DNA of 64,000 nt from an uncultured Chloroflexia bacterium (GTDB lineage: Bacteria; Chloroflexota; Limnocylindria; Limnocylindrales; CSP1-4), in the NCBI GenBank assembly GCA_963840375.1, contig CAWIYR010000002.1, forward strand, positions 896,613 through 960,612, read 5' to 3'. The position numbers were made by a program, and so were the translations under genes. Below, one piece after another: positions 1 through 64,000 of this stretch. Every line of letters begins with the position of its first letter. Within the stretch, counting starts at the first letter, position 1. The notes below the pieces were generated by a model. The model was not told the origin of the DNA and made no database searches. It saw only the letters and a list, made by a program, of their open reading frames with translations.

Positions 1-325
1 CGCCCAGAACGTGCTCGTGATCGTCAGCGGGCGGCTCGCCGCGTCGGGCGACTTCCGCGAGATCCGGCGGCTGATGACCGACCGGCCCCACACGTTCACG
101 ATGCGATCCTCGGACGACCGGCGCCTCGCGGCCGCACTGGTCGGCCACCCGTCGGTCTACGGCGTCCAGCTCGACGACGGTCGACTCGCGGTCCGGACCT
201 CGGACTACGCCGGGTTCGCGCGGGCGCTCCCGGTGCTCGCCCGGGCCGGCGGGGTCTCGCTCCTCGAGCTCCGGCCCACCGACGAGGACCTCGAGAGCGT
301 CTTCGGCTACCTGGTGCAGCGATGA
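1..325 (+). CDS. ABC transporter ATP-binding protein, C-terminal fragment (5' end outside window)
   Basis: Frame is open from the window edge (AQNVLVIVSGRLAASG...). It looks like the C-terminal domain of ABC-2-type exporter ATPases. Its stop overlaps the permease start (ATGA at 322-325). Confidence 0.55.
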   Translation, partial: AQNVLVIVSGRLAASGDFREIRRLMTDRPHTFTMRSSDDRRLAAALVGHPSVYGVQLDDGRLAVRTSDYAGFARALPVLARAGGVSLLELRPTDEDLESVFGYLVQR

Positions 326-1170
326 GCGGCCCGGTCACCACCGGCCCGGCGGCCGGCGGCCTGCCCACGAGCGGCCCGGCGGTGGGCGGCTCGCCGACGA
401 GCGGCCCGGTCGCGGTGAGCCGTCGTGGCTCGGTCATCGTCACGATCGCCGCGTTGACCGCGCGGAGCCTCCTCGGCCGACGGCGGAGCCTGCTCCTGGT
501 GCTGCTCGCCCTTCTCCCGGTGGCGATCGCGATCCTCGTCCAGCTCTCCGGCCGGGCGGGGATCGGGGGCGAAGAGGTGTCGACCGCGATCATGGACCGG
601 CTCATCGTCACCACGCTGCTGCCGATCGTCGGGCTCGTCTTCGGCACGGCCGCCCTGGGGGCTGAACTGGAGGACGGCACCGCCGTCTTCCTCCTGGTCA
701 AGCCGATCGACCGCTGGCGGATCGTCGTCGCCAAGCTGGTCGTTGCCGTCGGACTGTCGATCGCCCTCGTCGCGCCGGCATCCTTCATCGCCGGCGCCAT
801 CCTCCAGCCGGGCGGCACGGGGCTCTCCGGCGCGATCGGGGCCGCCGTCGGGACGGCGGTCGGTGCGACCGTCTACGCGACCGTCTTCTTCGCCCTGAGC
901 CTGGTCACCGGGCGCGCCCTCGCGATCGGTCTCGTCTACGTCCTCGTCTGGGAAGGGATCCTGGCCGGCCTCCTCGAGGGGATCCGGGCGCTCAGCATCC
1001 GGCAGTACGCGCTCGCGATCACGGCGGCGATCAGCCACCCCGGGGTCACCGACCCGGACCGGCTCGATGTCAGGGTCGCGTTCGCCCTGGCCGCGGTCGC
1101 GACCGCTCTTGCCGCGGTCATCGCGGTGCGCCGGCTGAGTTCCTACGAGATCGGCCAGGCCGGCGACTGA
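322..1170 (+). CDS. ABC-2 type transporter permease
   Basis: GC3 is near 100% from the ATG. It is translationally coupled to the upstream ATPase. The protein has about 6 hydrophobic helices after a Gly/Pro-rich N-terminus, typical of an ABC-2 permease. Confidence 0.7.
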   Translation: MSGPVTTGPAAGGLPTSGPAVGGSPTSGPVAVSRRGSVIVTIAALTARSLLGRRRSLLLVLLALLPVAIAILVQLSGRAGIGGEEVSTAIMDRLIVTTLLPIVGLVFGTAALGAELEDGTAVFLLVKPIDRWRIVVAKLVVAVGLSIALVAPASFIAGAILQPGGTGLSGAIGAAVGTAVGATVYATVFFALSLVTGRALAIGLVYVLVWEGILAGLLEGIRALSIRQYALAITAAISHPGVTDPDRLDVRVAFALAAVATALAAVIAVRRLSSYEIGQAGD

Positions 1171-1179
1171 CCGGGTCGC

Positions 1180-2040
1180 TCAGTCGACCGCGACGCCAGC
1201 CGGCTCGTGGTCGTGGGCCGTCGGCCCCGCACCATGGTGGTGGTCCTCGCCCGCCACGTGGGCGTGCGAATGGCGCTCGCCGCCATGCTCGTGGAGGTGC
1301 TGGTGGATCAGGTTCGCCCGGATGAGCAGGTCGCGGTCGCCGAGGATCGCCGCGGGCGTCCCCTCGGCAAGGACGCGACGTTCCTCGCCGAGGACCACGA
1401 CCCGGTCCGAGATGATCGGCACGATGTCGAGCTCGTGGGTCGCGGTCACGACGGTCCGGCCGGCTGCGCCGAGTCTCCGGATGAGGTTTACCAGGACCCA
1501 TTTCGTCCGTGGGTCGAGTGAGGCCGTCGGTTCGTCGAGCAGCACGACCTCCGGCCGGAGCGACAGGACCGAGGCGATCGCCGCCCGCTTCTTCTCGCCG
1601 CCCGACAGCTCGAACGGCGCCCGGTCCGCAAGGTGGGCGATCTCCATCTCGGCCAGCGCCTGATCGCAGTGCGCCTTGACCTCCTCGTTCGACATCCCGA
1701 GCTGGAGCGGCCCGAACGCGACGTCGTCGAAGACCGTCGCGCTGAACAGCTGGATGTCAGGGTCCTGGAAGACCAGGCCCACGGCCCGGTGGAAGCGGAA
1801 CGCGTCCACCCCCGCGGCGACGGCCGCAACGTCGGAGCCCATGGCCCGCATCGACCCCGCCGATGGCGCGAGGATCCCGTCGAGGAGCTTGAGGAGGGTC
1901 GACTTCCCGCTCCCGTTCGCCCCGAGCAGGGTCACCTGCTCGCCCGCCCGGATCTCGAGGTCGATCCCGTCGAGGGCCTGCTGCCCGTTGGGATACGCGT
2001 AGCGGACGCCCTCGAGGTGGAAGAGCGGCTCGTGGTCCAT
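1180..2040 (-). CDS. cbiO: ECF (energy-coupling factor) Ni/Co transporter ATPase CbiO/NikO with C-terminal His-rich tail
   Basis: MDHEPLFHLEGVRYAY..., Walker A GANGSGKST, signature LSGGEKKR, Walker B LLLDEPT. Only the last 286 codons of the 672-aa track ORF are genuine. Last gene of the cbiM-Q-O operon. The tail carries 12 His in 41 residues. Confidence 0.9.
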   Translation of the reverse strand: MDHEPLFHLEGVRYAYPNGQQALDGIDLEIRAGEQVTLLGANGSGKSTLLKLLDGILAPSAGSMRAMGSDVAAVAAGVDAFRFHRAVGLVFQDPDIQLFSATVFDDVAFGPLQLGMSNEEVKAHCDQALAEMEIAHLADRAPFELSGGEKKRAAIASVLSLRPEVVLLDEPTASLDPRTKWVLVNLIRRLGAAGRTVVTATHELDIVPIISDRVVVLGEERRVLAEGTPAAILGDRDLLIRANLIHQHLHEHGGERHSHAHVAGEDHHHGAGPTAHDHEPAGVAVD

Positions 2041-2042
2041 GG

Positions 2043-2927
2043 TCACGGTCGCAGCCGATCGAGGCCCAGGGCCGCAAGCGAGAGCAGGAGCGCACCGGCG
2101 AGAGCCAGCCAGTCGGCCGACCGCATCCGATACGCCGAGTAGGCCCGCATCTCGCCCCCGAAGCCACGCGCCAGCATCGCCGTGTAGACGTCGCCGCTCA
2201 TCTTGAACGAGCGGCTCATCAGGCTGCCCAGCGTTCCCGACAGCCAGCGGCGTTGCTCCGATCCGGTGGACCGGGCCACGATCCGGCTCTTCCGGGCGAG
2301 GAAGATCCCGTTGACGGTGTGGAGGAACAGGAAGATGTAGCGGTAGGTCATCGACAGGACCAGGACGAAGACCTGGGGCACGCCGATCGCCCTGAGGCTC
2401 TTGAGCAGGTCCGCCCACGGCGTGGTCATGACCAGGAGGACCGCCACCGAGACGCTCACCCCCACCCGGGACACGAGGAGGATCGCCCCGGCCACGCCGG
2501 GAGCCGAGGGCGCGATCGTGAGCGGGCCGATCGTCAGCTCGAAGAGGCGCGGGCCCTGGACGAGGAAGATCGCCGGGATGACCACGATGCCGGCGAAGAA
2601 CGGCACGCCCGACCAGACCCGCCGGACGAAGAAGTCGAACGGGATCCGGCTCGCCTTCGCGGCGACGAGGAGGGCCGCGTAGAGGAGGACGAGCGGGGCG
2701 AGCGAGCCGACCAGGCTGGTGGCGAGGACGACCGGGAGGAACATCCCGAGCTTGGCCCGAGGGTCCGCCCGCTGCAGCCAGCCGTCGCTCCGGGCATGGC
2801 GCTCGGTGAAGACCGTCTGCTCGATCGACGCGGTGATCCCGGCCAGGGTCTTCTCGACCCAGCCGACGTGGCCCTCCAGGGGCCGCCCGGAGCGGGCGGC
2901 AGGCGGTGTCGCCGCGGACGTGGTCAT
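2043..2927 (-). CDS. cbiQ: ECF transporter transmembrane (T) component CbiQ/NikQ
   Basis: Polytopic membrane protein with a CbiQ-like C-terminal region (ARGFGGEMRAY). The start MTTSAATPP overlaps the cbiM stop (ATGA at 2924-2927). It ends 2 nt before cbiO. Confidence 0.85.
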   Translation of the reverse strand: MTTSAATPPAARSGRPLEGHVGWVEKTLAGITASIEQTVFTERHARSDGWLQRADPRAKLGMFLPVVLATSLVGSLAPLVLLYAALLVAAKASRIPFDFFVRRVWSGVPFFAGIVVIPAIFLVQGPRLFELTIGPLTIAPSAPGVAGAILLVSRVGVSVSVAVLLVMTTPWADLLKSLRAIGVPQVFVLVLSMTYRYIFLFLHTVNGIFLARKSRIVARSTGSEQRRWLSGTLGSLMSRSFKMSGDVYTAMLARGFGGEMRAYSAYRMRSADWLALAGALLLSLAALGLDRLRP

Positions 2928-4207
2928 GCCGGAGCATCCCGGGGCGCCGAACGGTCGACGCCCCGACCGCGAAGCAGCCGGGCGATCGCGAAGATCGACA
3001 GGCCGCACAGGAACATCCCGAGGATGCCCGTGATCTCGTAGCCGATCGCGGCGTGCCACAGCTCCGCATTCGCGTCGCTGAAGAAGGGCAGGGGCAGGTT
3101 GTACCCGCCGAGCGGGGCACTGAACACGGAGGACAGGTCCTGGAGCCCCTTGGGCACGTAGCCGAAGGCTGTCTTGACGTCCTCGACGCTGCCCTCACCG
3201 TAGGCGAAGCCAGGCGCGATGAGGCCGAGCGGCGCCACGACGGCCAGGGCCGTGAACGCCGTGCCGACGCGTTTCAGGTCGCGGGGCAGGAGGAACCAGG
3301 CGAGCGGGATGAGGATCACCCCGATGGCGGCCACGACGAGGAGCATCGAGGCGACCGCCGGCCAGTCGACCGTCGACCAGTCGGCGCCGAAGAGACGGGT
3401 CGGGTCGCCCCCGCCCATGACCAGACCGATCGCCCCGAGGGCGAGGATCGCGAGGACGAGCGAGCCGCCCACGATCTGCCAGAGCGGTCGGCGCGTGGCC
3501 TCCCCGACGGCCGTGTCGCTCTCGGCGAAGATCCCCGTGAGCGAGGTGAGGTACTCGGGGTGCCGCTTCTGGAAGTAGGCGATCCCGAGCCCGCTGATCA
3601 GCCCCTCGACGATCGACGCACCGAAGACGTGGGCGAGGAGCATCGCCGGGACCGCCTCGGCGAGGCCGTACGGGCTGTACATCGCGACGCCGTTCTCGCT
3701 GAAGAGGAGCGGCTGGATCCCCAGCTCGATCCCGACGAAGAGTGCCGACGCGGTCATCGCGACGTACCCGGCGATCCCCGCCGCCCACGCTCGGCGCACC
3801 GACAGGATCGGCGACCGGCCGCTCAGGACACGGTAGACCGCGTACCCGACGAACGGCATGACGATGGCCATGTTGAAGCAGTTGATGAGGATCGCCAGGA
3901 CGCCGCCGTCGCCGAAGAAGAGAGCCTGGATGACGAGGGCGGTGCTCACCGCGATCACCGCCGCCCACGGTCCCAGGACGATCGCGATGAGCGTGGCGCC
4001 GACGCCGTGGGCGGTCGTCCCGCCGGGCACCGGGATGTTGAACATCATGATCGTGAAGCTGAGCGCCGCGAAGATCGCCAGGAGCGGGATCGTCCGGTTG
4101 TTCAGGACCGTCTTCACCCGCTGGGTCGCGATCGCCCACGTCGGCAGCGTGGCCACGCCGACGCCGACCGAGATGATCGGGCTGAGGTATCCGTCGGGGA
4201 TGTGCAT
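2924..4207 (-). CDS. cbiM: Ni/Co ECF substrate-capture component, CbiM/NikM fused to a CbiN/NikN- or PDGLE-like C-terminal module
   Basis: N-terminus MHIPDGYLS is the metal-binding signature of CbiM/NikM. At 427 aa it is about twice the length of plain CbiM. The extra C-terminal part has TM helices and the segment FGYVPKGLQDL...GYNLPLPFF. Confidence 0.85.
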   Translation of the reverse strand: MHIPDGYLSPIISVGVGVATLPTWAIATQRVKTVLNNRTIPLLAIFAALSFTIMMFNIPVPGGTTAHGVGATLIAIVLGPWAAVIAVSTALVIQALFFGDGGVLAILINCFNMAIVMPFVGYAVYRVLSGRSPILSVRRAWAAGIAGYVAMTASALFVGIELGIQPLLFSENGVAMYSPYGLAEAVPAMLLAHVFGASIVEGLISGLGIAYFQKRHPEYLTSLTGIFAESDTAVGEATRRPLWQIVGGSLVLAILALGAIGLVMGGGDPTRLFGADWSTVDWPAVASMLLVVAAIGVILIPLAWFLLPRDLKRVGTAFTALAVVAPLGLIAPGFAYGEGSVEDVKTAFGYVPKGLQDLSSVFSAPLGGYNLPLPFFSDANAELWHAAIGYEITGILGMFLCGLSIFAIARLLRGRGVDRSAPRDAPA

Positions 4208-4251
4208 CGGGGCGCGACTCCTGGGGTCGGGGACCCCGTCCCTGAACGTTG

Positions 4252-4282
4252 TTGCTACTCGTTGCGATAGAGAACGATAGCG
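4252..4282. promoter_or_regulatory. Candidate operator in the cbiM / fur-like divergent promoter region
   Basis: TTGCTA-ctcg-TTGCGA (4252-4267) gives two near-TTGCAA hexamers 10 bp apart. It is followed by the direct repeat CGATAG-agaa-CGATAG (4265-4280). This is the AT-richest spot in the 119-bp divergent intergenic region. Confidence 0.3.
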
Positions 4283-4326
4283 ACTATGAGCCGAGCCGAC
4301 AAGGTCCTCGGCCTATACTTCGCGCC

Positions 4327-4794
4327 GTGGATGCGATCGGATCGCCCGCCCAGCGGCGGCCGGAGTGGGCGTCCGTCCGGGACGACCTTCGCGCCCGCGG
4401 GCTGCGCTGGACGCCGCAACGGCGGACCCTCGTGGAGGTCCTGTCGCGGGCCGACGGACACGTCACCGGGAGCGAGCTCGTGGAGCGCTGTCGCGAGATC
4501 GATCCCGAGACGACGCCCTCGACCGTGTACCGGACCCTGGACGTCCTCGAGGAGCTCGGCCTGGTCCGCCATGGCCACGGCGCCGACGGCCGCGAGGAGT
4601 TCCACGTCCTCCCGGCGACCGAACACGGGCACCTCTACTGCCGGAGCTGCGGTGGGACGTGGGAGATCGGTCGGGACGAGGGCGCCGCGCTCCTCGGCTC
4701 GCTCGCGGCGAGCCACCGGTTCGCGGTGGACCTCAGCCACGTGACGATCGTCGGCCGGTGTTCGAGCTGCCTCGAGCCGTCGAGCGAGTCCTGA
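4327..4794 (+). CDS. Fur family transcriptional regulator (Nur/nickel-responsive type plausible from context)
   Basis: LRWTPQRRTLVEVL...STVYRTLDVLEELGLVRH...HGHLYCRSCG...IVGRCSSC shows a winged-helix domain plus CxxC...CxxC and His-rich metal sites. GC3 rises only after the GTG at 4327, so the TTG 4249 track start is unlikely. Confidence 0.85.
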   Translation: MDAIGSPAQRRPEWASVRDDLRARGLRWTPQRRTLVEVLSRADGHVTGSELVERCREIDPETTPSTVYRTLDVLEELGLVRHGHGADGREEFHVLPATEHGHLYCRSCGGTWEIGRDEGAALLGSLAASHRFAVDLSHVTIVGRCSSCLEPSSES

Positions 4795-4866
4795 GGCGGT
4801 CGGGTCGGCATCCGGCGGGGCCCCCCGCGCGAACCCGGGGTGACGGAACGGACGTAGCAGGGCAGG

Positions 4867-5415
4867 GTGGCCATGGGACGTGATGGTGGGCGGGCGCTCT
4901 TCGCCGGGAGGGTGCCCCAGGGGGTGGAGCCGGTCGAGCCGGGTCCGGGCCAGGAGTCGGTCTGGGACTACCCGCGGCCACCACGGGTCGAGGCCGCCCT
5001 CGAGCGGATCCGGGTGGTCGTCGACGGCGTCGACCTGGCCTCCAGCCGCCGCGCCCTGCGCGTCCTCGAGACCGCCGGCGCACCGGTCTACTACCTGCCC
5101 CGGTCCGACGTCCGGGCGGATCTTCTCGTGCCGAGCCCCCACAGCAGCTACTGCGAGTGGAAGGGCGAGGCCAGGTACTGGTCGTACGACGACGGCCGCG
5201 GCCGGACCATCGCGAACATCGGCTGGTCGTACGAGGACCCTCAGCCGGGCTACGAGTCGATCGCGGGCCATCTCGCGTTCTACGCCGGCCGCGTCGACGA
5301 GGCCTGGGTCGGCGACGAGCGGGCGACGCCTCAGCCCGGCCGGTTCTACGGCGGCTGGGTCACCTCGCGGATCGTCGGTCCGATCAAGGGCGAGCCGGGC
5401 TCGTCCGGCTGGTGA
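4867..5415 (+). CDS. DUF427 domain-containing protein
   Basis: ESVWDYPRPP...YCEWKGEARYW...FYGGWVTSRIVGPIKGEPGSSGW are the characteristic DUF427 motifs. Confidence 0.8.
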   Translation: MAMGRDGGRALFAGRVPQGVEPVEPGPGQESVWDYPRPPRVEAALERIRVVVDGVDLASSRRALRVLETAGAPVYYLPRSDVRADLLVPSPHSSYCEWKGEARYWSYDDGRGRTIANIGWSYEDPQPGYESIAGHLAFYAGRVDEAWVGDERATPQPGRFYGGWVTSRIVGPIKGEPGSSGW

Positions 5416-5452
5416 CGCGGCGTTCCCGACGTGCCGGAGGGGCAGGAGTCCC

Positions 5453-5575
5453 GACGGCACCGGTATCACGGTCATTGCCACACGGACCGCATCTGGGGCG
5501 CCTGGCCCCGCCCTGACGGCACCGTTATCACGGCCATTGCTACACGGACCGCATCTGGGGCGCCTGGCCCCGCCT
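5453..5575. repeat. Tandem direct repeat, 2 units of 61-62 bp plus the first 6 nt (GACGGC) of a third
   Basis: Unit GACGGCACCG(G/T)TATCACGG(T/C)CATTGC(C/T)ACACGGACCGCATCTGGGGCGCCTGGCCCCGCC(C)T occurs at 5453-5514 and 5515-5575. Confidence 0.9.
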
Positions 5576-5699
5576 GACGGCCCCCGTACGGGCCTCCTGA
5601 TCATTGCCCGTGATATCTCGCAGCCCAGGCTCGGCTGAAGACTTCTCAGATCGGCCAGATGGGTCGTTCAGGCGCGCTCATAGCAATGGTGCTGATATC
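5462..5699. repeat. Nested inverted copies of the ATCAC-N3-CATTG repeat core (REPIN/MITE-like)
   Basis: Plus-orientation copies at 5462-5482 (GGTATCACGGTCATTGCCACA) and 5524-5544 (GTTATCACGGCCATTGCTACA). Inverted copies at 5596-5617 (rc GATATCACGGGCAATGATCAGG) and 5679-5699 (rc GATATCAGCACCATTGCTATG). Confidence 0.75.
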
Positions 5700-5748
5700 G
5701 GGCGCGTCAATCTCTCGGCACCCGGGATCGCGGCCTCGCGGCGACGAC

Positions 5749-5796
5749 CGGAGCGCCACCCGACGGGAGCGCCACCCGTCGGGAGCGCCACGCGGC
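5749..5796. repeat. 3 x 16-bp tandem repeat
   Basis: CGGAGCGCCACCCGAC / GGGAGCGCCACCCGTC / GGGAGCGCCACGCGGC, located in non-coding DNA downstream of fabI. Confidence 0.85.
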
Positions 5797-5886
5797 GGGA
5801 TCGCCGCCCCGCCGCTCGGGCGGCCCCCGCCACCGCACGCGGCCGCCCCGCCGTCGGATGGGCCGGCCGGGCCGGCCGGCCGACCC

Positions 5887-6666
5887 TCAGTCCGCGCTCG
5901 GGACGCCCAGGATGTTGAACCCGCCGTCGACGTAGATGACCTCGCCGGTGACCGCGCTCGACAGGTCGCTTGCGAGGTAGACGGCGGTCCGGCCGACGTC
6001 CTCCGGCGTGATGTTCGCCCGAAGCGGCGCCACGTCCGCGAAGGCGCCGTACATCTTCCTGAACCCGGCGATCCCGGACGCGGCAAGCGTCCGGACCGGA
6101 CCGGCGCTGATCGCGTTCACCCGGATGCCCTCGGGACCCAGGTCCGCCGCGAGGTAGCGAACGGACGCCTCGAGGGCCGCCTTCGCCACGCCCATCACGT
6201 TGTAGTTGCTGACCACCTTCTCGGCGCCGTAGTAGGACAGGGTCATCACGCTCGAGCCGGGGCCGAGGAACGGCCGGGCCTCGCGCGCCAGCGCCACCAG
6301 CGAGTAGGCGCTCACGTCCAGGGCCAGCGCGAAGCCATCGCGCGAGGTGTCGACGAACCCTCCTTCGAGATCCTCGCGCCGGGCGAACGCCAGGGCGTGG
6401 ACGAGGATGTCGAGCCGGCCGTGGGTCGCCCCCCACTTCGCGAAGACGCGGGCGATCTCCTCGTCCGACTGGACATCGCACGGCTCGACGAACGTCGAGC
6501 CGATCGACGTCGCCAGCGGTCGGACCCGCTTGTCGATGAGGCTCTCCATCGAGCTGAAGCCGACCGTGGCACCGGCGTCGTGAAGGGCCCGGGCGATCCC
6601 CCAGGCGATGGAGTGATCGTTCGCGACCCCGAAGATGAGGGCCGTCCGGCCGTCGAGCAGACCCAT
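5887..6666 (-). CDS. fabI: Enoyl-[acyl-carrier-protein] reductase (NADH) FabI
   Basis: MGLLDGRTALIFGVANDHSIAWGIA...YYGAEKVVSNYNVMGVAKAALE...RVNAISAGPVRTLA is full-length and carries the SDR/FabI signature motifs. Confidence 0.9.
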   Translation of the reverse strand: MGLLDGRTALIFGVANDHSIAWGIARALHDAGATVGFSSMESLIDKRVRPLATSIGSTFVEPCDVQSDEEIARVFAKWGATHGRLDILVHALAFARREDLEGGFVDTSRDGFALALDVSAYSLVALAREARPFLGPGSSVMTLSYYGAEKVVSNYNVMGVAKAALEASVRYLAADLGPEGIRVNAISAGPVRTLAASGIAGFRKMYGAFADVAPLRANITPEDVGRTAVYLASDLSSAVTGEVIYVDGGFNILGVPSAD

Positions 6667-6763
6667 CCTTCACTCCTCTCGAGGCCGCCGGCCGCGACCG
6701 CCATCGCCACCGCCCGCTGACCCCCGACCTGCCGCGAGCCTAGCAGACGGCTACCATCGCGAG

Positions 6764-7642
6764 ATGTCGCCGGAGCGCCCGACCTACGACCTGGCCGTGG
6801 CCCTGGACGGGGTCCGGGCGCTGCTCCTCGACCTCGACGGGGTCATCGTCCTCCGGGGTGGACTCGTCCCCGGGTCCGGTGAGGCGCTGACCGAGATCGA
6901 GCGGCGCGGCATCCCGTTCCGGATCGTGACGAACACCTCGCTGGTGAGCCGCGCCGGCCTCGCCCGCTGGGGTGAGCGACTCGGCGCGCCGATCGCGCCG
7001 GAGCGGATCATCAGCGCGCTCTCCGCGACCGCGGCCTACACCCGACGGCGGCACCCCGCCGGACCGCTCTTCGTGCTGGCCGCCCCGGACGCGCTGACCG
7101 AGTTCGCCGGTCAGCGGCTCCTGTCGGAGGCGGAGGCATCCGCGCCGGGGGCGACCGCCGCGGCCGTGGTGGTCGGGGACGGTGGGGAGGCCCTGACCTA
7201 CGCCAACATGAACCGGGCGTTCCGTCTGGTCCGGACCGGAGCGGAGCTGATCGGGATGCACCGCAATCCGTGGTGGCTGACCGCGGACGGTCCGACCATC
7301 GACTCGGGCGCCTACGTCCGGGGCCTCGAGTTCGCCACGGGTCGGCGGGCGCGCATCCTCGGCAAGCCGGCCCCCGACTTCTTCCGGGCCGGTGCCGCCG
7401 CGCTGACCGCCGAGCTGACCGCCCGGGATGAGCCGCCGCTTCGGCACGCCGAGATCGCGATGGTCGGTGACGACATCCGATCCGACATCCTCGCGGCGCA
7501 GCGGGTGGGCCTGCGCGGCGTCTTCGTGCTGACCGGCAAGCATGGCCTCCACGATCTCGGGTCGGCCGCGGCCGGGCGTGGCGGCGGTCGCCCGGACGCG
7601 GTCGCCTCATCGCTCGCGGAGGTCGTCGCGGCGTTGCCCTGA
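6764..7642 (+). CDS. HAD-IIA family hydrolase
   Basis: LLLDLDGVIV (motif I), IVTNTS (motif II), GKP...MVGDDIRSDI (motifs III/IV). The ATG at 6764 is the first start after GC3 rises. Confidence 0.8.
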   Translation: MSPERPTYDLAVALDGVRALLLDLDGVIVLRGGLVPGSGEALTEIERRGIPFRIVTNTSLVSRAGLARWGERLGAPIAPERIISALSATAAYTRRRHPAGPLFVLAAPDALTEFAGQRLLSEAEASAPGATAAAVVVGDGGEALTYANMNRAFRLVRTGAELIGMHRNPWWLTADGPTIDSGAYVRGLEFATGRRARILGKPAPDFFRAGAAALTAELTARDEPPLRHAEIAMVGDDIRSDILAAQRVGLRGVFVLTGKHGLHDLGSAAAGRGGGRPDAVASSLAEVVAALP

Positions 7643-7648
7643 GCGCCC

Positions 7649-9289
7649 TCAGGCGGGTGGTCGGACCCCGGGCCGACGGCGGGCGTCTCCGTCACCGGCC
7701 AGAAGGGTGTCGGCCATCGCGTTGGCCTGGGCGGCCGCGTTCGGGGACCCGGTCATCGCATAGAGGAACGACTCGCGGTCGAGCGCCCACAGCTCGAGGT
7801 CCCCGACCGCGGTCACGGTGGCCGTTCGGGGGATGTCGCGGAGCAGGGCGATCTGGCCGAACGGGTCGCCGGGTCCGAGCGTTCGGATGAGCCGGTCGCC
7901 CTGGCTCACCGCCACGGTCCCGGTGGCCAGGACGTAGAAGCGGTCGCCGATGTCGCCCTCCCGGATGACGACCGTCCCGGCGGGCATCGTCAGCCGGACC
8001 AGGTTCCGGGCGACGACCTCGAGGGCCGGTGCCGGGACCGGGGCGAACAGGGCGAGCCGACGGAGGATCTCGATCTCCCGGACGGGGATCCGGACCCCGG
8101 CCTCCACGCCCACGAGCCGGGATGCGGACGCGAGCACGACGACCGGCAGGAAGGCCGCGGTCAGCAGCGTGGCGCCGGCCAGCCCGAGCGCTCCGTAGGC
8201 GACCGTCGCGAAGACCGAGCCGACCGCGAGACCGGCCATGGCGAAGCCTTCGACGAGCCCGAAGACCCCGGCGAGCACCTCACCGGGTGAGATCCGCTGG
8301 AGGAGCGTCCGCCCGGCGACGTCGACGACCGCGAGCCCGATCCCGCCGATGACCAGCAGGACGAGCGCGACCGCGGTGACCTGGACCCCGGCCACGATGG
8401 CGAAGGCCGTGCCCCAGACCGCCGCACCGACCGCCAGCCAGCCGGAGAGACGGCCGCGCCCCACGAGGACGAGCGTCGTGGCACCCCCCAGGACACCACC
8501 CAGGCCCAGGGCCGCATTGAGGTAGCCGGCCCCCGATCCGCCGATGCCCAGGGATTCGGTCGCGTGGAGCACGAGCAGGACGTCGAGCGCGCCGATCGCC
8601 GCGAACCGGCCGGCCAGGATGAGCACCACCAGGAGACGGTTGGCATCGCCGAGCACCGCCCGCGCGCCGTCGAGCAGGCCCGGCGTCGCGGCGGCCGGCT
8701 CGGGCGGCGGCGCCGCCCGTGTCGGCGCGTCGGGTGTCCTCGACCCGTCGGTCGGCGCCGGTGCTTCCGTCGCCGGGTGAGCCGAGCGCGCCCTGACCGT
8801 CGCGACGAGCCCGGCCGAGACCAGGCACAGCAGCGCCGCCGCGACGTAGACGCTCCCGGGCGACCAGACCGCCATGAGGAGCCCGGCCGCGAGCGGGCCG
8901 AAGAGGACGCCCCAGCCCTCGAAGATCGCGTTGATCGCGTTGGCCGAGGTGAGCTCCTCGGCCGTGTCGGCATATGCCGGCAGGATCGCACCCTGGATCG
9001 GCCGGGGCATCGTCACGGCCGAGGCGGCGACGATGGCGCAGGCGTAGACGACGGCGGGTGGCGCGCCGGCGACGATCGCCAGGCCCGTGGCCAGGCTCGC
9101 CAGGCCCAGGAGCAGGTAACCGGCGAGCAGCACCCGGTCGCGCCGGTACCGATCGCCGAGGCTTGCCGCGAGCGGCGCGAAGACGACCGCCGGGACGAGC
9201 TGGATGACCGCGATCGCCCCGACCGAGGCCGGGCCCGTCGCCTCGTAGGCGAACACGAGGATGGCAACCCAGGTCCCGTACTCGACCAC
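7649..9289 (-). CDS. MFS transporter fused to a C-terminal cyclic-nucleotide-binding (cNMP/Crp-like) domain
   Basis: About 12 TM helices, followed by ...LALFAPVPAPALEVVARNLVRLTMPAGTVVIREGDIGDRFYVLATGTV...GPGDPFGQIALLRDIPRTATV. MFS-like sequence (LTSFRRVLANRDLRRLELAYLGFN) continues upstream of the GTG at 9289 without a canonical start codon. Confidence 0.8.
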   Translation of the reverse strand: MVEYGTWVAILVFAYEATGPASVGAIAVIQLVPAVVFAPLAASLGDRYRRDRVLLAGYLLLGLASLATGLAIVAGAPPAVVYACAIVAASAVTMPRPIQGAILPAYADTAEELTSANAINAIFEGWGVLFGPLAAGLLMAVWSPGSVYVAAALLCLVSAGLVATVRARSAHPATEAPAPTDGSRTPDAPTRAAPPPEPAAATPGLLDGARAVLGDANRLLVVLILAGRFAAIGALDVLLVLHATESLGIGGSGAGYLNAALGLGGVLGGATTLVLVGRGRLSGWLAVGAAVWGTAFAIVAGVQVTAVALVLLVIGGIGLAVVDVAGRTLLQRISPGEVLAGVFGLVEGFAMAGLAVGSVFATVAYGALGLAGATLLTAAFLPVVVLASASRLVGVEAGVRIPVREIEILRRLALFAPVPAPALEVVARNLVRLTMPAGTVVIREGDIGDRFYVLATGTVAVSQGDRLIRTLGPGDPFGQIALLRDIPRTATVTAVGDLELWALDRESFLYAMTGSPNAAAQANAMADTLLAGDGDARRRPGVRPPA

Positions 9290-9475
9290 GTTGAACCCGA
9301 GGTAGGCGAGCTCGAGGCGGCGCAGGTCCCGGTTGGCGAGGACGCGTCGGAACGAGGTCAGGGCGATGCCGACGCGGCCCGTCGTGCTGGGCAGGGCGGT
9401 CTCTCCGGTCGCTCATCGGCGCCGCTGGCCGGGCCGTGGGTGAGCAGAGTAGCGCCTCGGCGACTCGCTACACTT

Positions 9476-9489
9476 GGTGTCTCGACACC
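9476..9489. promoter_or_regulatory. Perfect palindrome GGTGTC-tc-GACACC upstream of the ALDH gene (candidate operator)
   Basis: A 14-bp dyad 64 bp upstream of the ATG at 9553, in the divergent MFS/ALDH intergenic region. It has a GntR-type GT..AC architecture. Confidence 0.3.
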
Positions 9490-9552
9490 TGGACGATTCG
9501 CCGCCTCTCGCGCTCGACCGGGAGCCCCTCGCTCGACAGACGGAGCACCACG

Positions 9553-11133
<1,581 letters not shown>

Positions 11134-11157
11134 CCGGTCGCTCCCCTGATGGCCGTC

Positions 11158-11166
11158 TGGTAGACT
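11158..11166 (+). promoter_or_regulatory. Candidate extended -10 promoter element (TGGTAGACT) for the aminotransferase gene
   Basis: TGnTAnnnT-type element in the only AT-richer stretch between 11134 and 11247. Confidence 0.3.
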
Positions 11167-11247
11167 CCGCTCCAGTATCCACTCTGCATACTTTCTATTC
11201 GTCCGCGGGCCCGTCGTCGCCCCGGCCACAGCATCGAGAGGTGTCCC

Positions 11248-12612
11248 GTGACCCAGGCTTCGTCGCGTCTCGCCGGTACCCGTCCCGTCCCGCACCTGGT
11301 GACCGAGATCCCCGGTCCCAAGGCACGGGCGCACGTGACCTACGACGAGCAGTGGACGTCGCCGAGCCTGCCCCGGGCCTACCCGATCGTGCCCGTCCGC
11401 GGCGAGGGCCTCACCGTCGAGGACATCGACGGCAACCTGTTCCTCGACTTCGCGGCGGGGATCGCCGTCAACTCGACCGGCCACAGCCATCCGCAGGTCG
11501 TCGCGGCGATCAAGGAGCAGGCGGCTGAGCTCATCCATTTCAGCGCGTCGGACTTCTACCTGCCGATCTACGCCGAGACCTGCGAGCGGCTCGCGGCGCT
11601 CGCCCCGATCGACGGCCCGAAGCGGGTCTACCTCGGCAACTCGGGGGCCGAGGTCGTGGAGGCCGCGATCAAGCTGGCCCGCTATGCGACCCACCGTCCG
11701 TACGTGGTCGCCTTCCTCGGCGCGTTCCACGGCCGGACCTACGGCGCGGTCAGCCTGACCGCCTCGAAGGCGAAGTACCACGCCGGGTTCGGACCGCTCC
11801 TGCCGGGCGTCTTCCACGCCCCGTACGGGCGGGTCGAGGACCTGCGCTGGTTCGACGAGGTCCTCTTCGACAAGCTCGCCCCGGCCAGCGAGATCGCGGC
11901 GATCATCGTCGAGCCGATCCAGGGCGAGGGCGGCTACGTCGTCCCGGAGGACGGCTTCCTGCAGGGCCTCCGGGCGCTCTGCGACAAGCACGGCATCGTG
12001 CTCATCGCCGACGAGATCCAGTCCGGCGCCGGGCGGACCGGGACGATGTGGGCGGTGGAGCACTGGGGCGTCCAGCCGGACATCCTCCTGAGCGCCAAGG
12101 GGATCGCCAGCGGCATGCCCCTCGGGGCGATGATCGCCCGGGCGTCCCTGCTCGAAGCCTGGGGTGTCGGTGCCCACGGGTCGACGTACGGCGGCAATCC
12201 GGTCGCCTGTGCCGCGGCGCTGGCGACGGTCGACCTCCTCGAGGGCGGGCTCACCGAGAACGCCCGGGTCCGCGGCGAGCAGGCGTTCGTCGGCCTGGCC
12301 GCGATCCAGGCGCGCTTCCCGGTGCTCGTCGAGGACGTCCGGGGGAAGGGCCTGATGATCGGCGTCCAGTTCGACACCCCCGCGCACGCCGAGGAGGTCC
12401 AGTGGGCCTGCTTCGTGCGCGGCCTGCTCGTCCTCGAATGCGGCAGTCGGAGCGTGCGGATGTCGCCGCCTCTGACGGTCAGCGAGGCCGAGATGGCGAC
12501 CGCGCTCCGGATCTTGGGCGAGGCGGTGGCCGCGGTCGCCGGGGAGCACGGCGAGGTCCTCGCGGCGGCGACGGCCGCCCACGCCGTCACCGGCGTCGAG
12601 TCCGCGATCTAG
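11248..12612 (+). CDS. gabT: Class-III aminotransferase, 4-aminobutyrate aminotransferase-like
   Basis: GNSGAEVVEAAIKLAR, FHGRT, IVEPIQGEGG, DEIQSGAGRTG, SAKGIASG (PLP lysine). It follows the ALDH gene, as in GABA/proline catabolic pairs. Confidence 0.75.
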   Translation: MTQASSRLAGTRPVPHLVTEIPGPKARAHVTYDEQWTSPSLPRAYPIVPVRGEGLTVEDIDGNLFLDFAAGIAVNSTGHSHPQVVAAIKEQAAELIHFSASDFYLPIYAETCERLAALAPIDGPKRVYLGNSGAEVVEAAIKLARYATHRPYVVAFLGAFHGRTYGAVSLTASKAKYHAGFGPLLPGVFHAPYGRVEDLRWFDEVLFDKLAPASEIAAIIVEPIQGEGGYVVPEDGFLQGLRALCDKHGIVLIADEIQSGAGRTGTMWAVEHWGVQPDILLSAKGIASGMPLGAMIARASLLEAWGVGAHGSTYGGNPVACAAALATVDLLEGGLTENARVRGEQAFVGLAAIQARFPVLVEDVRGKGLMIGVQFDTPAHAEEVQWACFVRGLLVLECGSRSVRMSPPLTVSEAEMATALRILGEAVAAVAGEHGEVLAAATAAHAVTGVESAI

Positions 12613-12706
12613 GGCACTCGCCCACATCGCGACAGGTTCGAGCCGAAGGTTGGGCCCGGGTCAAGGCGCGCACTCGCGGCGAAGGGTCCGCCCGGCAGAG
12701 ACTCCC

Positions 12707-12880
12707 GATATCACGGGCATTGTTAGGCGGCGGGCTTCGCCGCCCGCGGTCCCGCCGTCAAAGGCCCTACCCGCATGGATACGTTTGGCAGTGATATTCC
12801 GGTCGACAAGGGGCGCTTGATGGGGCTCCATGCCCGACCTCGCGGTGCGAGCGCCGTTTCCTAACAATGGTGGTGATACC
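12707..12880. repeat. 174-bp element bounded by 21-bp imperfect inverted repeats of the ATCAC-N3-CATTG family (MITE/REPIN-like)
   Basis: Left arm GATATCACGGGCATTGTTAGG (12707-12727). Right arm CCTAACAATGGTGGTGATACC (12860-12880), whose reverse complement matches 17/21 positions. An internal partial core lies at 12791-12797. It sits between convergent genes. Confidence 0.7.
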
Positions 12881-12917
12881 GAGGCCGCCAGCAGCCGCAG
12901 GGACTGCCGAAACGGGA

Positions 12918-14132
12918 TCAGCTCGTCGCGCCCTCTTGCGCCGCGCTCAGGTCCGACGACCAGAGCCGGAGCGCGATCGTCGCCAGCCCGACGAGGATGC
13001 CGATGCCCATGATCGGGCTGCCGATCCGCTTGAGCTCGGGCGACGCCGCGATGAGTCCCAGCAGGAAGATGGCCAGCCCGAGGTTCACCGCCCAGAAGAC
13101 GACCTGACCGGCCCACGGCCAGCGATCCTGGCGGTCGGCCGCCAGCCCGAGGGCGAGACCGAAGATCAGGTTCGTCATGACCCCGATGAACGCGGCGTGG
13201 TCGCTCGCCACCAGGACGCCGGTCGGGATCTTGTTCGGGTCGCCGGTCGAGATGAACAGGAAGACCACGTATAGGAAGATCGCGGTCGCGATGATGACGA
13301 AGACCGCCGCCATCGCGATGTGCCGGCTCGGCGTACCGCTCCGCCAGTCCGAGCGGAGGGCGTGGGGGAGGACCCGACGGGCGAAGAACCCGACCGCGAC
13401 CAGCTCGACGAGCAGGTAGATCCCGCCGACCGCCTGGACGGCGCTCTGGTCGAGGAGGAGCAGGGTGACCGCAAGGATGAGGCCGCCGCCGAACAGGGCG
13501 CCGACCTGGACCAGGCCGCCCCCCGACCGCGGCGTCAGCCCCATCAGGCGCCACTCGATGAGGCCCATCGCGATGAGGATGAGATAGCTGAAGACCATCG
13601 TCGCCGCGTGGGCGCCGATCGCGTCGCCGTTGGCCGGGAAGAGGTTCGTCGCGAGCGCCCCCTGGACCTGGAGCAGGACCCCGATGACCGCCCCGTAGGC
13701 GAACGTCGTCAGGCCCAGGGCGAGGGCCAGCGCGGGCAGGGAGCGCTGGGCCATCGCCACCCGCCAGGCCCAGACCAGGAGCCAGAGGATCGCCAGGAGC
13801 AGGAGGGTGCCGGTCAGCGCCCGGGCCGGGTAGTTGCCGCTGTAGAACGCGAGCACGTAGACCGGGACCACGATCGCGAACGTCCAGGCCAGGGCGCGAT
13901 CGCCCGACCCGGCCAGCCAGAAGGCGCTGGCCATGATCGCCAGGGTGATCCAGCCGAGGGTCCCGGCGTGGACGTGGGTGAGCAGCGTGTTGCGCATCTC
14001 GGGCGGGCTGAAGTCGACGAGGTCGAGCCCGTTGAGGATCCCGATGGCGACGGTGATGACGAACATCGCCAGCGCCATGCTGTACAGAGCGCGGGACAGC
14101 CGCGGCCAACCGGCCGCATCCGCTCCGGACAT
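12918..14132 (-). CDS. Polytopic membrane protein of unknown function (about 12 TM, conserved His motifs)
   Basis: Highly hydrophobic 404-aa product. It has His-containing TM motifs THVHAGTLGW, GAHAATMVF and SDHAAFIGVMTN. I do not recognise a family. Confidence 0.6.
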   Translation of the reverse strand: MSGADAAGWPRLSRALYSMALAMFVITVAIGILNGLDLVDFSPPEMRNTLLTHVHAGTLGWITLAIMASAFWLAGSGDRALAWTFAIVVPVYVLAFYSGNYPARALTGTLLLLAILWLLVWAWRVAMAQRSLPALALALGLTTFAYGAVIGVLLQVQGALATNLFPANGDAIGAHAATMVFSYLILIAMGLIEWRLMGLTPRSGGGLVQVGALFGGGLILAVTLLLLDQSAVQAVGGIYLLVELVAVGFFARRVLPHALRSDWRSGTPSRHIAMAAVFVIIATAIFLYVVFLFISTGDPNKIPTGVLVASDHAAFIGVMTNLIFGLALGLAADRQDRWPWAGQVVFWAVNLGLAIFLLGLIAASPELKRIGSPIMGIGILVGLATIALRLWSSDLSAAQEGATS

Positions 14133-14308
14133 CGCGAGTGTCTCCCTCCGGAGGTCGCCCACCGCCGAGGCTCCGCGAGCCGAAACGGGCACCTCCTCGA
14201 CGCATCCTAGCAAGCGACCACGACCCGGGGGAGACCCCGCCTGCGCTAGACTCGGGACGACCGAGCGGTGCCGGAGGGACCGGCGCCCGGGTCGCCTCAG
14301 GAGGGTGG

Positions 14309-15229
14309 ATGTCCTCGAAGGTCGCCACGATGCACGACGCCGTGGCGGCGCTGGTCCGCGACGGCGACACGGTCGCGATCGAGGGCTTCACCCACCTCAT
14401 CTCGTTCGCGGCCGGACACGAGATCATCCGCCAGGGCCGACGCGACCTGACCCTCGCCCGGCTGACCCCGGATGTCATCTACGACCAGATGATCGCCGCG
14501 GGGGTCGCCCGCAAGCTCATCTTCAGCTGGCTCGGCAACCCCGGCGTCGGCGGGTTGAACGCGATCCGGCGACGGATCGAGGACGCCGATCCGGCGCCCC
14601 TCGAGGTCGAGGAGTACAGCCACTTCGGGATGGTCGGACGGTACACCGCCGGCGCGGCGAACCTGCCTTTCTACCCGCTCCGGAGCTACTTCGAGACGGA
14701 CCTGCCGAAGGCGAACCCGCTCATCCGCGAGATCGAGTCGCCCTACGGCGACGGGAAGGTCTACGCGGTCCCGCCCCTCCGCCCGGATGTCACGATCATC
14801 CACGCCCAGCGCGCCGACGCCGCCGGCAACACCCAGGTCTGGGGCCTCCTGGGCTGCCAGAAGGAGGCGGCGTTCGCCGCGCAGCGGGTCATCGTGGTGG
14901 TCGAGGAGCTCGTGGACGAGACCGTCGTCCGGGCCGACCCGAACCGGACGATCATCCCGGGGCTCATCGTGGACGCCGTGGTGGTCGAGCCATGGGGTGC
15001 CCATCCCTCGTACGTCCAGGGCGTCTACGACCGCGACAACCGGTTCTACCTCGACTGGGACCCGATCAGCCGCGACGAGGCCGCGGTGCAGGCGTGGCTG
15101 CGCGAATGGGTCTACGACCTCGACGGTCGAGCGGCATACGTGGAGAAGCTCGGGTCGGAACGGATCGCCTCCCTCCGACCGTCCGGGACGGCCCCGTCCG
15201 GCCCGGTCGACTACGGGGAGTACCGATGA
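14309..15229 (+). CDS. CoA-transferase subunit A (glutaconate/3-oxoacid CoA-transferase family)
   Basis: MSSKVATMHDAVAALVRDGDTVAIEGF... with a GGAGG RBS upstream. Its stop overlaps the subunit B start (ATGA at 15226-15229). Confidence 0.85.
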   Translation: MSSKVATMHDAVAALVRDGDTVAIEGFTHLISFAAGHEIIRQGRRDLTLARLTPDVIYDQMIAAGVARKLIFSWLGNPGVGGLNAIRRRIEDADPAPLEVEEYSHFGMVGRYTAGAANLPFYPLRSYFETDLPKANPLIREIESPYGDGKVYAVPPLRPDVTIIHAQRADAAGNTQVWGLLGCQKEAAFAAQRVIVVVEELVDETVVRADPNRTIIPGLIVDAVVVEPWGAHPSYVQGVYDRDNRFYLDWDPISRDEAAVQAWLREWVYDLDGRAAYVEKLGSERIASLRPSGTAPSGPVDYGEYR

Positions 15230-16020
15230 GCGGCGGGACGACCGGCAGCGGCTTCTCGAAGTCCGAGATGATGATCGTGGCCGCCGCCCGCGAGCTGGCC
15301 GGCCAGCACGTCTGCTTCGTCGGCGTCGGGCTGCCCAACATCGCGGTCAACCTCGCCAAGCGGACGGTCGCGCCGGACCTCGAGCTGGTCTACGAAGCCG
15401 GCGTGTTCGGCGCCCGGCCGGCCCGGCTGCCGCTCAGCATCGGCGATCCGACGATCGTGACCGGCGCGACGGCCGTCACGAGCATGTTCGAGCTGTTCAG
15501 CTTCTACCTCCAGGGCGGGCTCATCGACGTCGGCTTCCTGGGCGCCGCCCAGATCGACCGGTTCGGCAACATCAACACGACGGTCATCGGCGACGACTAC
15601 CACCACCCGAAGACCCGGCTGCCCGGCTCGGGCGGCGCCTGCGAGATCGCCATCAACGCCCGCCAGGTGTTCGTGATCATGCGCCAGTCGAAGCGCTCCT
15701 TCGTCGAGCGGATCGACTTCCGGACGAGCCCCGGCAACCTCGGCGGCGCCGAGAACGCCACCCGGATCCGCCGCGAGCAGGGCTGGCTGGGCCGCGGGCC
15801 GAGCGTCGTCGTCACCGACCTCGGGATCTACCACTTCGACGACGACGGCGAGATGCGCCTCGACTCGCTCCACCCCGGCGCCACCCTCGAGGCCGTCCGC
15901 GAGACGATCGGCTGGGAGCCGAGGGTGGCCCCCGACCTCGCGACCACGCCCGAGCCGACTCCCCAGGAGCTGCAGCTCATCCGGGTCGAGCTCGATCCCG
16001 AGGGCGCCTACACGAAGTGA
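15226..16020 (+). CDS. CoA-transferase subunit B
   Basis: ...FLGAAQIDRFGNINTTVIG...LPGSGGACEIA... The catalytic-Glu region is typical of family I CoA-transferase beta subunits. Confidence 0.85.
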   Translation: MSGGTTGSGFSKSEMMIVAAARELAGQHVCFVGVGLPNIAVNLAKRTVAPDLELVYEAGVFGARPARLPLSIGDPTIVTGATAVTSMFELFSFYLQGGLIDVGFLGAAQIDRFGNINTTVIGDDYHHPKTRLPGSGGACEIAINARQVFVIMRQSKRSFVERIDFRTSPGNLGGAENATRIRREQGWLGRGPSVVVTDLGIYHFDDDGEMRLDSLHPGATLEAVRETIGWEPRVAPDLATTPEPTPQELQLIRVELDPEGAYTK

Positions 16021-16073
16021 CCCGGACGTCGGCGTCGGCCGAGCCCGGCCGTCGCGCCCGGAGCGCCCACCCC

Positions 16074-16541
16074 CTAGTTGAGCGTGGGCGGGATCTCGTC
16101 CTCGGCCTGGCGGACCACGAGGACCGGACACCCGGCCCGATGGACGACGTGGTCCGAGACGCTACCGAGCAGGAACCGCCCGACGGTGCTCCGGCCGTGG
16201 GTCCCGACCACGATGAGGTCGGCGCCCTCGGCGTCGGCGGCGGCGACGATCCCGTCACCCGGCTCGCCTTCCCAGATGAGGAACCGGGCATCGGCGCCCT
16301 CGGCCCTCGCCCGGTTCACGACCGCCTGGGCCTCGCGGGCGCGGACCTCACGAGGATCCCGGTCGCCGCGCCGCCCCGGGCCCGACCCCTTGGCCGGCTC
16401 GAGCACGGTGACCACGAGGAGCTTGACGTCGAGCCGCACGGCCAGGTCGATGGCGTGTTCCGTCGCGGCGCTCGAGGCGCCGGTCAGGTCGGTCGCGAGA
16501 AGGATCGTCTCGACACGCGGCATGACGGTCAGCGCTTCCAT
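16074..16541 (-). CDS. Universal stress protein (UspA family)
   Basis: ILLATDLTGAS...LLVVTVLEP...ADLIVVGTHGRSTVGRFLLGSVSDHVVHRAGCPVLVVR. An alternative start lies at 16523. Confidence 0.85.
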   Translation of the reverse strand: MEALTVMPRVETILLATDLTGASSAATEHAIDLAVRLDVKLLVVTVLEPAKGSGPGRRGDRDPREVRAREAQAVVNRARAEGADARFLIWEGEPGDGIVAAADAEGADLIVVGTHGRSTVGRFLLGSVSDHVVHRAGCPVLVVRQAEDEIPPTLN

Positions 16542-16567
16542 GGCGGTCCGGGTTCTGTGGCCCGCTG

Positions 16568-17971
16568 CTAGGCCAGCAGGGCCTTGACGATGGTGTCGAT
16601 GTCCGATGCCTTGGGGACGACGATGAGCGTCGTGACCATGCCGAACATGCCGTTCGGACCTTCGACGTGGGGCAGGATGTGGCAGTGGAACGCCCAGATC
16701 CCGGGGGTGGTCGCCTTGATGAGGACGTCCCACCGCTCACCCGGATTGACCCCCAGGGTGTCGCATTCGAAGGCCGCGCTGCCGAGCGGGATGCCGTCCC
16801 GGGCGACGGCCTTCATCCGGATCCCGTGGAGATGCCACGGGTGCATCATGATCCCCTCGTTCATGAACCGGATGCGGACGGTCTCGCCCATCGCGGCCAG
16901 GACCGGCACCGTCGCCGGGAAGCCGTGGCCGTTGATCGTGAACCCACCCAGCTCATCGTTCGAGATCCAGGTGTACTCGCGGTCCGCCTTCTCCGAACCG
17001 TCCTTCGGATCGACGATGAACGGGCCCAGGAGGCCTCGACCGACCTGGTCTGTGGCGTTGTGATGGGAGTGGTACATCAGCGAGCCGGTGCTCTTGGCCA
17101 CGAACTCGTAGCCGTACGTCGCGCCCGGGACGATCGGCACCTGGGTGACGAACGGGACGCCATCCTGGAAGAAGTCGTCGAACTCCACGCCGTGGAAGTG
17201 GACGCTGGTCGTCTCGGTCAGCTTGTTCGTGAAGTTGACCTTGACCTTGTCGCCCTCGTTCACCCGGATCGTCGGGCCCGGCCACTGCTTGTTGTAGCCG
17301 AGCGCGGAGACCGGTGGCAGGATCTCGTCGATCTGCTGGAAATGGGAATCGATCGTCAGGTCGAAGACCTTGACGTCGCCGACCACCTTCGGCTTCAGCG
17401 GATCGACGAGGTCCTGGAGGACGAGCTGCGTGCCGACCTGCATGAAGGCGGGCTTCTGGCTCAGCTCCGGGTAGCCGTCGGCGGCCCCGAGGATCTCGAC
17501 CAGCTTCGCGAAGACCACCGGCCCGTAGATGTCCTTGAAGGCCGGCGCCAGGTTCCCGATGTACCGCCGGACCCGCCGTCGGGCGTCGACGTCGTGGGAG
17601 GTCCAGCCGGGCGGGATCGGCTCGGTCGCCCCGGCCGACGCCGCCGCGGAGGGTGCGGCCGACGGTGCCGCGGAGGCCGGTGCCTGGCTGGCTGCGGCGG
17701 TCGCGGCCGCCGAGGCGGCGGCGCTGGCCGGCGCGCTCGAGGCCCCGGCGGTCGGAGCCTTGGTCACGGACGGACCGTACGTCCAGGTGGGGGCGGCGGC
17801 CGGCGCGCACGCGGCGATCGTCGCGGCGACGATCCCACCGCCGGCGATGGCCGCGCCGCGCAGGAATCCACGCCGGGACAGGCCGCTCGCGACGGCCTGG
17901 TCGGCGTCGTCCGAGGATGGGTCGGTCGAGGTCGGGGGAAGCAAGGGGTCGTGCGAGACGCTGGTTTCCAT
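16568..17971 (-). CDS. Tat-exported two-domain multicopper oxidase (small-laccase-like)
   Basis: Twin-arginine signal SRRGFLRGAAIAG. Ala/Ser/Pro linker. Copper motifs HFHG, YHSHH, HPWHLHG and HCHILPHVEGPNGM. Confidence 0.85.
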   Translation of the reverse strand: METSVSHDPLLPPTSTDPSSDDADQAVASGLSRRGFLRGAAIAGGGIVAATIAACAPAAAPTWTYGPSVTKAPTAGASSAPASAAASAAATAAASQAPASAAPSAAPSAAASAGATEPIPPGWTSHDVDARRRVRRYIGNLAPAFKDIYGPVVFAKLVEILGAADGYPELSQKPAFMQVGTQLVLQDLVDPLKPKVVGDVKVFDLTIDSHFQQIDEILPPVSALGYNKQWPGPTIRVNEGDKVKVNFTNKLTETTSVHFHGVEFDDFFQDGVPFVTQVPIVPGATYGYEFVAKSTGSLMYHSHHNATDQVGRGLLGPFIVDPKDGSEKADREYTWISNDELGGFTINGHGFPATVPVLAAMGETVRIRFMNEGIMMHPWHLHGIRMKAVARDGIPLGSAAFECDTLGVNPGERWDVLIKATTPGIWAFHCHILPHVEGPNGMFGMVTTLIVVPKASDIDTIVKALLA

Positions 17972-18077
17972 GGCGGGCAGTCTCCCGGTGCGGCTGGATG
18001 AGGCGGTAGGGACGTCCGGCCCATCCTCGCGGGCCGGACGGCAGAAGCCTACCCGTCCGGGCTGCTAGGCTCACGTC

Positions 18078-19658
18078 GTGAGCGAACGTCCCACGACGCG
18101 GCCCTCGGCGTCCTCCGACCGGGTCGATGCGCTCCTGACGGCCCTCGCCGACTGGCAGCGCGACCCAGATCCGACGCACCTCCGGACGCTCCGCGACGTC
18201 ATCGCCGGGGCCCTCGAGCGGGCCGGCCTGGCCGGTGCCTGGATCGACCTCGACGCAGATCCGATCCCGCCCCTCCGGCTCGGGGTCGGCACGCTCCTCG
18301 AGCCGCCGACGGGCGCGCAGCGCGCGACCCTGAGCGAAGTGGACCTTGCCGTCGACCGGGGCCGGCGACTCGCCGGCCGGATCTGGCTCGATGCCGGCGC
18401 CGGTCCCGAGGCGCCCGCCGACCCACTCACCGACGACCGGGTCCGCGAGGCGCTCCGAGCCGTGGAGCTCGGTCTCGACACGGCCTGGTCGAGCGAGACC
18501 GCTCGGAGGAGCGTGGCGCAGCTCGAAGCGCTCGACGCGGCCACCCGCGGGATCGCCGGTGTCCTCTCGGTCGACCGCGTCCTCCAGCTCATCTGCGACC
18601 GGACCCGCGATCTCGTCCGGGCCGAGTACGCCGCCCTCGGGATCGCCGACGCCGACGGCGTCCTCGAGCGGTTCGTGACCAGTGGGATCGGCCGGGCCGA
18701 CCGGGAGCGGATCGGGGCGCTGCCCCAGGGCCACGGGCTCCTGGGCCTCATCATCGGCGGCGGCCGGTCGTTCCGGATCGCCGATATCGGCAGCCATCCC
18801 CGTAGCTATGGGTTCCCGCCGCACCATCCCCAGATGACCTCGTTCCTGGGGGTGCCGATCACCGTGAAGGGCAAGGCCGTCGGCGACCTCTACCTCACGA
18901 ACAAGCGCGGGGCGCGGGAGTTCAGCGAGGCCGACCAGACCCTCGTCGAGATGTTCGCGCTCCACGCCGGGATCGCCATCGAGAACGCCCGGCTCCACGA
19001 GCAGGTCCAGCGGCTGGCGATCGTCGAGGAGCGCGAGCGGATCGGCAAGGACCTCCACGACGGGATCATCCAGGGCATCTACGGGGTGGGCCTCTCGCTG
19101 GAGGACGTCCCGGAGCTCATGGACGACGACCCCGACGAGGCGCGGGCGCGGATCGAGCGGGCGATCGAGCGTCTCAACCTGACCATCCGCGAGATCCGGA
19201 ACCTCATCTTCGGGCTGCGGCCGGAGCTGCTCGACCAGGTCGGCCTGCTCGGCGGCCTGGCCGGCCTGGCCGACGAGTTCCGCCTGAACACGATGGTCGA
19301 CGTCGAGCTGGAGGGCGCGCAGGACGCGATCCCCGAGCTCGGCGACGAGGCGACCGTCCAGCTCCTCCAGATCGCCCGCGAGGCGCTCAGCAACATCGCC
19401 CGACACGCGAACGCGACCCGCGCCCGGATCGTCCTTCGGATCGAGCGCCACGGTCGGCCCGAGGCCGACGAGCTCGTCCTCGAGATCGCCGACAACGGCC
19501 GCGGCTTCGCCCCGATGGCGCCGCGTGGATCGGGCCACCACGGCCTGGCCAACATGCGGGCCCGGGCGACCGCGCTCGACGGATCGTTCGTCGTCGAGAG
19601 CGAACCGACCGGCGGGACGCGTATCATCGTCCGTGTTCCCGGTCGCCGGGACGCCTGA
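18078..19658 (+). CDS. Soluble GAF-domain sensor histidine kinase (HisKA_3 type, DevS/DosT-like architecture)
   Basis: GAF region (...GFPPHHPQMTSFLGVPI...), H-box ERERIGKDLHDGIIQ, and HATPase N/G boxes (EALSNIARHA, DNGRGF, GHHGLANM). No TM segments. Confidence 0.85.
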   Translation: MSERPTTRPSASSDRVDALLTALADWQRDPDPTHLRTLRDVIAGALERAGLAGAWIDLDADPIPPLRLGVGTLLEPPTGAQRATLSEVDLAVDRGRRLAGRIWLDAGAGPEAPADPLTDDRVREALRAVELGLDTAWSSETARRSVAQLEALDAATRGIAGVLSVDRVLQLICDRTRDLVRAEYAALGIADADGVLERFVTSGIGRADRERIGALPQGHGLLGLIIGGGRSFRIADIGSHPRSYGFPPHHPQMTSFLGVPITVKGKAVGDLYLTNKRGAREFSEADQTLVEMFALHAGIAIENARLHEQVQRLAIVEERERIGKDLHDGIIQGIYGVGLSLEDVPELMDDDPDEARARIERAIERLNLTIREIRNLIFGLRPELLDQVGLLGGLAGLADEFRLNTMVDVELEGAQDAIPELGDEATVQLLQIAREALSNIARHANATRARIVLRIERHGRPEADELVLEIADNGRGFAPMAPRGSGHHGLANMRARATALDGSFVVESEPTGGTRIIVRVPGRRDA

Positions 19659-19685
19659 GACGGTCCGAACGGAAGGAACGCCCGC

Positions 19686-20375
19686 GTGCCCGACGCCCCC
19701 ACTCGAGACGGCAGCGCCGTGAACCGCCCCCTTCGCCTGCTCGTGGTCGACGACCACGAGGTGGTCCGCCAGGGCCTCGTCGCCCTGCTCGATCGACGCG
19801 AGGCCTTCCAGGTGGTCGCCGAAGCCGGCACCGTGGCCGAGTCCCTCGAGATGGCGCGCAAGTTCGAGCCGGACATCGTGATCATGGACGTCCGCCTGCC
19901 GGACGGGTCCGGGATCGAGGCCTGCCGCGAGATCCGGGCCGACCTGCCGGTGACCAAGGTGGTCATCCTCACCAGCTACCCGGACGAGGAGGCGGTCCTG
20001 TCCGCGATCATCGCCGGGGCGAGCGGCTACCTCCTCAAGCAGATCCGGGCCCGCGACCTGGTGGCCGCCCTCGAGGCGGTCGGCCGGGGAGAATCGCTCC
20101 TCGACCCGGCGGTCACCGAGAAGGTCCTCGAGCGCGTCCGGCGGATCGCCACGGGGACGTTCACCGACGAGCTCGCCTCGCTCACCCAGCAGGAGCAGAA
20201 GATCCTGCTCCTGGTGGCCGAGGGCAAGACGAACAAGGAGATCGCGGCCGAGGTCTACCTCTCGGACAAGACCGTGAAGAACTACGTGAGCTCGATCCTC
20301 TCGAAGCTCAACCTGGAGCGACGGGCCCAGGCGGCCGCCTTCGTCGCCAAGCACCGGATCTCGCGCGACAGCTGA
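19686..20375 (+). CDS. NarL/LuxR-family response regulator
   Basis: Receiver domain LRLLVVDDHEVVRQG...DIVIMDVRLPDGSG plus a C-terminal LuxR HTH (LTQQEQKILLLVAEGKTNKEIAAEVYLSDKTVKNYVSSIL). Confidence 0.9.
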   Translation: MPDAPTRDGSAVNRPLRLLVVDDHEVVRQGLVALLDRREAFQVVAEAGTVAESLEMARKFEPDIVIMDVRLPDGSGIEACREIRADLPVTKVVILTSYPDEEAVLSAIIAGASGYLLKQIRARDLVAALEAVGRGESLLDPAVTEKVLERVRRIATGTFTDELASLTQQEQKILLLVAEGKTNKEIAAEVYLSDKTVKNYVSSILSKLNLERRAQAAAFVAKHRISRDS

Positions 20376-20514
20376 GACGTCGTCGCGCGCCCCGGGGCGC
20401 GATCGCGCTCGGCGGGCGGAGTCCGGGGTACGGTCCATCGCGGTGCCGGCCGGCCCATTCGAACGGTCCGTCGGGCACCCTGCCGGGCGACGGGGTCCGC
20501 CTACACTCGGGCCG

Positions 20515-21786
20515 ATGCGCATCACCACGCCCGCCGAGGCCGTCGCGGGGATCAAGAGCGGCCAGCAGATCTACGTCCAGTGCGCGGCGGCCACGCCGTC
20601 GTTCCTGCTCGACGCGCTCGTGGAGCGAGCCCCCGAGCTGACCGACGTGAAGGTGGTGCACCTCCACTGCGAGGGGCCCGGACCGCATCTCGCGCCCGAG
20701 ATGGCCGGCCACTTCTTCCATCGGGCCCTGTTCATCGGACCCAACGCACGGGCGGCCATCGCCGACGGTCGGGCGGAGTACATCCCGGTCTTCCTGTCCG
20801 ACGTCCCCAGCCTCTTCTCGAGTGGGATCCTGCCGCTCGACGCGGTGTTCATCAACGTGTCGCCGCCGGACGAGCACGGCTACTGCTCCCTCGGCACCTC
20901 CGTCGTGGCGATGCACACGGCGATCCCGGCGGCGAAGACGGTCATCGCCCAGCTCAACCGGTCGATGCCCCGGACGCTCGGCGAGTCGTTCATCCACGTC
21001 GACGAGATCGACCTCGCGATCGAGGTCGATCAGCCGCCCTACATCCATCGCCCGCCGGAGATCGGCGACACCGAGCGGCGGATCGGCGAGTACGTCGCCG
21101 AGCTGATCCCGGACCGGGCCACCATCCAGATGGGGATCGGGGCCATCCCGACGGCCGTCGGTCTCGCCCTTCATCAGAAGAAGGACCTCGGCGTCCACAC
21201 CGAGATGATGACCGACGTGGTCGTCGACCTCGTCGAGGCCGGGGTCGTCACCGGCCGGGCGAAGGAGCGCAACCGGGGCAAGATCGTGGCCACGTTCATG
21301 ATGGGGACGCAGCGCCTCTACGACTTCGTGGACGACAACCCGATGGTCGAGATGCGCCCGACCGACTTCACCAACGACACCCACGTGATCCGCAGCTTCA
21401 GCCGGATGGTCGCGATCAACTCGGCGATCGAGGTCGACCTGACCGGCCAGGTCTGCGCCGACTCGATCGGGCACCGGATGTACAGCGGGGTCGGCGGCCA
21501 GATGGACTTCATGCGGGGCGCGGCCCTGGCGAGCGAGGGCCGGCCGATCATCGCCCTCCCGTCGACCGCCGGGGCCGCCCGGGCCACCCGGATCGTGTCC
21601 TCGCTCCACGAGGGTGCGGGTGTGGTCACCACCCGGGCTCACGTCCAGACCGTCGTCACCGAATGGGGTGTCGCGGAGCTGTTCGGCCAGAGCCTCCGCG
21701 AACGGGCGAAGCGGCTCATCGCGATCGCCGACCCGTCGGCCCGCGACGAGCTCACGGCCGCCGCCCGCCGGCTCCACGAGCTCTAG
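20515..21786 (+). CDS. Acetyl-CoA hydrolase/transferase family protein (4-hydroxybutyrate/succinyl-CoA:acetate CoA-transferase-like)
   Basis: MRITTPAEAVAGIKSGQQIYV..., ...IQMGIGAIP..., ...SGVGGQMDF..., TTRAHVQTVVTEWG. Confidence 0.85.
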   Translation: MRITTPAEAVAGIKSGQQIYVQCAAATPSFLLDALVERAPELTDVKVVHLHCEGPGPHLAPEMAGHFFHRALFIGPNARAAIADGRAEYIPVFLSDVPSLFSSGILPLDAVFINVSPPDEHGYCSLGTSVVAMHTAIPAAKTVIAQLNRSMPRTLGESFIHVDEIDLAIEVDQPPYIHRPPEIGDTERRIGEYVAELIPDRATIQMGIGAIPTAVGLALHQKKDLGVHTEMMTDVVVDLVEAGVVTGRAKERNRGKIVATFMMGTQRLYDFVDDNPMVEMRPTDFTNDTHVIRSFSRMVAINSAIEVDLTGQVCADSIGHRMYSGVGGQMDFMRGAALASEGRPIIALPSTAGAARATRIVSSLHEGAGVVTTRAHVQTVVTEWGVAELFGQSLRERAKRLIAIADPSARDELTAAARRLHEL

Positions 21787-21993
21787 GCCCCTCGCCGCCG
21801 AGCGATCGGCCGGGGCGCTTCGATGGCCGCCGCCCTCGTCAAACCTCCCAACCACGGGAGGATCGGGACGATGGGCCCGCAACGATGGGCCGTTGGGCTC
21901 TCCGCGGCATCCCGGTCCGCGCCGATGATGCTCGCGAGGTGGGCGCCGGAGGGGACGCCCGGCGTCCACCCCGAATCCCCGCGAGCAACAGGA

Positions 21994-22022
21994 CCGCACC
22001 GGCTCCGGTGCGGTTTCGTCGT
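21994..22022 (+). terminator. Terminator-like hairpin plus T-rich tail in a 418-bp untranslated gap
   Basis: CCGCACCGG-ct-CCGGTGCGG (perfect 9-bp arms) followed by TTTCGTCGTT. It lies 208 nt downstream of the preceding stop codon. Confidence 0.35.
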
Positions 22023-22216
22023 TCCAGGGGTCATCGGCGGCCACCACCGCTCCCGTCGCGTCTCCGTCCCGCCGGTCGCAGGCCGAGCGGCCCGCCCCAT
22101 CCGGGGCCCGGATCCAAGCGAACATCGACGGTGAGGTTGCCTGACCTGCCGGGCACTCTCCTCGAGGCGCGTCACCAGGACACCTTCATCGAGCATCGCG
22201 GCGGGTGAGGACGAAC

Positions 22217-24019
22217 ATGACGGCCACGACCCTCGAAGATCCCAGCCTGGCGACCGAGCACCCGGGCGACGCGGGCCGCGGACGCTGGTTCGGGCTGGCG
22301 ATGCTCAGCCTGGGTGTCGCGATGATCATCGTCGACGCCACGATCGTGAACGTCAGCGTCCCCTCGATCATCCGCGAACTGGGCCTGGACGGGACCGCCG
22401 CCGAGTGGGTCAACTCGATCTACGCGCTCGTCTTCGCGGCCCTCCTCATCACCCTGGGACGGTTCGGCGACATCCTCGGCCGCCGCGCGATGTACCTCGG
22501 TGGGCTCGTCGTGTTCATGCTCGCATCGCTCGTCGCCGGCCTCGCCCCGACCGGCGAGATCCTCATCCTCGCCCGCCTCTTCCAGGGCGTCGGGGGGGCG
22601 ATGATCCTGCCCTCCACCCAGTCGATCCTCAACACGAACTTCCGGGGCCGGGAGCGGGCGATCGCCTTCGGCATCTGGGGTGGCGTCATCGGCGGGGTCG
22701 CCGCGGTCGGGCCGCTCCTCGGCGGCTGGCTGACCACCTACCTGTCGTGGCGCTGGGCGTTCTACATCAACATCCCGATCGGCATCCTGGCCGTCCTCGG
22801 CACGATGCGTTACATCCGTGAGTCGAGGGATCCCCACGCGCGCCGTGGCTTCGACCCGCTCGGCTTCGTCCTCATCACCTTCGGCCTGATCGCCGTCGTC
22901 TTCGGCCTCATCGAGGGGTACACCTACGGCTGGTGGACGCCGAAGAAGCCGTTCACCGTGATGGGCTGGACGTGGCCCCTCGACTCGATCTCGATCATCC
23001 CGTTCATGATCGCCGGCGGGGTCGTCGCCCTCGTCGTCTTCGGCGTCGTGGAGATCCGCCGCAAGCAAGCGGGCAAGTGGTTCCTGTTCGACTTCGACCT
23101 GTGGCGCTATCGCGCCTTCCGGTTCGGCAACCTGGCCGGGACCACCGTGTCGCTCGGCGAGTTCGGGCTCCTGTTCGTGCTGCCGCTCTTCCTCCAGGCG
23201 GTCATCGGCTACGACGCGTTCCAGACTGGAGCCGTCTTCCTGGCCCTCGCGGTCGGCTCGTTCTTCGCGGCTCCGCTCGCGGCGTCGCTGACCCGGCGCT
23301 TCGGCGGACGACGGGTGGTCACCACCGGGATGGCGCTCGAGGCGGTCGGCATCCTGGCCACGACCCTGCTCATCTCGACGAGCGTCACCGGACTCCAGCT
23401 CGCGATCCCGCTGTTCGTCTACGGCCTCGGCGTCGGGTTCGCCACGGCCCAGCTGACCTCGATCGTCCTGTCGGACGTGCCCGTCCGCGAGTCGGGCCTC
23501 GCCTCGGGGACGAACTCGACCGTCCGCCAGGTCGGGTCGGCCCTCGGGATCGCGATCCTCGGGACGGTCCTGTTCACGAGCCTGGGCAACGGTGTGCGGG
23601 ACGGGTTCGCGGCGATCCCACCCCCGCCGGGGATGCCGGCGGCCGTCTCGGAGACCCTCCGCGAGGGGATCGCCTCGGCGATCGACGGCTCGGCCGGTCA
23701 GGCCCTCACGGCCCTGCGCAACCATCCGGCCTCGCTCGCCTCCGACGGTCGCCTGCCGCCCGAGGCGGCCCAGCTCCTGGGCAGCCCGGCGGCGCAGGCG
23801 GCCCTGGAGCCGTACGTGAGCGCCGCGGACGAGGCGTTCGTCAGCGCCGCCCGGGCGGCCGGCTTCGTGGCCGAGGGCTTCGTCCTGCTCGGCCTCCTGT
23901 TCAGCCTGCTTATCCCGAAGACGATCGGGGCGCCGGGCGAGGCCGGGTTCGCCCCGGGCGACCCCGTCGACGAGCCGCTCGACGACCCACTCGAGGAACC
24001 GCCGGGTGCGTTCGCCTGA
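22217..24019 (+). CDS. MFS transporter, DHA2 (EmrB/QacA, 14-TMS) family
   Basis: WFGLAMLSLGVAMIIVDATIVNVSVPSI..., LGRFGDILGRR, 14 predicted helices. GGTGAGGA RBS before the ATG at 22217; an alternative GTG lies at 22205. Confidence 0.85.
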   Translation: MTATTLEDPSLATEHPGDAGRGRWFGLAMLSLGVAMIIVDATIVNVSVPSIIRELGLDGTAAEWVNSIYALVFAALLITLGRFGDILGRRAMYLGGLVVFMLASLVAGLAPTGEILILARLFQGVGGAMILPSTQSILNTNFRGRERAIAFGIWGGVIGGVAAVGPLLGGWLTTYLSWRWAFYINIPIGILAVLGTMRYIRESRDPHARRGFDPLGFVLITFGLIAVVFGLIEGYTYGWWTPKKPFTVMGWTWPLDSISIIPFMIAGGVVALVVFGVVEIRRKQAGKWFLFDFDLWRYRAFRFGNLAGTTVSLGEFGLLFVLPLFLQAVIGYDAFQTGAVFLALAVGSFFAAPLAASLTRRFGGRRVVTTGMALEAVGILATTLLISTSVTGLQLAIPLFVYGLGVGFATAQLTSIVLSDVPVRESGLASGTNSTVRQVGSALGIAILGTVLFTSLGNGVRDGFAAIPPPPGMPAAVSETLREGIASAIDGSAGQALTALRNHPASLASDGRLPPEAAQLLGSPAAQAALEPYVSAADEAFVSAARAAGFVAEGFVLLGLLFSLLIPKTIGAPGEAGFAPGDPVDEPLDDPLEEPPGAFA

Positions 24020-24039
24020 CCGCCCGCGGGCGCATCGGC

Positions 24040-24130
24040 TCGATCCGGGGTATCCTGCGGGCCGACCGGGGATCCACGCAGGGACACGACAACCGAAGAT
24101 CGCCGCCGAACGGCTGACCTCGTGTCGTCG
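24040..24130 (+). promoter_or_regulatory. Structured 5' leader, candidate ydaO-type (c-di-AMP) riboswitch-like element
   Basis: Two adjacent hairpins: CCTGCG(24054-59)/CGCAGG(24077-82) and GACACGA(24083-89)/TCGTGTC(24120-26). They enclose CCGGGGAUCCA and CCGAACGGCUGACCUCGUG, which resemble the conserved GGGGAnCCA and CCGAA...GCUAACCUCGUA blocks. The element is upstream of an NlpC/P60 gene. Confidence 0.35.
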
Positions 24131-24267
24131 TCCCGTGCCAGCCCGCCCTGCTGGCCCGTCCCCTCTGCTGCGCCTTGCGCGGCCCTCTTGAGCGGGTCTC
24201 CTATCGCCGTCGTGCGGCTCACCCCATCGCCACCGCTCGGTGCGGTGTCCTGGTAGAGAGGAGCACA

Positions 24268-25188
24268 TTGAGCCGGATCCGAACGCGCTTCCGGGCGCTG
24301 GCCATCACGAGCCTCGCCGCCGTCGTCATCCTGACGGCACTGTCCGCCGAGGCCACGCTCGCGACCGACCCGGTCTCGAGTCCCGTTCCGTCCGCCGACC
24401 CCTCCGTCGCCGCGACCCCGGCGCCGAGCGTCGATCCCTCCGTCGCGCCGACTCCGGCTCCGAGCGTCGACCCGTCCGTCGCCGCGAGCCCCGACCCGAG
24501 CGTGGCGCCCACCGCCGACCCGTCGACCCCGCCGGTCGTCGCGGACGTCGCCAGCACCGCCGCCGTCCAGCCCGAGGTCCCCGTTTCGGCCATCGTGACC
24601 GCCTATGCCCGCACGCATCTGCGCGCTCGCTACCGGCACGGATCCACCGGGCCCCGGGCGTTCGACTGCAGCGGCCTGATGTGGCGCGTCTTCCACGAGG
24701 CCGGCCTCGGTCGGAAGGTGACCAGCACGAGCGCCAGGTCGATCTACGTCAGCTACCTCCGACGCGGCCTCGCCTCGCGCCACGACCCCCAGGTCGGTGA
24801 CCTCGTCGTCTGGGGCCGGGGCAGCCACATCGGCCTGTACGTCGGCCGCGGCTTCGCGATCAGCGCCCTGACCCAGGGGGTCCGGGTCCATCGGGTCCAC
24901 GCCGTCCGCACCCCGTTCACCGCGTACCTCCACACGGGTCTCGGCCGGGTCGAGGCACCGGTCTGGCGGCTGCTCGTGGCGACCCACATCCGGTCGCTTC
25001 GGCACACCGTCCGTCCGGTGACCCTGCACACGGCCGCCGGCTCCGGTTCGCCCCTCGGCAGCACGCTCCGGGCCAGGACGCGTCTCGTCATCCTGTCCAG
25101 CGCCCGCGACGGAGGCAGGGTCTGGCTGCGGATCCTCACCCTCCACGGCGTGACGGGTTGGCTGCCGGCGAGCGTCGTCCGGCGCTGA
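24268..25188 (+). CDS. Secreted NlpC/P60 family peptidoglycan hydrolase with Pro-rich repeats and an SH3-like C-terminus
   Basis: TTG start after AGAGAGGAG. Signal peptide LSRIRTRFRALAITSLAAVVILTALSAEA. Repeats (PAPSVDPSVA)n. Catalytic core FDCSGLMWRVF...GDLVVWG.GSHIGLYVG. Confidence 0.8.
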   Translation: MSRIRTRFRALAITSLAAVVILTALSAEATLATDPVSSPVPSADPSVAATPAPSVDPSVAPTPAPSVDPSVAASPDPSVAPTADPSTPPVVADVASTAAVQPEVPVSAIVTAYARTHLRARYRHGSTGPRAFDCSGLMWRVFHEAGLGRKVTSTSARSIYVSYLRRGLASRHDPQVGDLVVWGRGSHIGLYVGRGFAISALTQGVRVHRVHAVRTPFTAYLHTGLGRVEAPVWRLLVATHIRSLRHTVRPVTLHTAAGSGSPLGSTLRARTRLVILSSARDGGRVWLRILTLHGVTGWLPASVVRR

Positions 25189-25243
25189 CCCTCGGGGGGC
25201 TCGCTGACCCGCCGGGCCGTCGTCGGACGGGCCGGACGCGACC

Positions 25244-27664
25244 TCAGCGTCGGGTCCTGCGGCGTCCCTTCCCGCGGCGAGGCGCCGCAAGGTCGCGGGC
25301 CGCTGCGGCGAGCGCCCGGAGACTGGCCTCGGCTCGACCGTTGACGGACCTGGCCGGGTAGGCTCCGTGCTCGTCGCGCTCGCCTGCCGGGACGCCGGTC
25401 AGGAGCTCGATCGCGGCGTCCACGGTGTCCACCGCCCAGACGCTGAACCGACCCGCGGCGACGGCCCCGACCACGTCCGGCCGGAGCATGAGCCGGTCGG
25501 CGTCGGCGGTCGGGATCACCACGCCTTCCGCACCGCTCAGGCCGCGGGCCAGGCAGACGTCGTAGAACCCCTCGATCTTCTCGTCGACCGCACCGACGGC
25601 CTGGGTGCGCCCGTACTGGTCGATCGACCCGGTGACGGCCACGGCCTGGTGCACCGGCACGTTCGACAGGGCGGAGAGCAGGGCGCATGTCTCGGCCAGC
25701 GAGGCGCTGTCGCCCTCGACCGGTCCGTACGACTGCTCGAACACGAGGCTCGCCCGCAGGGTCAGCGGTCGGTCGCGACCGAACCGCCCGCTGATGAAGC
25801 CGCGCAGGATGAGCACGCCCTTGGAGTGGATCGGTCCGCCGAGATCGATCTCGCGCTCGACGTCGACGACCTCGCCGCCGCCCGGGCCGACCCGGGCCGT
25901 GATCCGCACGGGCCAGCCGAACGCCACGCCGCCGATCCCGGCGACGACCAGCCCGTTCACCTGGCCGACCTGCGAGCCGGTCGTCTCGACTCGAAGCGTC
26001 CCCCGGCGGATCTCGTCGTGGACCCGGTCGCGGATGCGGCCGGCCCGTCGGATCCGGGCGTCGACGGCCGCCTCGATGTCCCCGGCCGCGATCGCGATGC
26101 GCTCGTCGTCGCCGGCCAGCTGGTCGGCCTCTCGGAGCAGGTCGGTGAGGTTGCCCATGTGGGTCGACAGGTGATCGGCATCGCCGACCGTCCGGGCCGC
26201 CTCGTCGATGATCCGGGCGACGGCGCCCCGATCGAGCGGCCGCACCCCCGCCCGACGGGCGAGCGATCCGAGCAGGTGCGCGTAGACGAGCTCGTTCTCG
26301 GGCGTCCGCTCGAGGCGGTCCTCGAAGTCCGCCGGGATCTTGAACAGCTCCTGGAACTCAGGATCCAGCTCAGACAGCAGGTAGTAGATCCGGGCGTCGC
26401 CGACCAGGGCGACCCGGACATCGAGGGGGATCGGCTCCGGCTCCAGGGAGACGGACCCGACGAGGCCGAGCGCCTGGGCGAGCGACTCGATCCGGATCTG
26501 CTCGGACCGCATGGCGCGCTTGAGCGCCTCCCAGGCGTACGGCTGGCTGAGGACCTGCCGGGCCTCGAGCACGAGGTATCCGCCGTTCGCCCGGTGGAGG
26601 GCGCCCGCCCGGATGAGCCCGAAATCCGTCTCGAGGGCGCCCATGTGGGCGAGGTACTCGACCCGGCCGACGAGATTCGGATAGGTCGGGTTGAGCTCGG
26701 CGACGACCGGGGCTCCGGTGACGCCGCCGTTGTCGACGAAGAGGTTGACCTGATAGCGGCGGAACGGTCCGGGCTCGCCGCCGACGAGTCGACCCGTCGT
26801 GAGGCCCTGGGCGGCCTGCTCCCCGGCGATCGCCTCGACGGCGTGCTCGACGAGATCCGCCTCGACCGCGGCGAGGTGGGCCAGGACCTCGGGCAGGTCG
26901 GCGTAGGTCGCGCGGAGCTCCTCGAGGAGATGGCTGATCGCGAGACCGGTCACCTCGCGGTCGAGTTCGCGGACCCGTTCGCGGTGCTCACGCTCCCAGC
27001 GGGGGATCGTCCGGATCATCTCCTGGAGCGCGGTCTCGAGGGTCTCCATCCCGTGCTTCAGGCGCTCCTGCTCGGCGGCCGGCAGGCCCTTGAACCCCTC
27101 GGCGTCGAGGACCTCGCCGTCGCGGATGGCGGCGATGGCCGTTCCGACCGGCGTCCGGATGACCGCCACGTCGAGCCCCGCCGCTCGCCGGTCGAGGTCC
27201 TCCATCGCGGCGTCCCGGCGGCCCTTCAGCTCGGTCTCGAGGGCCTCCTTGCGCCCCCGGTAGGCCTCGCTCTCGAAGGCCGCCGGGATCGCGCTCCGAA
27301 GCTCGCGGACGAGGCGATCCATGTCGTCGCGCAGGCGAGCGCCCATCCCGGCCGGGAGCCGGAGAGCGCGCGGGCGCTGCGGGGCGCCGAAGTCGTTGAC
27401 GTAGCACCAGTCGGGCGGGGTCGGCTCGGCCGCGGCCCGCTCGGCGAACTGCTGGCTGATGACCGTCTGCTTGCCGATCCCCTCCGGCCCCAGGGCGTAG
27501 ATGTTGTAGCCCGGTCGTCGCGTCCCGATCGCGAACGCGACCGCCTCGAGCGCCCGGTCCTGGCCCACGATCCGGCCGTCGTCGGGCAGCTCGGCGGTCG
27601 TCTCGAACGGCAGGCCGTCGGGGTCGCAGCTGCGCCTGAGGCGCGTCGCGGCGAGCGGTTCCAC
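25244..27664 (-). CDS. Lon-like ATP-dependent protease (AAA+ domain plus Lon S16 proteolytic domain; LonB/COG1067-like)
   Basis: Walker [11 protein letters not shown]-terminal S16 domain ...[12 protein letters not shown]...[25 protein letters not shown] start with a GAGGAGG RBS, 26 nt downstream of the OFOR gamma gene. Confidence 0.8.
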
Positions 27665-27690
27665 GCTGCGCCTCCTCTCGGCGCGGCCGA

Positions 27691-28269
27691 TCAGCCGGCT
27701 CCGGCGACCACGGTCGCGGGTGGCGCGGCCAGCGGGCGGGCGGCCGCCCGCCCCGCGTCGAAGGCCTGGAGGTCGGCATCGATCACCGCGGACCGCTTCT
27801 CGCCCACGATCGACCGGATGGCCGCCCGGATCGAGGTCACGGTCACGAGGTCGAGGCGCTCGACCAGGGCGCCGAGGGCGACGACGCTGGCCAGGCGCTC
27901 GTCGGCGACGGGACCGGCCAGCTCGGCGCAGGGCAGTCGGAGCTCCTCGAGGTCGTACCGCTCCGAGCTCGCGTCGATGAGCGTGGCGTTGACGATCAGG
28001 AGACCGCCCGGCGCGACGATCGGACCGAACCGCTCCAGCGAGGGTGGGTTCATGACGATCACCGCGTCGGCGAGGTCCACGACCGGTGAGCCGATCGGAC
28101 CGTCTCCGACGATCACGGTGCAGGACGCCGTCCCGCCCCGCATCTCGGGCCCGTACGAGGGGATCCAGAGGGTCTCGAGGCCGTCGACCATGGCGGCCTC
28201 GGCCAGGACGTGACCGGTGAACAGGATCCCCTGTCCGCCGAACCCGGCGATGACGACCGAGCGTTCCAC
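27691..28269 (-). CDS. 2-oxoacid:ferredoxin oxidoreductase, gamma subunit
   Basis: [27 protein letters not shown]...[17 protein letters not shown] start with a GGAGGG RBS inside the end of the beta gene. Confidence 0.85.
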
Positions 28270-28271
28270 GG

Positions 28272-29090
28272 TCAGCCCTCCGGGACGACGGTGGCGGTCG
28301 GGACGACCGTCGATCGGGCCGCCGGCGTCGGCGCGGGCCGGGTCCGGTCGACCAGGACGCCCGGCGGGTAGACCTTCGCGACCGCGTCCCCGAGCCGCGC
28401 GATCGACTCCTGGGGGGTCATCCCCCAGCCGACCGGGCAGTTCGAGAGGATCTCGACGATGGCGAAGCCGGCGCCGGCGAGCTGCACCTCGCAGGCCTTC
28501 CGCAGGAACGCCTTCGTCTTGCCGATGGCGCCAGGGTCGACGATCGAGCCGCGGGCCGCATAGGCCACCCCCGGAAGGATGGCGAGCATCTCGGTGATCG
28601 GCAGGGGGTAGCCGTGGAGCGTCGCGTCCCGGCCGTTCGGCGTCGAGGTGGTCCGCTGGCCGAGCAGGGTGGTCGGGGCCATCTGGCCGCCGGTCATCCC
28701 GTAGATGCCGTTGTTGACGAAGACCGCGGTGATCCGCTCGCCGCGCGCGGCGGCGTGGACGATCTCGGCGGTCCCGATCGCCGCCATGTCGCCGTCGCCC
28801 TGGTAGGTCAGCACGAAGGCGTCGGGTCGGAAGCGCCGGATCCCGGTCGCGACGGCCGGGGCGCGACCATGCGGCGCCTCGCAGAAGTCGAGCTCGAGAT
28901 AGTCGTACGCGAAGACGGCGCAGCCGACCGGTGCGACCGCGATCGTCCGGGGCCCCAGCCCGAGGTCGCCGAGGACCTCGGCGATGAGCCGGTGGATGAC
29001 CCCGTGCCCGCAGCCGGGACAGTAGGACGTGGAGCGCTCCGAGAGCAGCGCGGGGCGGTGGTAGACGACCCGTGGCTCGGTGGCGATCAT
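28272..29090 (-). CDS. 2-oxoacid:ferredoxin oxidoreductase, beta (TPP-binding) subunit
   Basis: [32 protein letters not shown]. Its start overlaps the alpha stop (ATGA at 29087-29090). Confidence 0.9.
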
Positions 29091-30292
29091 CGGACGGCCT
29101 CCGACTCGTACAGCCGGGCGAGCAGCCCGGTCTCGTGGTCGGTCTCCGGATCCGGTGGAGGCGCGCCACCGCCGACCGGCGTCGTCAGGCCGTAGGCGCG
29201 GACGAGCGCCCGGACCACCTCGTCCGGCGTCGGCACGATCCCGCCCATCCGACCGTGGAAGAAGACCGGGGTGGCACCCTCGACGGCCAGCCGGACGTCC
29301 TCGACCATCTGGCCGGCGGACAGCTCGACCGTGAGGATCGCTCGGAGACGCGGGGCGATGGCCCGGATGGCGTCGCTCGGGAACGGCCACAGGGTGATCG
29401 GCCGGAGGAGGCCCACCCGCATCCCGGCATCCCGGGCGTGGGCCATCGCCGTCCGGGCGACGCGAGCCGCGGTGCCGTAGGCGACGATGACGATCTCGGC
29501 GTCCCCCAGCCGCTCGCCGGACCAGCGCACCTCGGTCGCCTCGATCCGTCCGAACTTCGCCTGGAGGTCGCGGTTGTGCGCCTCGAGGTCGTCGGCCCGG
29601 AGATGGAGCGAGCGGATCACCCTGGGCGGGCGCCCGTCCGCCCCGGTCAGGACCCACGGCTCGACCGGTGCCGGCAGCGACCGGAAGTCGGGCTCGACCG
29701 GTTCCATCGCCTGGCCGAGGATGCCGTCGGCGAGGATCATCACCGGGGTCCGGTAGCGCTCGGCGAGCTCGAAGGCATCGGGTACGAGCTGGATCGCCTC
29801 CGCGATCGAGGCCGGAGCCAGGACCGGGACCCGATAGTCGCCGTGGCCGTGGCCCTTGGTCGCCTGGAAGTAGTCGCTCTGCGACGGCTGGATCGAGCCC
29901 AGGCCGGGTCCGCCGCGCATGACGTTGACGAGCACGACCGGCAGCTCCGAGCCGGCCAGGTAGCTCATCCCCTCGGCCATCAGGCTGATCCCGGGGCTCG
30001 AGCTCGAGACGAGGACCCGGGCGCCGGCGGCCGCTGCGCCGAGCGCCATGTTGATCGCACCGAGCTCGCTCTCGGCCTGGACGAACGCCCGGCCCAGCTC
30101 GGGCATCCGGCGAGCCATCCATTCGAGCAGCTCGGCCTGTGGGGTGATCGGGTAGCCGAAGTAGGCGTCGCAGCCGGCCGCGATGGCGGCCTCGGCGATC
30201 GCCTCGTTGCCCTTCATGAGGATCCGGGTCGGCCGATCGGTGGCCGGGACCCCGGTCGCCGACGCGGCGTCGGCCACGGCGAGGGTGGCCAT
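29087..30292 (-). CDS. 2-oxoacid:ferredoxin oxidoreductase, alpha subunit
   Basis: [33 protein letters not shown]...[23 protein letters not shown]. Confidence 0.9.
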
Positions 30293-30293
30293 G

Positions 30294-30554
30294 TCAGGCC
30301 TCCTTGGGTCGGGCGTAGACGGTGAAGACGGCATCGGGGCAGACCCTCGCGCAGCGCGCGCAGCTGGTGCAGGCCGCGGCATCGGTCAGGCGGATCGGGT
30401 GGTGCCCGAGGCGGTTGACGACGCCGGTATCGAGAGCCAGGACGCCCGGCGGGCAGGCCGCGATGCAGAGCTCACAGCCCTTGCATCGATCGGTCGCGAT
30501 GTCGAGGGGGGCCCAGGCGACGGGCAACTCCAGCTCGGCGAGGGCGATGGACAT
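30294..30554 (-). CDS. 2-oxoacid:ferredoxin oxidoreductase, delta subunit (2x[4Fe-4S] ferredoxin)
   Basis: [12 protein letters not shown] and [12 protein letters not shown] motifs. ATG at 30554 is preceded by GGAGG. First gene of the D-A-B-C operon. Confidence 0.85.
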
Positions 30555-30789
30555 GAACGCACCTCCGAACCCTAGGCTGGTCCGGTCCGGGGCTCCCACG
30601 AAGTGCCGAACGGCGCGTCGTCGCGGGCGGATACGCCCGATGGGAACCGTTCGGCCCGGGCCGGTCCGCCATCGGCGTCGTGACTCATCGCCCTATCGCC
30701 CGGGGTGTCGTGGCCCGACGATGACGCTGCGCGATCGGCCCAGCCTGAGCCGGCGGCACGGCCATCCAGGACGAACCGGGAGGCGAGCG

Positions 30790-31269
30790 ATGTCGAGCGA
30801 TCTGCGCCTCGGCGCGGAGGTCGAGCGCCGGTTCATCGAGCACGAGCACCGCGAGATGGCGCCCGGGATCGGCCGGATCGAGGACGTCGCCGGCCTCGCC
30901 GGGAGCCTCGCCGCGCCCGATCTCTCGGCCGCCCTCCGGACGCTCCTCGACTGGCTCCACCGGACTTACCTGCCGCACTGCGACTGGGAGGATTCCTGGC
31001 TCTATCCCGAGCTCGACCGGATCGCCGCGACCCCCTGGGCGACGAGGTCGATGCGCTTCGAGCACCGCCAGATCCGAGAGCTCGTCGAGCGGCTCGAGAT
31101 CGATTGGGAGCTCCTCCGCCACGAGCCCACCCACCGACACCTCGGCGAGCTGCGGGCTCGCCTGTACGGGCTCCACGCACTGGTCCACAGCCATGTGGAA
31201 CGCGAGGAGCGGTTCCTCGTCCCGCTCCTCGATGCCAGAGGGGCCCCCCCGGCGGACCTTCACGCCTAG
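30790..31269 (+). CDS. Hemerythrin-like domain protein
   Basis: His/Glu-rich four-helix pattern: FIEHEHREM...HCDWEDSWLYPEL...FEHRQIRELV...HSHVEREERFLVPLL. Confidence 0.7.
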   Translation: MSSDLRLGAEVERRFIEHEHREMAPGIGRIEDVAGLAGSLAAPDLSAALRTLLDWLHRTYLPHCDWEDSWLYPELDRIAATPWATRSMRFEHRQIRELVERLEIDWELLRHEPTHRHLGELRARLYGLHALVHSHVEREERFLVPLLDARGAPPADLHA

Positions 31270-31283
31270 GTCGGAGTCCGCGT

Positions 31284-31745
31284 TCAGGCCTCGCGCTCGA
31301 TCCCGCGACGGCGCGGCGGGTCGCCGCTCCGGTCGCGCAGCCAGGCGATCAGCTGTCGGTCGGTCATCGGTCCGGCCGGGGTGACCCGGATCGACCGCGA
31401 TCGCCCCCGGTGATGGTCGGCCCGGGCCAGGACGACGGCGAGCCGCTCCCGGACCGAGCCGGGCCCCAGGATCTCCACGTCACCGGTCGTCGGCACGGCG
31501 TCCGTTACCTTGTCGAGGAAGTCGCGCAGGTGGCCCGCCCGGTCCCGCTCGATCGCGTCATCGGGAACGCCACCCCCGCCGTGGCGCGTCGTCGGATCGT
31601 GCCGAACGTGGCCCGTCGACCGGTGATGCGGCGGCACCTCGGAAGCGAGGTGGTGGACCCCCGGGCTGCCGTCCCAGGTCGCGACGACGGCGCGCTCGTC
31701 GTCGATCCAGATCGCGCAGGTGTCGACGATCGCCGTGGTGATCAT
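31284..31745 (-). CDS. Hypothetical protein, possibly eRF1-like / host-attachment (baeRF) fold
   Basis: GC3-rich 153-codon ORF. Its GAGGAGG RBS overlaps the stop of the upstream ybaK-like gene. The weak pattern ...HDPTTRHGGGGV...LRDFLDKVTDAV...VEILGPGSVRERL is reminiscent of the Host_attach family. Confidence 0.45.
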   Translation of the reverse strand: MITTAIVDTCAIWIDDERAVVATWDGSPGVHHLASEVPPHHRSTGHVRHDPTTRHGGGGVPDDAIERDRAGHLRDFLDKVTDAVPTTGDVEILGPGSVRERLAVVLARADHHRGRSRSIRVTPAGPMTDRQLIAWLRDRSGDPPRRRGIEREA

Positions 31746-31757
31746 CGCCGCTCCTCC

Positions 31758-32288
31758 TCAGCGTGCCCAGATGGGTCCGCGATCGACCGGGACGACCAGG
31801 TCCACGTAGCTGACCCGGACCGCCCGGCCCCAGGCCTCCCGGTCCACGACGACCGAGAAGCGGTGGCTGCCGGCAGGGAAGGTGATCGTCGGGTCATCCC
31901 GGATGGCCGGGTCGGCCAGGACCGGCAGGCCGACGAGATCGCCGATCGGCGGCAGCGCGCCGACCTCGATGTCCGGGGCGATCTCCGCCAGCTCGGCCTC
32001 GCTGATGAGGTGGATGTGGGTGGTCCCGAGGGCGGTCGCCCCCTTGCGCAGGTCGAGCCGGTCGAGGGCATCGAGGACGAGCAGCGCCCGGGCCCCGGTG
32101 TCCTTCTCGGCGACGAGGGTCTTGGCGAAGCGGCGCGGATCCACACCGTCGGCCGCGGCGGCCTCGAGGGCGGTCATCGCCAGTGGGTGCTCGTGGAGCT
32201 CGTAGTCGACGTCGTGGGCGGCCAGCCACTCGAGAAGACCGGCATTCGGCCCGCCGGTCCCCGGTCGCTCGATCGTGGGCGTGGTCAT
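31758..32288 (-). CDS. YbaK/EbsC/ProX-type aminoacyl-tRNA deacylase domain protein
   Basis: ...LEWLAAHDVDYELHEHP...AKTLV...ALLVL...LDLRK...GALPPIG...PVLAD... shows YbaK-fold motifs. Start MTTPTIERP at 32288. Confidence 0.7.
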   Translation of the reverse strand: MTTPTIERPGTGGPNAGLLEWLAAHDVDYELHEHPLAMTALEAAAADGVDPRRFAKTLVAEKDTGARALLVLDALDRLDLRKGATALGTTHIHLISEAELAEIAPDIEVGALPPIGDLVGLPVLADPAIRDDPTITFPAGSHRFSVVVDREAWGRAVRVSYVDLVVPVDRGPIWAR

Positions 32289-32634
32289 CGTCGACCTCCT
32301 CGCCGCGTCCGCGGCGCTCCGGCCCCGGCGGTCCGACCGGCCACTGCACCGGCGGGCGACCCGGGACGCCACCATCAGGATGGTCGTCGACGCTCCCCGA
32401 TGGCAGGGTCCGGCGACCCGCCCGGCGGGGGCAGGATGGCCCCACCGGGATCGACCCACGCTGGCCCGATCGGACCGAAGGCCGTTAGGGCCGTCAGGAC
32501 GGGGCCATTCGGCAGGTCCGAGTCGGGCCCTTCGTCCCGCGTAATCCGCCCAAGAGCCGGTGACCGAGGCCGTCGCCATGGGGCGACCAGCGTCCGACCG
32601 CGAGATGGTCGCCAGGTGACGAGGGATCGGCCGG

Positions 32635-33858
32635 ATGTCCAGGCTCGATGACAGCCTCTACGCGGCGCTCGTGGAACGCGGTGTCTCTCGCCGGTCGTTC
32701 CTGAAGTTCTCGGCGGCGATGGCCGGCGCCCTCGCCCTCCCGGCGAGCTACGCGCCGCGGATCGCCGCGGCGGTCGAGATCGCTCCCCGCATCCCGGTCA
32801 TCTGGCTCGAAGGCCAGGACTGCGCCGGGAACACCGAGGCATTCCTGCGCGCCTCCCATCCGACGACCGCCGAGCTGGTCCTCGACATCCTGTCGGTGGA
32901 CTACCACGAGACGCTCATGGTGGCCGCCGGCCAGCAGGCCGAGGAGGCCCGGCTGGCCACGATGGAGAAGTTCCCCAACGGCTACATCGCGGTGGTCGAG
33001 GGCTCGGTCCCGATCGCCGATGGTGGCGTCTACTGCACGATCGGCGGGCGCGCCTTCAGCGACACCGTCCGGCAGGTCTGCGAAGGCGCGATGGCGACGA
33101 TCTCGGTCGGCACGTGCGCCTTCGACGGCGGGCTGCCCGCGGCCGCCGGCGGCCCGACCGGCGCGGTCGGGGCGAGCGCCGCCGTCCCGAAGGCGAAGGT
33201 CATCAACCTGCCGGGTTGCCCGATGAACGTCCAGAACTTCACGGCGACGATCGTCCACAAGCTGACCTTCGGCGAGTGGCCGGCGCTCGACGCGATGGGC
33301 CGGCCCTTGTTCGCCTACGGCCAGCTGATCCACGACCAGTGCGAACGACGGGCCCATTTCGACCGGGGCGAGTACGTGATGGCGTGGGGCGACCAGGGCG
33401 CGCGCAACGGCTGGTGCCTCTACAAGATGGGCTGCAAGGGCCCCGAGACGCTGGCCAACTGCCCTACCGCCCGGTTCAACGACGGCACGAGCTGGCCGGT
33501 GAAGTCGGGTCACGGCTGCGTCGGCTGCACGATGCCCGGGTTCTGGGACGCCATGAGCCCGTTCTACCGGCGCCTGCCGGCGCCCACGCCGTTCCCGTCG
33601 GACGTCACCGTCGACCAGGTCGGGATCGTCCTCGTCGGCGGCGTCGCCGCCCTGAGCGCGGCCCACGGCGTGGCCAGCTACACCCGCAAGCGGCGGATGG
33701 ACGCCAAGGCGGCCGCCGGGATCTCGAGCGCCGCCGGTGTCGCGGTCGCCACCCCACCGGACGGCGGGCCGCCGGCGGCTCCACCACCGATGGCCCCACC
33801 GCCCGCGCCGCCATCGGCCGGGTCAGCCAGCGACCAGGCCAGCGGGAGGGCCGAGTGA
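32635..33858 (+). CDS. hupS: [NiFe]-hydrogenase small subunit, Tat-exported, with C-terminal membrane anchor
   Basis: Tat signal SRRSFLKFSAAMAG. Fe-S motifs GTCAFDGG, LPGCPMN, HDQCERRAHF, GWCLYKMGCKGP, NCP, GHGCVGCTMPGFWD. C-terminal TM helix plus a Pro/Ala tail. Confidence 0.95.
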   Translation: MSRLDDSLYAALVERGVSRRSFLKFSAAMAGALALPASYAPRIAAAVEIAPRIPVIWLEGQDCAGNTEAFLRASHPTTAELVLDILSVDYHETLMVAAGQQAEEARLATMEKFPNGYIAVVEGSVPIADGGVYCTIGGRAFSDTVRQVCEGAMATISVGTCAFDGGLPAAAGGPTGAVGASAAVPKAKVINLPGCPMNVQNFTATIVHKLTFGEWPALDAMGRPLFAYGQLIHDQCERRAHFDRGEYVMAWGDQGARNGWCLYKMGCKGPETLANCPTARFNDGTSWPVKSGHGCVGCTMPGFWDAMSPFYRRLPAPTPFPSDVTVDQVGIVLVGGVAALSAAHGVASYTRKRRMDAKAAAGISSAAGVAVATPPDGGPPAAPPPMAPPPAPPSAGSASDQASGRAE

Positions 33859-33859
33859 G

Positions 33860-35570
33860 ATGACCAGGATCGTCGTCGATCCGATCACCCGGATCGAGGG
33901 TCACCTCCGGATCGAGGTGGAGGTCCAGAACGGCGTCGTGTCCGACGCCTGGAGCTCCGGGACGATGTTCCGCGGCCTCGAGCTCATCCTCCAGGGTCGC
34001 GATCCACGCGACGCCTGGGTCTTCGCCCAGCGAGCCTGCGGGGTGTGCACCACGGTCCACGCCCTGGCGTCGGTGCGCTCGGTCGAGAACGCCCTCGAGA
34101 TCAAGATCCCGAAGAACGCCCGGATCGTCCGGAACCTCATCGCCGGATCGCAGTACGTCCAGGACCACGTCATCCACTTCTATCACCTGCACGCCCTGGA
34201 CTGGGTCAACATCGTCTCGGCCCTGTCGGCCGATCCGGCGGGCACCGCCGCCCTGGCCCAATCGATCAGCGACTGGCCGCTCTCCAGTGCGAGCTACTTC
34301 AAGGGGGTCCAGGACAAGCTCGCCGCGTTCGTCAAGACCGGTCAGCTGGGCCCGTTCGCCAACGGCTACTGGGACAACGCGGCCTACAAGCTCCCGGCCG
34401 AGGCGAACCTCATGGCCGCGGCCCACTACCTCGAGGCGCTCGACTGGCAGCGCCGGATCATCCGGATCCACGGCCTGCTCGGGGCGAAGAACCCCCATCC
34501 CCAGACCTATGCGGTCGGCGGGATGGCGCTCTCGATCGACCCGAACTCGACGACGGCCCTCAACGCCCGCGGGCTGTCCGAGATCAGCCAGCTCATCACC
34601 GAGGCGAACGACTTCGTCGACCGGGTCTACATCCCGGACGTCCTGGCCGTCGCCGGGTTCTACAAGGACTGGGCGGCCCTGGGTCGCGGCATCGGCAACT
34701 ACATGTCCTACGGCGAGTTCCCCCAGGACGACTCGGGTCAGCCGTCGGCGTTCTACCTGCCGCGCGGCCGGATCATGGGCCGCGACCTCTCGAAGGTGGA
34801 GCCGGTCGATCACACCCAGGTGGCCGAGACGGTGGCCCACTCCTACTACACCTACGACGGCGGGGACACCCAGTACAAGCATCCCTGGGACGGCCAGACG
34901 AAGCCGAACTACACGGGTCCCAAGCCGCCCTTCGAGACGCTCGAGGGGTCGGACAAGTACAGCTGGCTCAAGTCCCCGCGCTACGCCGACCAGCCGATGG
35001 AGGTCGGGCCGCTCGCTCGGATGCTGGTCGCCTACGGCGCCGGTCAACCGGAGGTGAAGGCCGCCGTCGACGCCGTCCTGGGCAAGCTCGGCGTGGGCGC
35101 CGAGGCCCTCTTCAGCACCCTCGGCCGGATCGCCGCCCGGGCGATCGAGACCCAGCTCATCGGCCACCGAGCTCCAGCCCTGGCTGACCGAGCTGGCCGA
35201 GAACCTCGACACGGGCGACCTGACGATCGCCGACACGACCCACTGGGAGCCCAGCACCTGGCCGGCCGAAGCCGAAGGCTGGGGCTTCGAGGAGGCGCCC
35301 CGCGGATCGCTCGGCCACTGGGTGAAGATCAAGGACCAGAAGATCGCGAACTACCAGCTCGTCGTGCCGAGCACCTGGAACGGCTCGCCGCGCGACGACA
35401 AGGGCCGGCGGGGGGCGTGGGAGGAGGCGCTCATCGGCACTCCGGTCGGCAACCCGGCACAGCCGGTGGAGATCCTCCGGACGATCCACTCGTTCGACCC
35501 GTGCATGGCCTGCGCCGTCCACGTCTACGACCCTGACGCGGGCAGCTCGGTCGAGATCCGGGTCGTTTGA
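33860..35570 (+). pseudogene. hupL: [NiFe]-hydrogenase large subunit, reading frame interrupted by a +1 shift near 35165-35169
   Basis: N-terminal part (33860-35167) carries RIEGH and RACGVCTTVH. Homology then jumps to the +1 frame (35169-35570: ELQPWLTEL...EEAPRGSLGHWVKIKD...STWNGSPRD...HSFDPCMACAVHV plus a 15-aa tail). The as-written frame continues as Arg-rich nonsense to 35536. Joined length would be about 569 aa. Confidence 0.9.
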
Positions 35571-35580
35571 AAGGGGTGAC

Positions 35581-36480
35581 GTGATGACTGCCATCCCCGC
35601 CCCCGGCCCGGCCCCGACCCGACCGGCCGCGGCGGCCACCCGGGCGGCCGACGACGAGCTCGAGATCCCCCCGGGTCTCGAGCGGGTCCGGATCTACGTC
35701 TGGCAGGTCCCCGTCCGGGTGACCCACTGGGTCACCTTCTCGGCGATCGTCGTCCTGACCGTGACCGGTGCGTACATCGCCGACCCGTTCTTCTTCGCCT
35801 TCAACGCCGAGACGATGTCGACGATGCGGGTGGTCCACATGCTCGCGGCGTTCATCTTCCTCGCCTCGGGCGTCCTGCGGACGTACTGGCTCTTCGCCGG
35901 CAACCAGTTCTCGCGCTGGACCGCGTTCGTCCCAACGAACCGGCGGCACCTGGCCGAGGTCCGGACCCAGACCGCCTTCTACCTCTTCCGGAGCCGGGAC
36001 ATCCCGGGCATCCTCGGCCACAACGCGCTGGCCGGCGGGACCTACACCGTGGTCTTCTTCCTGTTCCTCATCCAGACCGTCACCGGCTTCGGGATGCTCG
36101 CCATCCACGGCACGGAGCCGTGGGCCGCCCTGTTCGGCTGGGTCCCGGCGCTGTTGGGGGAGCAGGGGATGCGCCTCCTCCACCACCTGCTGATGTGGGT
36201 GATCCTGGCCTTCGCCGTCCACCACGTCTACAGTGCGATCCTCGTCGACCACTGGGAGCGCAACGGGCTGATGTCGAGCATCTTCGCCGGCTCGAAGTTC
36301 GTGCCTCGCTGGCGGATCGACGAGGCCCGCGATGGCGGGATCGCCTTCGACCGGATGGTCACCCGGGAGGACATCGAGACGTCGATCGTCGAGGCCGTCG
36401 AGGCCGGCCAGCCGCTGACGAAGGAGGAGGTCGTGGCCCTCGACGAGGCGACCGAGGCGGTGGAACGGGACGCCGGGTGA
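35581..36480 (+). CDS. hupC: Ni/Fe-hydrogenase b-type cytochrome subunit
   Basis: VRVTHWVTFSAIVVL..., four TM helices with conserved His (HMLAAF, HHLLMWVILAFAVHHVY). It sits immediately after the large subunit. Confidence 0.9.
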   Translation: MMTAIPAPGPAPTRPAAAATRAADDELEIPPGLERVRIYVWQVPVRVTHWVTFSAIVVLTVTGAYIADPFFFAFNAETMSTMRVVHMLAAFIFLASGVLRTYWLFAGNQFSRWTAFVPTNRRHLAEVRTQTAFYLFRSRDIPGILGHNALAGGTYTVVFFLFLIQTVTGFGMLAIHGTEPWAALFGWVPALLGEQGMRLLHHLLMWVILAFAVHHVYSAILVDHWERNGLMSSIFAGSKFVPRWRIDEARDGGIAFDRMVTREDIETSIVEAVEAGQPLTKEEVVALDEATEAVERDAG

Positions 36481-37025
36481 GCGCGCCGGACGGTCCGCTT
36501 CTCGTCCTCGGGATCGGCAACGTCCTGCTCCGGGACGAAGGGGTCGGGGTCCAGGTCATCCGCGATCTCGAGGCGCGCGTCGAGCGCGGCGAGCTGGCCC
36601 TGCCGCCGGACACCGAGCTTCTCGACGGGGGCACCCTCGGGCTCGACCTCCTGCCCCGGATCTCGGACGCCCGGGCACTCCTCCTCGTCGACGCGATCGA
36701 CCTGAAGGATGAGCCGGGGACGATCCGGATCCTCCGGGGGCCGGAGATCCAGGGCGCCCTGTCGGGGCACGTCTCGCCCCACCAGGTGGGCATCGGCGAT
36801 CTCATCGCGGCGGCCCGGCTCATGGGCACCCTGCCGAACGCCGTCGTGCTGGTGGGCATCCAGCCGCTCGAGATCGAGATCGGCCTGGAGCTCAGCCCGC
36901 CCGTCCGTGCGGCGCTGCCCGGTGCGGTCGAGGCCGCCATCGCCGAGCTCGGTCGACTGGACGGCGCGGGAGGGTCGTCGGACCCGGGGATGACCGGGGC
37001 CGTTCCGACCCCGGCGACGGGCTGA
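36477..37025 (+). CDS. hupD: Hydrogenase maturation endopeptidase (HyaD/HupD family)
   Basis: LLVLGIGNVLLRDEGVGV...LLDGGTLGLDLL...LLLVDAI...HQVGI. GTG overlaps the cytochrome b stop (GTGA at 36477-36480). Confidence 0.9.
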   Translation: MSAPDGPLLVLGIGNVLLRDEGVGVQVIRDLEARVERGELALPPDTELLDGGTLGLDLLPRISDARALLLVDAIDLKDEPGTIRILRGPEIQGALSGHVSPHQVGIGDLIAAARLMGTLPNAVVLVGIQPLEIEIGLELSPPVRAALPGAVEAAIAELGRLDGAGGSSDPGMTGAVPTPATG

Positions 37026-37100
37026 TCGGCACGCGGTCGACCGGCCCGGCTGTGGTCAGATAGGGACGACGGATCCGAGCAGGAGGTCGGTCGGCAGGTC

Positions 37101-37442
37101 ATGCATGAGTCGGGACTCGCGGCAGCGGTCGCGGACGCCCTCCGCGGTGAGCGGCTCGACGGCGCCCGGGTGCGGCTCCTCGTGAGCGGAGGCCACGCGG
37201 ACCCCTTCGACTTCGACGCCGCGTTCCGCTTCCACCTCACCGCGGCGGCGCCCGACCTCGGCGCGCTCCCGCTGGAGATCGTCCATCTGCCGACGGACCG
37301 GCTGTGTGTCGGCTGCGGCCGCACCTTCGCCGCGATCACCGCCGACGAGCCCTGCCCGAAGTGCGGATCGGTGGGTCTTCCGACCCAGACGACCGAGCGG
37401 GTCGAGATCGAGCTGGTACGCCCGGGTGCCAACGACCCCTGA
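37101..37442 (+). CDS. hypA: Hydrogenase nickel-insertion protein HypA
   Basis: N-terminal MHE nickel motif and the CVGCG...CPKCG zinc site. Confidence 0.9.
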   Translation: MHESGLAAAVADALRGERLDGARVRLLVSGGHADPFDFDAAFRFHLTAAAPDLGALPLEIVHLPTDRLCVGCGRTFAAITADEPCPKCGSVGLPTQTTERVEIELVRPGANDP

Positions 37443-37533
37443 GCGGACGCGCGTCCCGCGCCAGGCGCGTCCCGTTCCCGTTCCCGCTCCCTCCCGTGAC
37501 CGAGGTCGGGCGACCGACTGCGTCGCGCGCGCC

Positions 37534-40299
37534 GTGACCGTCGAGGGCGTCGTCCAGGGTGTCGGCTTCCGGCCGTTCGTCTGGCGGCTGGCCCACGAGC
37601 TGGGACTCGACGGCGTGGTCCTGAATGCCGCGGGCCGGGTCGAGATCCGGGTCGCGGGCCCAGCGCAGGCGGTCGAGCGCTTCATCGAGCGGCTCGCCTC
37701 CGACGCCCCGCCCCGGGCCCGGGTGGAGCGGGTGGTCGCGGCCGAGATCGCGATGGATGCTTCCCCCGAGATCGCCGCCGCACCCCGGCGCGGCTCGGGC
37801 TTCACGATCGAGGAGAGCGTGGCGGCCGCGTCCGTGGTCCGCCTCTTCCCGCCCGACATCGCCACCTGCGACGACTGCCTTCGGGAGCTCTTCGACCCGA
37901 ACGATCGGCGCCATCGCTACCCGTTCACCAACTGCACGAACTGTGGGCCCCGGGCCACGATCATCGAGGAGCTGCCCTACGACCGGGCCCGGACGTCGAT
38001 GCGCGACTTCCCGCTCTGCGAGGCCTGCGAGCGGGAGTACCGCGACCCGGCCGATCGCCGCTTCCACGCCGAGCCGGTCGCCTGCCCGGCCTGTGGCCCG
38101 CGGCTCGCCTTCCGTCGAACCGGCGACCCGGCGCCGATCCGGACCGGCGACGCCGCCCTGGCCGAGGCCGTCGGCGAGATCGTCGCCGGACGGGTGGTCG
38201 CGGTGAAGGGGCTCGGCGGCTACCATCTCGCCTGCGACGCGACCGACGGTGCGGCCGTCACCCGGCTCCGCGACCGCAAGCGCCGCTGGGCGAAGCCGTT
38301 CGCGGTCATGGTCCGCGACCTTGCCGCGGCCCGCTCGATCGCTCAGCTCACGCCGCTCGAGATCGAGCTGCTCACCTCGCCCGCCCGGCCGATCGTGCTG
38401 GTGTCGATCCGCCCGGACGCTCGTCCGGCGATCGCGCCCGAGGTGCTGAACGGGAACCGCCGGATCGGGCTCTTCCTGCCGTACACGCCGCTCCATCACC
38501 TCCTGCTCGAGGCGACCGGCCGACCGGTCGTGCTCACCAGCGGCAACCTCTCCGACGAGCCGCTCGTCACCGACGATGACGAGGCGCTCGCCCGGCTGGC
38601 CGGGATCGCCGACGCCTTCCTGGCCCACGATCGCCGGATCCGGGCGCGCTACGACGACTCGGTGACCCGGGTGCTGGGTCGGGGCGTCACTGCCCGCGAG
38701 TCGATCATCCGGCGCGGGCGCGGCTACGCCCCGGACCCGCTGACCCTGCCCGTCGAGCTCCCGGCCGGCGAGGTCGTCCTGGCCGCCGGAGCCGAGCTGA
38801 AGCACACGTTCGCCCTCGCGGCCGGGTCACGGGCCCACGTCGGACCGCACGTCGGCGACCTGGAGGATCTCGCGACGCACCAGGCCTTCCTGGGGAACCT
38901 GGCCCACCTCCAGCGGCTCCTCGCCCTCGAGCCCGGACGGGTCGTCCACGACCTGCATCCGGGGTACCTGTCCACCCGGTTCGCGCTCGATCGGTTCCCG
39001 GCCGACCGACGGATCGCCGTCCAGCACCACCACGCCCACGTCGCGTCGTGTGCCGCCGAGCATGGGGTCACGGTACCGTTCCTCGGGATCGCCTACGACG
39101 GCCTGGGGATGGGCGATGACGGGACCTTCTGGGGCGGCGAGGTTCTCATCGCGGACCTTCGCGGCTACCGTCGCTTCGCCCGCTTCGGGCTGGCGCCGAT
39201 GCCCGGTGGGGCGACAGCCGTCCGCAAGCCCTACCGGATGGCCCTGGGCTACCTGTTCGGCGCCGAGGGCGACCCGACGGGCGACCCGCTCGCGGGCGCG
39301 ATCGCCGACGGGGTCGCGGCGGCCTTCCTCGCCCGGCTCGACCCCCGTGAGGTCGAGGTCGTCCGGGTCCAGCTCCGTCGCCGGCTCAACGCCCCGCTCG
39401 CCTCGAGCGCCGGTCGGCTCTTCGACGCGGCCAGCAGCCTCATCGGTCTGCGCGACGTCGCCGAGTTCGAGGCCCAGGCGGCGATCGACCTCGAGATGAC
39501 CGCCGACCCGACGGCTCGTGGTCGGCTTCCGTACCGCCTCGTCCGGCGCGACGGCCTGCTGGTCTACGACCCGCGACCCACCCTGCTCGGCCTCCTCGAG
39601 GGGCTCGCCGGGGGGACGACGCCGGCCGTTCTGGCCGCCCGCTTCCAGGCCACGATCACGGCCGTCACCCGGGAGTTGTGCGCCGAGGCCCGCCGGTCGA
39701 CCGGGATCGAGGTCGCCTGCCTGTCCGGCGGGGTCTTCCAGAACCGCCACGTCGCCGATGCGCTCCTGACCGGTCTGGCTCGCGACGGCTTCGACGTCCA
39801 CATCAACGAACGGGTCCCGGTGAACGACGGGGGCATCAGCTACGGCCAGGCGGCCGTGGCTGCCGCCCGGCTCGCCGCCTCGTCCGCTCGCCCCCGCGGC
39901 CGGCCCGGCCGCCGCGCTCACCCGGAACCCCTGAGGAGGACCACCGCCATGTGCCTCGGCATCCCCGGCAAGGTCATCGAGATCCGCGACGAGGCGGGTC
40001 TGCGGATGGGCCGCGTCGACTTCGGCGGCGTCCGCAAGGAGGCCTGCCTGGCCTATGCGCCCGAGGTCGAGCTCGGCGACTACGTCATCGTCCACGTCGG
40101 GTTCGCGATCAGCAAGGTCGACGAGGAGGAGGCCCTCCGGACGCTCGAGCTCCTGAGCACGATGGGCGACCTCGTCCAGCAGGAGCTGGCCACGATGGGC
40201 CCGGGGATGAGCCTGCCCGCCGTGGTCGACGACCCGATCCCCGACCCGGCGGCCGGGCCGGGCAGGACCGCGCCGCTCGCCGGCGGGCCCGTGGCATGA
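37534..40299 (+). CDS. hypF: Carbamoyltransferase HypF; frame stays open through hypC as written
   Basis: Acylphosphatase motif [10 protein letters not shown], two zinc fingers (CDDC...CTNCGPR, CEAC...CPACGP), YrdC-like and Kae1-like domains, ...[10 protein letters not shown]. The start is uncertain (GTG 37534; alternative GTG 37426). There is no in-frame stop before the hypC ATG at 39949. HypF-like sequence ends near 39870. Confidence 0.85.
39949..40299 (+). CDS. hypC: Hydrogenase assembly chaperone HypC, with a 41-aa Pro-rich C-terminal extension
   Basis: [12 protein letters not shown] (essential N-terminal Cys) preceded by a GAGGAGG RBS. Nested in frame inside the hypF ORF. Its stop overlaps the hypD start (ATGA at 40296-40299). 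Confidence 0.85.
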
Positions 40300-41447
40300 A
40301 GTACCTCGACGAGTACCGCGACCCCGTACTCGCCAGGAAGCTCATGGCCGAGATCCACCGGATCACGACCAGGCCGTGGACGCTCATGGAGGTCTGCGGC
40401 GGCCAGACCCACACGATCGTGAAGCAGGGCATCGACGAGATGCTCCCCGACGGCGTCCGGATGATCCATGGGCCGGGCTGTCCGGTCTGCGTGACCCCGC
40501 TCGAGCAGGTCGACAAGGCCCTGGCCATCGCCGCCCGGCCGGACGTCATCTTCACCAGCTACGGCGACATGCTCAGGGTCCCCGGCTCCACCACCGACCT
40601 CCTCTCGCTCAAGGCCCGCGGCGCCGACGTCCGGATCGTCTACTCGCCGCTGGACTCGGTCCGGATCGCCCGGGCGAACCCGGATCGCCAGGTCGTCTTC
40701 TTCGCGGTGGGCTTCGAGACGACCGCTCCGGCGAACGCGATGGCGGTCTGGCAGGCCGCCCAGCTGGGGGTCGACAACTTCTCGATCCTGGTCTCCCACG
40801 TCCTCGTCCCGCCGGCGATGATCGCCCTGCTCGAGTCGCCCAACAACCAGGTCCAGTCGTTCCTGGCCGCGGGCCACGTCTGCGCGGTGATGGGCTGGAC
40901 CGAGTACGAGCCGATCGCCGCGAAGTACCACGTGCCGATCGTGGTGACCGGCTTCGAGCCGCTCGACCTGCTCGAGGGGATCCTCATGGCGATCCGCCAG
41001 CTGGAAGAGGGTCGGGCCGTCGTCGAGAACCAATACGTCCGGGCCGTCAAGCGCGGCGGCAACGCGCTCGCCCAGGAGACGATCTTCCGGGTCTTCGACG
41101 TGGGCGAGCGGACCTGGCGGGGGATCGGCGAGATCCCGGACTCCGGCTACCACCTCAAGCCCACCTTCGCGCGGTTCGACGCCGAGACGAAGTTCTCGGT
41201 CGCCGAGATCCACACCAGGGAGCATCCGGCCTGCATCGCCGGGGCGATCCTGACCGGCGAGAAGTCGCCCCTGGACTGCACGGCCTACGGCGTCCTGTGC
41301 AGCCCCCAGAAGCCGCTCGGCGCGCCGATGGTCTCGTCAGAGGGGACCTGCGCCGCGTTCTACTCGGCGGGGCGGGGGATCGGCGCCCCGGCCCGGCCGC
41401 TGCCGATGGTCGAGCCGCTTACCCTCCGGCCGGAGGCGATCCGATGA
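40296..41447 (+). CDS. hypD: Hydrogenase formation protein HypD
   Basis: MKYLDEYRD..., [28 protein letters not shown]-terminal cysteine motifs. Confidence 0.95.
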
Positions 41448-42577
41448 CCGGGGTGCGGGACGGCGACGGCCTCCCCGCGATCGGGACGGCCGCCGCGTCT
41501 GACCCCCTGCCCGGCTCGGCGGCCCGGCCGGACCCCAGCGGGGCGGTCTGCCCCGCCCCGATCCCGGAGGTGGAGCGGGTCCTCCTGGGTCACGGGTCCG
41601 GCGGGCAGCTCTCGGCCGCGCTCATGCGCGACGTCATCGCACCGGCCCTGGCCGGCGCGAGCCCGGGCGGCCCGCTCAACGACGCCGCGATCGTCGAGAC
41701 CGGCGGCCAGCGGCTCGTCTTCACCACGGATTCGTTCGTGGTCAGCCCGATCGACTTCCCGGGCGGCGACATCGGCGACCTGGCGGTGAACGGGACGGTC
41801 AACGACCTGGCGATGATGGGCGGTACCCCGATCGCCCTGTCACTCGCCTACGTCATCGAGGAGGGGCTGCCGATCGAGGACCTCCGCCGGGTCACCGAGT
41901 CGGTCGCCCGGGCGGCCTCGCGGGCCGGCGTCCCCGTCGTCACCGGCGACACCAAGGTCGTGAACCGCGGCGCCGCCGATGGCATCTTCGTCAACACCGC
42001 TGGGATCGGCGTGGTCCCGGACGGTGTGGCCCCGGCCGCCGACCGGGCTCGAGCCGGTGACGTCGTCCTCCTGTCCGGGGCCATCGGGCTCCACGGGGTC
42101 GCGATCATGAGCGTCCGCGAGGGGCTCGACTTCGAGGTCGAGATCGCCTCGGACAGCCAGCCGCTCCACGGGATGGTCGGCGCGATCCTGGCGGTCGACC
42201 CGGACGTCCACGTCCTGCGCGACCCGACCCGCGGCGGGCTCGCCTCCGCCCTCAACGAGATCGCCGCCACCTCGGCGGTCGGGATCGTCCTGGAGGAGTC
42301 CGCCGTGCCGATCCCGGGACCGGTCCGGGCCGCCTGCGAGATGCTCGGGCTCGACCCGTTCCACGTCGCCAACGAGGGCAAGTGCGTGGCGATCGTGGCC
42401 GCCGACCGGGCCGCTGCGGTCCTCGCCGCGATGCGTGCCTGCCCGGAGGGCGCCGAGGCCGTCCGCATCGGCGAGGTCGTCGCCGAGCACCCGGCGATGG
42501 TCACGATCCGGACCATCGTCGGCTCGGAACGGATCGTGGACATGCTCGTCGGGGAGCAGCTCCCCCGGATCTGCTGA
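41444..42577 (+). CDS. hypE: Hydrogenase expression/formation protein HypE
   Basis: LGHGSGG..., AIR-synthase-like fold, and the C-terminal PRIC with the carbamoyl/cyano-accepting Cys. ATGA overlap with hypD. Confidence 0.95.
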
Positions 42578-42578
42578 G

Positions 42579-43286
42579 ATGGCCATCGGCGAGGCGACCA
42601 TCACACCTCGCGCCACCGCCGTCGCCAGGATCCGGGACGTCCTCCTGGGTGGCCAGGACGGCCTGGTCAACGTGCTCGGGCTGGTGCTCGGGCTGGCCGT
42701 CGCCACCGGTGACACCCGGGTCATCATCACCGCTGCGCTGGCCTCGATGTTCGCCGAGTCGATCGCGATGGCCGGTGTCGCCTTCACCTCGAGAGGGGCC
42801 GAGCGGGCCTATGCGGACGATGCTCGCGGCGAGCTCCAGGCCCTGCTGATCCAGCACTCCACCGAGCGGATCGAGCGGCGGCGGGCGGCGCTGATCCACG
42901 CCGGCCGAGACGTCGACCTGGTCGACGCGACGGTCGAGGCGATGATCGACGAAGCCGCTGGATGGCAGGCCAGCCTGGAGCTTCTCGAGCGGTCCCTGGC
43001 GCCGATCCGTCAGGCGCAGCCGGCCAGGGCCGCGGCCATCGTGGGGCTGTCAACCTTCGTCGGGTCGGCGATCCCCCTCGTGCCGTTCCTCGTGCTCCCC
43101 GTGGCCGAGGCTTCGATCGCCGCCCTGCTCCTGGCTGGGATCGTCCTGTTCATCGCGGGGGTCGAACGCGGGCGGATCACCGGCGGCGCGCGGCTCCGGT
43201 CCGGGATCGAGCTGGTCGCGATCGGGTTGGCGTCGGCGCTGGCCGGGTTCCTCATCGGCCGCGCGCTGCGGGCGCCGGGGGCCTGA
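42579..43286 (+). CDS. VIT1/CCC1 family Fe/Mn transporter-like membrane protein
   Basis: VLLGGQDGLVNVLGLVLGLA...SMFAESIAMAGVAFTS...coiled middle...three C-terminal TM helices. It starts 1 nt after the hypE stop. Confidence 0.75.
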   Translation: MAIGEATITPRATAVARIRDVLLGGQDGLVNVLGLVLGLAVATGDTRVIITAALASMFAESIAMAGVAFTSRGAERAYADDARGELQALLIQHSTERIERRRAALIHAGRDVDLVDATVEAMIDEAAGWQASLELLERSLAPIRQAQPARAAAIVGLSTFVGSAIPLVPFLVLPVAEASIAALLLAGIVLFIAGVERGRITGGARLRSGIELVAIGLASALAGFLIGRALRAPGA

Positions 43287-43396
43287 TCGGGGACGCCCCT
43301 CGGGACGACCGGCCCCCCGCCACGGTGACCGCCGGCCCCTGCCGACCGGGCCCCCCGGCACTCATCCGCATCTGCGCATACGTCGATAGTCCGGGT

Positions 43397-43783
43397 ATGG
43401 ACGAGATCTACCAACTCCAGGCGGAAGTCCTGAAGACGCTCGCCAGCCCGCGCCGGCTCGAGATCCTCCACCGGCTCGCGGAGGGCCCCTGCGAGGTCGG
43501 CCGCCTGGCCGAGGAGCTCGGGCTCACGCAGCCGAACGTCTCGCAGCACCTCGCGCTCCTCCGGTCCGCCGGGGTCGTCGAGGCGGAGCGCGACGGTCGA
43601 GAGGTCCGCTACCGGCTGGCCGACGGCGACGTGATCGTCGCCTGCTCGATCATGCGCGGGGTCCTCCAGCGCCGGATCCGGCGGCTCGCCGGCATCTCGG
43701 ACGAGGCGGACCAGCGGGTCGAGGACGCACCGGCGGTCCCACCTACGACTTCCGGCAGCCCCATCGCCGTCACCACGAACTGA
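43397..43783 (+). CDS. ArsR/SmtB family transcriptional regulator (two-Cys, possibly persulfide-sensing BigR/SqrR-like)
   Basis: LKTLASPRRLEILHRLAEGPCEVGRLAEELGLTQPNVSQHLALLRSAGVV...VIVACSIM. Confidence 0.8.
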   Translation: MDEIYQLQAEVLKTLASPRRLEILHRLAEGPCEVGRLAEELGLTQPNVSQHLALLRSAGVVEAERDGREVRYRLADGDVIVACSIMRGVLQRRIRRLAGISDEADQRVEDAPAVPPTTSGSPIAVTTN

Positions 43784-43796
43784 GGTTCAGCACGTC

Positions 43797-44210
43797 ATGG
43801 ACGAACCCCTCAACCTGGTCCTCTTCTCCGGGACCGACGATAAGCTCCAGGCCGCCGCGGTCCTCGCCGCCGGCGCCGCCGCGCTGGGCAAGCCGGTCAA
43901 CATCTTCCTCCAGTACTGGGCGCTCGACTCCTTCCGGGCCGACCGGATCGAGCGCGACCACGGCCTCGCCCCCGAGGCCGGCGCCGAGGGCCGCGGCCAC
44001 GTCGACGCCCTCCGGGCGGCCGGCCAGGCCAGCTGGGCCGAGACGTTCCGCCAGGCCAAGGAGCTCGGCTCGATAGACATCCAGGCCTGCTCCCTGTCGA
44101 TGGACCTGCTCGCGCTCGAGCAGACCGACCTCGACCCGCTCGTCGACGGCGTGGAGGGCGTGACCGCCTTCTACCTGAACGCCGGCGAGGGGCACCTGGT
44201 CTTCATCTGA
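43797..44210 (+). CDS. DsrE/DsrF-like sulfur-relay family protein
   Basis: LNLVLFSGTDDKLQAAAVLAAGAAALG...IQACSLSMDL shows the DsrE fold pattern with a conserved Cys. Confidence 0.7.
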   Translation: MDEPLNLVLFSGTDDKLQAAAVLAAGAAALGKPVNIFLQYWALDSFRADRIERDHGLAPEAGAEGRGHVDALRAAGQASWAETFRQAKELGSIDIQACSLSMDLLALEQTDLDPLVDGVEGVTAFYLNAGEGHLVFI

Positions 44211-44244
44211 GCATCAACCCGCGCACGAAGGAAGGAGTGCACTC

Positions 44245-44484
44245 ATGGCACCGATCGTGGAAGTCGATCAGCGGATCGACGCTCGAGGCCTGTCCTGCCC
44301 GATGCCGATCGTCAAGACCGCCCAGGCGATGAAGACGATGACGGCGGGCCAGGTCCTGGAGGTCCTCGCCACCGACCCCGGATCCCTGAAGGACTTCGCC
44401 GCCTGGTCCAAGTCGACCGGCAACGACCTTCTCGAGACCACCTCCGACGGCGCGGTCTACCGCTTCGTCATCGCCAAGAAGTGA
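44245..44484 (+). CDS. tusA: TusA/SirA-like sulfurtransferase
   Basis: IDARGLSCPMPIVKTAQAM carries the CPxP active-site motif; 79 aa. Confidence 0.85.
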   Translation: MAPIVEVDQRIDARGLSCPMPIVKTAQAMKTMTAGQVLEVLATDPGSLKDFAAWSKSTGNDLLETTSDGAVYRFVIAKK

Positions 44485-44491
44485 GGTCGAG

Positions 44492-45049
44492 ATGACCGTC
44501 GCCGAGGCCACCGTCCGCGAGGACGCGCCAGTTCCCGCTCCCCAGGCCGCCGTCGCCCCAGAGGCCGAGGTGAAGCCGAAGGACATCCTGATCATCAACT
44601 ACAGCGGCGAGCTCGAGAAGGTCTGGGCGACGATGATCCTCGCCTCGACGAGCGCCGCCATGGGCGTCAAGACCCGCGTCTTCGTGACCTTCTGGGGCCT
44701 CCAGGTCTTCGTCAAGGACGAGAAGCGGATCACCGGCGACAACGCGATGCAGAAGATGATGTCGGCCATGCAGCGGCCGGGCATCAGCCATCGCAAGCTC
44801 AGCAAGATGAACTTCCTCGGGATGGGCCCCTGGATGATGCGCAAGCTCGCCAAGCAGTACAGCGTCGCGAGTCCCAAGGAGCTCCTCGAGGCGGCCCAGC
44901 TCATGGGCGTCGAGTTCATCCCGTGCCAGATGACCATGGACATGTTCGGGCTCAAGCCCGAGGACATGATCGAGGGCATGGCCGAGCCGGCCGGCGCCGC
45001 GACGGTCATCGGCCTGATGACCGAGCAGTCGGTCCCCCTGTTCATCTGA
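44492..45049 (+). CDS. DsrE/DsrF-like family protein (DsrE2-like, longer form)
   Basis: ILIINYSGELEKVWATMILASTSAAMG...FIPCQMTMDMFGL. Confidence 0.7.
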   Translation: MTVAEATVREDAPVPAPQAAVAPEAEVKPKDILIINYSGELEKVWATMILASTSAAMGVKTRVFVTFWGLQVFVKDEKRITGDNAMQKMMSAMQRPGISHRKLSKMNFLGMGPWMMRKLAKQYSVASPKELLEAAQLMGVEFIPCQMTMDMFGLKPEDMIEGMAEPAGAATVIGLMTEQSVPLFI

Positions 45050-45098
45050 TCCCAGCGCGTCCCGACGACCGCTCCACCACCAAAGGCAGGAACCCACG

Positions 45099-45350
45099 AT
45101 GACCGAGACCACCGCCCTCCCCGAGATCACCCGGACGATCGACGCCCGCGGCAGCTTCTGCCCCGGTCCCCTGATGGAGCTCATCCGCGCCATCCGCGAG
45201 GCCCAGGTCGGCGACGTGCTCTCGGTCTACTCCTCGGACAAGGGCAGCAAGACCGACATCCCGAAGTGGATCGAGAAGGCCGGCCACAAGCTGCTCGCCC
45301 TCGAGACCCGCGACGGCTTCGACGAGATCATCGTCGAGAAGATGCGGTAG
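45099..45350 (+). CDS. Second TusA/SirA-like sulfurtransferase
   Basis: IDARGSFCPGPLMELIRAI carries a CPxP-type motif; 83 aa. Confidence 0.8.
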   Translation: MTETTALPEITRTIDARGSFCPGPLMELIRAIREAQVGDVLSVYSSDKGSKTDIPKWIEKAGHKLLALETRDGFDEIIVEKMR

Positions 45351-45357
45351 CTGTCCG

Positions 45358-46515
45358 ATGAAGCGCATCCTCATCCTCGGCGGCGGGGTCGGGGGGACCC
45401 TCACCGCGAACCTTGTCTCGCGCAAGCTCAAGCGCGAGATCGACCAGGGTGAGGTGGACGTCACGGTCGTCGATGCGACCGGCAGCCACGTCTACCAGCC
45501 CGGTTTCATGTACATCGCGATGGGCGGCGAGCGGGCCGCCAACCTCGCCCGGCCGGAACGCTCGCTGCTCGACCACCGGGTCCGGCTCGTCGTGGGCGAG
45601 GTCGACCGGGTCGACGAGGCGAAGCGGACCGTCGCTCTCAAGGACGGGATGGAGCTGGCCTACGACCAGCTCGTCCTCGCCTCCGGCTCGCGGATCGTCC
45701 CCGAGGCGATCGAGCACTTCGCCGAGGAGGCCCACCACTTCTACACGGCCGAGGCCGCCGCCAAGCTGCGGAAGGCGCTCGACACGTTCAAGGGCGGCAA
45801 GATCGTGATCGGCATCGCCGGGATGCCCTACAAGTGCCCGCCGGCGCCGCTCGAGGTCGCCTTCCTCATCGAGGCCGAGCTCCGAGAGCGCGGTCTCCGC
45901 GAGAAGAGCGAGATGCACTTCTGCTCGCCGATCGGCCGGGCGTTCACGATCGAATCGGTCAGCGAGATGGCCACCCCGATCCTCGAGGAGAAGGGGATCG
46001 AGCTTCACACCTTCTTCAACGTCGAGGCGATCGACCCCGCGAGCAAGCAGGTCCTCAGCCTCGAGGGCGAGGAGCTCCCGTACGACCTGCTCATCCTCGT
46101 CCCGCCCCACAAGGGCCAGCAGTTCCTGATGGACTCGGGGATCGCCCCGGCGCCCGGGGGCTGGCTGCCGACCGACCGGAACACCCTCCTGGTCGGCGGG
46201 CGCTCGAACGTCTTCGCCCTCGGCGACGCCACCGACCTGCCGCTCTCGAAGGCCGGCTCGACGGCTCACTTCGAGGCGCCCGTGGTGGCCGAGCGGATCG
46301 CCGCGGCGATCCAGGGCCGCGAGCCCAGCGGGAAGCACGCCGACTACGCAGGCAAGGTCATGTGCTTCTTCGAGATCGGCGACGGCAAGGGCACCCTCCT
46401 CCAGTTCGACTACGACCACCCGCCGAAGCCGCCGAAGCCGAACCGGATCTGGCACCTCGGCAAGATCGTCTTCAACAAGACCTACTGGCACACCGTCCCG
46501 AAGGGCCGCGTCTAG
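45358..46515 (+). CDS. sqr: Sulfide:quinone oxidoreductase-like FAD-dependent oxidoreductase
   Basis: ILILGGGVGG (FAD fold), PYKCPPAPLE and KVMCFFE cysteines, ALGDATD. Confidence 0.75.
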   Translation: MKRILILGGGVGGTLTANLVSRKLKREIDQGEVDVTVVDATGSHVYQPGFMYIAMGGERAANLARPERSLLDHRVRLVVGEVDRVDEAKRTVALKDGMELAYDQLVLASGSRIVPEAIEHFAEEAHHFYTAEAAAKLRKALDTFKGGKIVIGIAGMPYKCPPAPLEVAFLIEAELRERGLREKSEMHFCSPIGRAFTIESVSEMATPILEEKGIELHTFFNVEAIDPASKQVLSLEGEELPYDLLILVPPHKGQQFLMDSGIAPAPGGWLPTDRNTLLVGGRSNVFALGDATDLPLSKAGSTAHFEAPVVAERIAAAIQGREPSGKHADYAGKVMCFFEIGDGKGTLLQFDYDHPPKPPKPNRIWHLGKIVFNKTYWHTVPKGRV

Positions 46516-46586
46516 CGGCCGCTCCCGGACCGCGTCAGGCGGTCATCGACCCGGGCCATGGGCACCCTCTGGCCCGGACCCTCGCG

Positions 46587-46619
46587 CGACGCCCCGGACC
46601 GCCTTCCACCGGGGCGTCG
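46587..46619. terminator. Strong GC hairpin between convergent genes (candidate bidirectional terminator, no U-tract)
   Basis: CGACGCCCCGG (46587-97) pairs with CCGGGGCGTCG (46609-19): an 11-bp perfect stem with an 11-nt loop. Confidence 0.4.
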
Positions 46620-46673
46620 TCGCGTCCGTCGCCCGGTCCGATCGTGGTGATCGCGACCGGGCCGTGAGGTTCG

Positions 46674-46857
46674 TTACTTCTTGACGACGATCCCGCCGGC
46701 GCTGAGGGCGATCGGGCTCGCGGCCGTGCCGACCCGGTGGTACAGCGTGCCGGCCGATGTGGTCGCGGCACGTGCCGGTCGCGAGGGCCCGGCGGCGGTC
46801 GCGCGGGATGTACGCCTCGGGGTTGTCGCGCTGGAGCTCGACCGTGGCGTCGCCCAT
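46674..46857 (-). pseudogene. Small ORF (about 61 codons) of unknown function, split by a +1 frame change
   Basis: ATG at 46857 followed by 37 codons with 37/37 G/C at position 3 (MGDATVELQRDNPEAYIPRDRRRALATGTCRDHIGRH). GC3 then collapses. The +1 frame shows 23/23 GC3 codons (LYHRVGTAASPIALSAGGIVVKK) ending at TAA 46674. The total of 184 nt is not a multiple of 3. Confidence 0.45.
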
Positions 46858-46932
46858 GGTCGGCCATTGTGCCCCGTCGCGGGACCGTCGTGGAGGGGGT
46901 GGCGCCGGTCACCCGGGTCGCAGCCGGCCCCC

Positions 46933-46938
46933 TACAAT
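46933..46938 (+). promoter_or_regulatory. -10 box TACAAT positioned for a leaderless transcript of the aminotransferase gene
   Basis: TACAAT ends 6 nt before the GTG start at 46945. There is no SD in between (cctccc). Confidence 0.4.
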
Positions 46939-46944
46939 CCTCCC

Positions 46945-48321
46945 GTGACCGGTCGCGTCTTCCGTCGCTCGCTCGACCCGGATCCACCCGTCGCCGTCCG
47001 CGCCGAAGGGTCCACGATCTGGGCCGCCGACGGCCGCGCCTACCTCGACGCCGCCGGCGGGGCGATCGTCGTGAACGTCGGCCACGGCCGGCGCGAGATC
47101 GCCGCGGCGATGGCCGAACAGGCGGGCCGGGTCGCCTACGCCCATGGCAGCGCCTTCACGAGCGAGGCGCTCGAGCGCTACGCCGTCGAGGTCGGTCCCC
47201 ACCTCCCGCTCGACGACCCGGCGATCTACCCGGTCTCCGGCGGCTCCGAGGCGATCGAATCCGCCCTGAAGCTTGCCCGGGCGTACCACCTGGCCCGGGG
47301 CGAGGCGGACCGCCTGGTCGTCATCAGCCGCTGGGGGAGCTACCACGGGAACACCCTCGGGGCGCTCGACCTGTCCGGTCGCAAGCCGCTCCGCCGGCCG
47401 TACGAGGGCTGGCTCGGCCGGTTCCGCCACGTCAGTGCGGCCTATCCGTTCCGTGCCGGCGAGCCCGGTGCCCACGCCCTGGGCAGCGCCGCGGAGCTCG
47501 CCGCGGAGCTGGAACGGACGATCGAGGTCGCCGGGCCGCGCACCGTCGCGGCCTTCGTGGCCGAGCCGATCGTCGGCGCCACGCTCGCCGCCGCGGTCCC
47601 TCCGGACGACTACTGGCCGGCGATCGCCGAGGTCTGCCGGCGTCACGGCGTCCTGCTCGTCGCCGATGAGGTGATGACCGGGTTCGGCCGGACCGGCCGC
47701 TGGTTCGGGGTCGATCACTGGGGCGTCAGGCCGGATCTGCTCGTCGCCGCGAAGGGGGCGTCGTCGGGCTACTGGCCCTTCGGGTTCGTCGCCGCGTCCG
47801 GCACGATCCACGAGACGGTGACCGCGCCGGGTGCCGGCTTCGTCCACGGCTTCACCTACAGCCATCACCCGGTCGGCGCGGCCGTGGCCCGCGAGGTCCT
47901 CCGGATCCTCGAGGCGGAGGACCTGGTCGCGGCGAGTGCGACGAAGGGCGACCGGCTCCAGGCCCTCCTCCGGGATCGGATCGGCGATCACCCCAACGTC
48001 GGCGAGATCCGCGGCCGGGGTCTGATGGTCGGTGTCGAGCTCGTGGCGGACCGCGAGACGAGCGCGCCGTTCCCACGCGCCGCTCGCCTGACCGAGGGCA
48101 TCGTCCGGGCCGCCCGCGCCGGCGGCCTCCTGCTCTACAGCGGGACCGGCCTGGCCGACGGCGTCGACGGCGACTCGATCCTCGTCGGTCCGCCGTTCGT
48201 CATCACCGACGAGGAGCTGGTCCGGATCGCCGACGGTCTCGCGGCGGCGCTCTCGACGGTCCTCGAGGGCGGATCCGGCGCCTCGCCGGCCGCCGCGTTC
48301 AGCGGCGGACGGCCCGGTTGA
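46945..48321 (+). CDS. Class-III (omega-type) aminotransferase
   Basis: GGAIVVNVGHGRREI, SGGSEAIESALKLAR, YHGNTLGAL, DEVMTGFGRTG, AAKGASSGY (PLP Lys). Confidence 0.85.
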   Translation: MTGRVFRRSLDPDPPVAVRAEGSTIWAADGRAYLDAAGGAIVVNVGHGRREIAAAMAEQAGRVAYAHGSAFTSEALERYAVEVGPHLPLDDPAIYPVSGGSEAIESALKLARAYHLARGEADRLVVISRWGSYHGNTLGALDLSGRKPLRRPYEGWLGRFRHVSAAYPFRAGEPGAHALGSAAELAAELERTIEVAGPRTVAAFVAEPIVGATLAAAVPPDDYWPAIAEVCRRHGVLLVADEVMTGFGRTGRWFGVDHWGVRPDLLVAAKGASSGYWPFGFVAASGTIHETVTAPGAGFVHGFTYSHHPVGAAVAREVLRILEAEDLVAASATKGDRLQALLRDRIGDHPNVGEIRGRGLMVGVELVADRETSAPFPRAARLTEGIVRAARAGGLLLYSGTGLADGVDGDSILVGPPFVITDEELVRIADGLAAALSTVLEGGSGASPAAAFSGGRPG

Positions 48322-48961
48322 GGATCACCAGGCCGAGCAGGACCAGGAGGATCGGCCCGAGGAGCTGGCCGAAGCTCGGCAGGCTCGGGTAGAGCCGACC
48401 GGCCAGGTCCCAGCCGCCGGCGACCGCGAGGATCGCGCCGACCACCAGCTGCCAGCCCCAGGTGTGGCGGGCTCGCCAGCGCATCACCGCGACGCCCAGC
48501 AGCCCGAGGCCGAAGAGGAAGGTGCCGTACCCCGACCCCGCCGGCAGGACGCCCAGGTCGACCAGCAGGCCGGGCAGGCTGTAGGCCGTGATGAGCAGGC
48601 CAGGGTAGAGACCCCAACCGCGCCCCGTCGCCCAGGAGACGAGGAGCGCGACCCCGAGCGCGGTGGTGATCGCCGATCCAAGGACGTGGGCGTCGGGCAC
48701 GGCCTGGCCGATGAGCAGGATCGCCCCGAAGACGACGAGGAAGACGCCGATCCACGGCAGGCCCCGCCGGACGTCCTCGTCGCCCCAGGTCCACGTCCGG
48801 GTCTCCATCCGGAAGGACCCCCGGTCGAAGCCGGCGCCCGGATCTTCCACCTCCCCGACCAGGACCGGTCGTTCGTCGGTCGGATCCGGCGCCGGGACCC
48901 CGGATCCGGGGCCACCTCCGCTCGAGCTGCCCGACCCCGGAACGCCACCCAGCTCGGTCAT
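48299..48961 (-). CDS. Membrane protein of unknown function (Gly/Ser-rich N-terminus, 5-6 TM)
   Basis: Its start overlaps the MMPL stop (ATGA at 48958-48961). The product is hydrophobic. Its 3' end overlaps the convergent aminotransferase by 23 nt. Confidence 0.6.
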   Translation of the reverse strand: MTELGGVPGSGSSSGGGPGSGVPAPDPTDERPVLVGEVEDPGAGFDRGSFRMETRTWTWGDEDVRRGLPWIGVFLVVFGAILLIGQAVPDAHVLGSAITTALGVALLVSWATGRGWGLYPGLLITAYSLPGLLVDLGVLPAGSGYGTFLFGLGLLGVAVMRWRARHTWGWQLVVGAILAVAGGWDLAGRLYPSLPSFGQLLGPILLVLLGLVILNRAVRR

Positions 48962-51297
48962 CCCGGTGCACCCTCCAGCCCCGGACGATGGTCGGTCGTC
49001 ACCGAGCCGTCCGGATCATCCTCCACGTGGTCGAAGCCGAGCCGGTCGACGAACCGCTTGAGCGGAGCCGGCGCCCACCAGTTCCAGTCGCCCAGCAGGC
49101 GCATCGTGGCCGGGACGAGCAGGACCCGGATGATCGTCGCGTCGATGAGGACGGCGACGGCCATCCCCACCCCGATGGTCTTGATGGTGATGATGTCGGC
49201 CAGGGCGAACGCGGCGAAGACCGAGACCATGATGAGCGCCGCCCCGGTGATGACCCCAGCCGTCCGGGCCAGGCCCTCGGCGACCGACGCGGTGTTGTCG
49301 CGCGTCCGCCGGTAGGCCTCCTGGATCCGCGACAGGAGGAGGACCTCGTAGTCCATCGACAGCCCGAAGATCACGCTGAACATGATGATCGGGTTGCCGG
49401 CGATGGTGTACCCGAGCGGGACGAAGTGGAGCGGGCCACTGAGGTTGCCCTCCTGGAAGATCCAGACGAGCGCCCCGAAGCTGGCGCTGATCGAGAGCAG
49501 GGTCATGATCACGGCCTTGATCGGGATCGCGATCGAGCCGAACAGCAGGAACAGGACGAACGCGCTCGCGAACAGGGTCAACCCGACGGCGTACGGCATC
49601 CGGTCCGCCTGCGACTGGAGGAAGTCCCAACCGGCCGCGGCCTGCCCGCCGACCTGGGTCGTGATCCCAGCCTCGGCGGTGAGCGCGCGGATCTCCGGCG
49701 TCAGCCCGGTCGCCTTCGGCTGCGAGGGGTCGAGCGGGCTGATCGCGTCGAAGCGGACGCTGTCGCCGCTGACGTACGCCTTCTGGAACGCGGCGATCGC
49801 GGCGGCCACCTCTGGCGGGCGCTGGGCGGCGGGGAGGGCGTAGAACGCCGCGACCTGGTCGGGCGTCAGGGCGGCCCCGGTCTTCGGGTCGGTCAAGCTG
49901 TACGCGCTCTCGACGTGGTCGATCCCTTCGGCCTTGCCCAGCGCCTGGGCGTAGCGGGCGAGGGCCAGAGCGTTGGTCGGGTCGGTCGGGTCGCCCTTCA
50001 CCCGGGCCAGGACCACGATCGGGCTCGTCTCGCCCTGGGCGAAGTCGGTCTCGATCGCCACGTAGGCGTCGCGACTCTCGAGACCCGCCGGGTAGATCGC
50101 GGCGTCGGGGACCCCCTGGACCATCCGGAAGAACGGCGAGCCGAGGATGAACAGGAGGACGAGCACGGGCACGAGGACCCCGATCGGGTGGCGCATGACC
50201 TGCCGCGCGACCCGCTCCCACCAGCCCGCCCGACCGTGGCCGAGGGGCCGGATCCCCAGCCGGGCGAACAGGCCGCGGAGGCTCAGGGCGTTGACCCGGT
50301 GACCGAGCATCCCCAGGACGGCCGGCAGGAACGTCAGGGCGAAGAAGAGGGTGCTCAGGACCACCAGTGCGCCGGCGATCCCGATCGAGCTGATCGCGCT
50401 CGCCCGAAAGAGGAGGAGGCCGGACAGGCCGATCATCACGGCCAGGCCCGAGAAGGTGACCGCCTTGCCGCTCGTCGCCACCGCCTTCTCGACCGCCTGC
50501 CCGACGGTCCGGCCGCGGGCCAGCTCCTCGCGGAACCGGCTGACGATGAAGAGCGAGTAGTCGATCGAGAGAGCCAGCCCGAGCATCGTCGCGATGTTCA
50601 GGACGTAGATGCTCATCTGGAGCTGCTGGCTGACGAAGAAGATCAGGCCCAGGGTCGACGGGATGGCCAGGGCGGCCACGAGGAGCGGCATCCCGGCCGC
50701 GGCCAGCGAGGCGAAGACGAGGATGAGGACGATCGCGACGACCGGCAGCGAGACGGTCTCGGCACGCTGGAGATCCTTCTCCGACAGGGCCGCGGAGTCC
50801 TTCGTGATCGGGCCATAGCCGGTCAGCTGATAGGCGTAGCCGGCCGGCGCCGCGATCTCCGAGCGGATCGGGTCGACCAGCTGGACCGACCCCTCGTCGG
50901 TCGCGTCGAGCTGGACCACGACGTAGGCCCGGTCGCCGGCCGAGCTGATGAACCGCCGGTCGCCGGTCTCCGCGTACCCGACGATCCCGGTCACGTGCGG
51001 GTCGGCCTTCACGCTGGCGAGGGCCGTGGCGATCGCCGCCTGGTAGGCGGGCGAGGTGGCGTCCGACGACGCCGTCGACGAGAAGAGCACGATCAGGCTG
51101 CTCCGGCCGGCCCCGAAGTCCAGGGCCAGGCGATCGGAGACCTGGGCCGACTCGGAGTTCGCGTCGAGCCAGCCGCCTGAGCTCAGGTGACTGGAGGCCT
51201 GCGCGGCGAAGACCGACAGGCCGATCGCGATGAGGATGGTGACGAGGGCGACGGGACGACGGAAGCGGTAGACGAACGCTCCCCAGCGGCTGAACAT
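48958..51297 (-). CDS. MMPL family (RND superfamily) transporter
   Basis: MFSRWGAFVYRFRRPVALVTILIA..., two 6-TM bundles with large periplasmic loops, ...DYSLFIVSRFREE... and ...DYEVLLLSRIQE... motifs. Confidence 0.85.
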   Translation of the reverse strand: MFSRWGAFVYRFRRPVALVTILIAIGLSVFAAQASSHLSSGGWLDANSESAQVSDRLALDFGAGRSSLIVLFSSTASSDATSPAYQAAIATALASVKADPHVTGIVGYAETGDRRFISSAGDRAYVVVQLDATDEGSVQLVDPIRSEIAAPAGYAYQLTGYGPITKDSAALSEKDLQRAETVSLPVVAIVLILVFASLAAAGMPLLVAALAIPSTLGLIFFVSQQLQMSIYVLNIATMLGLALSIDYSLFIVSRFREELARGRTVGQAVEKAVATSGKAVTFSGLAVMIGLSGLLLFRASAISSIGIAGALVVLSTLFFALTFLPAVLGMLGHRVNALSLRGLFARLGIRPLGHGRAGWWERVARQVMRHPIGVLVPVLVLLFILGSPFFRMVQGVPDAAIYPAGLESRDAYVAIETDFAQGETSPIVVLARVKGDPTDPTNALALARYAQALGKAEGIDHVESAYSLTDPKTGAALTPDQVAAFYALPAAQRPPEVAAAIAAFQKAYVSGDSVRFDAISPLDPSQPKATGLTPEIRALTAEAGITTQVGGQAAAGWDFLQSQADRMPYAVGLTLFASAFVLFLLFGSIAIPIKAVIMTLLSISASFGALVWIFQEGNLSGPLHFVPLGYTIAGNPIIMFSVIFGLSMDYEVLLLSRIQEAYRRTRDNTASVAEGLARTAGVITGAALIMVSVFAAFALADIITIKTIGVGMAVAVLIDATIIRVLLVPATMRLLGDWNWWAPAPLKRFVDRLGFDHVEDDPDGSVTTDHRPGLEGAPG

Positions 51298-51440
51298 CGC
51301 GATCCTTTCGGGGCTGTCTGGGACGACCGGGCAGGCCCGGGAAACGATAGCCCGGCTGTCGTCGCGGCGTCTTGGGGGCGATCTCGGTGACGCCGCGGCC
51401 GGCCCACGCGAGCCGTCGCTCGAACCCCGATAATCGGGCC

Positions 51441-52388
51441 ATGGGCAGCGTCATGACGGTCTCCGGCCCGGTCTCCCCGGACCAGCTCGGCTTCGTCCTG
51501 CCCCACGAGCACACCGGGATCGCCCTGTGGCACATCCAGGACCGCTGGGACTACTGGGAGCTGACCGTCGATGACGGGATCGTCGTCCCGGAGCTGGCGG
51601 CCTACCGCTCGGCCGGCGGCGCGACGCTCGTCGACCTCACCCTCCCGGGGGTCGGGCGCGATCCGGAGCGCCTTCGCCGGTACGCCGCCCTCACCGGCCT
51701 GAACATCGTGATGGGCGCCGGCTGGTACCGGACGGCCTACTACCCGCCCGAGCTGCTCGTCGACCGGCGCTCGACCGACGACCTGGCCGACGAGATCGTC
51801 GGCGAGTTCCGCGACGGGGTCGGCGAGACCGGCGTCCGCCCCGGGATCCTCGGCGAGATCGGCACCGACAAGCCCTGGTTGACCGCCCAGGAGGAGCGTG
51901 TCCATCGGGCGGTCGCCCGGGCGTCGCGACGGACCGGGATGGCGATCTCCACCCATGCGGTCATGTCGCCCGTCGGGCTCGCTCAGCTCCGGATCTTCGA
52001 GGAGGAGGGTGTCGACCCGGGTCGGGTCGTCATCGGCCACGCCGATTCCTACCCGCTCCTCGAGCATCACCTGGAGATCGTCCGCCGGGGCGCGAACCTC
52101 GAGTTCGATTTCCTCGGGATGAGCTTCACCGTGATGGAGCAGCACGGCGAGGCGAGGGTCATCGGCCTGCTCGGTGAGCTCGTCGCGCGCGGCCACGCCG
52201 ATCGGATCCTGCTCAGCCAGGACATCTGCCACAACTCGCAGCTCCGACCGTACGGCGGCAACGGGTACGTCTACCTCTTCGAGACGTTCCTGCCCCGCCT
52301 CCGCGAGGCGGGGATCCCCGAGGCTGCCATCCGGACGATGACCGTCGAGAACCCGGCCCGGATCCTGACCCTGGCCGAGCCCGGCTGA
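51441..52388 (+). CDS. Phosphotriesterase-related (PTER/Php) amidohydrolase-superfamily protein
   Basis: LPHEHTGI (HxH), GILGEIG, STHA, GHAD, LSQD show the metal-ligand pattern of the PTE family. Confidence 0.8.
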   Translation: MGSVMTVSGPVSPDQLGFVLPHEHTGIALWHIQDRWDYWELTVDDGIVVPELAAYRSAGGATLVDLTLPGVGRDPERLRRYAALTGLNIVMGAGWYRTAYYPPELLVDRRSTDDLADEIVGEFRDGVGETGVRPGILGEIGTDKPWLTAQEERVHRAVARASRRTGMAISTHAVMSPVGLAQLRIFEEEGVDPGRVVIGHADSYPLLEHHLEIVRRGANLEFDFLGMSFTVMEQHGEARVIGLLGELVARGHADRILLSQDICHNSQLRPYGGNGYVYLFETFLPRLREAGIPEAAIRTMTVENPARILTLAEPG

Positions 52389-52495
52389 GGCCACGTCTCC
52401 GCCGTCCGCCGTCCGGCGCCGGCCCGGGCCCCGGCGCTCGCCGCACCATCGCCCCCAGCTCATCGCCCCCAGCTCATCGCCCCGGCCCAGCCGCT

Positions 52496-52625
52496 CATCG
52501 CCCGCACCGATAGGTCGAGCCGGTCTGCGGTCCCGGCGGCCCCGGCGTCCTCACCCGGCCCCGGCCCCAGGCCCGGCCCATCGCCCGCACCGATAGGTCG
52601 AGCCGGTCTGCGGTCCCGGCGGCCC
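52496..52625. repeat. Two identical 47-bp direct repeats 83 bp apart
   Basis: CATCGCCCGCACCGATAGGTCGAGCCGGTCTGCGGTCCCGGCGGCCC at 52496-52542 and 52579-52625. It is preceded by CATCGCCCCCAGCT x2 (52448-52475). A hairpin CCCATCG/CGATGGG lies at 52651-52671. Confidence 0.9.
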
Positions 52626-52880
52626 TCGCGCCGTACTGATCCAGGGCGGCCCCATCGTTCGAACCGATGGGTGGCGTCCATGCCGGTGCGCGACCCGAGG
52701 ACGATTGAACCTTACCGGCTGGATCTATCGCTCCCACCGATCAGGTGGACGGGAAGATGGACCCAACCGATCCAGGATCACGAGGCGCCGGACCTCGGCC
52801 ACGAGGCGGGGGACGCGTCCTGGCGCCGCTGGCTGGCGCGACTCCGGTCCGGCGACCCGCGCACCCGAGTCCCCCTTGGC

Positions 52881-53324
52881 CTATGCCTCGAGGGTGGCGA
52901 CCACGGACAGGGCGACGTTGCCCTTGAGGGCCTGCGAGATCGGGCAGTTGTCCTTCGCCGCCTCGGCGGCCGACGCGAACGCCTCCGCATCCATCCCGGG
53001 GACCCGCCCGACGACGGTGAGCGCGCTCGACACCACGCGCCAGCCGGCGTCGGTCTTGTCGAAGGTCACAGCGGCGTTGACGACCAACCGCTCGGGCGGC
53101 AGGCCGGCCCGGGCGAGCGCGCCCGAGAAGGCCATCTCGTAGCAGGCGGCGTGAGCTGCGGCGACGAGCTCCTCCGGGCTGGTCCGCCCATCGGCCGACT
53201 CGGTCCGGGACGCCCAGGTCACCGGCAGGTCCGCGAACGCCTTGCTGCTGGAGGCGCTGACGGTCCCCTTGCCGGTCAGGAGGTCTCCTTCCCAGGTGGC
53301 GTCGGCACGGCGGATCGCGCTCAT
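52881..53324 (-). CDS. osmC: OsmC family peroxiredoxin
   Basis: ...SPEELVAAAHAACYEM...AKDNCPISQALKG... shows the two conserved Cys. GGAAGGAG RBS. Confidence 0.85.
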   Translation of the reverse strand: MSAIRRADATWEGDLLTGKGTVSASSSKAFADLPVTWASRTESADGRTSPEELVAAAHAACYEMAFSGALARAGLPPERLVVNAAVTFDKTDAGWRVVSSALTVVGRVPGMDAEAFASAAEAAKDNCPISQALKGNVALSVVATLEA

Positions 53325-53328
53325 TCGG

Positions 53329-54651
53329 TCACTCCTTCCGGGTCCGGTCGGGACCCGCTCCATCGCTGGCGAGTCGCTCTCGGAGGGCGGCCACGAAGGG
53401 CCGGTGGGCATGGCTGCGTGGAAGGATGATGCGACGAACGGCGCCGAACCGCTGGTGGGCCCGGAGCGCCTCGACGAACGCCGCCACGAAGCCGTCCTGG
53501 GCGAGCGGGTCGAAGCCGGTCTCCCACCACAGCCCGAGGACCCGGAGGGCGCCGGTCCTGCGGTCGATCCGCGGCTCGATCCGCCCGACCAGCCGGTCGC
53601 CCCACAGGACCGGCAGGACGTAGTAGCCCCAGCGTCGCTTCTTCTCGGGGACGTAGACCTCCCAGACGTAGTCGAAGTCGTACAGGCTGCGCAGGAAGTC
53701 GCGGTCCCAGACGAACGGATCGAGTGGAGCCAGGAACGCCACCCCGGCGCCCGCCGCTCGCCCGCCTGAGTCCGCGTGGTCGGCGCCATCCCGGGCTGCC
53801 GTCTCGAGGAGTGGCAGCTCCGCGGTCACGACGAAGCGCTCCCCCCGCACGCCGTCGATGGTCACCGGAACGAGCGACCGGTCCTCCACCAACTCGCCGA
53901 GGAGCTCCGGACGAGTGATCGCCGTCGGGGAGTCCGCCGGCGCCCTGACCGGTGCGGTCCCGTACCACAGCTCGGCCGAGCCGCTTCGGCCCAGGAGCCC
54001 ATGAGCCCGGTAGCGCGAGAGCAGCTTGTGGCGGCGCTGGTCCCGCTCGGTCTCACCCCGGCCGAGCAGTTCCGCCGGGAACAGGCGCTCGACCAGGTCG
54101 TAGACCCGTCGGTTCCCGTCCCGCCTGCGGAGCCCGAGGATCCCGGCCTCGCCGAGGGCCTCGAGGATCGCCCGGACCTGGTTGGTCGGGCGCCAGTACC
54201 ACTCGATGGCGGCTCGCGGTTCGACGTCCGTGGAGCTGAGCGGGCCGTGCTCGCGGATCCGTTCGAGGAGCTCCGCGACGAGCGGAGCGTGCTCGTCGAA
54301 GGCGCCACCGTCGTGCGCGGCACGGTCGCGATCCCAGGTGATCCGGTACCACGGCATCTCGGCCGTCGGCACCAGGCTGAGGCCCTTGTTATAGGTCTCG
54401 TAGAGGAGGCGATCCTCGTAGAGGATCCGGTCGGTCCACTCGCGACGATAGCCGGCGATCCGGGCGAGGAGGACCACGTCGTGGTTCCGGCCGGCGACCT
54501 CGAGCGGATCGAACTGGAGCGAGCCGAGCCGCTCGACGACGGTGATCACGCTCGAGGGATCGGCCGGCAGATCGCGTGGCGGAGCCAGGAAGTGGCGGCG
54601 TGCGAAGAATCGCCGGGCGGTGGCCCGATCGAGATGGATCGGTTCGATCAT
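53329..54651 (-). CDS. Winged-helix DNA-binding protein, YcaQ-like (interstrand-crosslink glycosylase family)
   Basis: ...LGSLQFDPLEVAGRNHDVVL...YEDRLLYETYNKGLSLVP...WGYYVLPVLWGDRLVGRIEPRIDR... Confidence 0.7.
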   Translation of the reverse strand: MIEPIHLDRATARRFFARRHFLAPPRDLPADPSSVITVVERLGSLQFDPLEVAGRNHDVVLLARIAGYRREWTDRILYEDRLLYETYNKGLSLVPTAEMPWYRITWDRDRAAHDGGAFDEHAPLVAELLERIREHGPLSSTDVEPRAAIEWYWRPTNQVRAILEALGEAGILGLRRRDGNRRVYDLVERLFPAELLGRGETERDQRRHKLLSRYRAHGLLGRSGSAELWYGTAPVRAPADSPTAITRPELLGELVEDRSLVPVTIDGVRGERFVVTAELPLLETAARDGADHADSGGRAAGAGVAFLAPLDPFVWDRDFLRSLYDFDYVWEVYVPEKKRRWGYYVLPVLWGDRLVGRIEPRIDRRTGALRVLGLWWETGFDPLAQDGFVAAFVEALRAHQRFGAVRRIILPRSHAHRPFVAALRERLASDGAGPDRTRKE

Positions 54652-54783
54652 CGGAGCGGGAATGGTAGCGGCCGGGCTGCCATCGGGCGCGGTCCGGCCG
54701 CGGTCCGGCCGCAGGCGGGCCGCCTCGTCGGCCGTCGACCGAAGTCCGGCAGCCATCCGGACCATCGGCTCATGCGAATGTTC

Positions 54784-54811
54784 GGTCGAGGCCGTATCCT
54801 GTGCCTCGACC
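54784..54811. promoter_or_regulatory. Perfect 9-bp inverted repeat GGTCGAGGC-N10-GCCTCGACC upstream of the marR-like gene (operator or hairpin)
   Basis: Located in the ycaQ/marR divergent region. It overlaps the GTG 54801 track start. AT-richer sequence with CAAACGATTTG follows. Confidence 0.35.
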
Positions 54812-54878
54812 AGATAGTCCGGTGAGACCAAACGATTTGCCTGAGACGAAGCAACCCTACGGCCCCGCGCCCCGAGCG

Positions 54879-55418
54879 GTGAGCGTCGACCGCGTCCTCG
54901 ACGCGACCGACGAGCTCATGCACCGGCTCTCGGAGGAGCATTCCGTCGAGTTCCTCGAGATCGGCATCACCATGCCCCAGGCCAAGGTGCTCTACCTTGC
55001 CGCCGTCGATGGCGGGCTGAGGATGTCGGCGCTCGCCGCGCGGCTGCGGGTGACGATCTCCACGGTCAGCGGCCTCGTCGACCGCCTCGTCGACGCCGGG
55101 CTCCTCACCCGGAGGGACGACCCGCACGACCGCCGCCAGGTCCTCGTCTCGGTCACGCCCGAGGGCCAGGCGCTCATCGACCGGTTCCGCGAGCTCAATC
55201 GGCGACAGCTCCGGGAGCTCCTCGAGCGGCTCTCGGGGCCGGACCTCGCCGTCGTCGAGCGCGCGATCGAGGTCCTCAGCCGAGCGGCACCGGACCACGC
55301 CATGACCAGCCAACCCACGACCCGCCATCCCACGACCGACGACCTCACGCCGGGGAAGCCCGGGGCCGATCAGCCGGCCACGACGGATCGTCCGACCCTC
55401 GAAAGGAAGCCAGCGTGA
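54879..55418 (+). CDS. MarR family transcriptional regulator
   Basis: ...ITMPQAKVLYLAAVDGGLRMSALAARLRVTISTVSGLVDRLVDAGLLTRRDDPHDRRQVLVSVTPEG. GC3 rises only near the GTG at 54879 (track start 54801 is possible). Its stop overlaps the RND start (GTGA at 55415-55418). Confidence 0.8.
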   Translation: MSVDRVLDATDELMHRLSEEHSVEFLEIGITMPQAKVLYLAAVDGGLRMSALAARLRVTISTVSGLVDRLVDAGLLTRRDDPHDRRQVLVSVTPEGQALIDRFRELNRRQLRELLERLSGPDLAVVERAIEVLSRAAPDHAMTSQPTTRHPTTDDLTPGKPGADQPATTDRPTLERKPA

Positions 55419-58400
55419 ACCGTCTCACCGAATTCGCCGTCCGTCGCCGGAGCGTCGTCCTGCTCCTGGCCTTCGGGGTCTTCCTGAGCGGTGCGTACGC
55501 CTGGAGCAACCTCCAGCAGGAGCTGCTTCCCGATATCGAGTTCCCGGTCATCACGGTCATCGCTCCGTACCCCGGTGCGAGCGCTGCGGACGTCACCGAG
55601 CAGGTGACGAAACCGATCGAGCGGGCGATCTCCGGCGTCCCGCGGCTGAGCCGGCTCCAGTCCACCTCGGCCAACTCGGTCTCGCTGGTGGTCGCCCAGT
55701 TCTCCTACGGCACGAACGTCAAGGAGACCCGGGCGGCGATCGAGCAGAACCTCGCGACGGTCGGCCTGCCGTCGGGCGTCACGCCCCAGGTCACCGCCCT
55801 GAACATCAACTCCACCCCGGTGATCATCGCCTCGATCTCCGGTCAGGGCGACGGTGGCCTCGAGACGGCCGCCCGGATCGCCCGGACGGACATCGTGCCG
55901 GCGCTTCAGGGCATCGAGGGGGTCGGCTCGGTCGACGTGACCGGCGGCCTCGAGCAGCGGGCGATCATCACGCTCGACCCGGCCAGGCTCGCTGCCAGCG
56001 GCGTCTCGGTCCAGCAGATCCAGGGGATCCTGGCCGCCAACAACCTCACCCTGCCTGCCGGGCAGCTGCCCGAGACGGGGGCGAACATCCCCGTCTCCAC
56101 CACCAGCGCCTTCGGCTCGCTGGCCGACATCGAGGATCTGGTCGTCGGCGTCAAGACGGCCGGCCCCGTGGGCGGGATCCCGACCGGTGGCACACCGGCA
56201 GCGAGCGCCGCCCCGGGGGCGAGCGCGGCTCCCGTCGCGAGCCCCGTCGCGGTCGCGCCGGTCCCGATCATGATCAAGGACCTCGGGAGCGTCGAGCTGG
56301 TCGGCGTGCCGACGACCGGTTATGCGCGGACCGACGGCCAGCCGGCCATCACGGTGAGCGTCTCCAAGACCTCGGGCGCGAACACGGTCACGGTCGCCGA
56401 TGCCGTGCGAGCCGAGCTCGACGCCGCCGCCGAGGCCAACCCCGACCTCCGGGTCGTCACGGTGCAGGACCTGTCGGGCTTCATCAAGGAGTCGCGCGAC
56501 GGCCTGGTCCGGGAGGGCGGGCTCGGCGCCGTCTTCGCGATCATCACGATCTTCCTGTTCCTGATGAGCCTGCGCTCCACCCTCGTGGCGGCGGTGAGCA
56601 TCCCGCTCTCGATCTTCGCCGCCCTGACCCTCATGCTCGTGACGGGCATCTCGATCAACATCATGACCCTGGGCGGCCTCGCGGTCGCGGTCGGACGGGT
56701 GGTGGACGACGCGATCGTCGTCCTCGAGAACATCTATCGGCATCGGGCCAGGGGCGAAGACCGACGGACCGCCGTCCTCGACGGCGCCCACGAGGTGGCC
56801 GGCGCGATCACCGCGAGCACGGCGACCACGGTGGCGGTCTTCCTTCCGCTCGGATTCGTCGGCGGGCTCGTCAGCCAGTTCTTCCTGCCCTTCGCGTTGA
56901 CGGTGACGTTCGCTCTCCTCGCCTCGCTCCTGTGCGCCCTGACCGTCGTCCCGGTCCTCGCCTACTTCCTCGTCGATCGAGTGAGGATGGACGTCGACGA
57001 GGACGGCGAGCCGCGCCGCTCCATCTGGATCCGGGCCTACACGCCGGCCATCCGGTTCGCGCTCCGCAGCCGCTGGACGAAGTGGGGCCTGGTCGCCGCG
57101 TCCGGTGCGCTGTTCGTCATGTCCTTCGCCCTCGTCCCGTCGATCCCGACCCAGTTCATCAACGCCGGCGGCGAGAAGATCCTCCAGGTCTCGGTGCAGC
57201 CACCTCCGGGGACCGGCTCGGCGGCCGTGCTCGAGAAGACGATCGCCGCCGAGGCGATCCTCAAGGCCGATCCCACGGTCGAGCTCGTCCAGTCCACCGT
57301 CCCCGGCGAGGGTGACACAAGCCGCCAGACGCTCCAGGCGGCCTTCTCCGGCCGGGCGGCGAACTCCTCGTCGCTGATCGTCCGGCTCGACCCGTCGGTG
57401 GACCTCAAGGAATCCTCGAAGAAGCTCGCCGACGCGCTTGCCTCGCTCAAGACCGACGGCTACGACGTGGCCGTCTCTGAAGCCACCGGCTTCTCGGGCG
57501 GCGGGATCAACGTCGTCGTCAGCTCGCCCGACCGGGCGGTCGTCGCCAAGGTCAGCGACGCCCTCGTCGCGGCGCTCAAGACGAACCCTGACCTCATCAA
57601 CATCAAGAGCGACCTGGCCCAGGGCACGCCCACCGTGGAGGTCAGGGTCGACCCGAACAAGGCCGTGGGGGCCGGACTCACCACGGCCCAGGTCGCCGGT
57701 GAGCTGCGCAACGTCCTCGTGCCCCAGCGAGCGAGCCGGATCACGATCGGCGACCAGCCGACGGTGGACCTCTACCTCCGGATCGATCCGGCCCAGGTGG
57801 CGTCGATCGACGCGCTCAAGAAGCTTCCCGTCGGGACCGCCCGGACCGTTCCGCTGGGGACGATCGCGGCGGTGGAGCAGACGGACACCCAGGGCAGCAT
57901 CACCCGGATCGACGAGCGCCCGGCCTCCTCGATCTCGGCCGAGATCACCAGCGCCAACACCGGCGCGGTGTCGCAGGCCGTCGCGAAGGAGATCGACCGA
58001 CTGAAGGCGGACGGGACGATCCCCAAGGGCGTCGAGGTCTCCCTGGCCGGCGTCACCCAGCAGCAGAACGAGGCCTTCGGCGGGCTGTTCGCCTCGATGG
58101 GCGTGGCCATCCTCCTCGTCTACGTGATGATGGTCCTGACCTTCAACTCGCTCATCACCCCGTTCATCATCCTGTTCAGCCTGCCGCTCGCGACGATCGG
58201 TGCCTTCGTGGCCCTCTACGTCACGGGGCGACCGATCGGCATCAGCGCCCTCATCGGCTTCCTGATGCTCATCGGGATCGTGGTCACCAACGCGATCGTC
58301 CTGCTCGACCTCGTCGAGCGGCTCCGGTCGCAGGGCGAGAGCACCCAGGAGGCCCTCATCGAGGGCGGGCGGACCCGCGTCCGGCCGATCCTCATGACGG

Positions 58401-58690
58401 CCATCGCGACGATGCTCGCGCTCATCCCGCTGGCCGCGGGGTTCAACCAGGGCTCGATCATCGCCGCCGAGCTGGGGACCGTCGTCATCGGCGGGCTGTT
58501 CAGCTCCACGTTCCTGACCCTGCTCGTCGTGCCGGTCGTCTACTCGCTCGTCGACGGGGGCAAGGTGGGTCTCGCGAAGCGGTTCGGACGGAGCCCGGCG
58601 ACGGGTGCCGACGGCGACGGGGACGGGTCCGGCCGAGCGGACGCCGGCCGCGCCCCGGATCCCACCGGGGCCGGCCCGGCCACCGCCTGA
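55415..58690 (+). CDS. RND efflux transporter permease (AcrB/HAE family, no adjacent MFP/OMF genes)
   Basis: MNRLTEFAVRRRSVVLL...PDIEFPVITVIAPYPGASA..., 12-TM and two-loop architecture, 1091 aa. Confidence 0.9.
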   Translation: MNRLTEFAVRRRSVVLLLAFGVFLSGAYAWSNLQQELLPDIEFPVITVIAPYPGASAADVTEQVTKPIERAISGVPRLSRLQSTSANSVSLVVAQFSYGTNVKETRAAIEQNLATVGLPSGVTPQVTALNINSTPVIIASISGQGDGGLETAARIARTDIVPALQGIEGVGSVDVTGGLEQRAIITLDPARLAASGVSVQQIQGILAANNLTLPAGQLPETGANIPVSTTSAFGSLADIEDLVVGVKTAGPVGGIPTGGTPAASAAPGASAAPVASPVAVAPVPIMIKDLGSVELVGVPTTGYARTDGQPAITVSVSKTSGANTVTVADAVRAELDAAAEANPDLRVVTVQDLSGFIKESRDGLVREGGLGAVFAIITIFLFLMSLRSTLVAAVSIPLSIFAALTLMLVTGISINIMTLGGLAVAVGRVVDDAIVVLENIYRHRARGEDRRTAVLDGAHEVAGAITASTATTVAVFLPLGFVGGLVSQFFLPFALTVTFALLASLLCALTVVPVLAYFLVDRVRMDVDEDGEPRRSIWIRAYTPAIRFALRSRWTKWGLVAASGALFVMSFALVPSIPTQFINAGGEKILQVSVQPPPGTGSAAVLEKTIAAEAILKADPTVELVQSTVPGEGDTSRQTLQAAFSGRAANSSSLIVRLDPSVDLKESSKKLADALASLKTDGYDVAVSEATGFSGGGINVVVSSPDRAVVAKVSDALVAALKTNPDLINIKSDLAQGTPTVEVRVDPNKAVGAGLTTAQVAGELRNVLVPQRASRITIGDQPTVDLYLRIDPAQVASIDALKKLPVGTARTVPLGTIAAVEQTDTQGSITRIDERPASSISAEITSANTGAVSQAVAKEIDRLKADGTIPKGVEVSLAGVTQQQNEAFGGLFASMGVAILLVYVMMVLTFNSLITPFIILFSLPLATIGAFVALYVTGRPIGISALIGFLMLIGIVVTNAIVLLDLVERLRSQGESTQEALIEGGRTRVRPILMTAIATMLALIPLAAGFNQGSIIAAELGTVVIGGLFSSTFLTLLVVPVVYSLVDGGKVGLAKRFGRSPATGADGDGDGSGRADAGRAPDPTGAGPATA

Positions 58691-58751
58691 CCTTCCGGCG
58701 GCCCGACTCGCGGTCTACACTCCGGTGGATGCAAGTCGCGGGAGTTCGGAC

Positions 58752-59222
58752 GTGAGCGAGGCCGTCGATCCGCAGGCCTCGACGGGGGCGGTCAGGGGCC
58801 GGCGCACGCGCCCGCTCGGGATCGTCCTGCTCGTGCTCTTCCAGGTGGCCAACGTCGGGGTCAACCTGCTCGCGACCGCCGGCGCGCTCGGTCCCCGCCA
58901 CGGGACCCTCATCGCCGTCCTCGGGTCCGACACGCCCATCCTCGACTACGTGATCATCGGGCTGGGGGTCCTGTCCCTCGTGGGCGCCGTCGCGCTCTGG
59001 CGGCTCAACCGGTTCGGCTGGTACGCGATCATGCTCCTGACCGGCCTGGGACTGGCGCTCCAGATCGCCTTCTATGTCTGGGCGACCGCGAACTTCCTCA
59101 ACCTGGCGATCTTCACGGTGTCGGCCTTCTATCTCAACCAGCACGACGTGAAGTCGCTCTTCCTCGCACCGCCGGACGAGCCCGAGAGCGTCGTCCTGGC
59201 CGTCGAGGCGGACGACCGCTGA
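58752..59222 (+). CDS. Small membrane protein of unknown function (4 TM)
   Basis: GTG after GGGAG. Hydrophobic product. Its stop overlaps the next start (TGATG). Confidence 0.55.
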   Translation: MSEAVDPQASTGAVRGRRTRPLGIVLLVLFQVANVGVNLLATAGALGPRHGTLIAVLGSDTPILDYVIIGLGVLSLVGAVALWRLNRFGWYAIMLLTGLGLALQIAFYVWATANFLNLAIFTVSAFYLNQHDVKSLFLAPPDEPESVVLAVEADDR

Positions 59223-61063
59223 TGATCGACCCCGCCATCGACGCCATCCCGGCCGTCGCGTCCGACGACCTCGAGCTCCTGCGGACGTACGAGCCGGTCG
59301 TCCGGTACACCCAGGGGGAGCTGTTCTTCCCCGCCGCCATGGAGTCGTACATCCCGGAGTGCGACCTGTTCGTGGGTCGCTCCGAGCGCGAGCGTCGCCT
59401 CCTGGTCCCGTACGGCGAGCTGACCGAGGAGCGTCTCGTCTCGTACGTCGCGGCGCCCGGTGAGACCCTCTCGATGCGGCTCGCCCAGAAGCCGTTGGGT
59501 GGGCTCGATCTCGCCCGGTGGAACCGGCGACCGGACCGCCCGGCGTTCCATGCCCCGAGCCGGTTGGCCCGGGTCGGGATCTTCGCCCGGCTCATCGACA
59601 CCGCCTTCACCGCCTCGCTCCTTCTTCGGGGCACCGTCCCGGGTGGGACCACGGCGGCAGCCCACGAGAAGTACGAGAAGGTCCGTCAGGCCGACCCTCG
59701 CTACGTCTATCACGGGCGGATCCTGCGGGCGGAGGGCTGGATCGTCCTCCACTACATGTACTTCTACTTCATGAACGACTGGCGCTCGACCTTCTCTGGC
59801 GCGAACGACCACGAGTCCGACCTGGAGCAGGCGTTCGTCTTCCTCGAGGACGCTCCCGGGGGTCCCCGGCCGATCTGGTTCGCCTGTGCCGCCCACGACT
59901 ACTCGGGCGACCAGCTCCGGCGACGCTGGGACGACCCGTACCTGGTCAAGGTCGGCGACCACCCGGTGATCCACGCCGGAGCCGGCTCGCACGCCGCCTA
60001 CTTCGAGCCGGGGGAGTACATGACCGCGGCGCCGGTCCCGGGAGCCCGCCGTCTGCACGGGTTCCTCGATGCCGTGCAGTCGTTCTGGCGCGACACGCTC
60101 CGGCAGCCGGACCCGGGAGACCTGGCGACCTCGCTCGAGCGTGCCTTGAGCATCCCGTTCATCGACTACGCCCGCGGCGACGGCGTCCAGGTCGGTGGCG
60201 ACGGCGGCGCGGCCTGGACCCCGGTCCTCATCGATGACGGCGTCCCCTGGGTGGACGGCTATCGCGGGCTGCTGGGCCTCGATACCTTCGACCGGTTCGC
60301 CGGTGAGCGGGCCCCGGCCGGGCCGAAGTACACCCGCTCCGGCATCGTCCGCCAGTCCTGGAACGATCCCATCGGGTGGGCCGGTCTGGCGAAGACGGCG
60401 CCGCCGTTCCGGATGCCGGCTGCGCTCGAGGCGCGACTCGCCGAGCTCGACGGGGAGCTGTCGGCACTCCGCAGCGAGAACGACGCGAAGGCGGCCAGCC
60501 TGGACGGGCTCGACCTCGAGGTCCGGGCGCTCTCGACCGACCAGAGCTTCGCCGCGATCCACGAGGCAAGGGCCGCCGAGCTCGCCCAGCGCGAGGCCGA
60601 GGTCAACAAGGGCCGCTCGCGCGAGGCGGTGCTGTCCGACTCGATCCGGGCCGGCCGCCGGGAACTCGAACGGCTCCGGGCCGGCGACTTCGGCGATCCT
60701 CGCGCCCACCTCCACGGCGACCACCACCCGGTCCCGCCTGAGCTGACCCGGTACGGCCGGATCATCGAGCTGTGGTCGGCGATCAGCATCAGCCTGGTCC
60801 TGATCGGGGCGATCGCCCTCATCTGGCTCACGCCTGTGCGCTGGTGGGTCGCCCTCCTCGTGGCCTTAGCGGTCTACGCGGTCCTCGAGTCGGCGTTCCG
60901 GCGGCGGCTCACGGTCCTCCTCCTGCGGATCACCCTGGTCCTGGCCGGGATCGGGGCGCTCATCCTCCTCTACGAGTTCACGACGCTCATCGTCTTCGCG
61001 GCGATCATCGGGCTGGCCGGGCTGACGCTCTTCGACAACGTCCGGGAGATCAGCAGGAGCTAG
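59222..61063 (+). CDS. Vps62/DUF946-like domain protein with coiled-coil and C-terminal 4-TM anchor
   Basis: YEPVVRYTQGELFFPAAME, WIVLHYMYFYFMNDW...NDHESDLEQAFVFLE, HPVIHAGAGSHAAYF are Vps62-like motifs. These are followed by Ala/Glu/Arg-rich helices and then TM helices. Confidence 0.6.
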   Translation: MIDPAIDAIPAVASDDLELLRTYEPVVRYTQGELFFPAAMESYIPECDLFVGRSERERRLLVPYGELTEERLVSYVAAPGETLSMRLAQKPLGGLDLARWNRRPDRPAFHAPSRLARVGIFARLIDTAFTASLLLRGTVPGGTTAAAHEKYEKVRQADPRYVYHGRILRAEGWIVLHYMYFYFMNDWRSTFSGANDHESDLEQAFVFLEDAPGGPRPIWFACAAHDYSGDQLRRRWDDPYLVKVGDHPVIHAGAGSHAAYFEPGEYMTAAPVPGARRLHGFLDAVQSFWRDTLRQPDPGDLATSLERALSIPFIDYARGDGVQVGGDGGAAWTPVLIDDGVPWVDGYRGLLGLDTFDRFAGERAPAGPKYTRSGIVRQSWNDPIGWAGLAKTAPPFRMPAALEARLAELDGELSALRSENDAKAASLDGLDLEVRALSTDQSFAAIHEARAAELAQREAEVNKGRSREAVLSDSIRAGRRELERLRAGDFGDPRAHLHGDHHPVPPELTRYGRIIELWSAISISLVLIGAIALIWLTPVRWWVALLVALAVYAVLESAFRRRLTVLLLRITLVLAGIGALILLYEFTTLIVFAAIIGLAGLTLFDNVREISRS

Positions 61064-61097
61064 GCCGCGCGGCGTCCCGGTCGGGAGCCGCCCACGC

Positions 61098-62399
61098 TCA
61101 GACGGTGGCGCCCGTCCCGCTCGGAAGGTCGCCGGCCGGCTCATCCTCCTCGTCGCCACGGCCGATCAGGACGAACCAGGCCGTCATCAGGGCTCCCACG
61201 AGGACGGCGACCTCGATGCCGACCGCCATCCAGATGACGATGAAGGCGACGACGGCCACCCCGACCAGGCGGAGCTCGGCCCGGTGCGCCCGGCGGAATG
61301 CGCCCGCCCCGGCGACCACGGCGGTCGTCCCCGCGGCACCGGCGGTCGTCCCCGCCGCACCCGCCTTCCCGGCCGCCCCGGAGACGGTCGCGGCTGCCGA
61401 CACGGCCCAGCGCGGCCGCCCGGCGAAGTAGGCGATCAGGGTCACGATCACCGCGCCGACGACCAGGATCCAGACGAGCCCGAACAGGTCATGGATGAAG
61501 ACGTCCACCGCGCCCCGGACCGCCGGGAGTCCCTCGTCCGAGATCGACGAGATGATCGCATTCTCGACGCCGGCCACGATCAGCCGGGCCGCGAGGAACG
61601 TGATGACCGTGCCGATCCCGAGGTAGACGACCGCCCGCCGTCGGGCGGCGGCCAGCCAGATGGCGAGGACGATCAGGACGGCCGTGACGATCCAGAGTGC
61701 GACCGTCAGGAGGTCGAACGCCCGAACGGCCGTCTGAAGGCGGGCCAGCCGCTCGGCCCGGAACAGGGGCATCTGGCCGAAGTCGGCCGGGAGGGTGACG
61801 CCGAGGACCGCCTGGAGCTTCGTCCGTGTCTCCTCCGGGACGGCCGTACCGGTGAACTCCGGCAGCGTGACGGTGGCCGGGATGAGGCCCTGTTCCTGGA
61901 GCGCGACGAGGGCCTTCCCGACGAGGGGATAGAGATTGAACGTGACCATCCCCTGATCCACCGTGAGAACGGTCGTGTCACCGCGGAGGGCCCGGACCAG
62001 CTGCTGGTGGACGGCTCGATTGCCCTCCTCCCAGACCGTCGCGAACTGGGGGCTGGCCACGACCTTCAGGAGCTGCTCGTCGAGCGTCCGCTGGACGGCG
62101 GCGGTCACCGGAACCGCCAGGAAGCTCGCCTGCTCGGGCAGGGCCTGGGCTACCCGGGTCTGGACGTCGAGGGCGTCGACCACCTGCTGCGAGATGAACG
62201 TGGCCATCTCGGCCTGCACGGCGGGATCCTGCTGGACCGCCGAGACGACCCGCACGTAGCGATCGGTGTTCAGGACGGTCTGGTGGGCCCACGTGGCGAG
62301 GACGCTGGCGAGCAGGCTGATGCAGGCCAGAAACAGGACGAGGCCGGTCATGTAGCGGCGGCCGCGCGTATGGCGGCGAGGGTTCGTCTCGACGGTCAC
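61098..62399 (-). CDS. Integral membrane protein of unknown function
   Basis: N-terminal TM, large extracytoplasmic region, and 5 C-terminal TM helices with an (AGTT)n-type low-complexity loop; 433 aa. Confidence 0.6.
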   Translation of the reverse strand: MTVETNPRRHTRGRRYMTGLVLFLACISLLASVLATWAHQTVLNTDRYVRVVSAVQQDPAVQAEMATFISQQVVDALDVQTRVAQALPEQASFLAVPVTAAVQRTLDEQLLKVVASPQFATVWEEGNRAVHQQLVRALRGDTTVLTVDQGMVTFNLYPLVGKALVALQEQGLIPATVTLPEFTGTAVPEETRTKLQAVLGVTLPADFGQMPLFRAERLARLQTAVRAFDLLTVALWIVTAVLIVLAIWLAAARRRAVVYLGIGTVITFLAARLIVAGVENAIISSISDEGLPAVRGAVDVFIHDLFGLVWILVVGAVIVTLIAYFAGRPRWAVSAAATVSGAAGKAGAAGTTAGAAGTTAVVAGAGAFRRAHRAELRLVGVAVVAFIVIWMAVGIEVAVLVGALMTAWFVLIGRGDEEDEPAGDLPSGTGATV

Positions 62400-62641
62400 G
62401 GTCGCGATCCTCCTGGGCGGACGGGCCTTGGGGCAGAGCGCGATCCCGGGTCCGCCGATCTTGGGTCGAGCCGGTCCGTCGGCGCGGCCGGGTACAGCGT
62501 AGTCGCTCCGGGCTGGACGGCGCGCGCTACGATTCGACCGGCCGGGTCGTGCCCACCCCGGGTCCTGTCGCTCGATCGGCGTCGCCGATCGTGGACCGCT
62601 CGGGGCGTGGGGCCCCGCGAAGTTCGAGGGAGGTCGAGCCC

Positions 62642-63277
62642 GTGAGCCTGGAAGGGATCGTCATCGGCGTGGTCGGGCTGCTCGTCGGGGCAGCGCTGAC
62701 CTTCGCCGGGTACCGGTTCTTCCTGATCCTGCTGCCGATCTTCGGGTTCGTCGCCGGCTTCTACGTCGGTTCGGCGGCGGTCACCGCGCTGTTCGGCGAC
62801 GGCTTCCTGTCCACCGTCACCGGCTGGATCGTGGGGCTGGTCGGGGGGGCCGCCTTCGCCATCCTGTCGTACCTGTTCTATTACGTGGGCGTCATCATCC
62901 TGGCCGGTGCCGTGGGCGCCTCGGTCGGGTCCGGCTTCATGGCCTGGCTCGGGTTCGACCCCGGGCTGCTGACCCTTCTCGTCGCGGCAGGCGCGGCGCT
63001 CGTCGTCGCCGTCGCCGCGATGGTCCTGGCCGTCCCGAAGTACCTCGTGATCGCCCTCACGGCGGTCGCCGGCGCCACGACCCTGATCGGAGGCGTCCTG
63101 CTCATCGTCGGCGTGATCAAGCCGGCCGACCTGCACGACGGGGCGATCGCGGCCGAGGTTCGGGAGTCGCTCCTCTGGATCGTGGTCGCGCTCGTCCTGG
63201 CCGGTGCCGGGATCGTCGCCCAGATGCGCACGACGATGACCTACGTCCTGGACCCGGAGGGTTCGCGCCTCGGTTGA
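62642..63277 (+). CDS. DUF4203-like multi-TM membrane protein
   Basis: GTG after GAGGGAGG. Gly/Ala/Val-rich TM helices (FFLILLPIFGFVAGFYVG...). Confidence 0.55.
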   Translation: MSLEGIVIGVVGLLVGAALTFAGYRFFLILLPIFGFVAGFYVGSAAVTALFGDGFLSTVTGWIVGLVGGAAFAILSYLFYYVGVIILAGAVGASVGSGFMAWLGFDPGLLTLLVAAGAALVVAVAAMVLAVPKYLVIALTAVAGATTLIGGVLLIVGVIKPADLHDGAIAAEVRESLLWIVVALVLAGAGIVAQMRTTMTYVLDPEGSRLG

Positions 63278-63319
63278 CCGCCTTCGGGCCCGGTCGGGCG
63301 ACCGTCGCCGGGGCGGGTC

Positions 63320-64000
63320 TCAGCCGGCGAGGTGACGGAGCGCGACCGCGGCGTAGGTGGCGACGCCGTCGGCCATCGCCGCCTCGTCGAAGACGACCAG
63401 GTTCGAATGGTTCTGCGGCCCGCGCTCCGGGTCGATCCCGGCCGGGCTCGCGCCGAGGAAGGCCATCGTGCCGGGCACCCGCTCGAGGACGTACGAGAAG
63501 TCCTCGGCGCCCATGATCGGGGCGGCCAGCTCGGCCACCCGATCGTCGCCCAGGAGCTCGGCGGCGGTCTCCCGGGCGAATGCCGCGAAGGCGGGGTCGT
63601 TCACGGTGACCGGGTAGCCGGGCTCGATCTCGACCTCCACCGCCGCGCCGGTCGCCAGCGCGGCGCCCGCGGCGACTTCGCGGATGCGTTCGTGGATGGC
63701 GGCCCGGGTCGCGGCCGAGACGGTCCGGAGCGTGCCGCCCATGAAGGCGATCTCCGGGATGATGTTGGTGGTCGTCCCGGCGACGACCTGGGCGATGGTG
63801 ATGACCGCCGGGTCGAAGACGTCGACCCGCCTGGTGACCATCGTCTGGAGGTCGATCAGGACCCGGGCCGCCACGGCGATCGGGTCCACGGCGAGGTGGG
63901 GCGCCGACGCGTGACCACCCCGACCGCGGACGGTGATCCGGAGCGTGTCGCTCGAGGCCAGCAGGGCGCCGGGGCGGACGTTGATCGTGCCCGATGGGTA
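63320..64000 (-). CDS. M20 family amidohydrolase/peptidase (N-acyl-amino-acid amidohydrolase-like), 5' end outside window
   Basis: ...GGHASAPHLAVDPIAVAA...GTTTNIIPE...GAEDFSYV...HSNLVVFDE. The frame is open to the window edge. Confidence 0.8.
   Translation of the reverse strand, partial: YPSGTINVRPGALLASSDTLRITVRGRGGHASAPHLAVDPIAVAARVLIDLQTMVTRRVDVFDPAVITIAQVVAGTTTNIIPEIAFMGGTLRTVSAATRAAIHERIREVAAGAALATGAAVEVEIEPGYPVTVNDPAFAAFARETAAELLGDDRVAELAAPIMGAEDFSYVLERVPGTMAFLGASPAGIDPERGPQNHSNLVVFDEAAMADGVATYAAVALRHLAG

Follow-up and report, generated by a model that had tools for sequence, protein, structure and literature searches.

We show here that hupL, the gene for the large subunit of a group-1 [NiFe]-hydrogenase, is broken in the deposited sequence by one base, that the break lies at 35170/35171, and that this base is absent from an assembly of the same species. 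The reading that we favour, at a probability of about 60%, is a consensus error: one nucleotide too many would have been written into the metagenome-assembled genome (MAG) of an uncultured Chloroflexota / Ca. Limnocylindrales bacterium, built from long reads and probably from Nanopore reads alone. The extra base would then have arisen during basecalling or polishing and not in the cell, and the actual gene would read CAC CGG CTC (...LIGH-R-LQPW...) and encode an intact 569-aa large subunit of a membrane-bound H2-uptake enzyme of group 1. It would be co-transcribed with hupS, hupC, hupD and hypAFCDE, and its product would be matured in the usual way. The coordinates of the operon and of the parts of hupL are collected in Table 1.

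Table 1. Genes of the hydrogenase operon and segments of hupL, numbered by position in the window (the whole 64-kb stretch of DNA that was analysed).
Feature	Position	Strand	Basis or remark
hupS, small subunit, 407 aa, Tat signal, C-terminal membrane anchor	32635..33858	+	Oxidored_q6 and NiFe_hyd_SSU_C full length
hupL, group-1 [NiFe]-hydrogenase large subunit	33860..35570	+	one frame change
hupL, first 437 codons (Met1-Arg437)	33860..35170	+	frame A; tblastn of joined protein, residues 1-437
Supernumerary nucleotide, A35170 or G35171	35170..35171	+	deletion of either gives 569-aa protein
hupL, last 132 codons and stop (Leu438-Val569)	35172..35570	+	frame +1; stop 35568-35570
Frame-A read-through, 121 Arg/Pro/Gly-rich codons and stop (35534-35536)	35171..35536	+	not a real CDS
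hupC, b-type cytochrome membrane subunit	35581..36480	+	Ni_hydr_CYTB 1-179 of 179
hupD, endopeptidase for the HupL C-terminal tail	36477..37025	+	HycI 1-129 of 130
hypA, nickel metallochaperone	37101..37442	+	Pfam HypA
hypF, carbamoyltransferase	37534..39948	+	five HypF domains by Pfam; no in-frame stop
hypC, N-terminal Met-Cys, own AGGAGG Shine-Dalgarno (SD) sequence 10 nt upstream	39949..40299	+	Pfam
hypD	40296..41447	+	Pfam HypD 3-349 of 351; ATGA overlap with hypC
hypE	41444..42577	+	Pfam AIRS and AIRS_C; ATGA overlap with hypD

Frame structure of hupL and its operon

The letters at 35150-35183 are ACC CAG CTC ATC GGC CAC CGA G CTC CAG CCC TGG. From the start codon of hupL, ATG 33860, which lies one base past the hupS stop, frame A encodes typical large-subunit sequence, including the N-terminal RxCGxC nickel-ligand motif (as QRACGVCT). 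This sequence ends as ...RIAARAIETQLIGHR (...RAIETQLIGHR) and is followed by Arg-rich nonsense, giving a product of 558 aa (P0103). Translated from 35169/35172, the +1 frame reads (E)LQPWLTELAENLDTGD...EEAPRGSLGHWVKIKD...HSFDPCMACAVHVYDPDAGSSVEIRVV and then the stop, which ends at 35570. The segment of this frame directly after the break begins (E)LQPWLTELAENLDTGDLTIADTTHWEPSTWPAEAEGWGFEEAPRGSLGHWVKIKDQK and closes with ...HSFDPCMACAVHVYDPDAGSSVEIRVV before the stop codon; in it lie the PRG motif, the Ni/Fe ligands (DPCMACAVH) and the C-terminal tail of 15 aa that is removed by HupD. As deposited, the four cysteine ligands of the Ni/Fe centre are therefore not in one frame, QRACGVCT and DPCMACAVH being encoded in different frames, and they come into a single frame only once A35170 or G35171 is deleted. 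The junction is CACCGAGCTCC in the deposited form, extra base included, and CACCGGCTCC (or CACCGACTCC) minus one base; the corresponding junction peptide of full-length HupL is IAARAIETQLIGHR joined to LQPWLTELAENLDTGDLTIADTTHWEPSTWPAEAEGWGFEEAPR.

The frame break is confirmed as real and far beyond chance. The PF00374 profile is matched at its positions 1-394 by the first piece (E 1e-169) and at positions 392-508 by the second (E 4e-56), such that the two pieces abut, and in the 558-aa product nothing past residue 440 is matched by Pfam. Residues 3-554 of the joined protein align with the large subunit of Allochromatium vinosum (PDB 3myr_B, E 7e-211), and the repaired protein likewise matches this enzyme and Salmonella Hyd-5 (4C3O_A, E 2e-204), its two nearest solved structures, end to end, the junction being ungapped. 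Codon-position GC (GC1/GC2/GC3) is 0.65/0.45/0.95 for frame A upstream of the break and 0.66/0.49/0.94 for the +1 frame downstream of it, whereas frame A downstream of the break gives 0.95/0.66/0.49, a non-coding pattern; this indicates that the real coding frame switches at the break. Pfam, 3myr_B and codon-position GC thus agree with the first-pass annotation, made from the sequence alone, that the large subunit is broken by a +1 frame change. Its description of the ORF as written, Arg-rich to 35536 and without the DPCxxCxxH ligands and the cleaved tail, is equally borne out.

The operon has the order hupS-hupL-hupC-hupD-hypAFCDE, and hypB is not in the hup/hyp cluster. The group 1 operon partners of hupL are full length, namely hupS with its Tat signal, hupC (Ni_hydr_CYTB) and hupD (HycI). 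PDB small subunits match the hupS product (E 4e-91), and the small subunit on a JGI metagenome contig (P0122), which is identical to HupS of the window at 406 of 407 residues, shows a weak TAT_signal match. The start of hupC is GTG 35581 or ATG 35584, and its length agrees with that of a 298-aa gene on the JGI contig, with which the hupD coordinates also agree. The GTGA overlap of hupC and hupD, together with the ATGA overlaps listed in Table 1, suggests that these genes may be translationally coupled. The first-pass annotation had considered all the other structural and maturation genes to be intact; Pfam upholds this for hupS, hupC, hupD and hypA/F/C/D/E, with the qualification that the stop codon of hypF is out of frame (see below).

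By its sequence, the repaired hupL would be an unremarkable large-subunit gene of a membrane-bound uptake [NiFe]-hydrogenase of group 1. It shares with HupL/HyaB/HoxG of group 1 (PF00374) the RxCGxC and DPCxxCxxH motifs and the 15-aa cleavable tail. The deposited gene differs from this group in its one extra base and its 558-aa product, which lacks the C-terminal ligands. HupS of the window, in turn, differs from the group 1 small subunit in having CAGN, not CTGC, at the first motif of the proximal cluster.

The whole 64 kb were scanned for frame changes by a three-position likelihood on codon-position GC. Same-strand frame switches occur at ordinary gene boundaries, with a stop within ~40 nt, and the sole exception is at 35143-35211. 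No internal frame break other than that of hupL occurs in the window. A DsrE-like ORF at 43797-44210 was considered as a truncated gene and rejected, its ortholog in a related locus (L161) having the same length of 137 aa.

Position of the extra base and an intact conspecific gene

A homolog search of 5.8 billion proteins gave two informative matches. One, P0103, is the frame-A product itself, as called in the source genome and present in NCBI and ENA. The other, P0001, is an intact 569-aa protein from the 14-kb JGI contig, and it reads ...LIGH-R-LQPW... across the site. Because P0001 reads H-R-L, frame A is valid through CGA at 35168-35170 and the +1 frame is valid from CTC at 35172. The first-pass annotation had let frame A end at 35167 and the +1 frame begin at 35169, with H-E-L at the junction; it was right about the vicinity of the break, but the H-R-L of P0001 puts the extra base at 35170/35171. 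Removal of either A35170 or G35171 restores a protein of 569 aa, the length that had been predicted for the joined sequence, with no internal stop and with 567 of its 569 residues identical to P0001. The two differences, E248A and A469T, fall one on either side of the break, that is, one among the 437 residues that precede it and one among the 132 that follow.

The choice between the two nucleotides can be narrowed by codon usage. Close relatives have CGG or CGC as the Arg codon at the site, and CGA accounts for only 11 of the 268 Arg codons in the cluster, compared with 140 for CGG. Since the relatives use CGG or CGC and CGA is rare in the cluster, a change of CGG to CGAG is the most parsimonious, and A35170 is more likely to be the extra base, CAC CGG CTC having become CAC CG[A]G CTC.

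The JGI contig (sample 3300075153, 14,181 bp), which carries both P0001 and P0122, comes, judging from its proteins, from the same species, but was assembled independently and from another sample. According to the gene tables hupL has 1710 nt on the JGI contig (positions 8308-10017) and 1711 nt in the window. When the start and stop positions on the window side were checked against the boundaries in the JGI gene table, the JGI-to-window offset was 25552 at every boundary upstream (the POR/OFOR genes, ferredoxin, hemerythrin, the tRNA_edit gene, hupS and the hupL start) and 25553 at every boundary downstream (the hupL stop, hupC, hupD, hypA and the hypF start). By these gene-table boundaries, the sole net difference in length over 13 genes and 14 kb is +1 nt within hupL.

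Conservation among relatives and the case for recoding

The hupL genes of relatives were surveyed in 160 related loci, drawn from GTDB representatives and from JGI/ENA metagenomes; these relatives are MAGs of Chloroflexota / Ca. Limnocylindrales. Each of the 160 loci matches the query across essentially its whole available length, and the frame-break scan detected a break in hupL in one of them only (L098), near the C-terminus. Among these loci 157 were scorable at the site, and in none of them is there a gap in the nine codons around it. Similarly, the split is absent from the 120 best database homologs, the window's own P0103 left out, all of which are single ORFs and nearly all of 565-572 aa. 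The closest locus is 82% identical in the scan of GTDB representatives and 85% identical in the scan of metagenome contigs.

It could be argued that the extra base is tolerated by recoding, through a +1 shift at a rare, I:A-decoded CGA, or that hupL is a naturally split gene whose Ni-binding piece is made separately. In such a shift CGA-G would be read as a quadruplet or G35171 would be skipped, and the event could be programmed or could be a low-level, leaky rescue. Slippage into the +1 frame can be promoted by codons that are rare or poorly decoded, and the CGA at the junction is indeed of a rare kind in this cluster; the frame downstream is, moreover, perfectly preserved. The split is not conserved, however: the relative whose protein is 99.6% identical is unshifted, and all 157 scorable loci are ungapped. 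No recoding signals were found at the junction. Slippery re-pairing at CAC CGA G fails for both CAC to ACC and CGA to GAG, and neither an A-site stop codon nor an upstream SD-like stimulator is present at the junction; the absence of a slippery heptamer and of an in-frame stop, as claimed in the first-pass annotation, is evident from the sequence at the site. The fold of the 100 nt that follow is not significantly more stable than that of shuffled versions (z = -1.17). Transcriptional slippage was likewise considered and rejected, as the site has no homopolymer (no A/T run). A separately translated C-terminal piece could begin at GTG 35322 at the earliest, no start codon of the +1 frame lying closer to the break, which is 150 nt away. 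Such a piece would lack 50 residues, the conserved PRG motif among them, and the closest SD-like sequence, a GAGGAGG ~25 nt upstream of this GTG, is too far away.

Both forms of this argument have a known counterpart. In Methanococcus voltae, VhuA/VhuU constitute a naturally split large subunit whose C-terminal Ni-binding piece is made separately. With prfB-type +1 frameshifting and with VhuA/VhuU the hupL break has in common the +1 frame relation and the separated C-terminal Ni-binding segment. Unlike the prfB-type shift, however, hupL lacks a slippery or stop-codon shift site, an SD stimulator and conservation, and, unlike VhuA/VhuU, its C-terminal piece lacks a usable start codon or ribosome-binding site and it has no split relative. 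The literature on frameshifting or recoding in hydrogenase large subunits yielded nothing relevant. Because no relative is split and the near-identical relative is intact, conserved recoding and a natural split were rejected, and we hold a recoded or split hupL to be highly improbable. The first-pass annotation, which had offered recoding as one of its explanations, had taken the same split in close relatives as the mark of a recoded or naturally split gene. By that test the outcome is negative, the closest relative being intact and one base shorter, and no relative being split. Only a minute probability attaches to the combination of a real extra base with low-level synthesis of full-length HupL by +1 slippage at the inosine-decoded CGA-G. 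The same very low probability applies to the proposal that such leaky slippage would act as a population-specific, unprogrammed rescue or as an expression throttle of the uptake hydrogenase.

Source of the extra base: consensus error or recent inactivation

Of the three explanations in the first-pass annotation (inactivation, an insertion in the assembly, and recoding), recoding has thus fallen, and between the other two the indirect evidence favours the assembly error. The source contig is 1,216,802 bp long, and all contigs of >500 kb among the 160 related loci come from Microflora Danica (MFD) MAGs; the source is probably a long-read MAG, because its contig reaches 1.2 Mb although the lineage, from soil or sediment, is uncultured. 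The Microflora Danica MAGs were built with Flye from Nanopore reads alone and given one round of Medaka polishing (PMC12313526). Work from the same group indicates that bins below ~40x coverage need short-read polishing against frameshifting indels (PMC9262707). A base rate for such breaks was obtained by running the nine Hup/Hyp proteins of the window in tblastn against the 160 related loci. The MFD Nanopore loci, 69 kb in all, have three frame breaks, and the other loci have two in 621 kb (L151 hupS and the hupL C-terminus of L098). The rates are 4.3 versus 0.32 per 100 kb, a ~13-fold difference with a binomial p of 0.009, although the three events are not independent. Indeed, all three of the MFD breaks are in one MAG (L059), where, like the hupL break, they occur in a non-homopolymer context, of 73% GC.

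An error in the consensus is also favoured by the extent of the damage, a single base that the conspecific JGI assembly lacks, and by two features of the window itself: the 132 codons past the break show no decay and have a full coding signature, and there is a probable second discrepancy, of +1, in hypF. Against it, the hupL site is no homopolymer, homopolymers being the classic context of Nanopore indels. None of the 17 homopolymers of at least six bases in the window has a detectable frame break. Also against an error is the finding that there is no other internal break in 64 kb, so that the assembly is not generally error-ridden; furthermore, a pair of lesions in the same operon would be compatible with real decay as well. 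A miscall at a methylation motif was considered as the origin of the extra base, the insertion creating GAGCTC and the presumed ancestor having CCGG. It was set aside because the window has 71 GAGCTC and 1291 CCGG sites and yet only one internal break, so that a systematic effect is lacking.

The discrepancy in hypF lies 4.8 kb downstream of the hupL break. In the window hypF has no in-frame stop, and its ORF stays open into hypC, which shares its frame. The stop codon by the hypC SD sequence, TGA 39932-39934 in the motif TGAGGAGG (39932-39939), is +1 out of the hypF frame, whereas in four related loci (L161, L100, L010 and L006) hypF closes in frame with a TGA or TAG directly 5' of the hypC GGAGG. 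The best match of hypC, P0124 from locus L161, is 94% identical, and no near-identical match was found for the hypF tail with hypC. Compared with L161, the hypF tail of the window has 46 extra nt, that is, 3n+1. This suggests that a second one-base surplus may lie in ~39880-39931, which is very GC-rich and contains a C5 run, in a tail that is highly variable. Its effect would be mild or nearly neutral, because hypC keeps its own SD sequence and ATG. It should be emphasized that such a second lesion could be found only in the hydrogenase operon, where alone relatives are available, and that the apparent clustering of the two is therefore search-biased.

The principal alternative is that the insertion, CGG to CGAG, is real and very recent and has knocked out hupL in the population that was sampled. 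The broken gene would produce a protein of 558 aa without the C-terminal Cys pair, which provides two of the four Ni ligands, and without the HupD cleavage site. No active hydrogenase would come from the operon, the rest of which would not yet have decayed. The extra base is, after all, present in the deposited sequence, and the non-homopolymer site in a window otherwise free of internal breaks makes the assembly look generally accurate. Breaks also exist in the short-read assemblies of relatives, such as those in L151 and L098, at ~0.3 per 100 kb, but this is the base rate that is ~13 times lower than in the Nanopore-only relatives. The out-of-frame hypF stop, as a second lesion, would agree with a relaxation of selection across the cluster; given its near neutrality, however, it provides no argument for decay. 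There is no sign of relaxed selection in hupL itself, which has two changes in 569 aa relative to P0001, one of them in the 132 codons past the break, a comparison of low power. In addition, all eight partner genes are full length and their translational coupling is intact. Known frameshift pseudogenes likewise arise by a single-base insertion that truncates an enzyme and removes essential ligands; hupL differs from them in showing neither secondary decay nor relaxed selection and in having an intact conspecific allele. On balance, a real inactivation is less probable than a consensus error, but it is a substantial possibility.

The consensus error that we favour would be of the kind known from Nanopore consensus assemblies and MAGs, in which indels cause frameshifts (PMC9262707). 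Here a single-base indel fragments the gene call of a conserved, otherwise intact gene on a megabase-scale MAG contig, and comparable breaks are those of L059. The hupL break differs from the classic Nanopore cases, which are in homopolymers, and the source technology is here itself presumed. The break belongs to a known class, either gene fragmentation by long-read indels or else an ordinary frameshift pseudogene, and neither is new. The biological weight is accordingly small, as a MAG consensus error and a fresh knockout of a common enzyme are both routine outcomes. If the insertion were real, H2 oxidation would have been lost in one population of Limnocylindrales and kept in a sister whose protein is 99.6% identical. 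Metabolic reconstructions should, pending a check of the reads, treat hupL as probably intact and not as absent or pseudogenised. The entry P0103 in the protein databases carries a spurious Arg-rich tail of 121 residues. A short-read contig from the same species can, as shown here, pin such an error to within two bases.

Proximal-cluster motif of HupS

Residues 59-62 of the hydrogenase small subunit HupS (window 32809-32820), within the motif QDCAGNTE, read C-A-G-N, whereas the corresponding positions are C-T-G-C in standard group-1 enzymes and C-T-C-C in their O2-tolerant counterparts. By comparison with C-T-G-C, the second Cys that ligates the proximal Fe-S cluster is an Asn in HupS, and a Gly is found where the O2-tolerant enzymes have their additional Cys120. 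The motif is CAGN in 61 related loci, CAGD in five and CCGN in a further five. CAGN is a trait of the clade and not a sign of decay, and the proximal cluster of HupS may be ligated in an unusual manner.

Reading frames in the operon and its relatives

The mechanical ORF list began hupL at GTG 33737, inside hupS, giving a product of 599 aa. This start was rejected; the real start, matching that in the JGI conspecific, a 14-kb metagenome contig, is ATG 33860, one base past the hupS stop. The choice between the two is of consequence for ORF bookkeeping only.

At its 3' end (39880-39951) hypF lacks an in-frame stop, and its ORF runs on into hypC without a change of frame. The TGA at 39932-39934, where the stop is expected, sits +1 out of frame, immediately 5' of the hypC Shine-Dalgarno sequence GGAGG. 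An in-frame TGA or TAG is found at this spot in four relatives (L161, L100, L010 and L006), and the hypF tail exceeds that of L161, whose HypC is 94% identical to the window's, by 46 nt (3n+1). The discrepancy may stem from a further single-base insertion or error, in addition to that in hupL; alternatively, a tolerated loss of the stop may account for it.

Apparent frame breaks were also found in related loci (see table). The hydrogenase operon of L059 contains three within 3.5 kb: hupC has a single break and hypF a pair. The sequence at each is GC-rich and not a homopolymer, and the pieces around them retain 39-83% identity to the window's proteins; these three breaks are likely to be consensus errors. 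The single breaks in the metagenome contigs L098 and L151 differ in position from that of the window.

Genes flanking the operon

Upstream of hupS, the window and the contig of the JGI conspecific are collinear. Directly 3' of hypE lies a conserved gene block, whose order is kept in L161 from the regulator onward. This arrangement suggests a sulfur-trafficking or oxidation module tied to the hydrogenase cluster.

Flanking genes of the window and apparent frame breaks in related loci
Feature	Location	Coordinates	Remarks
2-Oxoacid:ferredoxin oxidoreductase cluster, 4 genes	Window, upstream of hupS	within 25553-31269	Fer4, POR_N/PFOR_II, TPP_enzyme_C, POR gamma; region mostly minus strand
Hemerythrin and YbaK/tRNA_edit genes	Window, upstream of hupS	within 25553-31269	Region mostly minus strand
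Block 3' of hypE	Window	42435-46515	
Block gene 1	Window		VIT1-family protein; no counterpart in L161
Block gene 2	Window		ArsR/HTH_5 regulator
Block gene 3	Window		DsrE-like, 137 aa
Block gene 4	Window		TusA
Block gene 5	Window		DsrE-like, 185 aa
Block gene 6	Window		TusA
Block gene 7	Window		Pyr_redox_2 oxidoreductase, 385 aa; L161 ortholog has a faint FCSD_central match
L059 breaks	MAG MFD02979.bin.2.128, CAWJQZ010000027.1	7785-11232	Nanopore-only; hydrogenase operon
L098 break	OFHK01007362.1	1977-2060	Single, apparent; hupL C-terminus
L151 break	Ga0138573_1157354	1711-1717	Single, apparent; hupS

Follow-up and report, generated by a model that had tools for sequence, protein, structure and literature searches.

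An open reading frame joining hypF and hypC in an uncultured Chloroflexota bacterium most likely reflects one extra base and not a real gene fusion

In 64,000 nucleotides of DNA from an uncultured Chloroflexia bacterium (contig CAWIYR010000002.1, positions 896,613 to 960,612 of the forward strand; hereafter the window), the [NiFe]-hydrogenase maturation genes hypF and hypC were joined in one uninterrupted open reading frame (ORF). Most likely, the two are normal, separate genes in the hyp operon of a high-GC Chloroflexota bacterium from soil, probably close to Limnocylindria, and their fusion is not a real feature. The reading frame was joined by a single extra base, G39886, which probably arose as an indel error in the consensus of a long-read metagenome assembly and is absent from the DNA of the organism itself. 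Should the base be real, which we regard as rather unlikely, a wild soil strain would carry a very recent frameshift, with a read-through HypF-HypC, a nested HypC and a frameshifted hydrogenase large subunit.

The ORF listing gave an ORF from 37306 to 40299 on the plus strand (997 codons) with no stop between the HypF tail and the HypC start MCLGIPGK, so that the stop-free run of the HypF frame through hypC to 40299, claimed in the first-pass annotation, was confirmed by the listing and by Pfam. In the protein database, the ORF of the window was present as P0127 (921 aa; sources NCBI and ENA; contig of 1,216,802 bp), a HypF-HypC protein encoded from 37534 to 40299 (+), from GTG 37534 to TGA 40297-40299, and beginning with MTVEG at residue 77 of the ORF. 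The hypF core, from the GTG of the database gene call, extended from 37534 to 39885 (+) and held all catalytic domains. Pfam recovered the full HypF architecture in the expected order (acylphosphatase, PF00708; two copies of zf-HYPF, PF07503; YrdC-like, PF01300; Kae1-like HypF_C and HypF_C_2, PF17788 and PF22521; E-values 1e-20 to 1e-67) up to residue 848, and a HupF_HypC domain on the same ORF at residues 882-950 (PF01455; 1.3e-27), with the N-terminal Met-Cys of HypC present. The HypF of the window was colinear with the intact 799-aa HypF of a close relative (locus L084) in one tblastn HSP, in a single frame, over residues 1-782. The own stop that is typical of HypF, after NDGG(I/L)xxGQ and before hypC, was absent, and no in-frame stop occurred before 40297.

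The mechanical hypF ORF began 76 codons before GTG 37534, the probable start, and this stretch (37306-37533) was off-frame, Arg/Pro/Ser-rich and overlapped hypA (37101-37442). In the frames of hypD and hypE, stop-free ORFs likewise began about 0.9 kb (39351) and about 1.2 kb (40211) upstream of the gene starts, with first start codons at 39678 and 40376. The overextension upstream of hypF, hypD and hypE illustrates the rarity of stops in this genome (GC content of the window, 71.7%). Stops made up 0.2% of the codons of the gene cluster in the off-frame reached after a +1 insertion, and 96% of the 21-codon windows in that frame were stop-free. A stop-free run into hypC after a +1 shift was to be expected, because the shifted frame in 72% GC DNA is almost without stops.

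At the junction, hypC (39949 to 40299, +; 116 aa, starting MCLGIPGK) was in the same phase as hypF, and its stop (TGA 40297-40299) overlapped the hypD ATG at 40296. The GAGGAGG that had been noted 9 nt before the hypC ATG was found at 39933 to 39939 (+), with a 9-nt spacer to ATG 39949. Separate initiation of hypC, expected by the first-pass annotation, is consistent with the retention of this Shine-Dalgarno and of the ATG. The same annotation had placed a TGA of the +1 frame at 39933-39935, where a normal hypF stop would sit; the stop exists, at 39932-39934, and overlaps the Shine-Dalgarno. Together with this TGA, a native-frame hypF tail of 15 residues (39887 to 39934, +) lay one base out of frame in the window, and the +1 frame reproduced the orthologue C-terminus ...GPA(A/V)(A/T)LTRNP and its stop. 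The tail peptide noted in the +1 frame was confirmed, whereas the argument from GC3 for that frame carried little weight: GC3 was 0.85-0.90 in all three frames across 39850-39939, and frame statistics of the tail did not discriminate and were discarded as evidence.

DNA alignments confirmed a one-base insertion near 39880, proposed earlier to displace hypF past its normal stop, and fixed it as G39886 (39886 to 39886, +; context gtcc[G]ctcg). The four closest relatives from independent assemblies (L081, L082, L084 and L085) were all without this base, and in all four HypF ended with ...(A/T)LTRNP at the TGA of the +1 frame. None of the relatives compared had an orthologue ending like the in-frame HypF tail of the window. 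L082 had 4 differences from the window in 1387 nt (39733-41119; 99.7% identity) and was 98.4% identical over 1513 nt; the gap opposite G39886 was the only indel in the 1513 nt, and the substitutions at 39891 and 39898 were both within 13 nt of it. Two JGI contigs (L082 and L083) had a gene call of its own for the exact 116-aa HypC of the window. In L081, hypC began 14 nt after the hypF stop and the native-frame tail read AVGPAVALTRNP*; the L081 protein P0001 was 93% identical to the protein of the window and ended in ...AAARLADSPPARAVGPAVALTRNP. In L084, a short-read k141 contig whose intact 799-aa HypF precedes a separate HypC, and in L085, a JGI contig, HypF ended in ...AVGPAVTLTRNP*.

The motif cTGAGGAGG, with the TGA of hypF in the Shine-Dalgarno of hypC, was kept in six relatives (L081, L082, L084, L085, L088 and L089). 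A hypF stop overlapping the hypC Shine-Dalgarno was evident from the aligned loci as the native layout of the clade, and the window retains this stop one base out of frame. The native frame and the C-terminal peptide are common to relatives at about 99.7%, 90% and 86% identity, which makes the state of the window the derived one. As far as the alignments reach, the extra base was demonstrably private to the assembly of the window. Exact-pattern scans of metagenome contigs returned 0 matches and then 1, the known L085 contig. Toward the end of the L082 contig (1388-1500, against 41120-41231 of the window), 20 differences were crowded into 112 nt of hypD, chiefly in third codon positions, a pattern suggesting a recombination tract or a chimera at the end of the contig.

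Scanning GTDB species representatives, with a single genome for each species, gave 80 loci, mostly from Chloroflexota MAGs (Limnocylindria, "Chloroflexia" and Anaerolineae), with a best match of 77% protein identity. A recognisable hypF-hypC junction was present in about 62 of the 80 loci, and the hypF stop preceded the hypC ATG by 4-150 nt in about 61 of these. The sole exception, and the only other in-frame read-through among the junctions, was L009, an MFD long-read MAG. In L009, a 2-nt insertion (at about 4480-4521) stood just before a conserved TAG (GGCGGCGCTCCTAG; relatives GGCG--CGTCCTAG), which is the hypF stop of its relatives, and a second frame change was present in the hypF core. 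Among relatives, the HypF tail beyond the last conserved motif was short, variable and Ala/Gly/Pro-rich.

Both domains were present on one ORF in about 7 of the best 150 matches when 1.84 billion representative proteins were searched. The fusion ORFs examined were P0002 and P0254, P0256, P0283, P0311, P0343, P0348 and P0367; no clean HypF-HypC fusion was found among the two-domain database ORFs other than that of the window, with HypF or HypC segments scrambled or off-frame in all of them. The doubt already expressed about a true fusion was borne out, as the database search gave only frameshift-ridden fusions, none of them conserved in relatives, and a fusion shared by orthologues was absent from L081, L082, L084, L085, L086 and L088. 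Among the sequences compared there is no conserved HypF-HypC fusion family. In P0018, from an ENA contig of 15,780 bp, the NDGGISYGQ motif was intact, the frame passed the Shine-Dalgarno (LREK) with the usual stop missed, and it then entered hypC for 12 codons, out of frame (...NNVSWDPGQGHRDP).

A functional HypF-HypC fusion kept by selection, which would give the maturation machinery a new domain architecture, draws its support solely from the uninterrupted ORF and the handful of database ORFs spanning both domains, and it is highly improbable. The other such ORFs are frameshift-ridden, none of the six closest relatives shares the fusion, the ancestral stop and Shine-Dalgarno are still there, one base out of frame, and the linker, translated off-frame and rich in Arg, resembles no orthologue tail. 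The N-terminal Cys2 of HypC is essential and holds Fe(CN)2CO with Cys41 of HypD (PMC12134894). In a fusion this cysteine, needed for that binding, would be internal, which argues against a functional N-terminal fusion. Programmed frameshifting or recoding was rejected, with no slippery motif and no conservation found and the relatives simply lacking the base.

The contig of the window, at 1,216,802 bp, is of a size typical of long-read MAGs, and the window is probably from a long-read assembly, as inferred solely from this contig size of 1.2 Mb. The MFD-LR MAGs were assembled from Nanopore reads only and polished in a single Medaka round (PMC12313526). As with indel errors in Nanopore-only MAGs of this kind, the insertion in the window was of a single base, private and on a contig of more than 1 Mb, and a second single-base frameshift occurred in a conserved gene nearby. 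Similar hypF frameshifts were carried by the sister long-read MAGs L081, L009, L070 and L073. Of 21 MFD long-read loci, 3 had frameshifts in the hypF core, as did L081; among about 59 other loci there was only 1. L081 (a 1.0-Mb contig with a Flye-style name) had two private one-base insertions within conserved hypF domains, and many HypF fragments of 180-480 aa came from contigs between 40 kb and 1.4 Mb long. The window differed from the Nanopore-only cases in that its site was outside a long homopolymer and its platform is a deduction; that G39886 is not within a homopolymer counts against an error, as does the position of the sole indel relative to L082 in a frameshift-tolerant stretch beside two substitutions. 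The two insertions of L081 (within L081 4600-7137) corresponded to 38422 and 38843 of the window and spread the gene over three frames; in the database, the HypF of L081 is represented only by the 378-aa fragment P0001. Logan contigs of a near-identical strain, present at 2-6x in four soil and wetland metagenomes (runs X1-X4), ended at 39873 and restarted at 39951, with none spanning 39874-39950.

The second one-base frameshift of the window was in the conserved [NiFe] large subunit, at about 35168. The gene (33656-35567) was split, with PF00374 positions 1-394 in the ORF 33656-35533 and 389-508 in the ORF 35058-35567; the break was at about 35165-35170 (junction ...TQLIGH|ELQPWL...), and homologues ran through it without interruption. 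At the C-terminus of the large subunit, both the DPCMACAVH motif and the cleavable extension were intact. No near-identical relatives of the large subunit were found, the closest being 81% identical, and the exact extra base near 35168 was not fixed by DNA comparison. None of the Logan contigs from runs X1-X4 spanned the break (they broke at 35149 and 35180), and a cytochrome b bait toward the site matched only a 1-kb Logan contig. Outside the hydrogenase cluster, a GC3-phase HMM scan with Pfam found no further frameshifts in the 64 kb; GC3-phase anomalies at 4792/4855, 53425, 1288 and 33729 were rejected as frameshifts, being neighbouring genes where Pfam-checked. The confinement of the two frameshifts to the hydrogenase cluster would fit real decay as well as error.

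Relative to L081 (roughly 87-90% identical), the window contained a structural block of about 3.8 kb (32570-36409) that was missing from L081 at about 3563-3577. The block comprised a small subunit with a TAT signal, the large subunit and cytochrome b (a group-1-like uptake hydrogenase), and L081 passed directly from a tRNA_edit gene to hycI-hypA-hypF. This presence or absence of 3.8 kb indicates that the hydrogenase cluster is evolutionarily labile.

That the extra G is a genuine, recent and strain-specific frameshift is possible, if on the doubtful side. Such a strain would make a HypF-HypC of about 98 kDa, with intact HypF domains and a 21-residue Arg-rich linker, plus some free HypC, and with the split large subunit this would amount to early decay of the uptake hydrogenase or to a near-neutral change in a dispensable tail. 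The indel fell in the only poorly constrained part of hypF, with two substitutions clustered nearby, a picture that real variation under relaxed constraint would also give, and HypF tails differ in length and sequence among relatives, of which P0018 is another with a HypF frame overrunning the hypC start, out of frame. Only two frameshifts were seen in 64 kb, both in the hydrogenase cluster, and the structural genes of this labile cluster are themselves a 3.8-kb presence/absence difference from L081. However, the base was private to one assembly and lacking in the near-identical L082, and decay left no other sign, with domains intact, a HypC identical to that of L082 and L083, and DPCMACAVH kept. 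Similar one-base insertions also lay inside essential hypF domains of long-read relatives, and are unlikely to be real in so many genomes.

The native end of hypF is TGA 39932-39934, overlapping the hypC Shine-Dalgarno in a translational-coupling layout. G39886, in the unconserved Ala/Pro/Gly-rich tail of HypF, throws the stop, together with the 15 codons before it, out of frame; by chance the resulting frame coincides with that of hypC, and the ORF continues for 21 more codons before passing through hypC. If the base is an error, the cell would make HypF (about 800 aa) and HypC (116 aa) separately: ribosomes would terminate at the native TGA, HypC would start 14 nt downstream, and its Cys2 would become the free N-terminus after removal of Met. 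Were the base real, the catalytic domains of HypF would be unchanged and 15 tail residues would be replaced with 21 Arg-rich residues plus HypC; free HypC could still be translated from its own Shine-Dalgarno and ATG, both retained, although read-through ribosomes would interfere to some extent.

The window agrees with the canonical hypF-hypC pair in domain content (Pfam), in the gene order hycI-hypA-hypF-hypC-hypD-hypE, shared with L081, L084 and L086, and in the overlaps of the hypF stop with the hypC Shine-Dalgarno and of the hypC stop with the hypD start (ATGA). It differs from that pair in one extra base, which puts the hypF stop out of frame and makes a single ORF. If the base is real, frameshift or stop-loss fusion of coupled genes would be the origin of the ORF, and a fusion plus a nested product would be possible; unlike an established case of such fusion, the window showed neither conservation nor evidence of selection, and the fused HypC would be without a free N-terminal cysteine.

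As a correction of annotation, P0127 (921 aa) should not be taken for a novel arrangement of domains, and neither should similar two-domain ORFs. The window also exemplifies a general pitfall of high-GC genomes, in which a stop overlapping the next Shine-Dalgarno, with one indel in an unconstrained tail, gives a clean-looking long fusion ORF. If the base is real, the window would be a minor case of stop-loss fusion or of early pseudogenisation, and would catch an uptake [NiFe]-hydrogenase cluster just as its decay sets in, or two maturation factors in a fusion that is tolerated.
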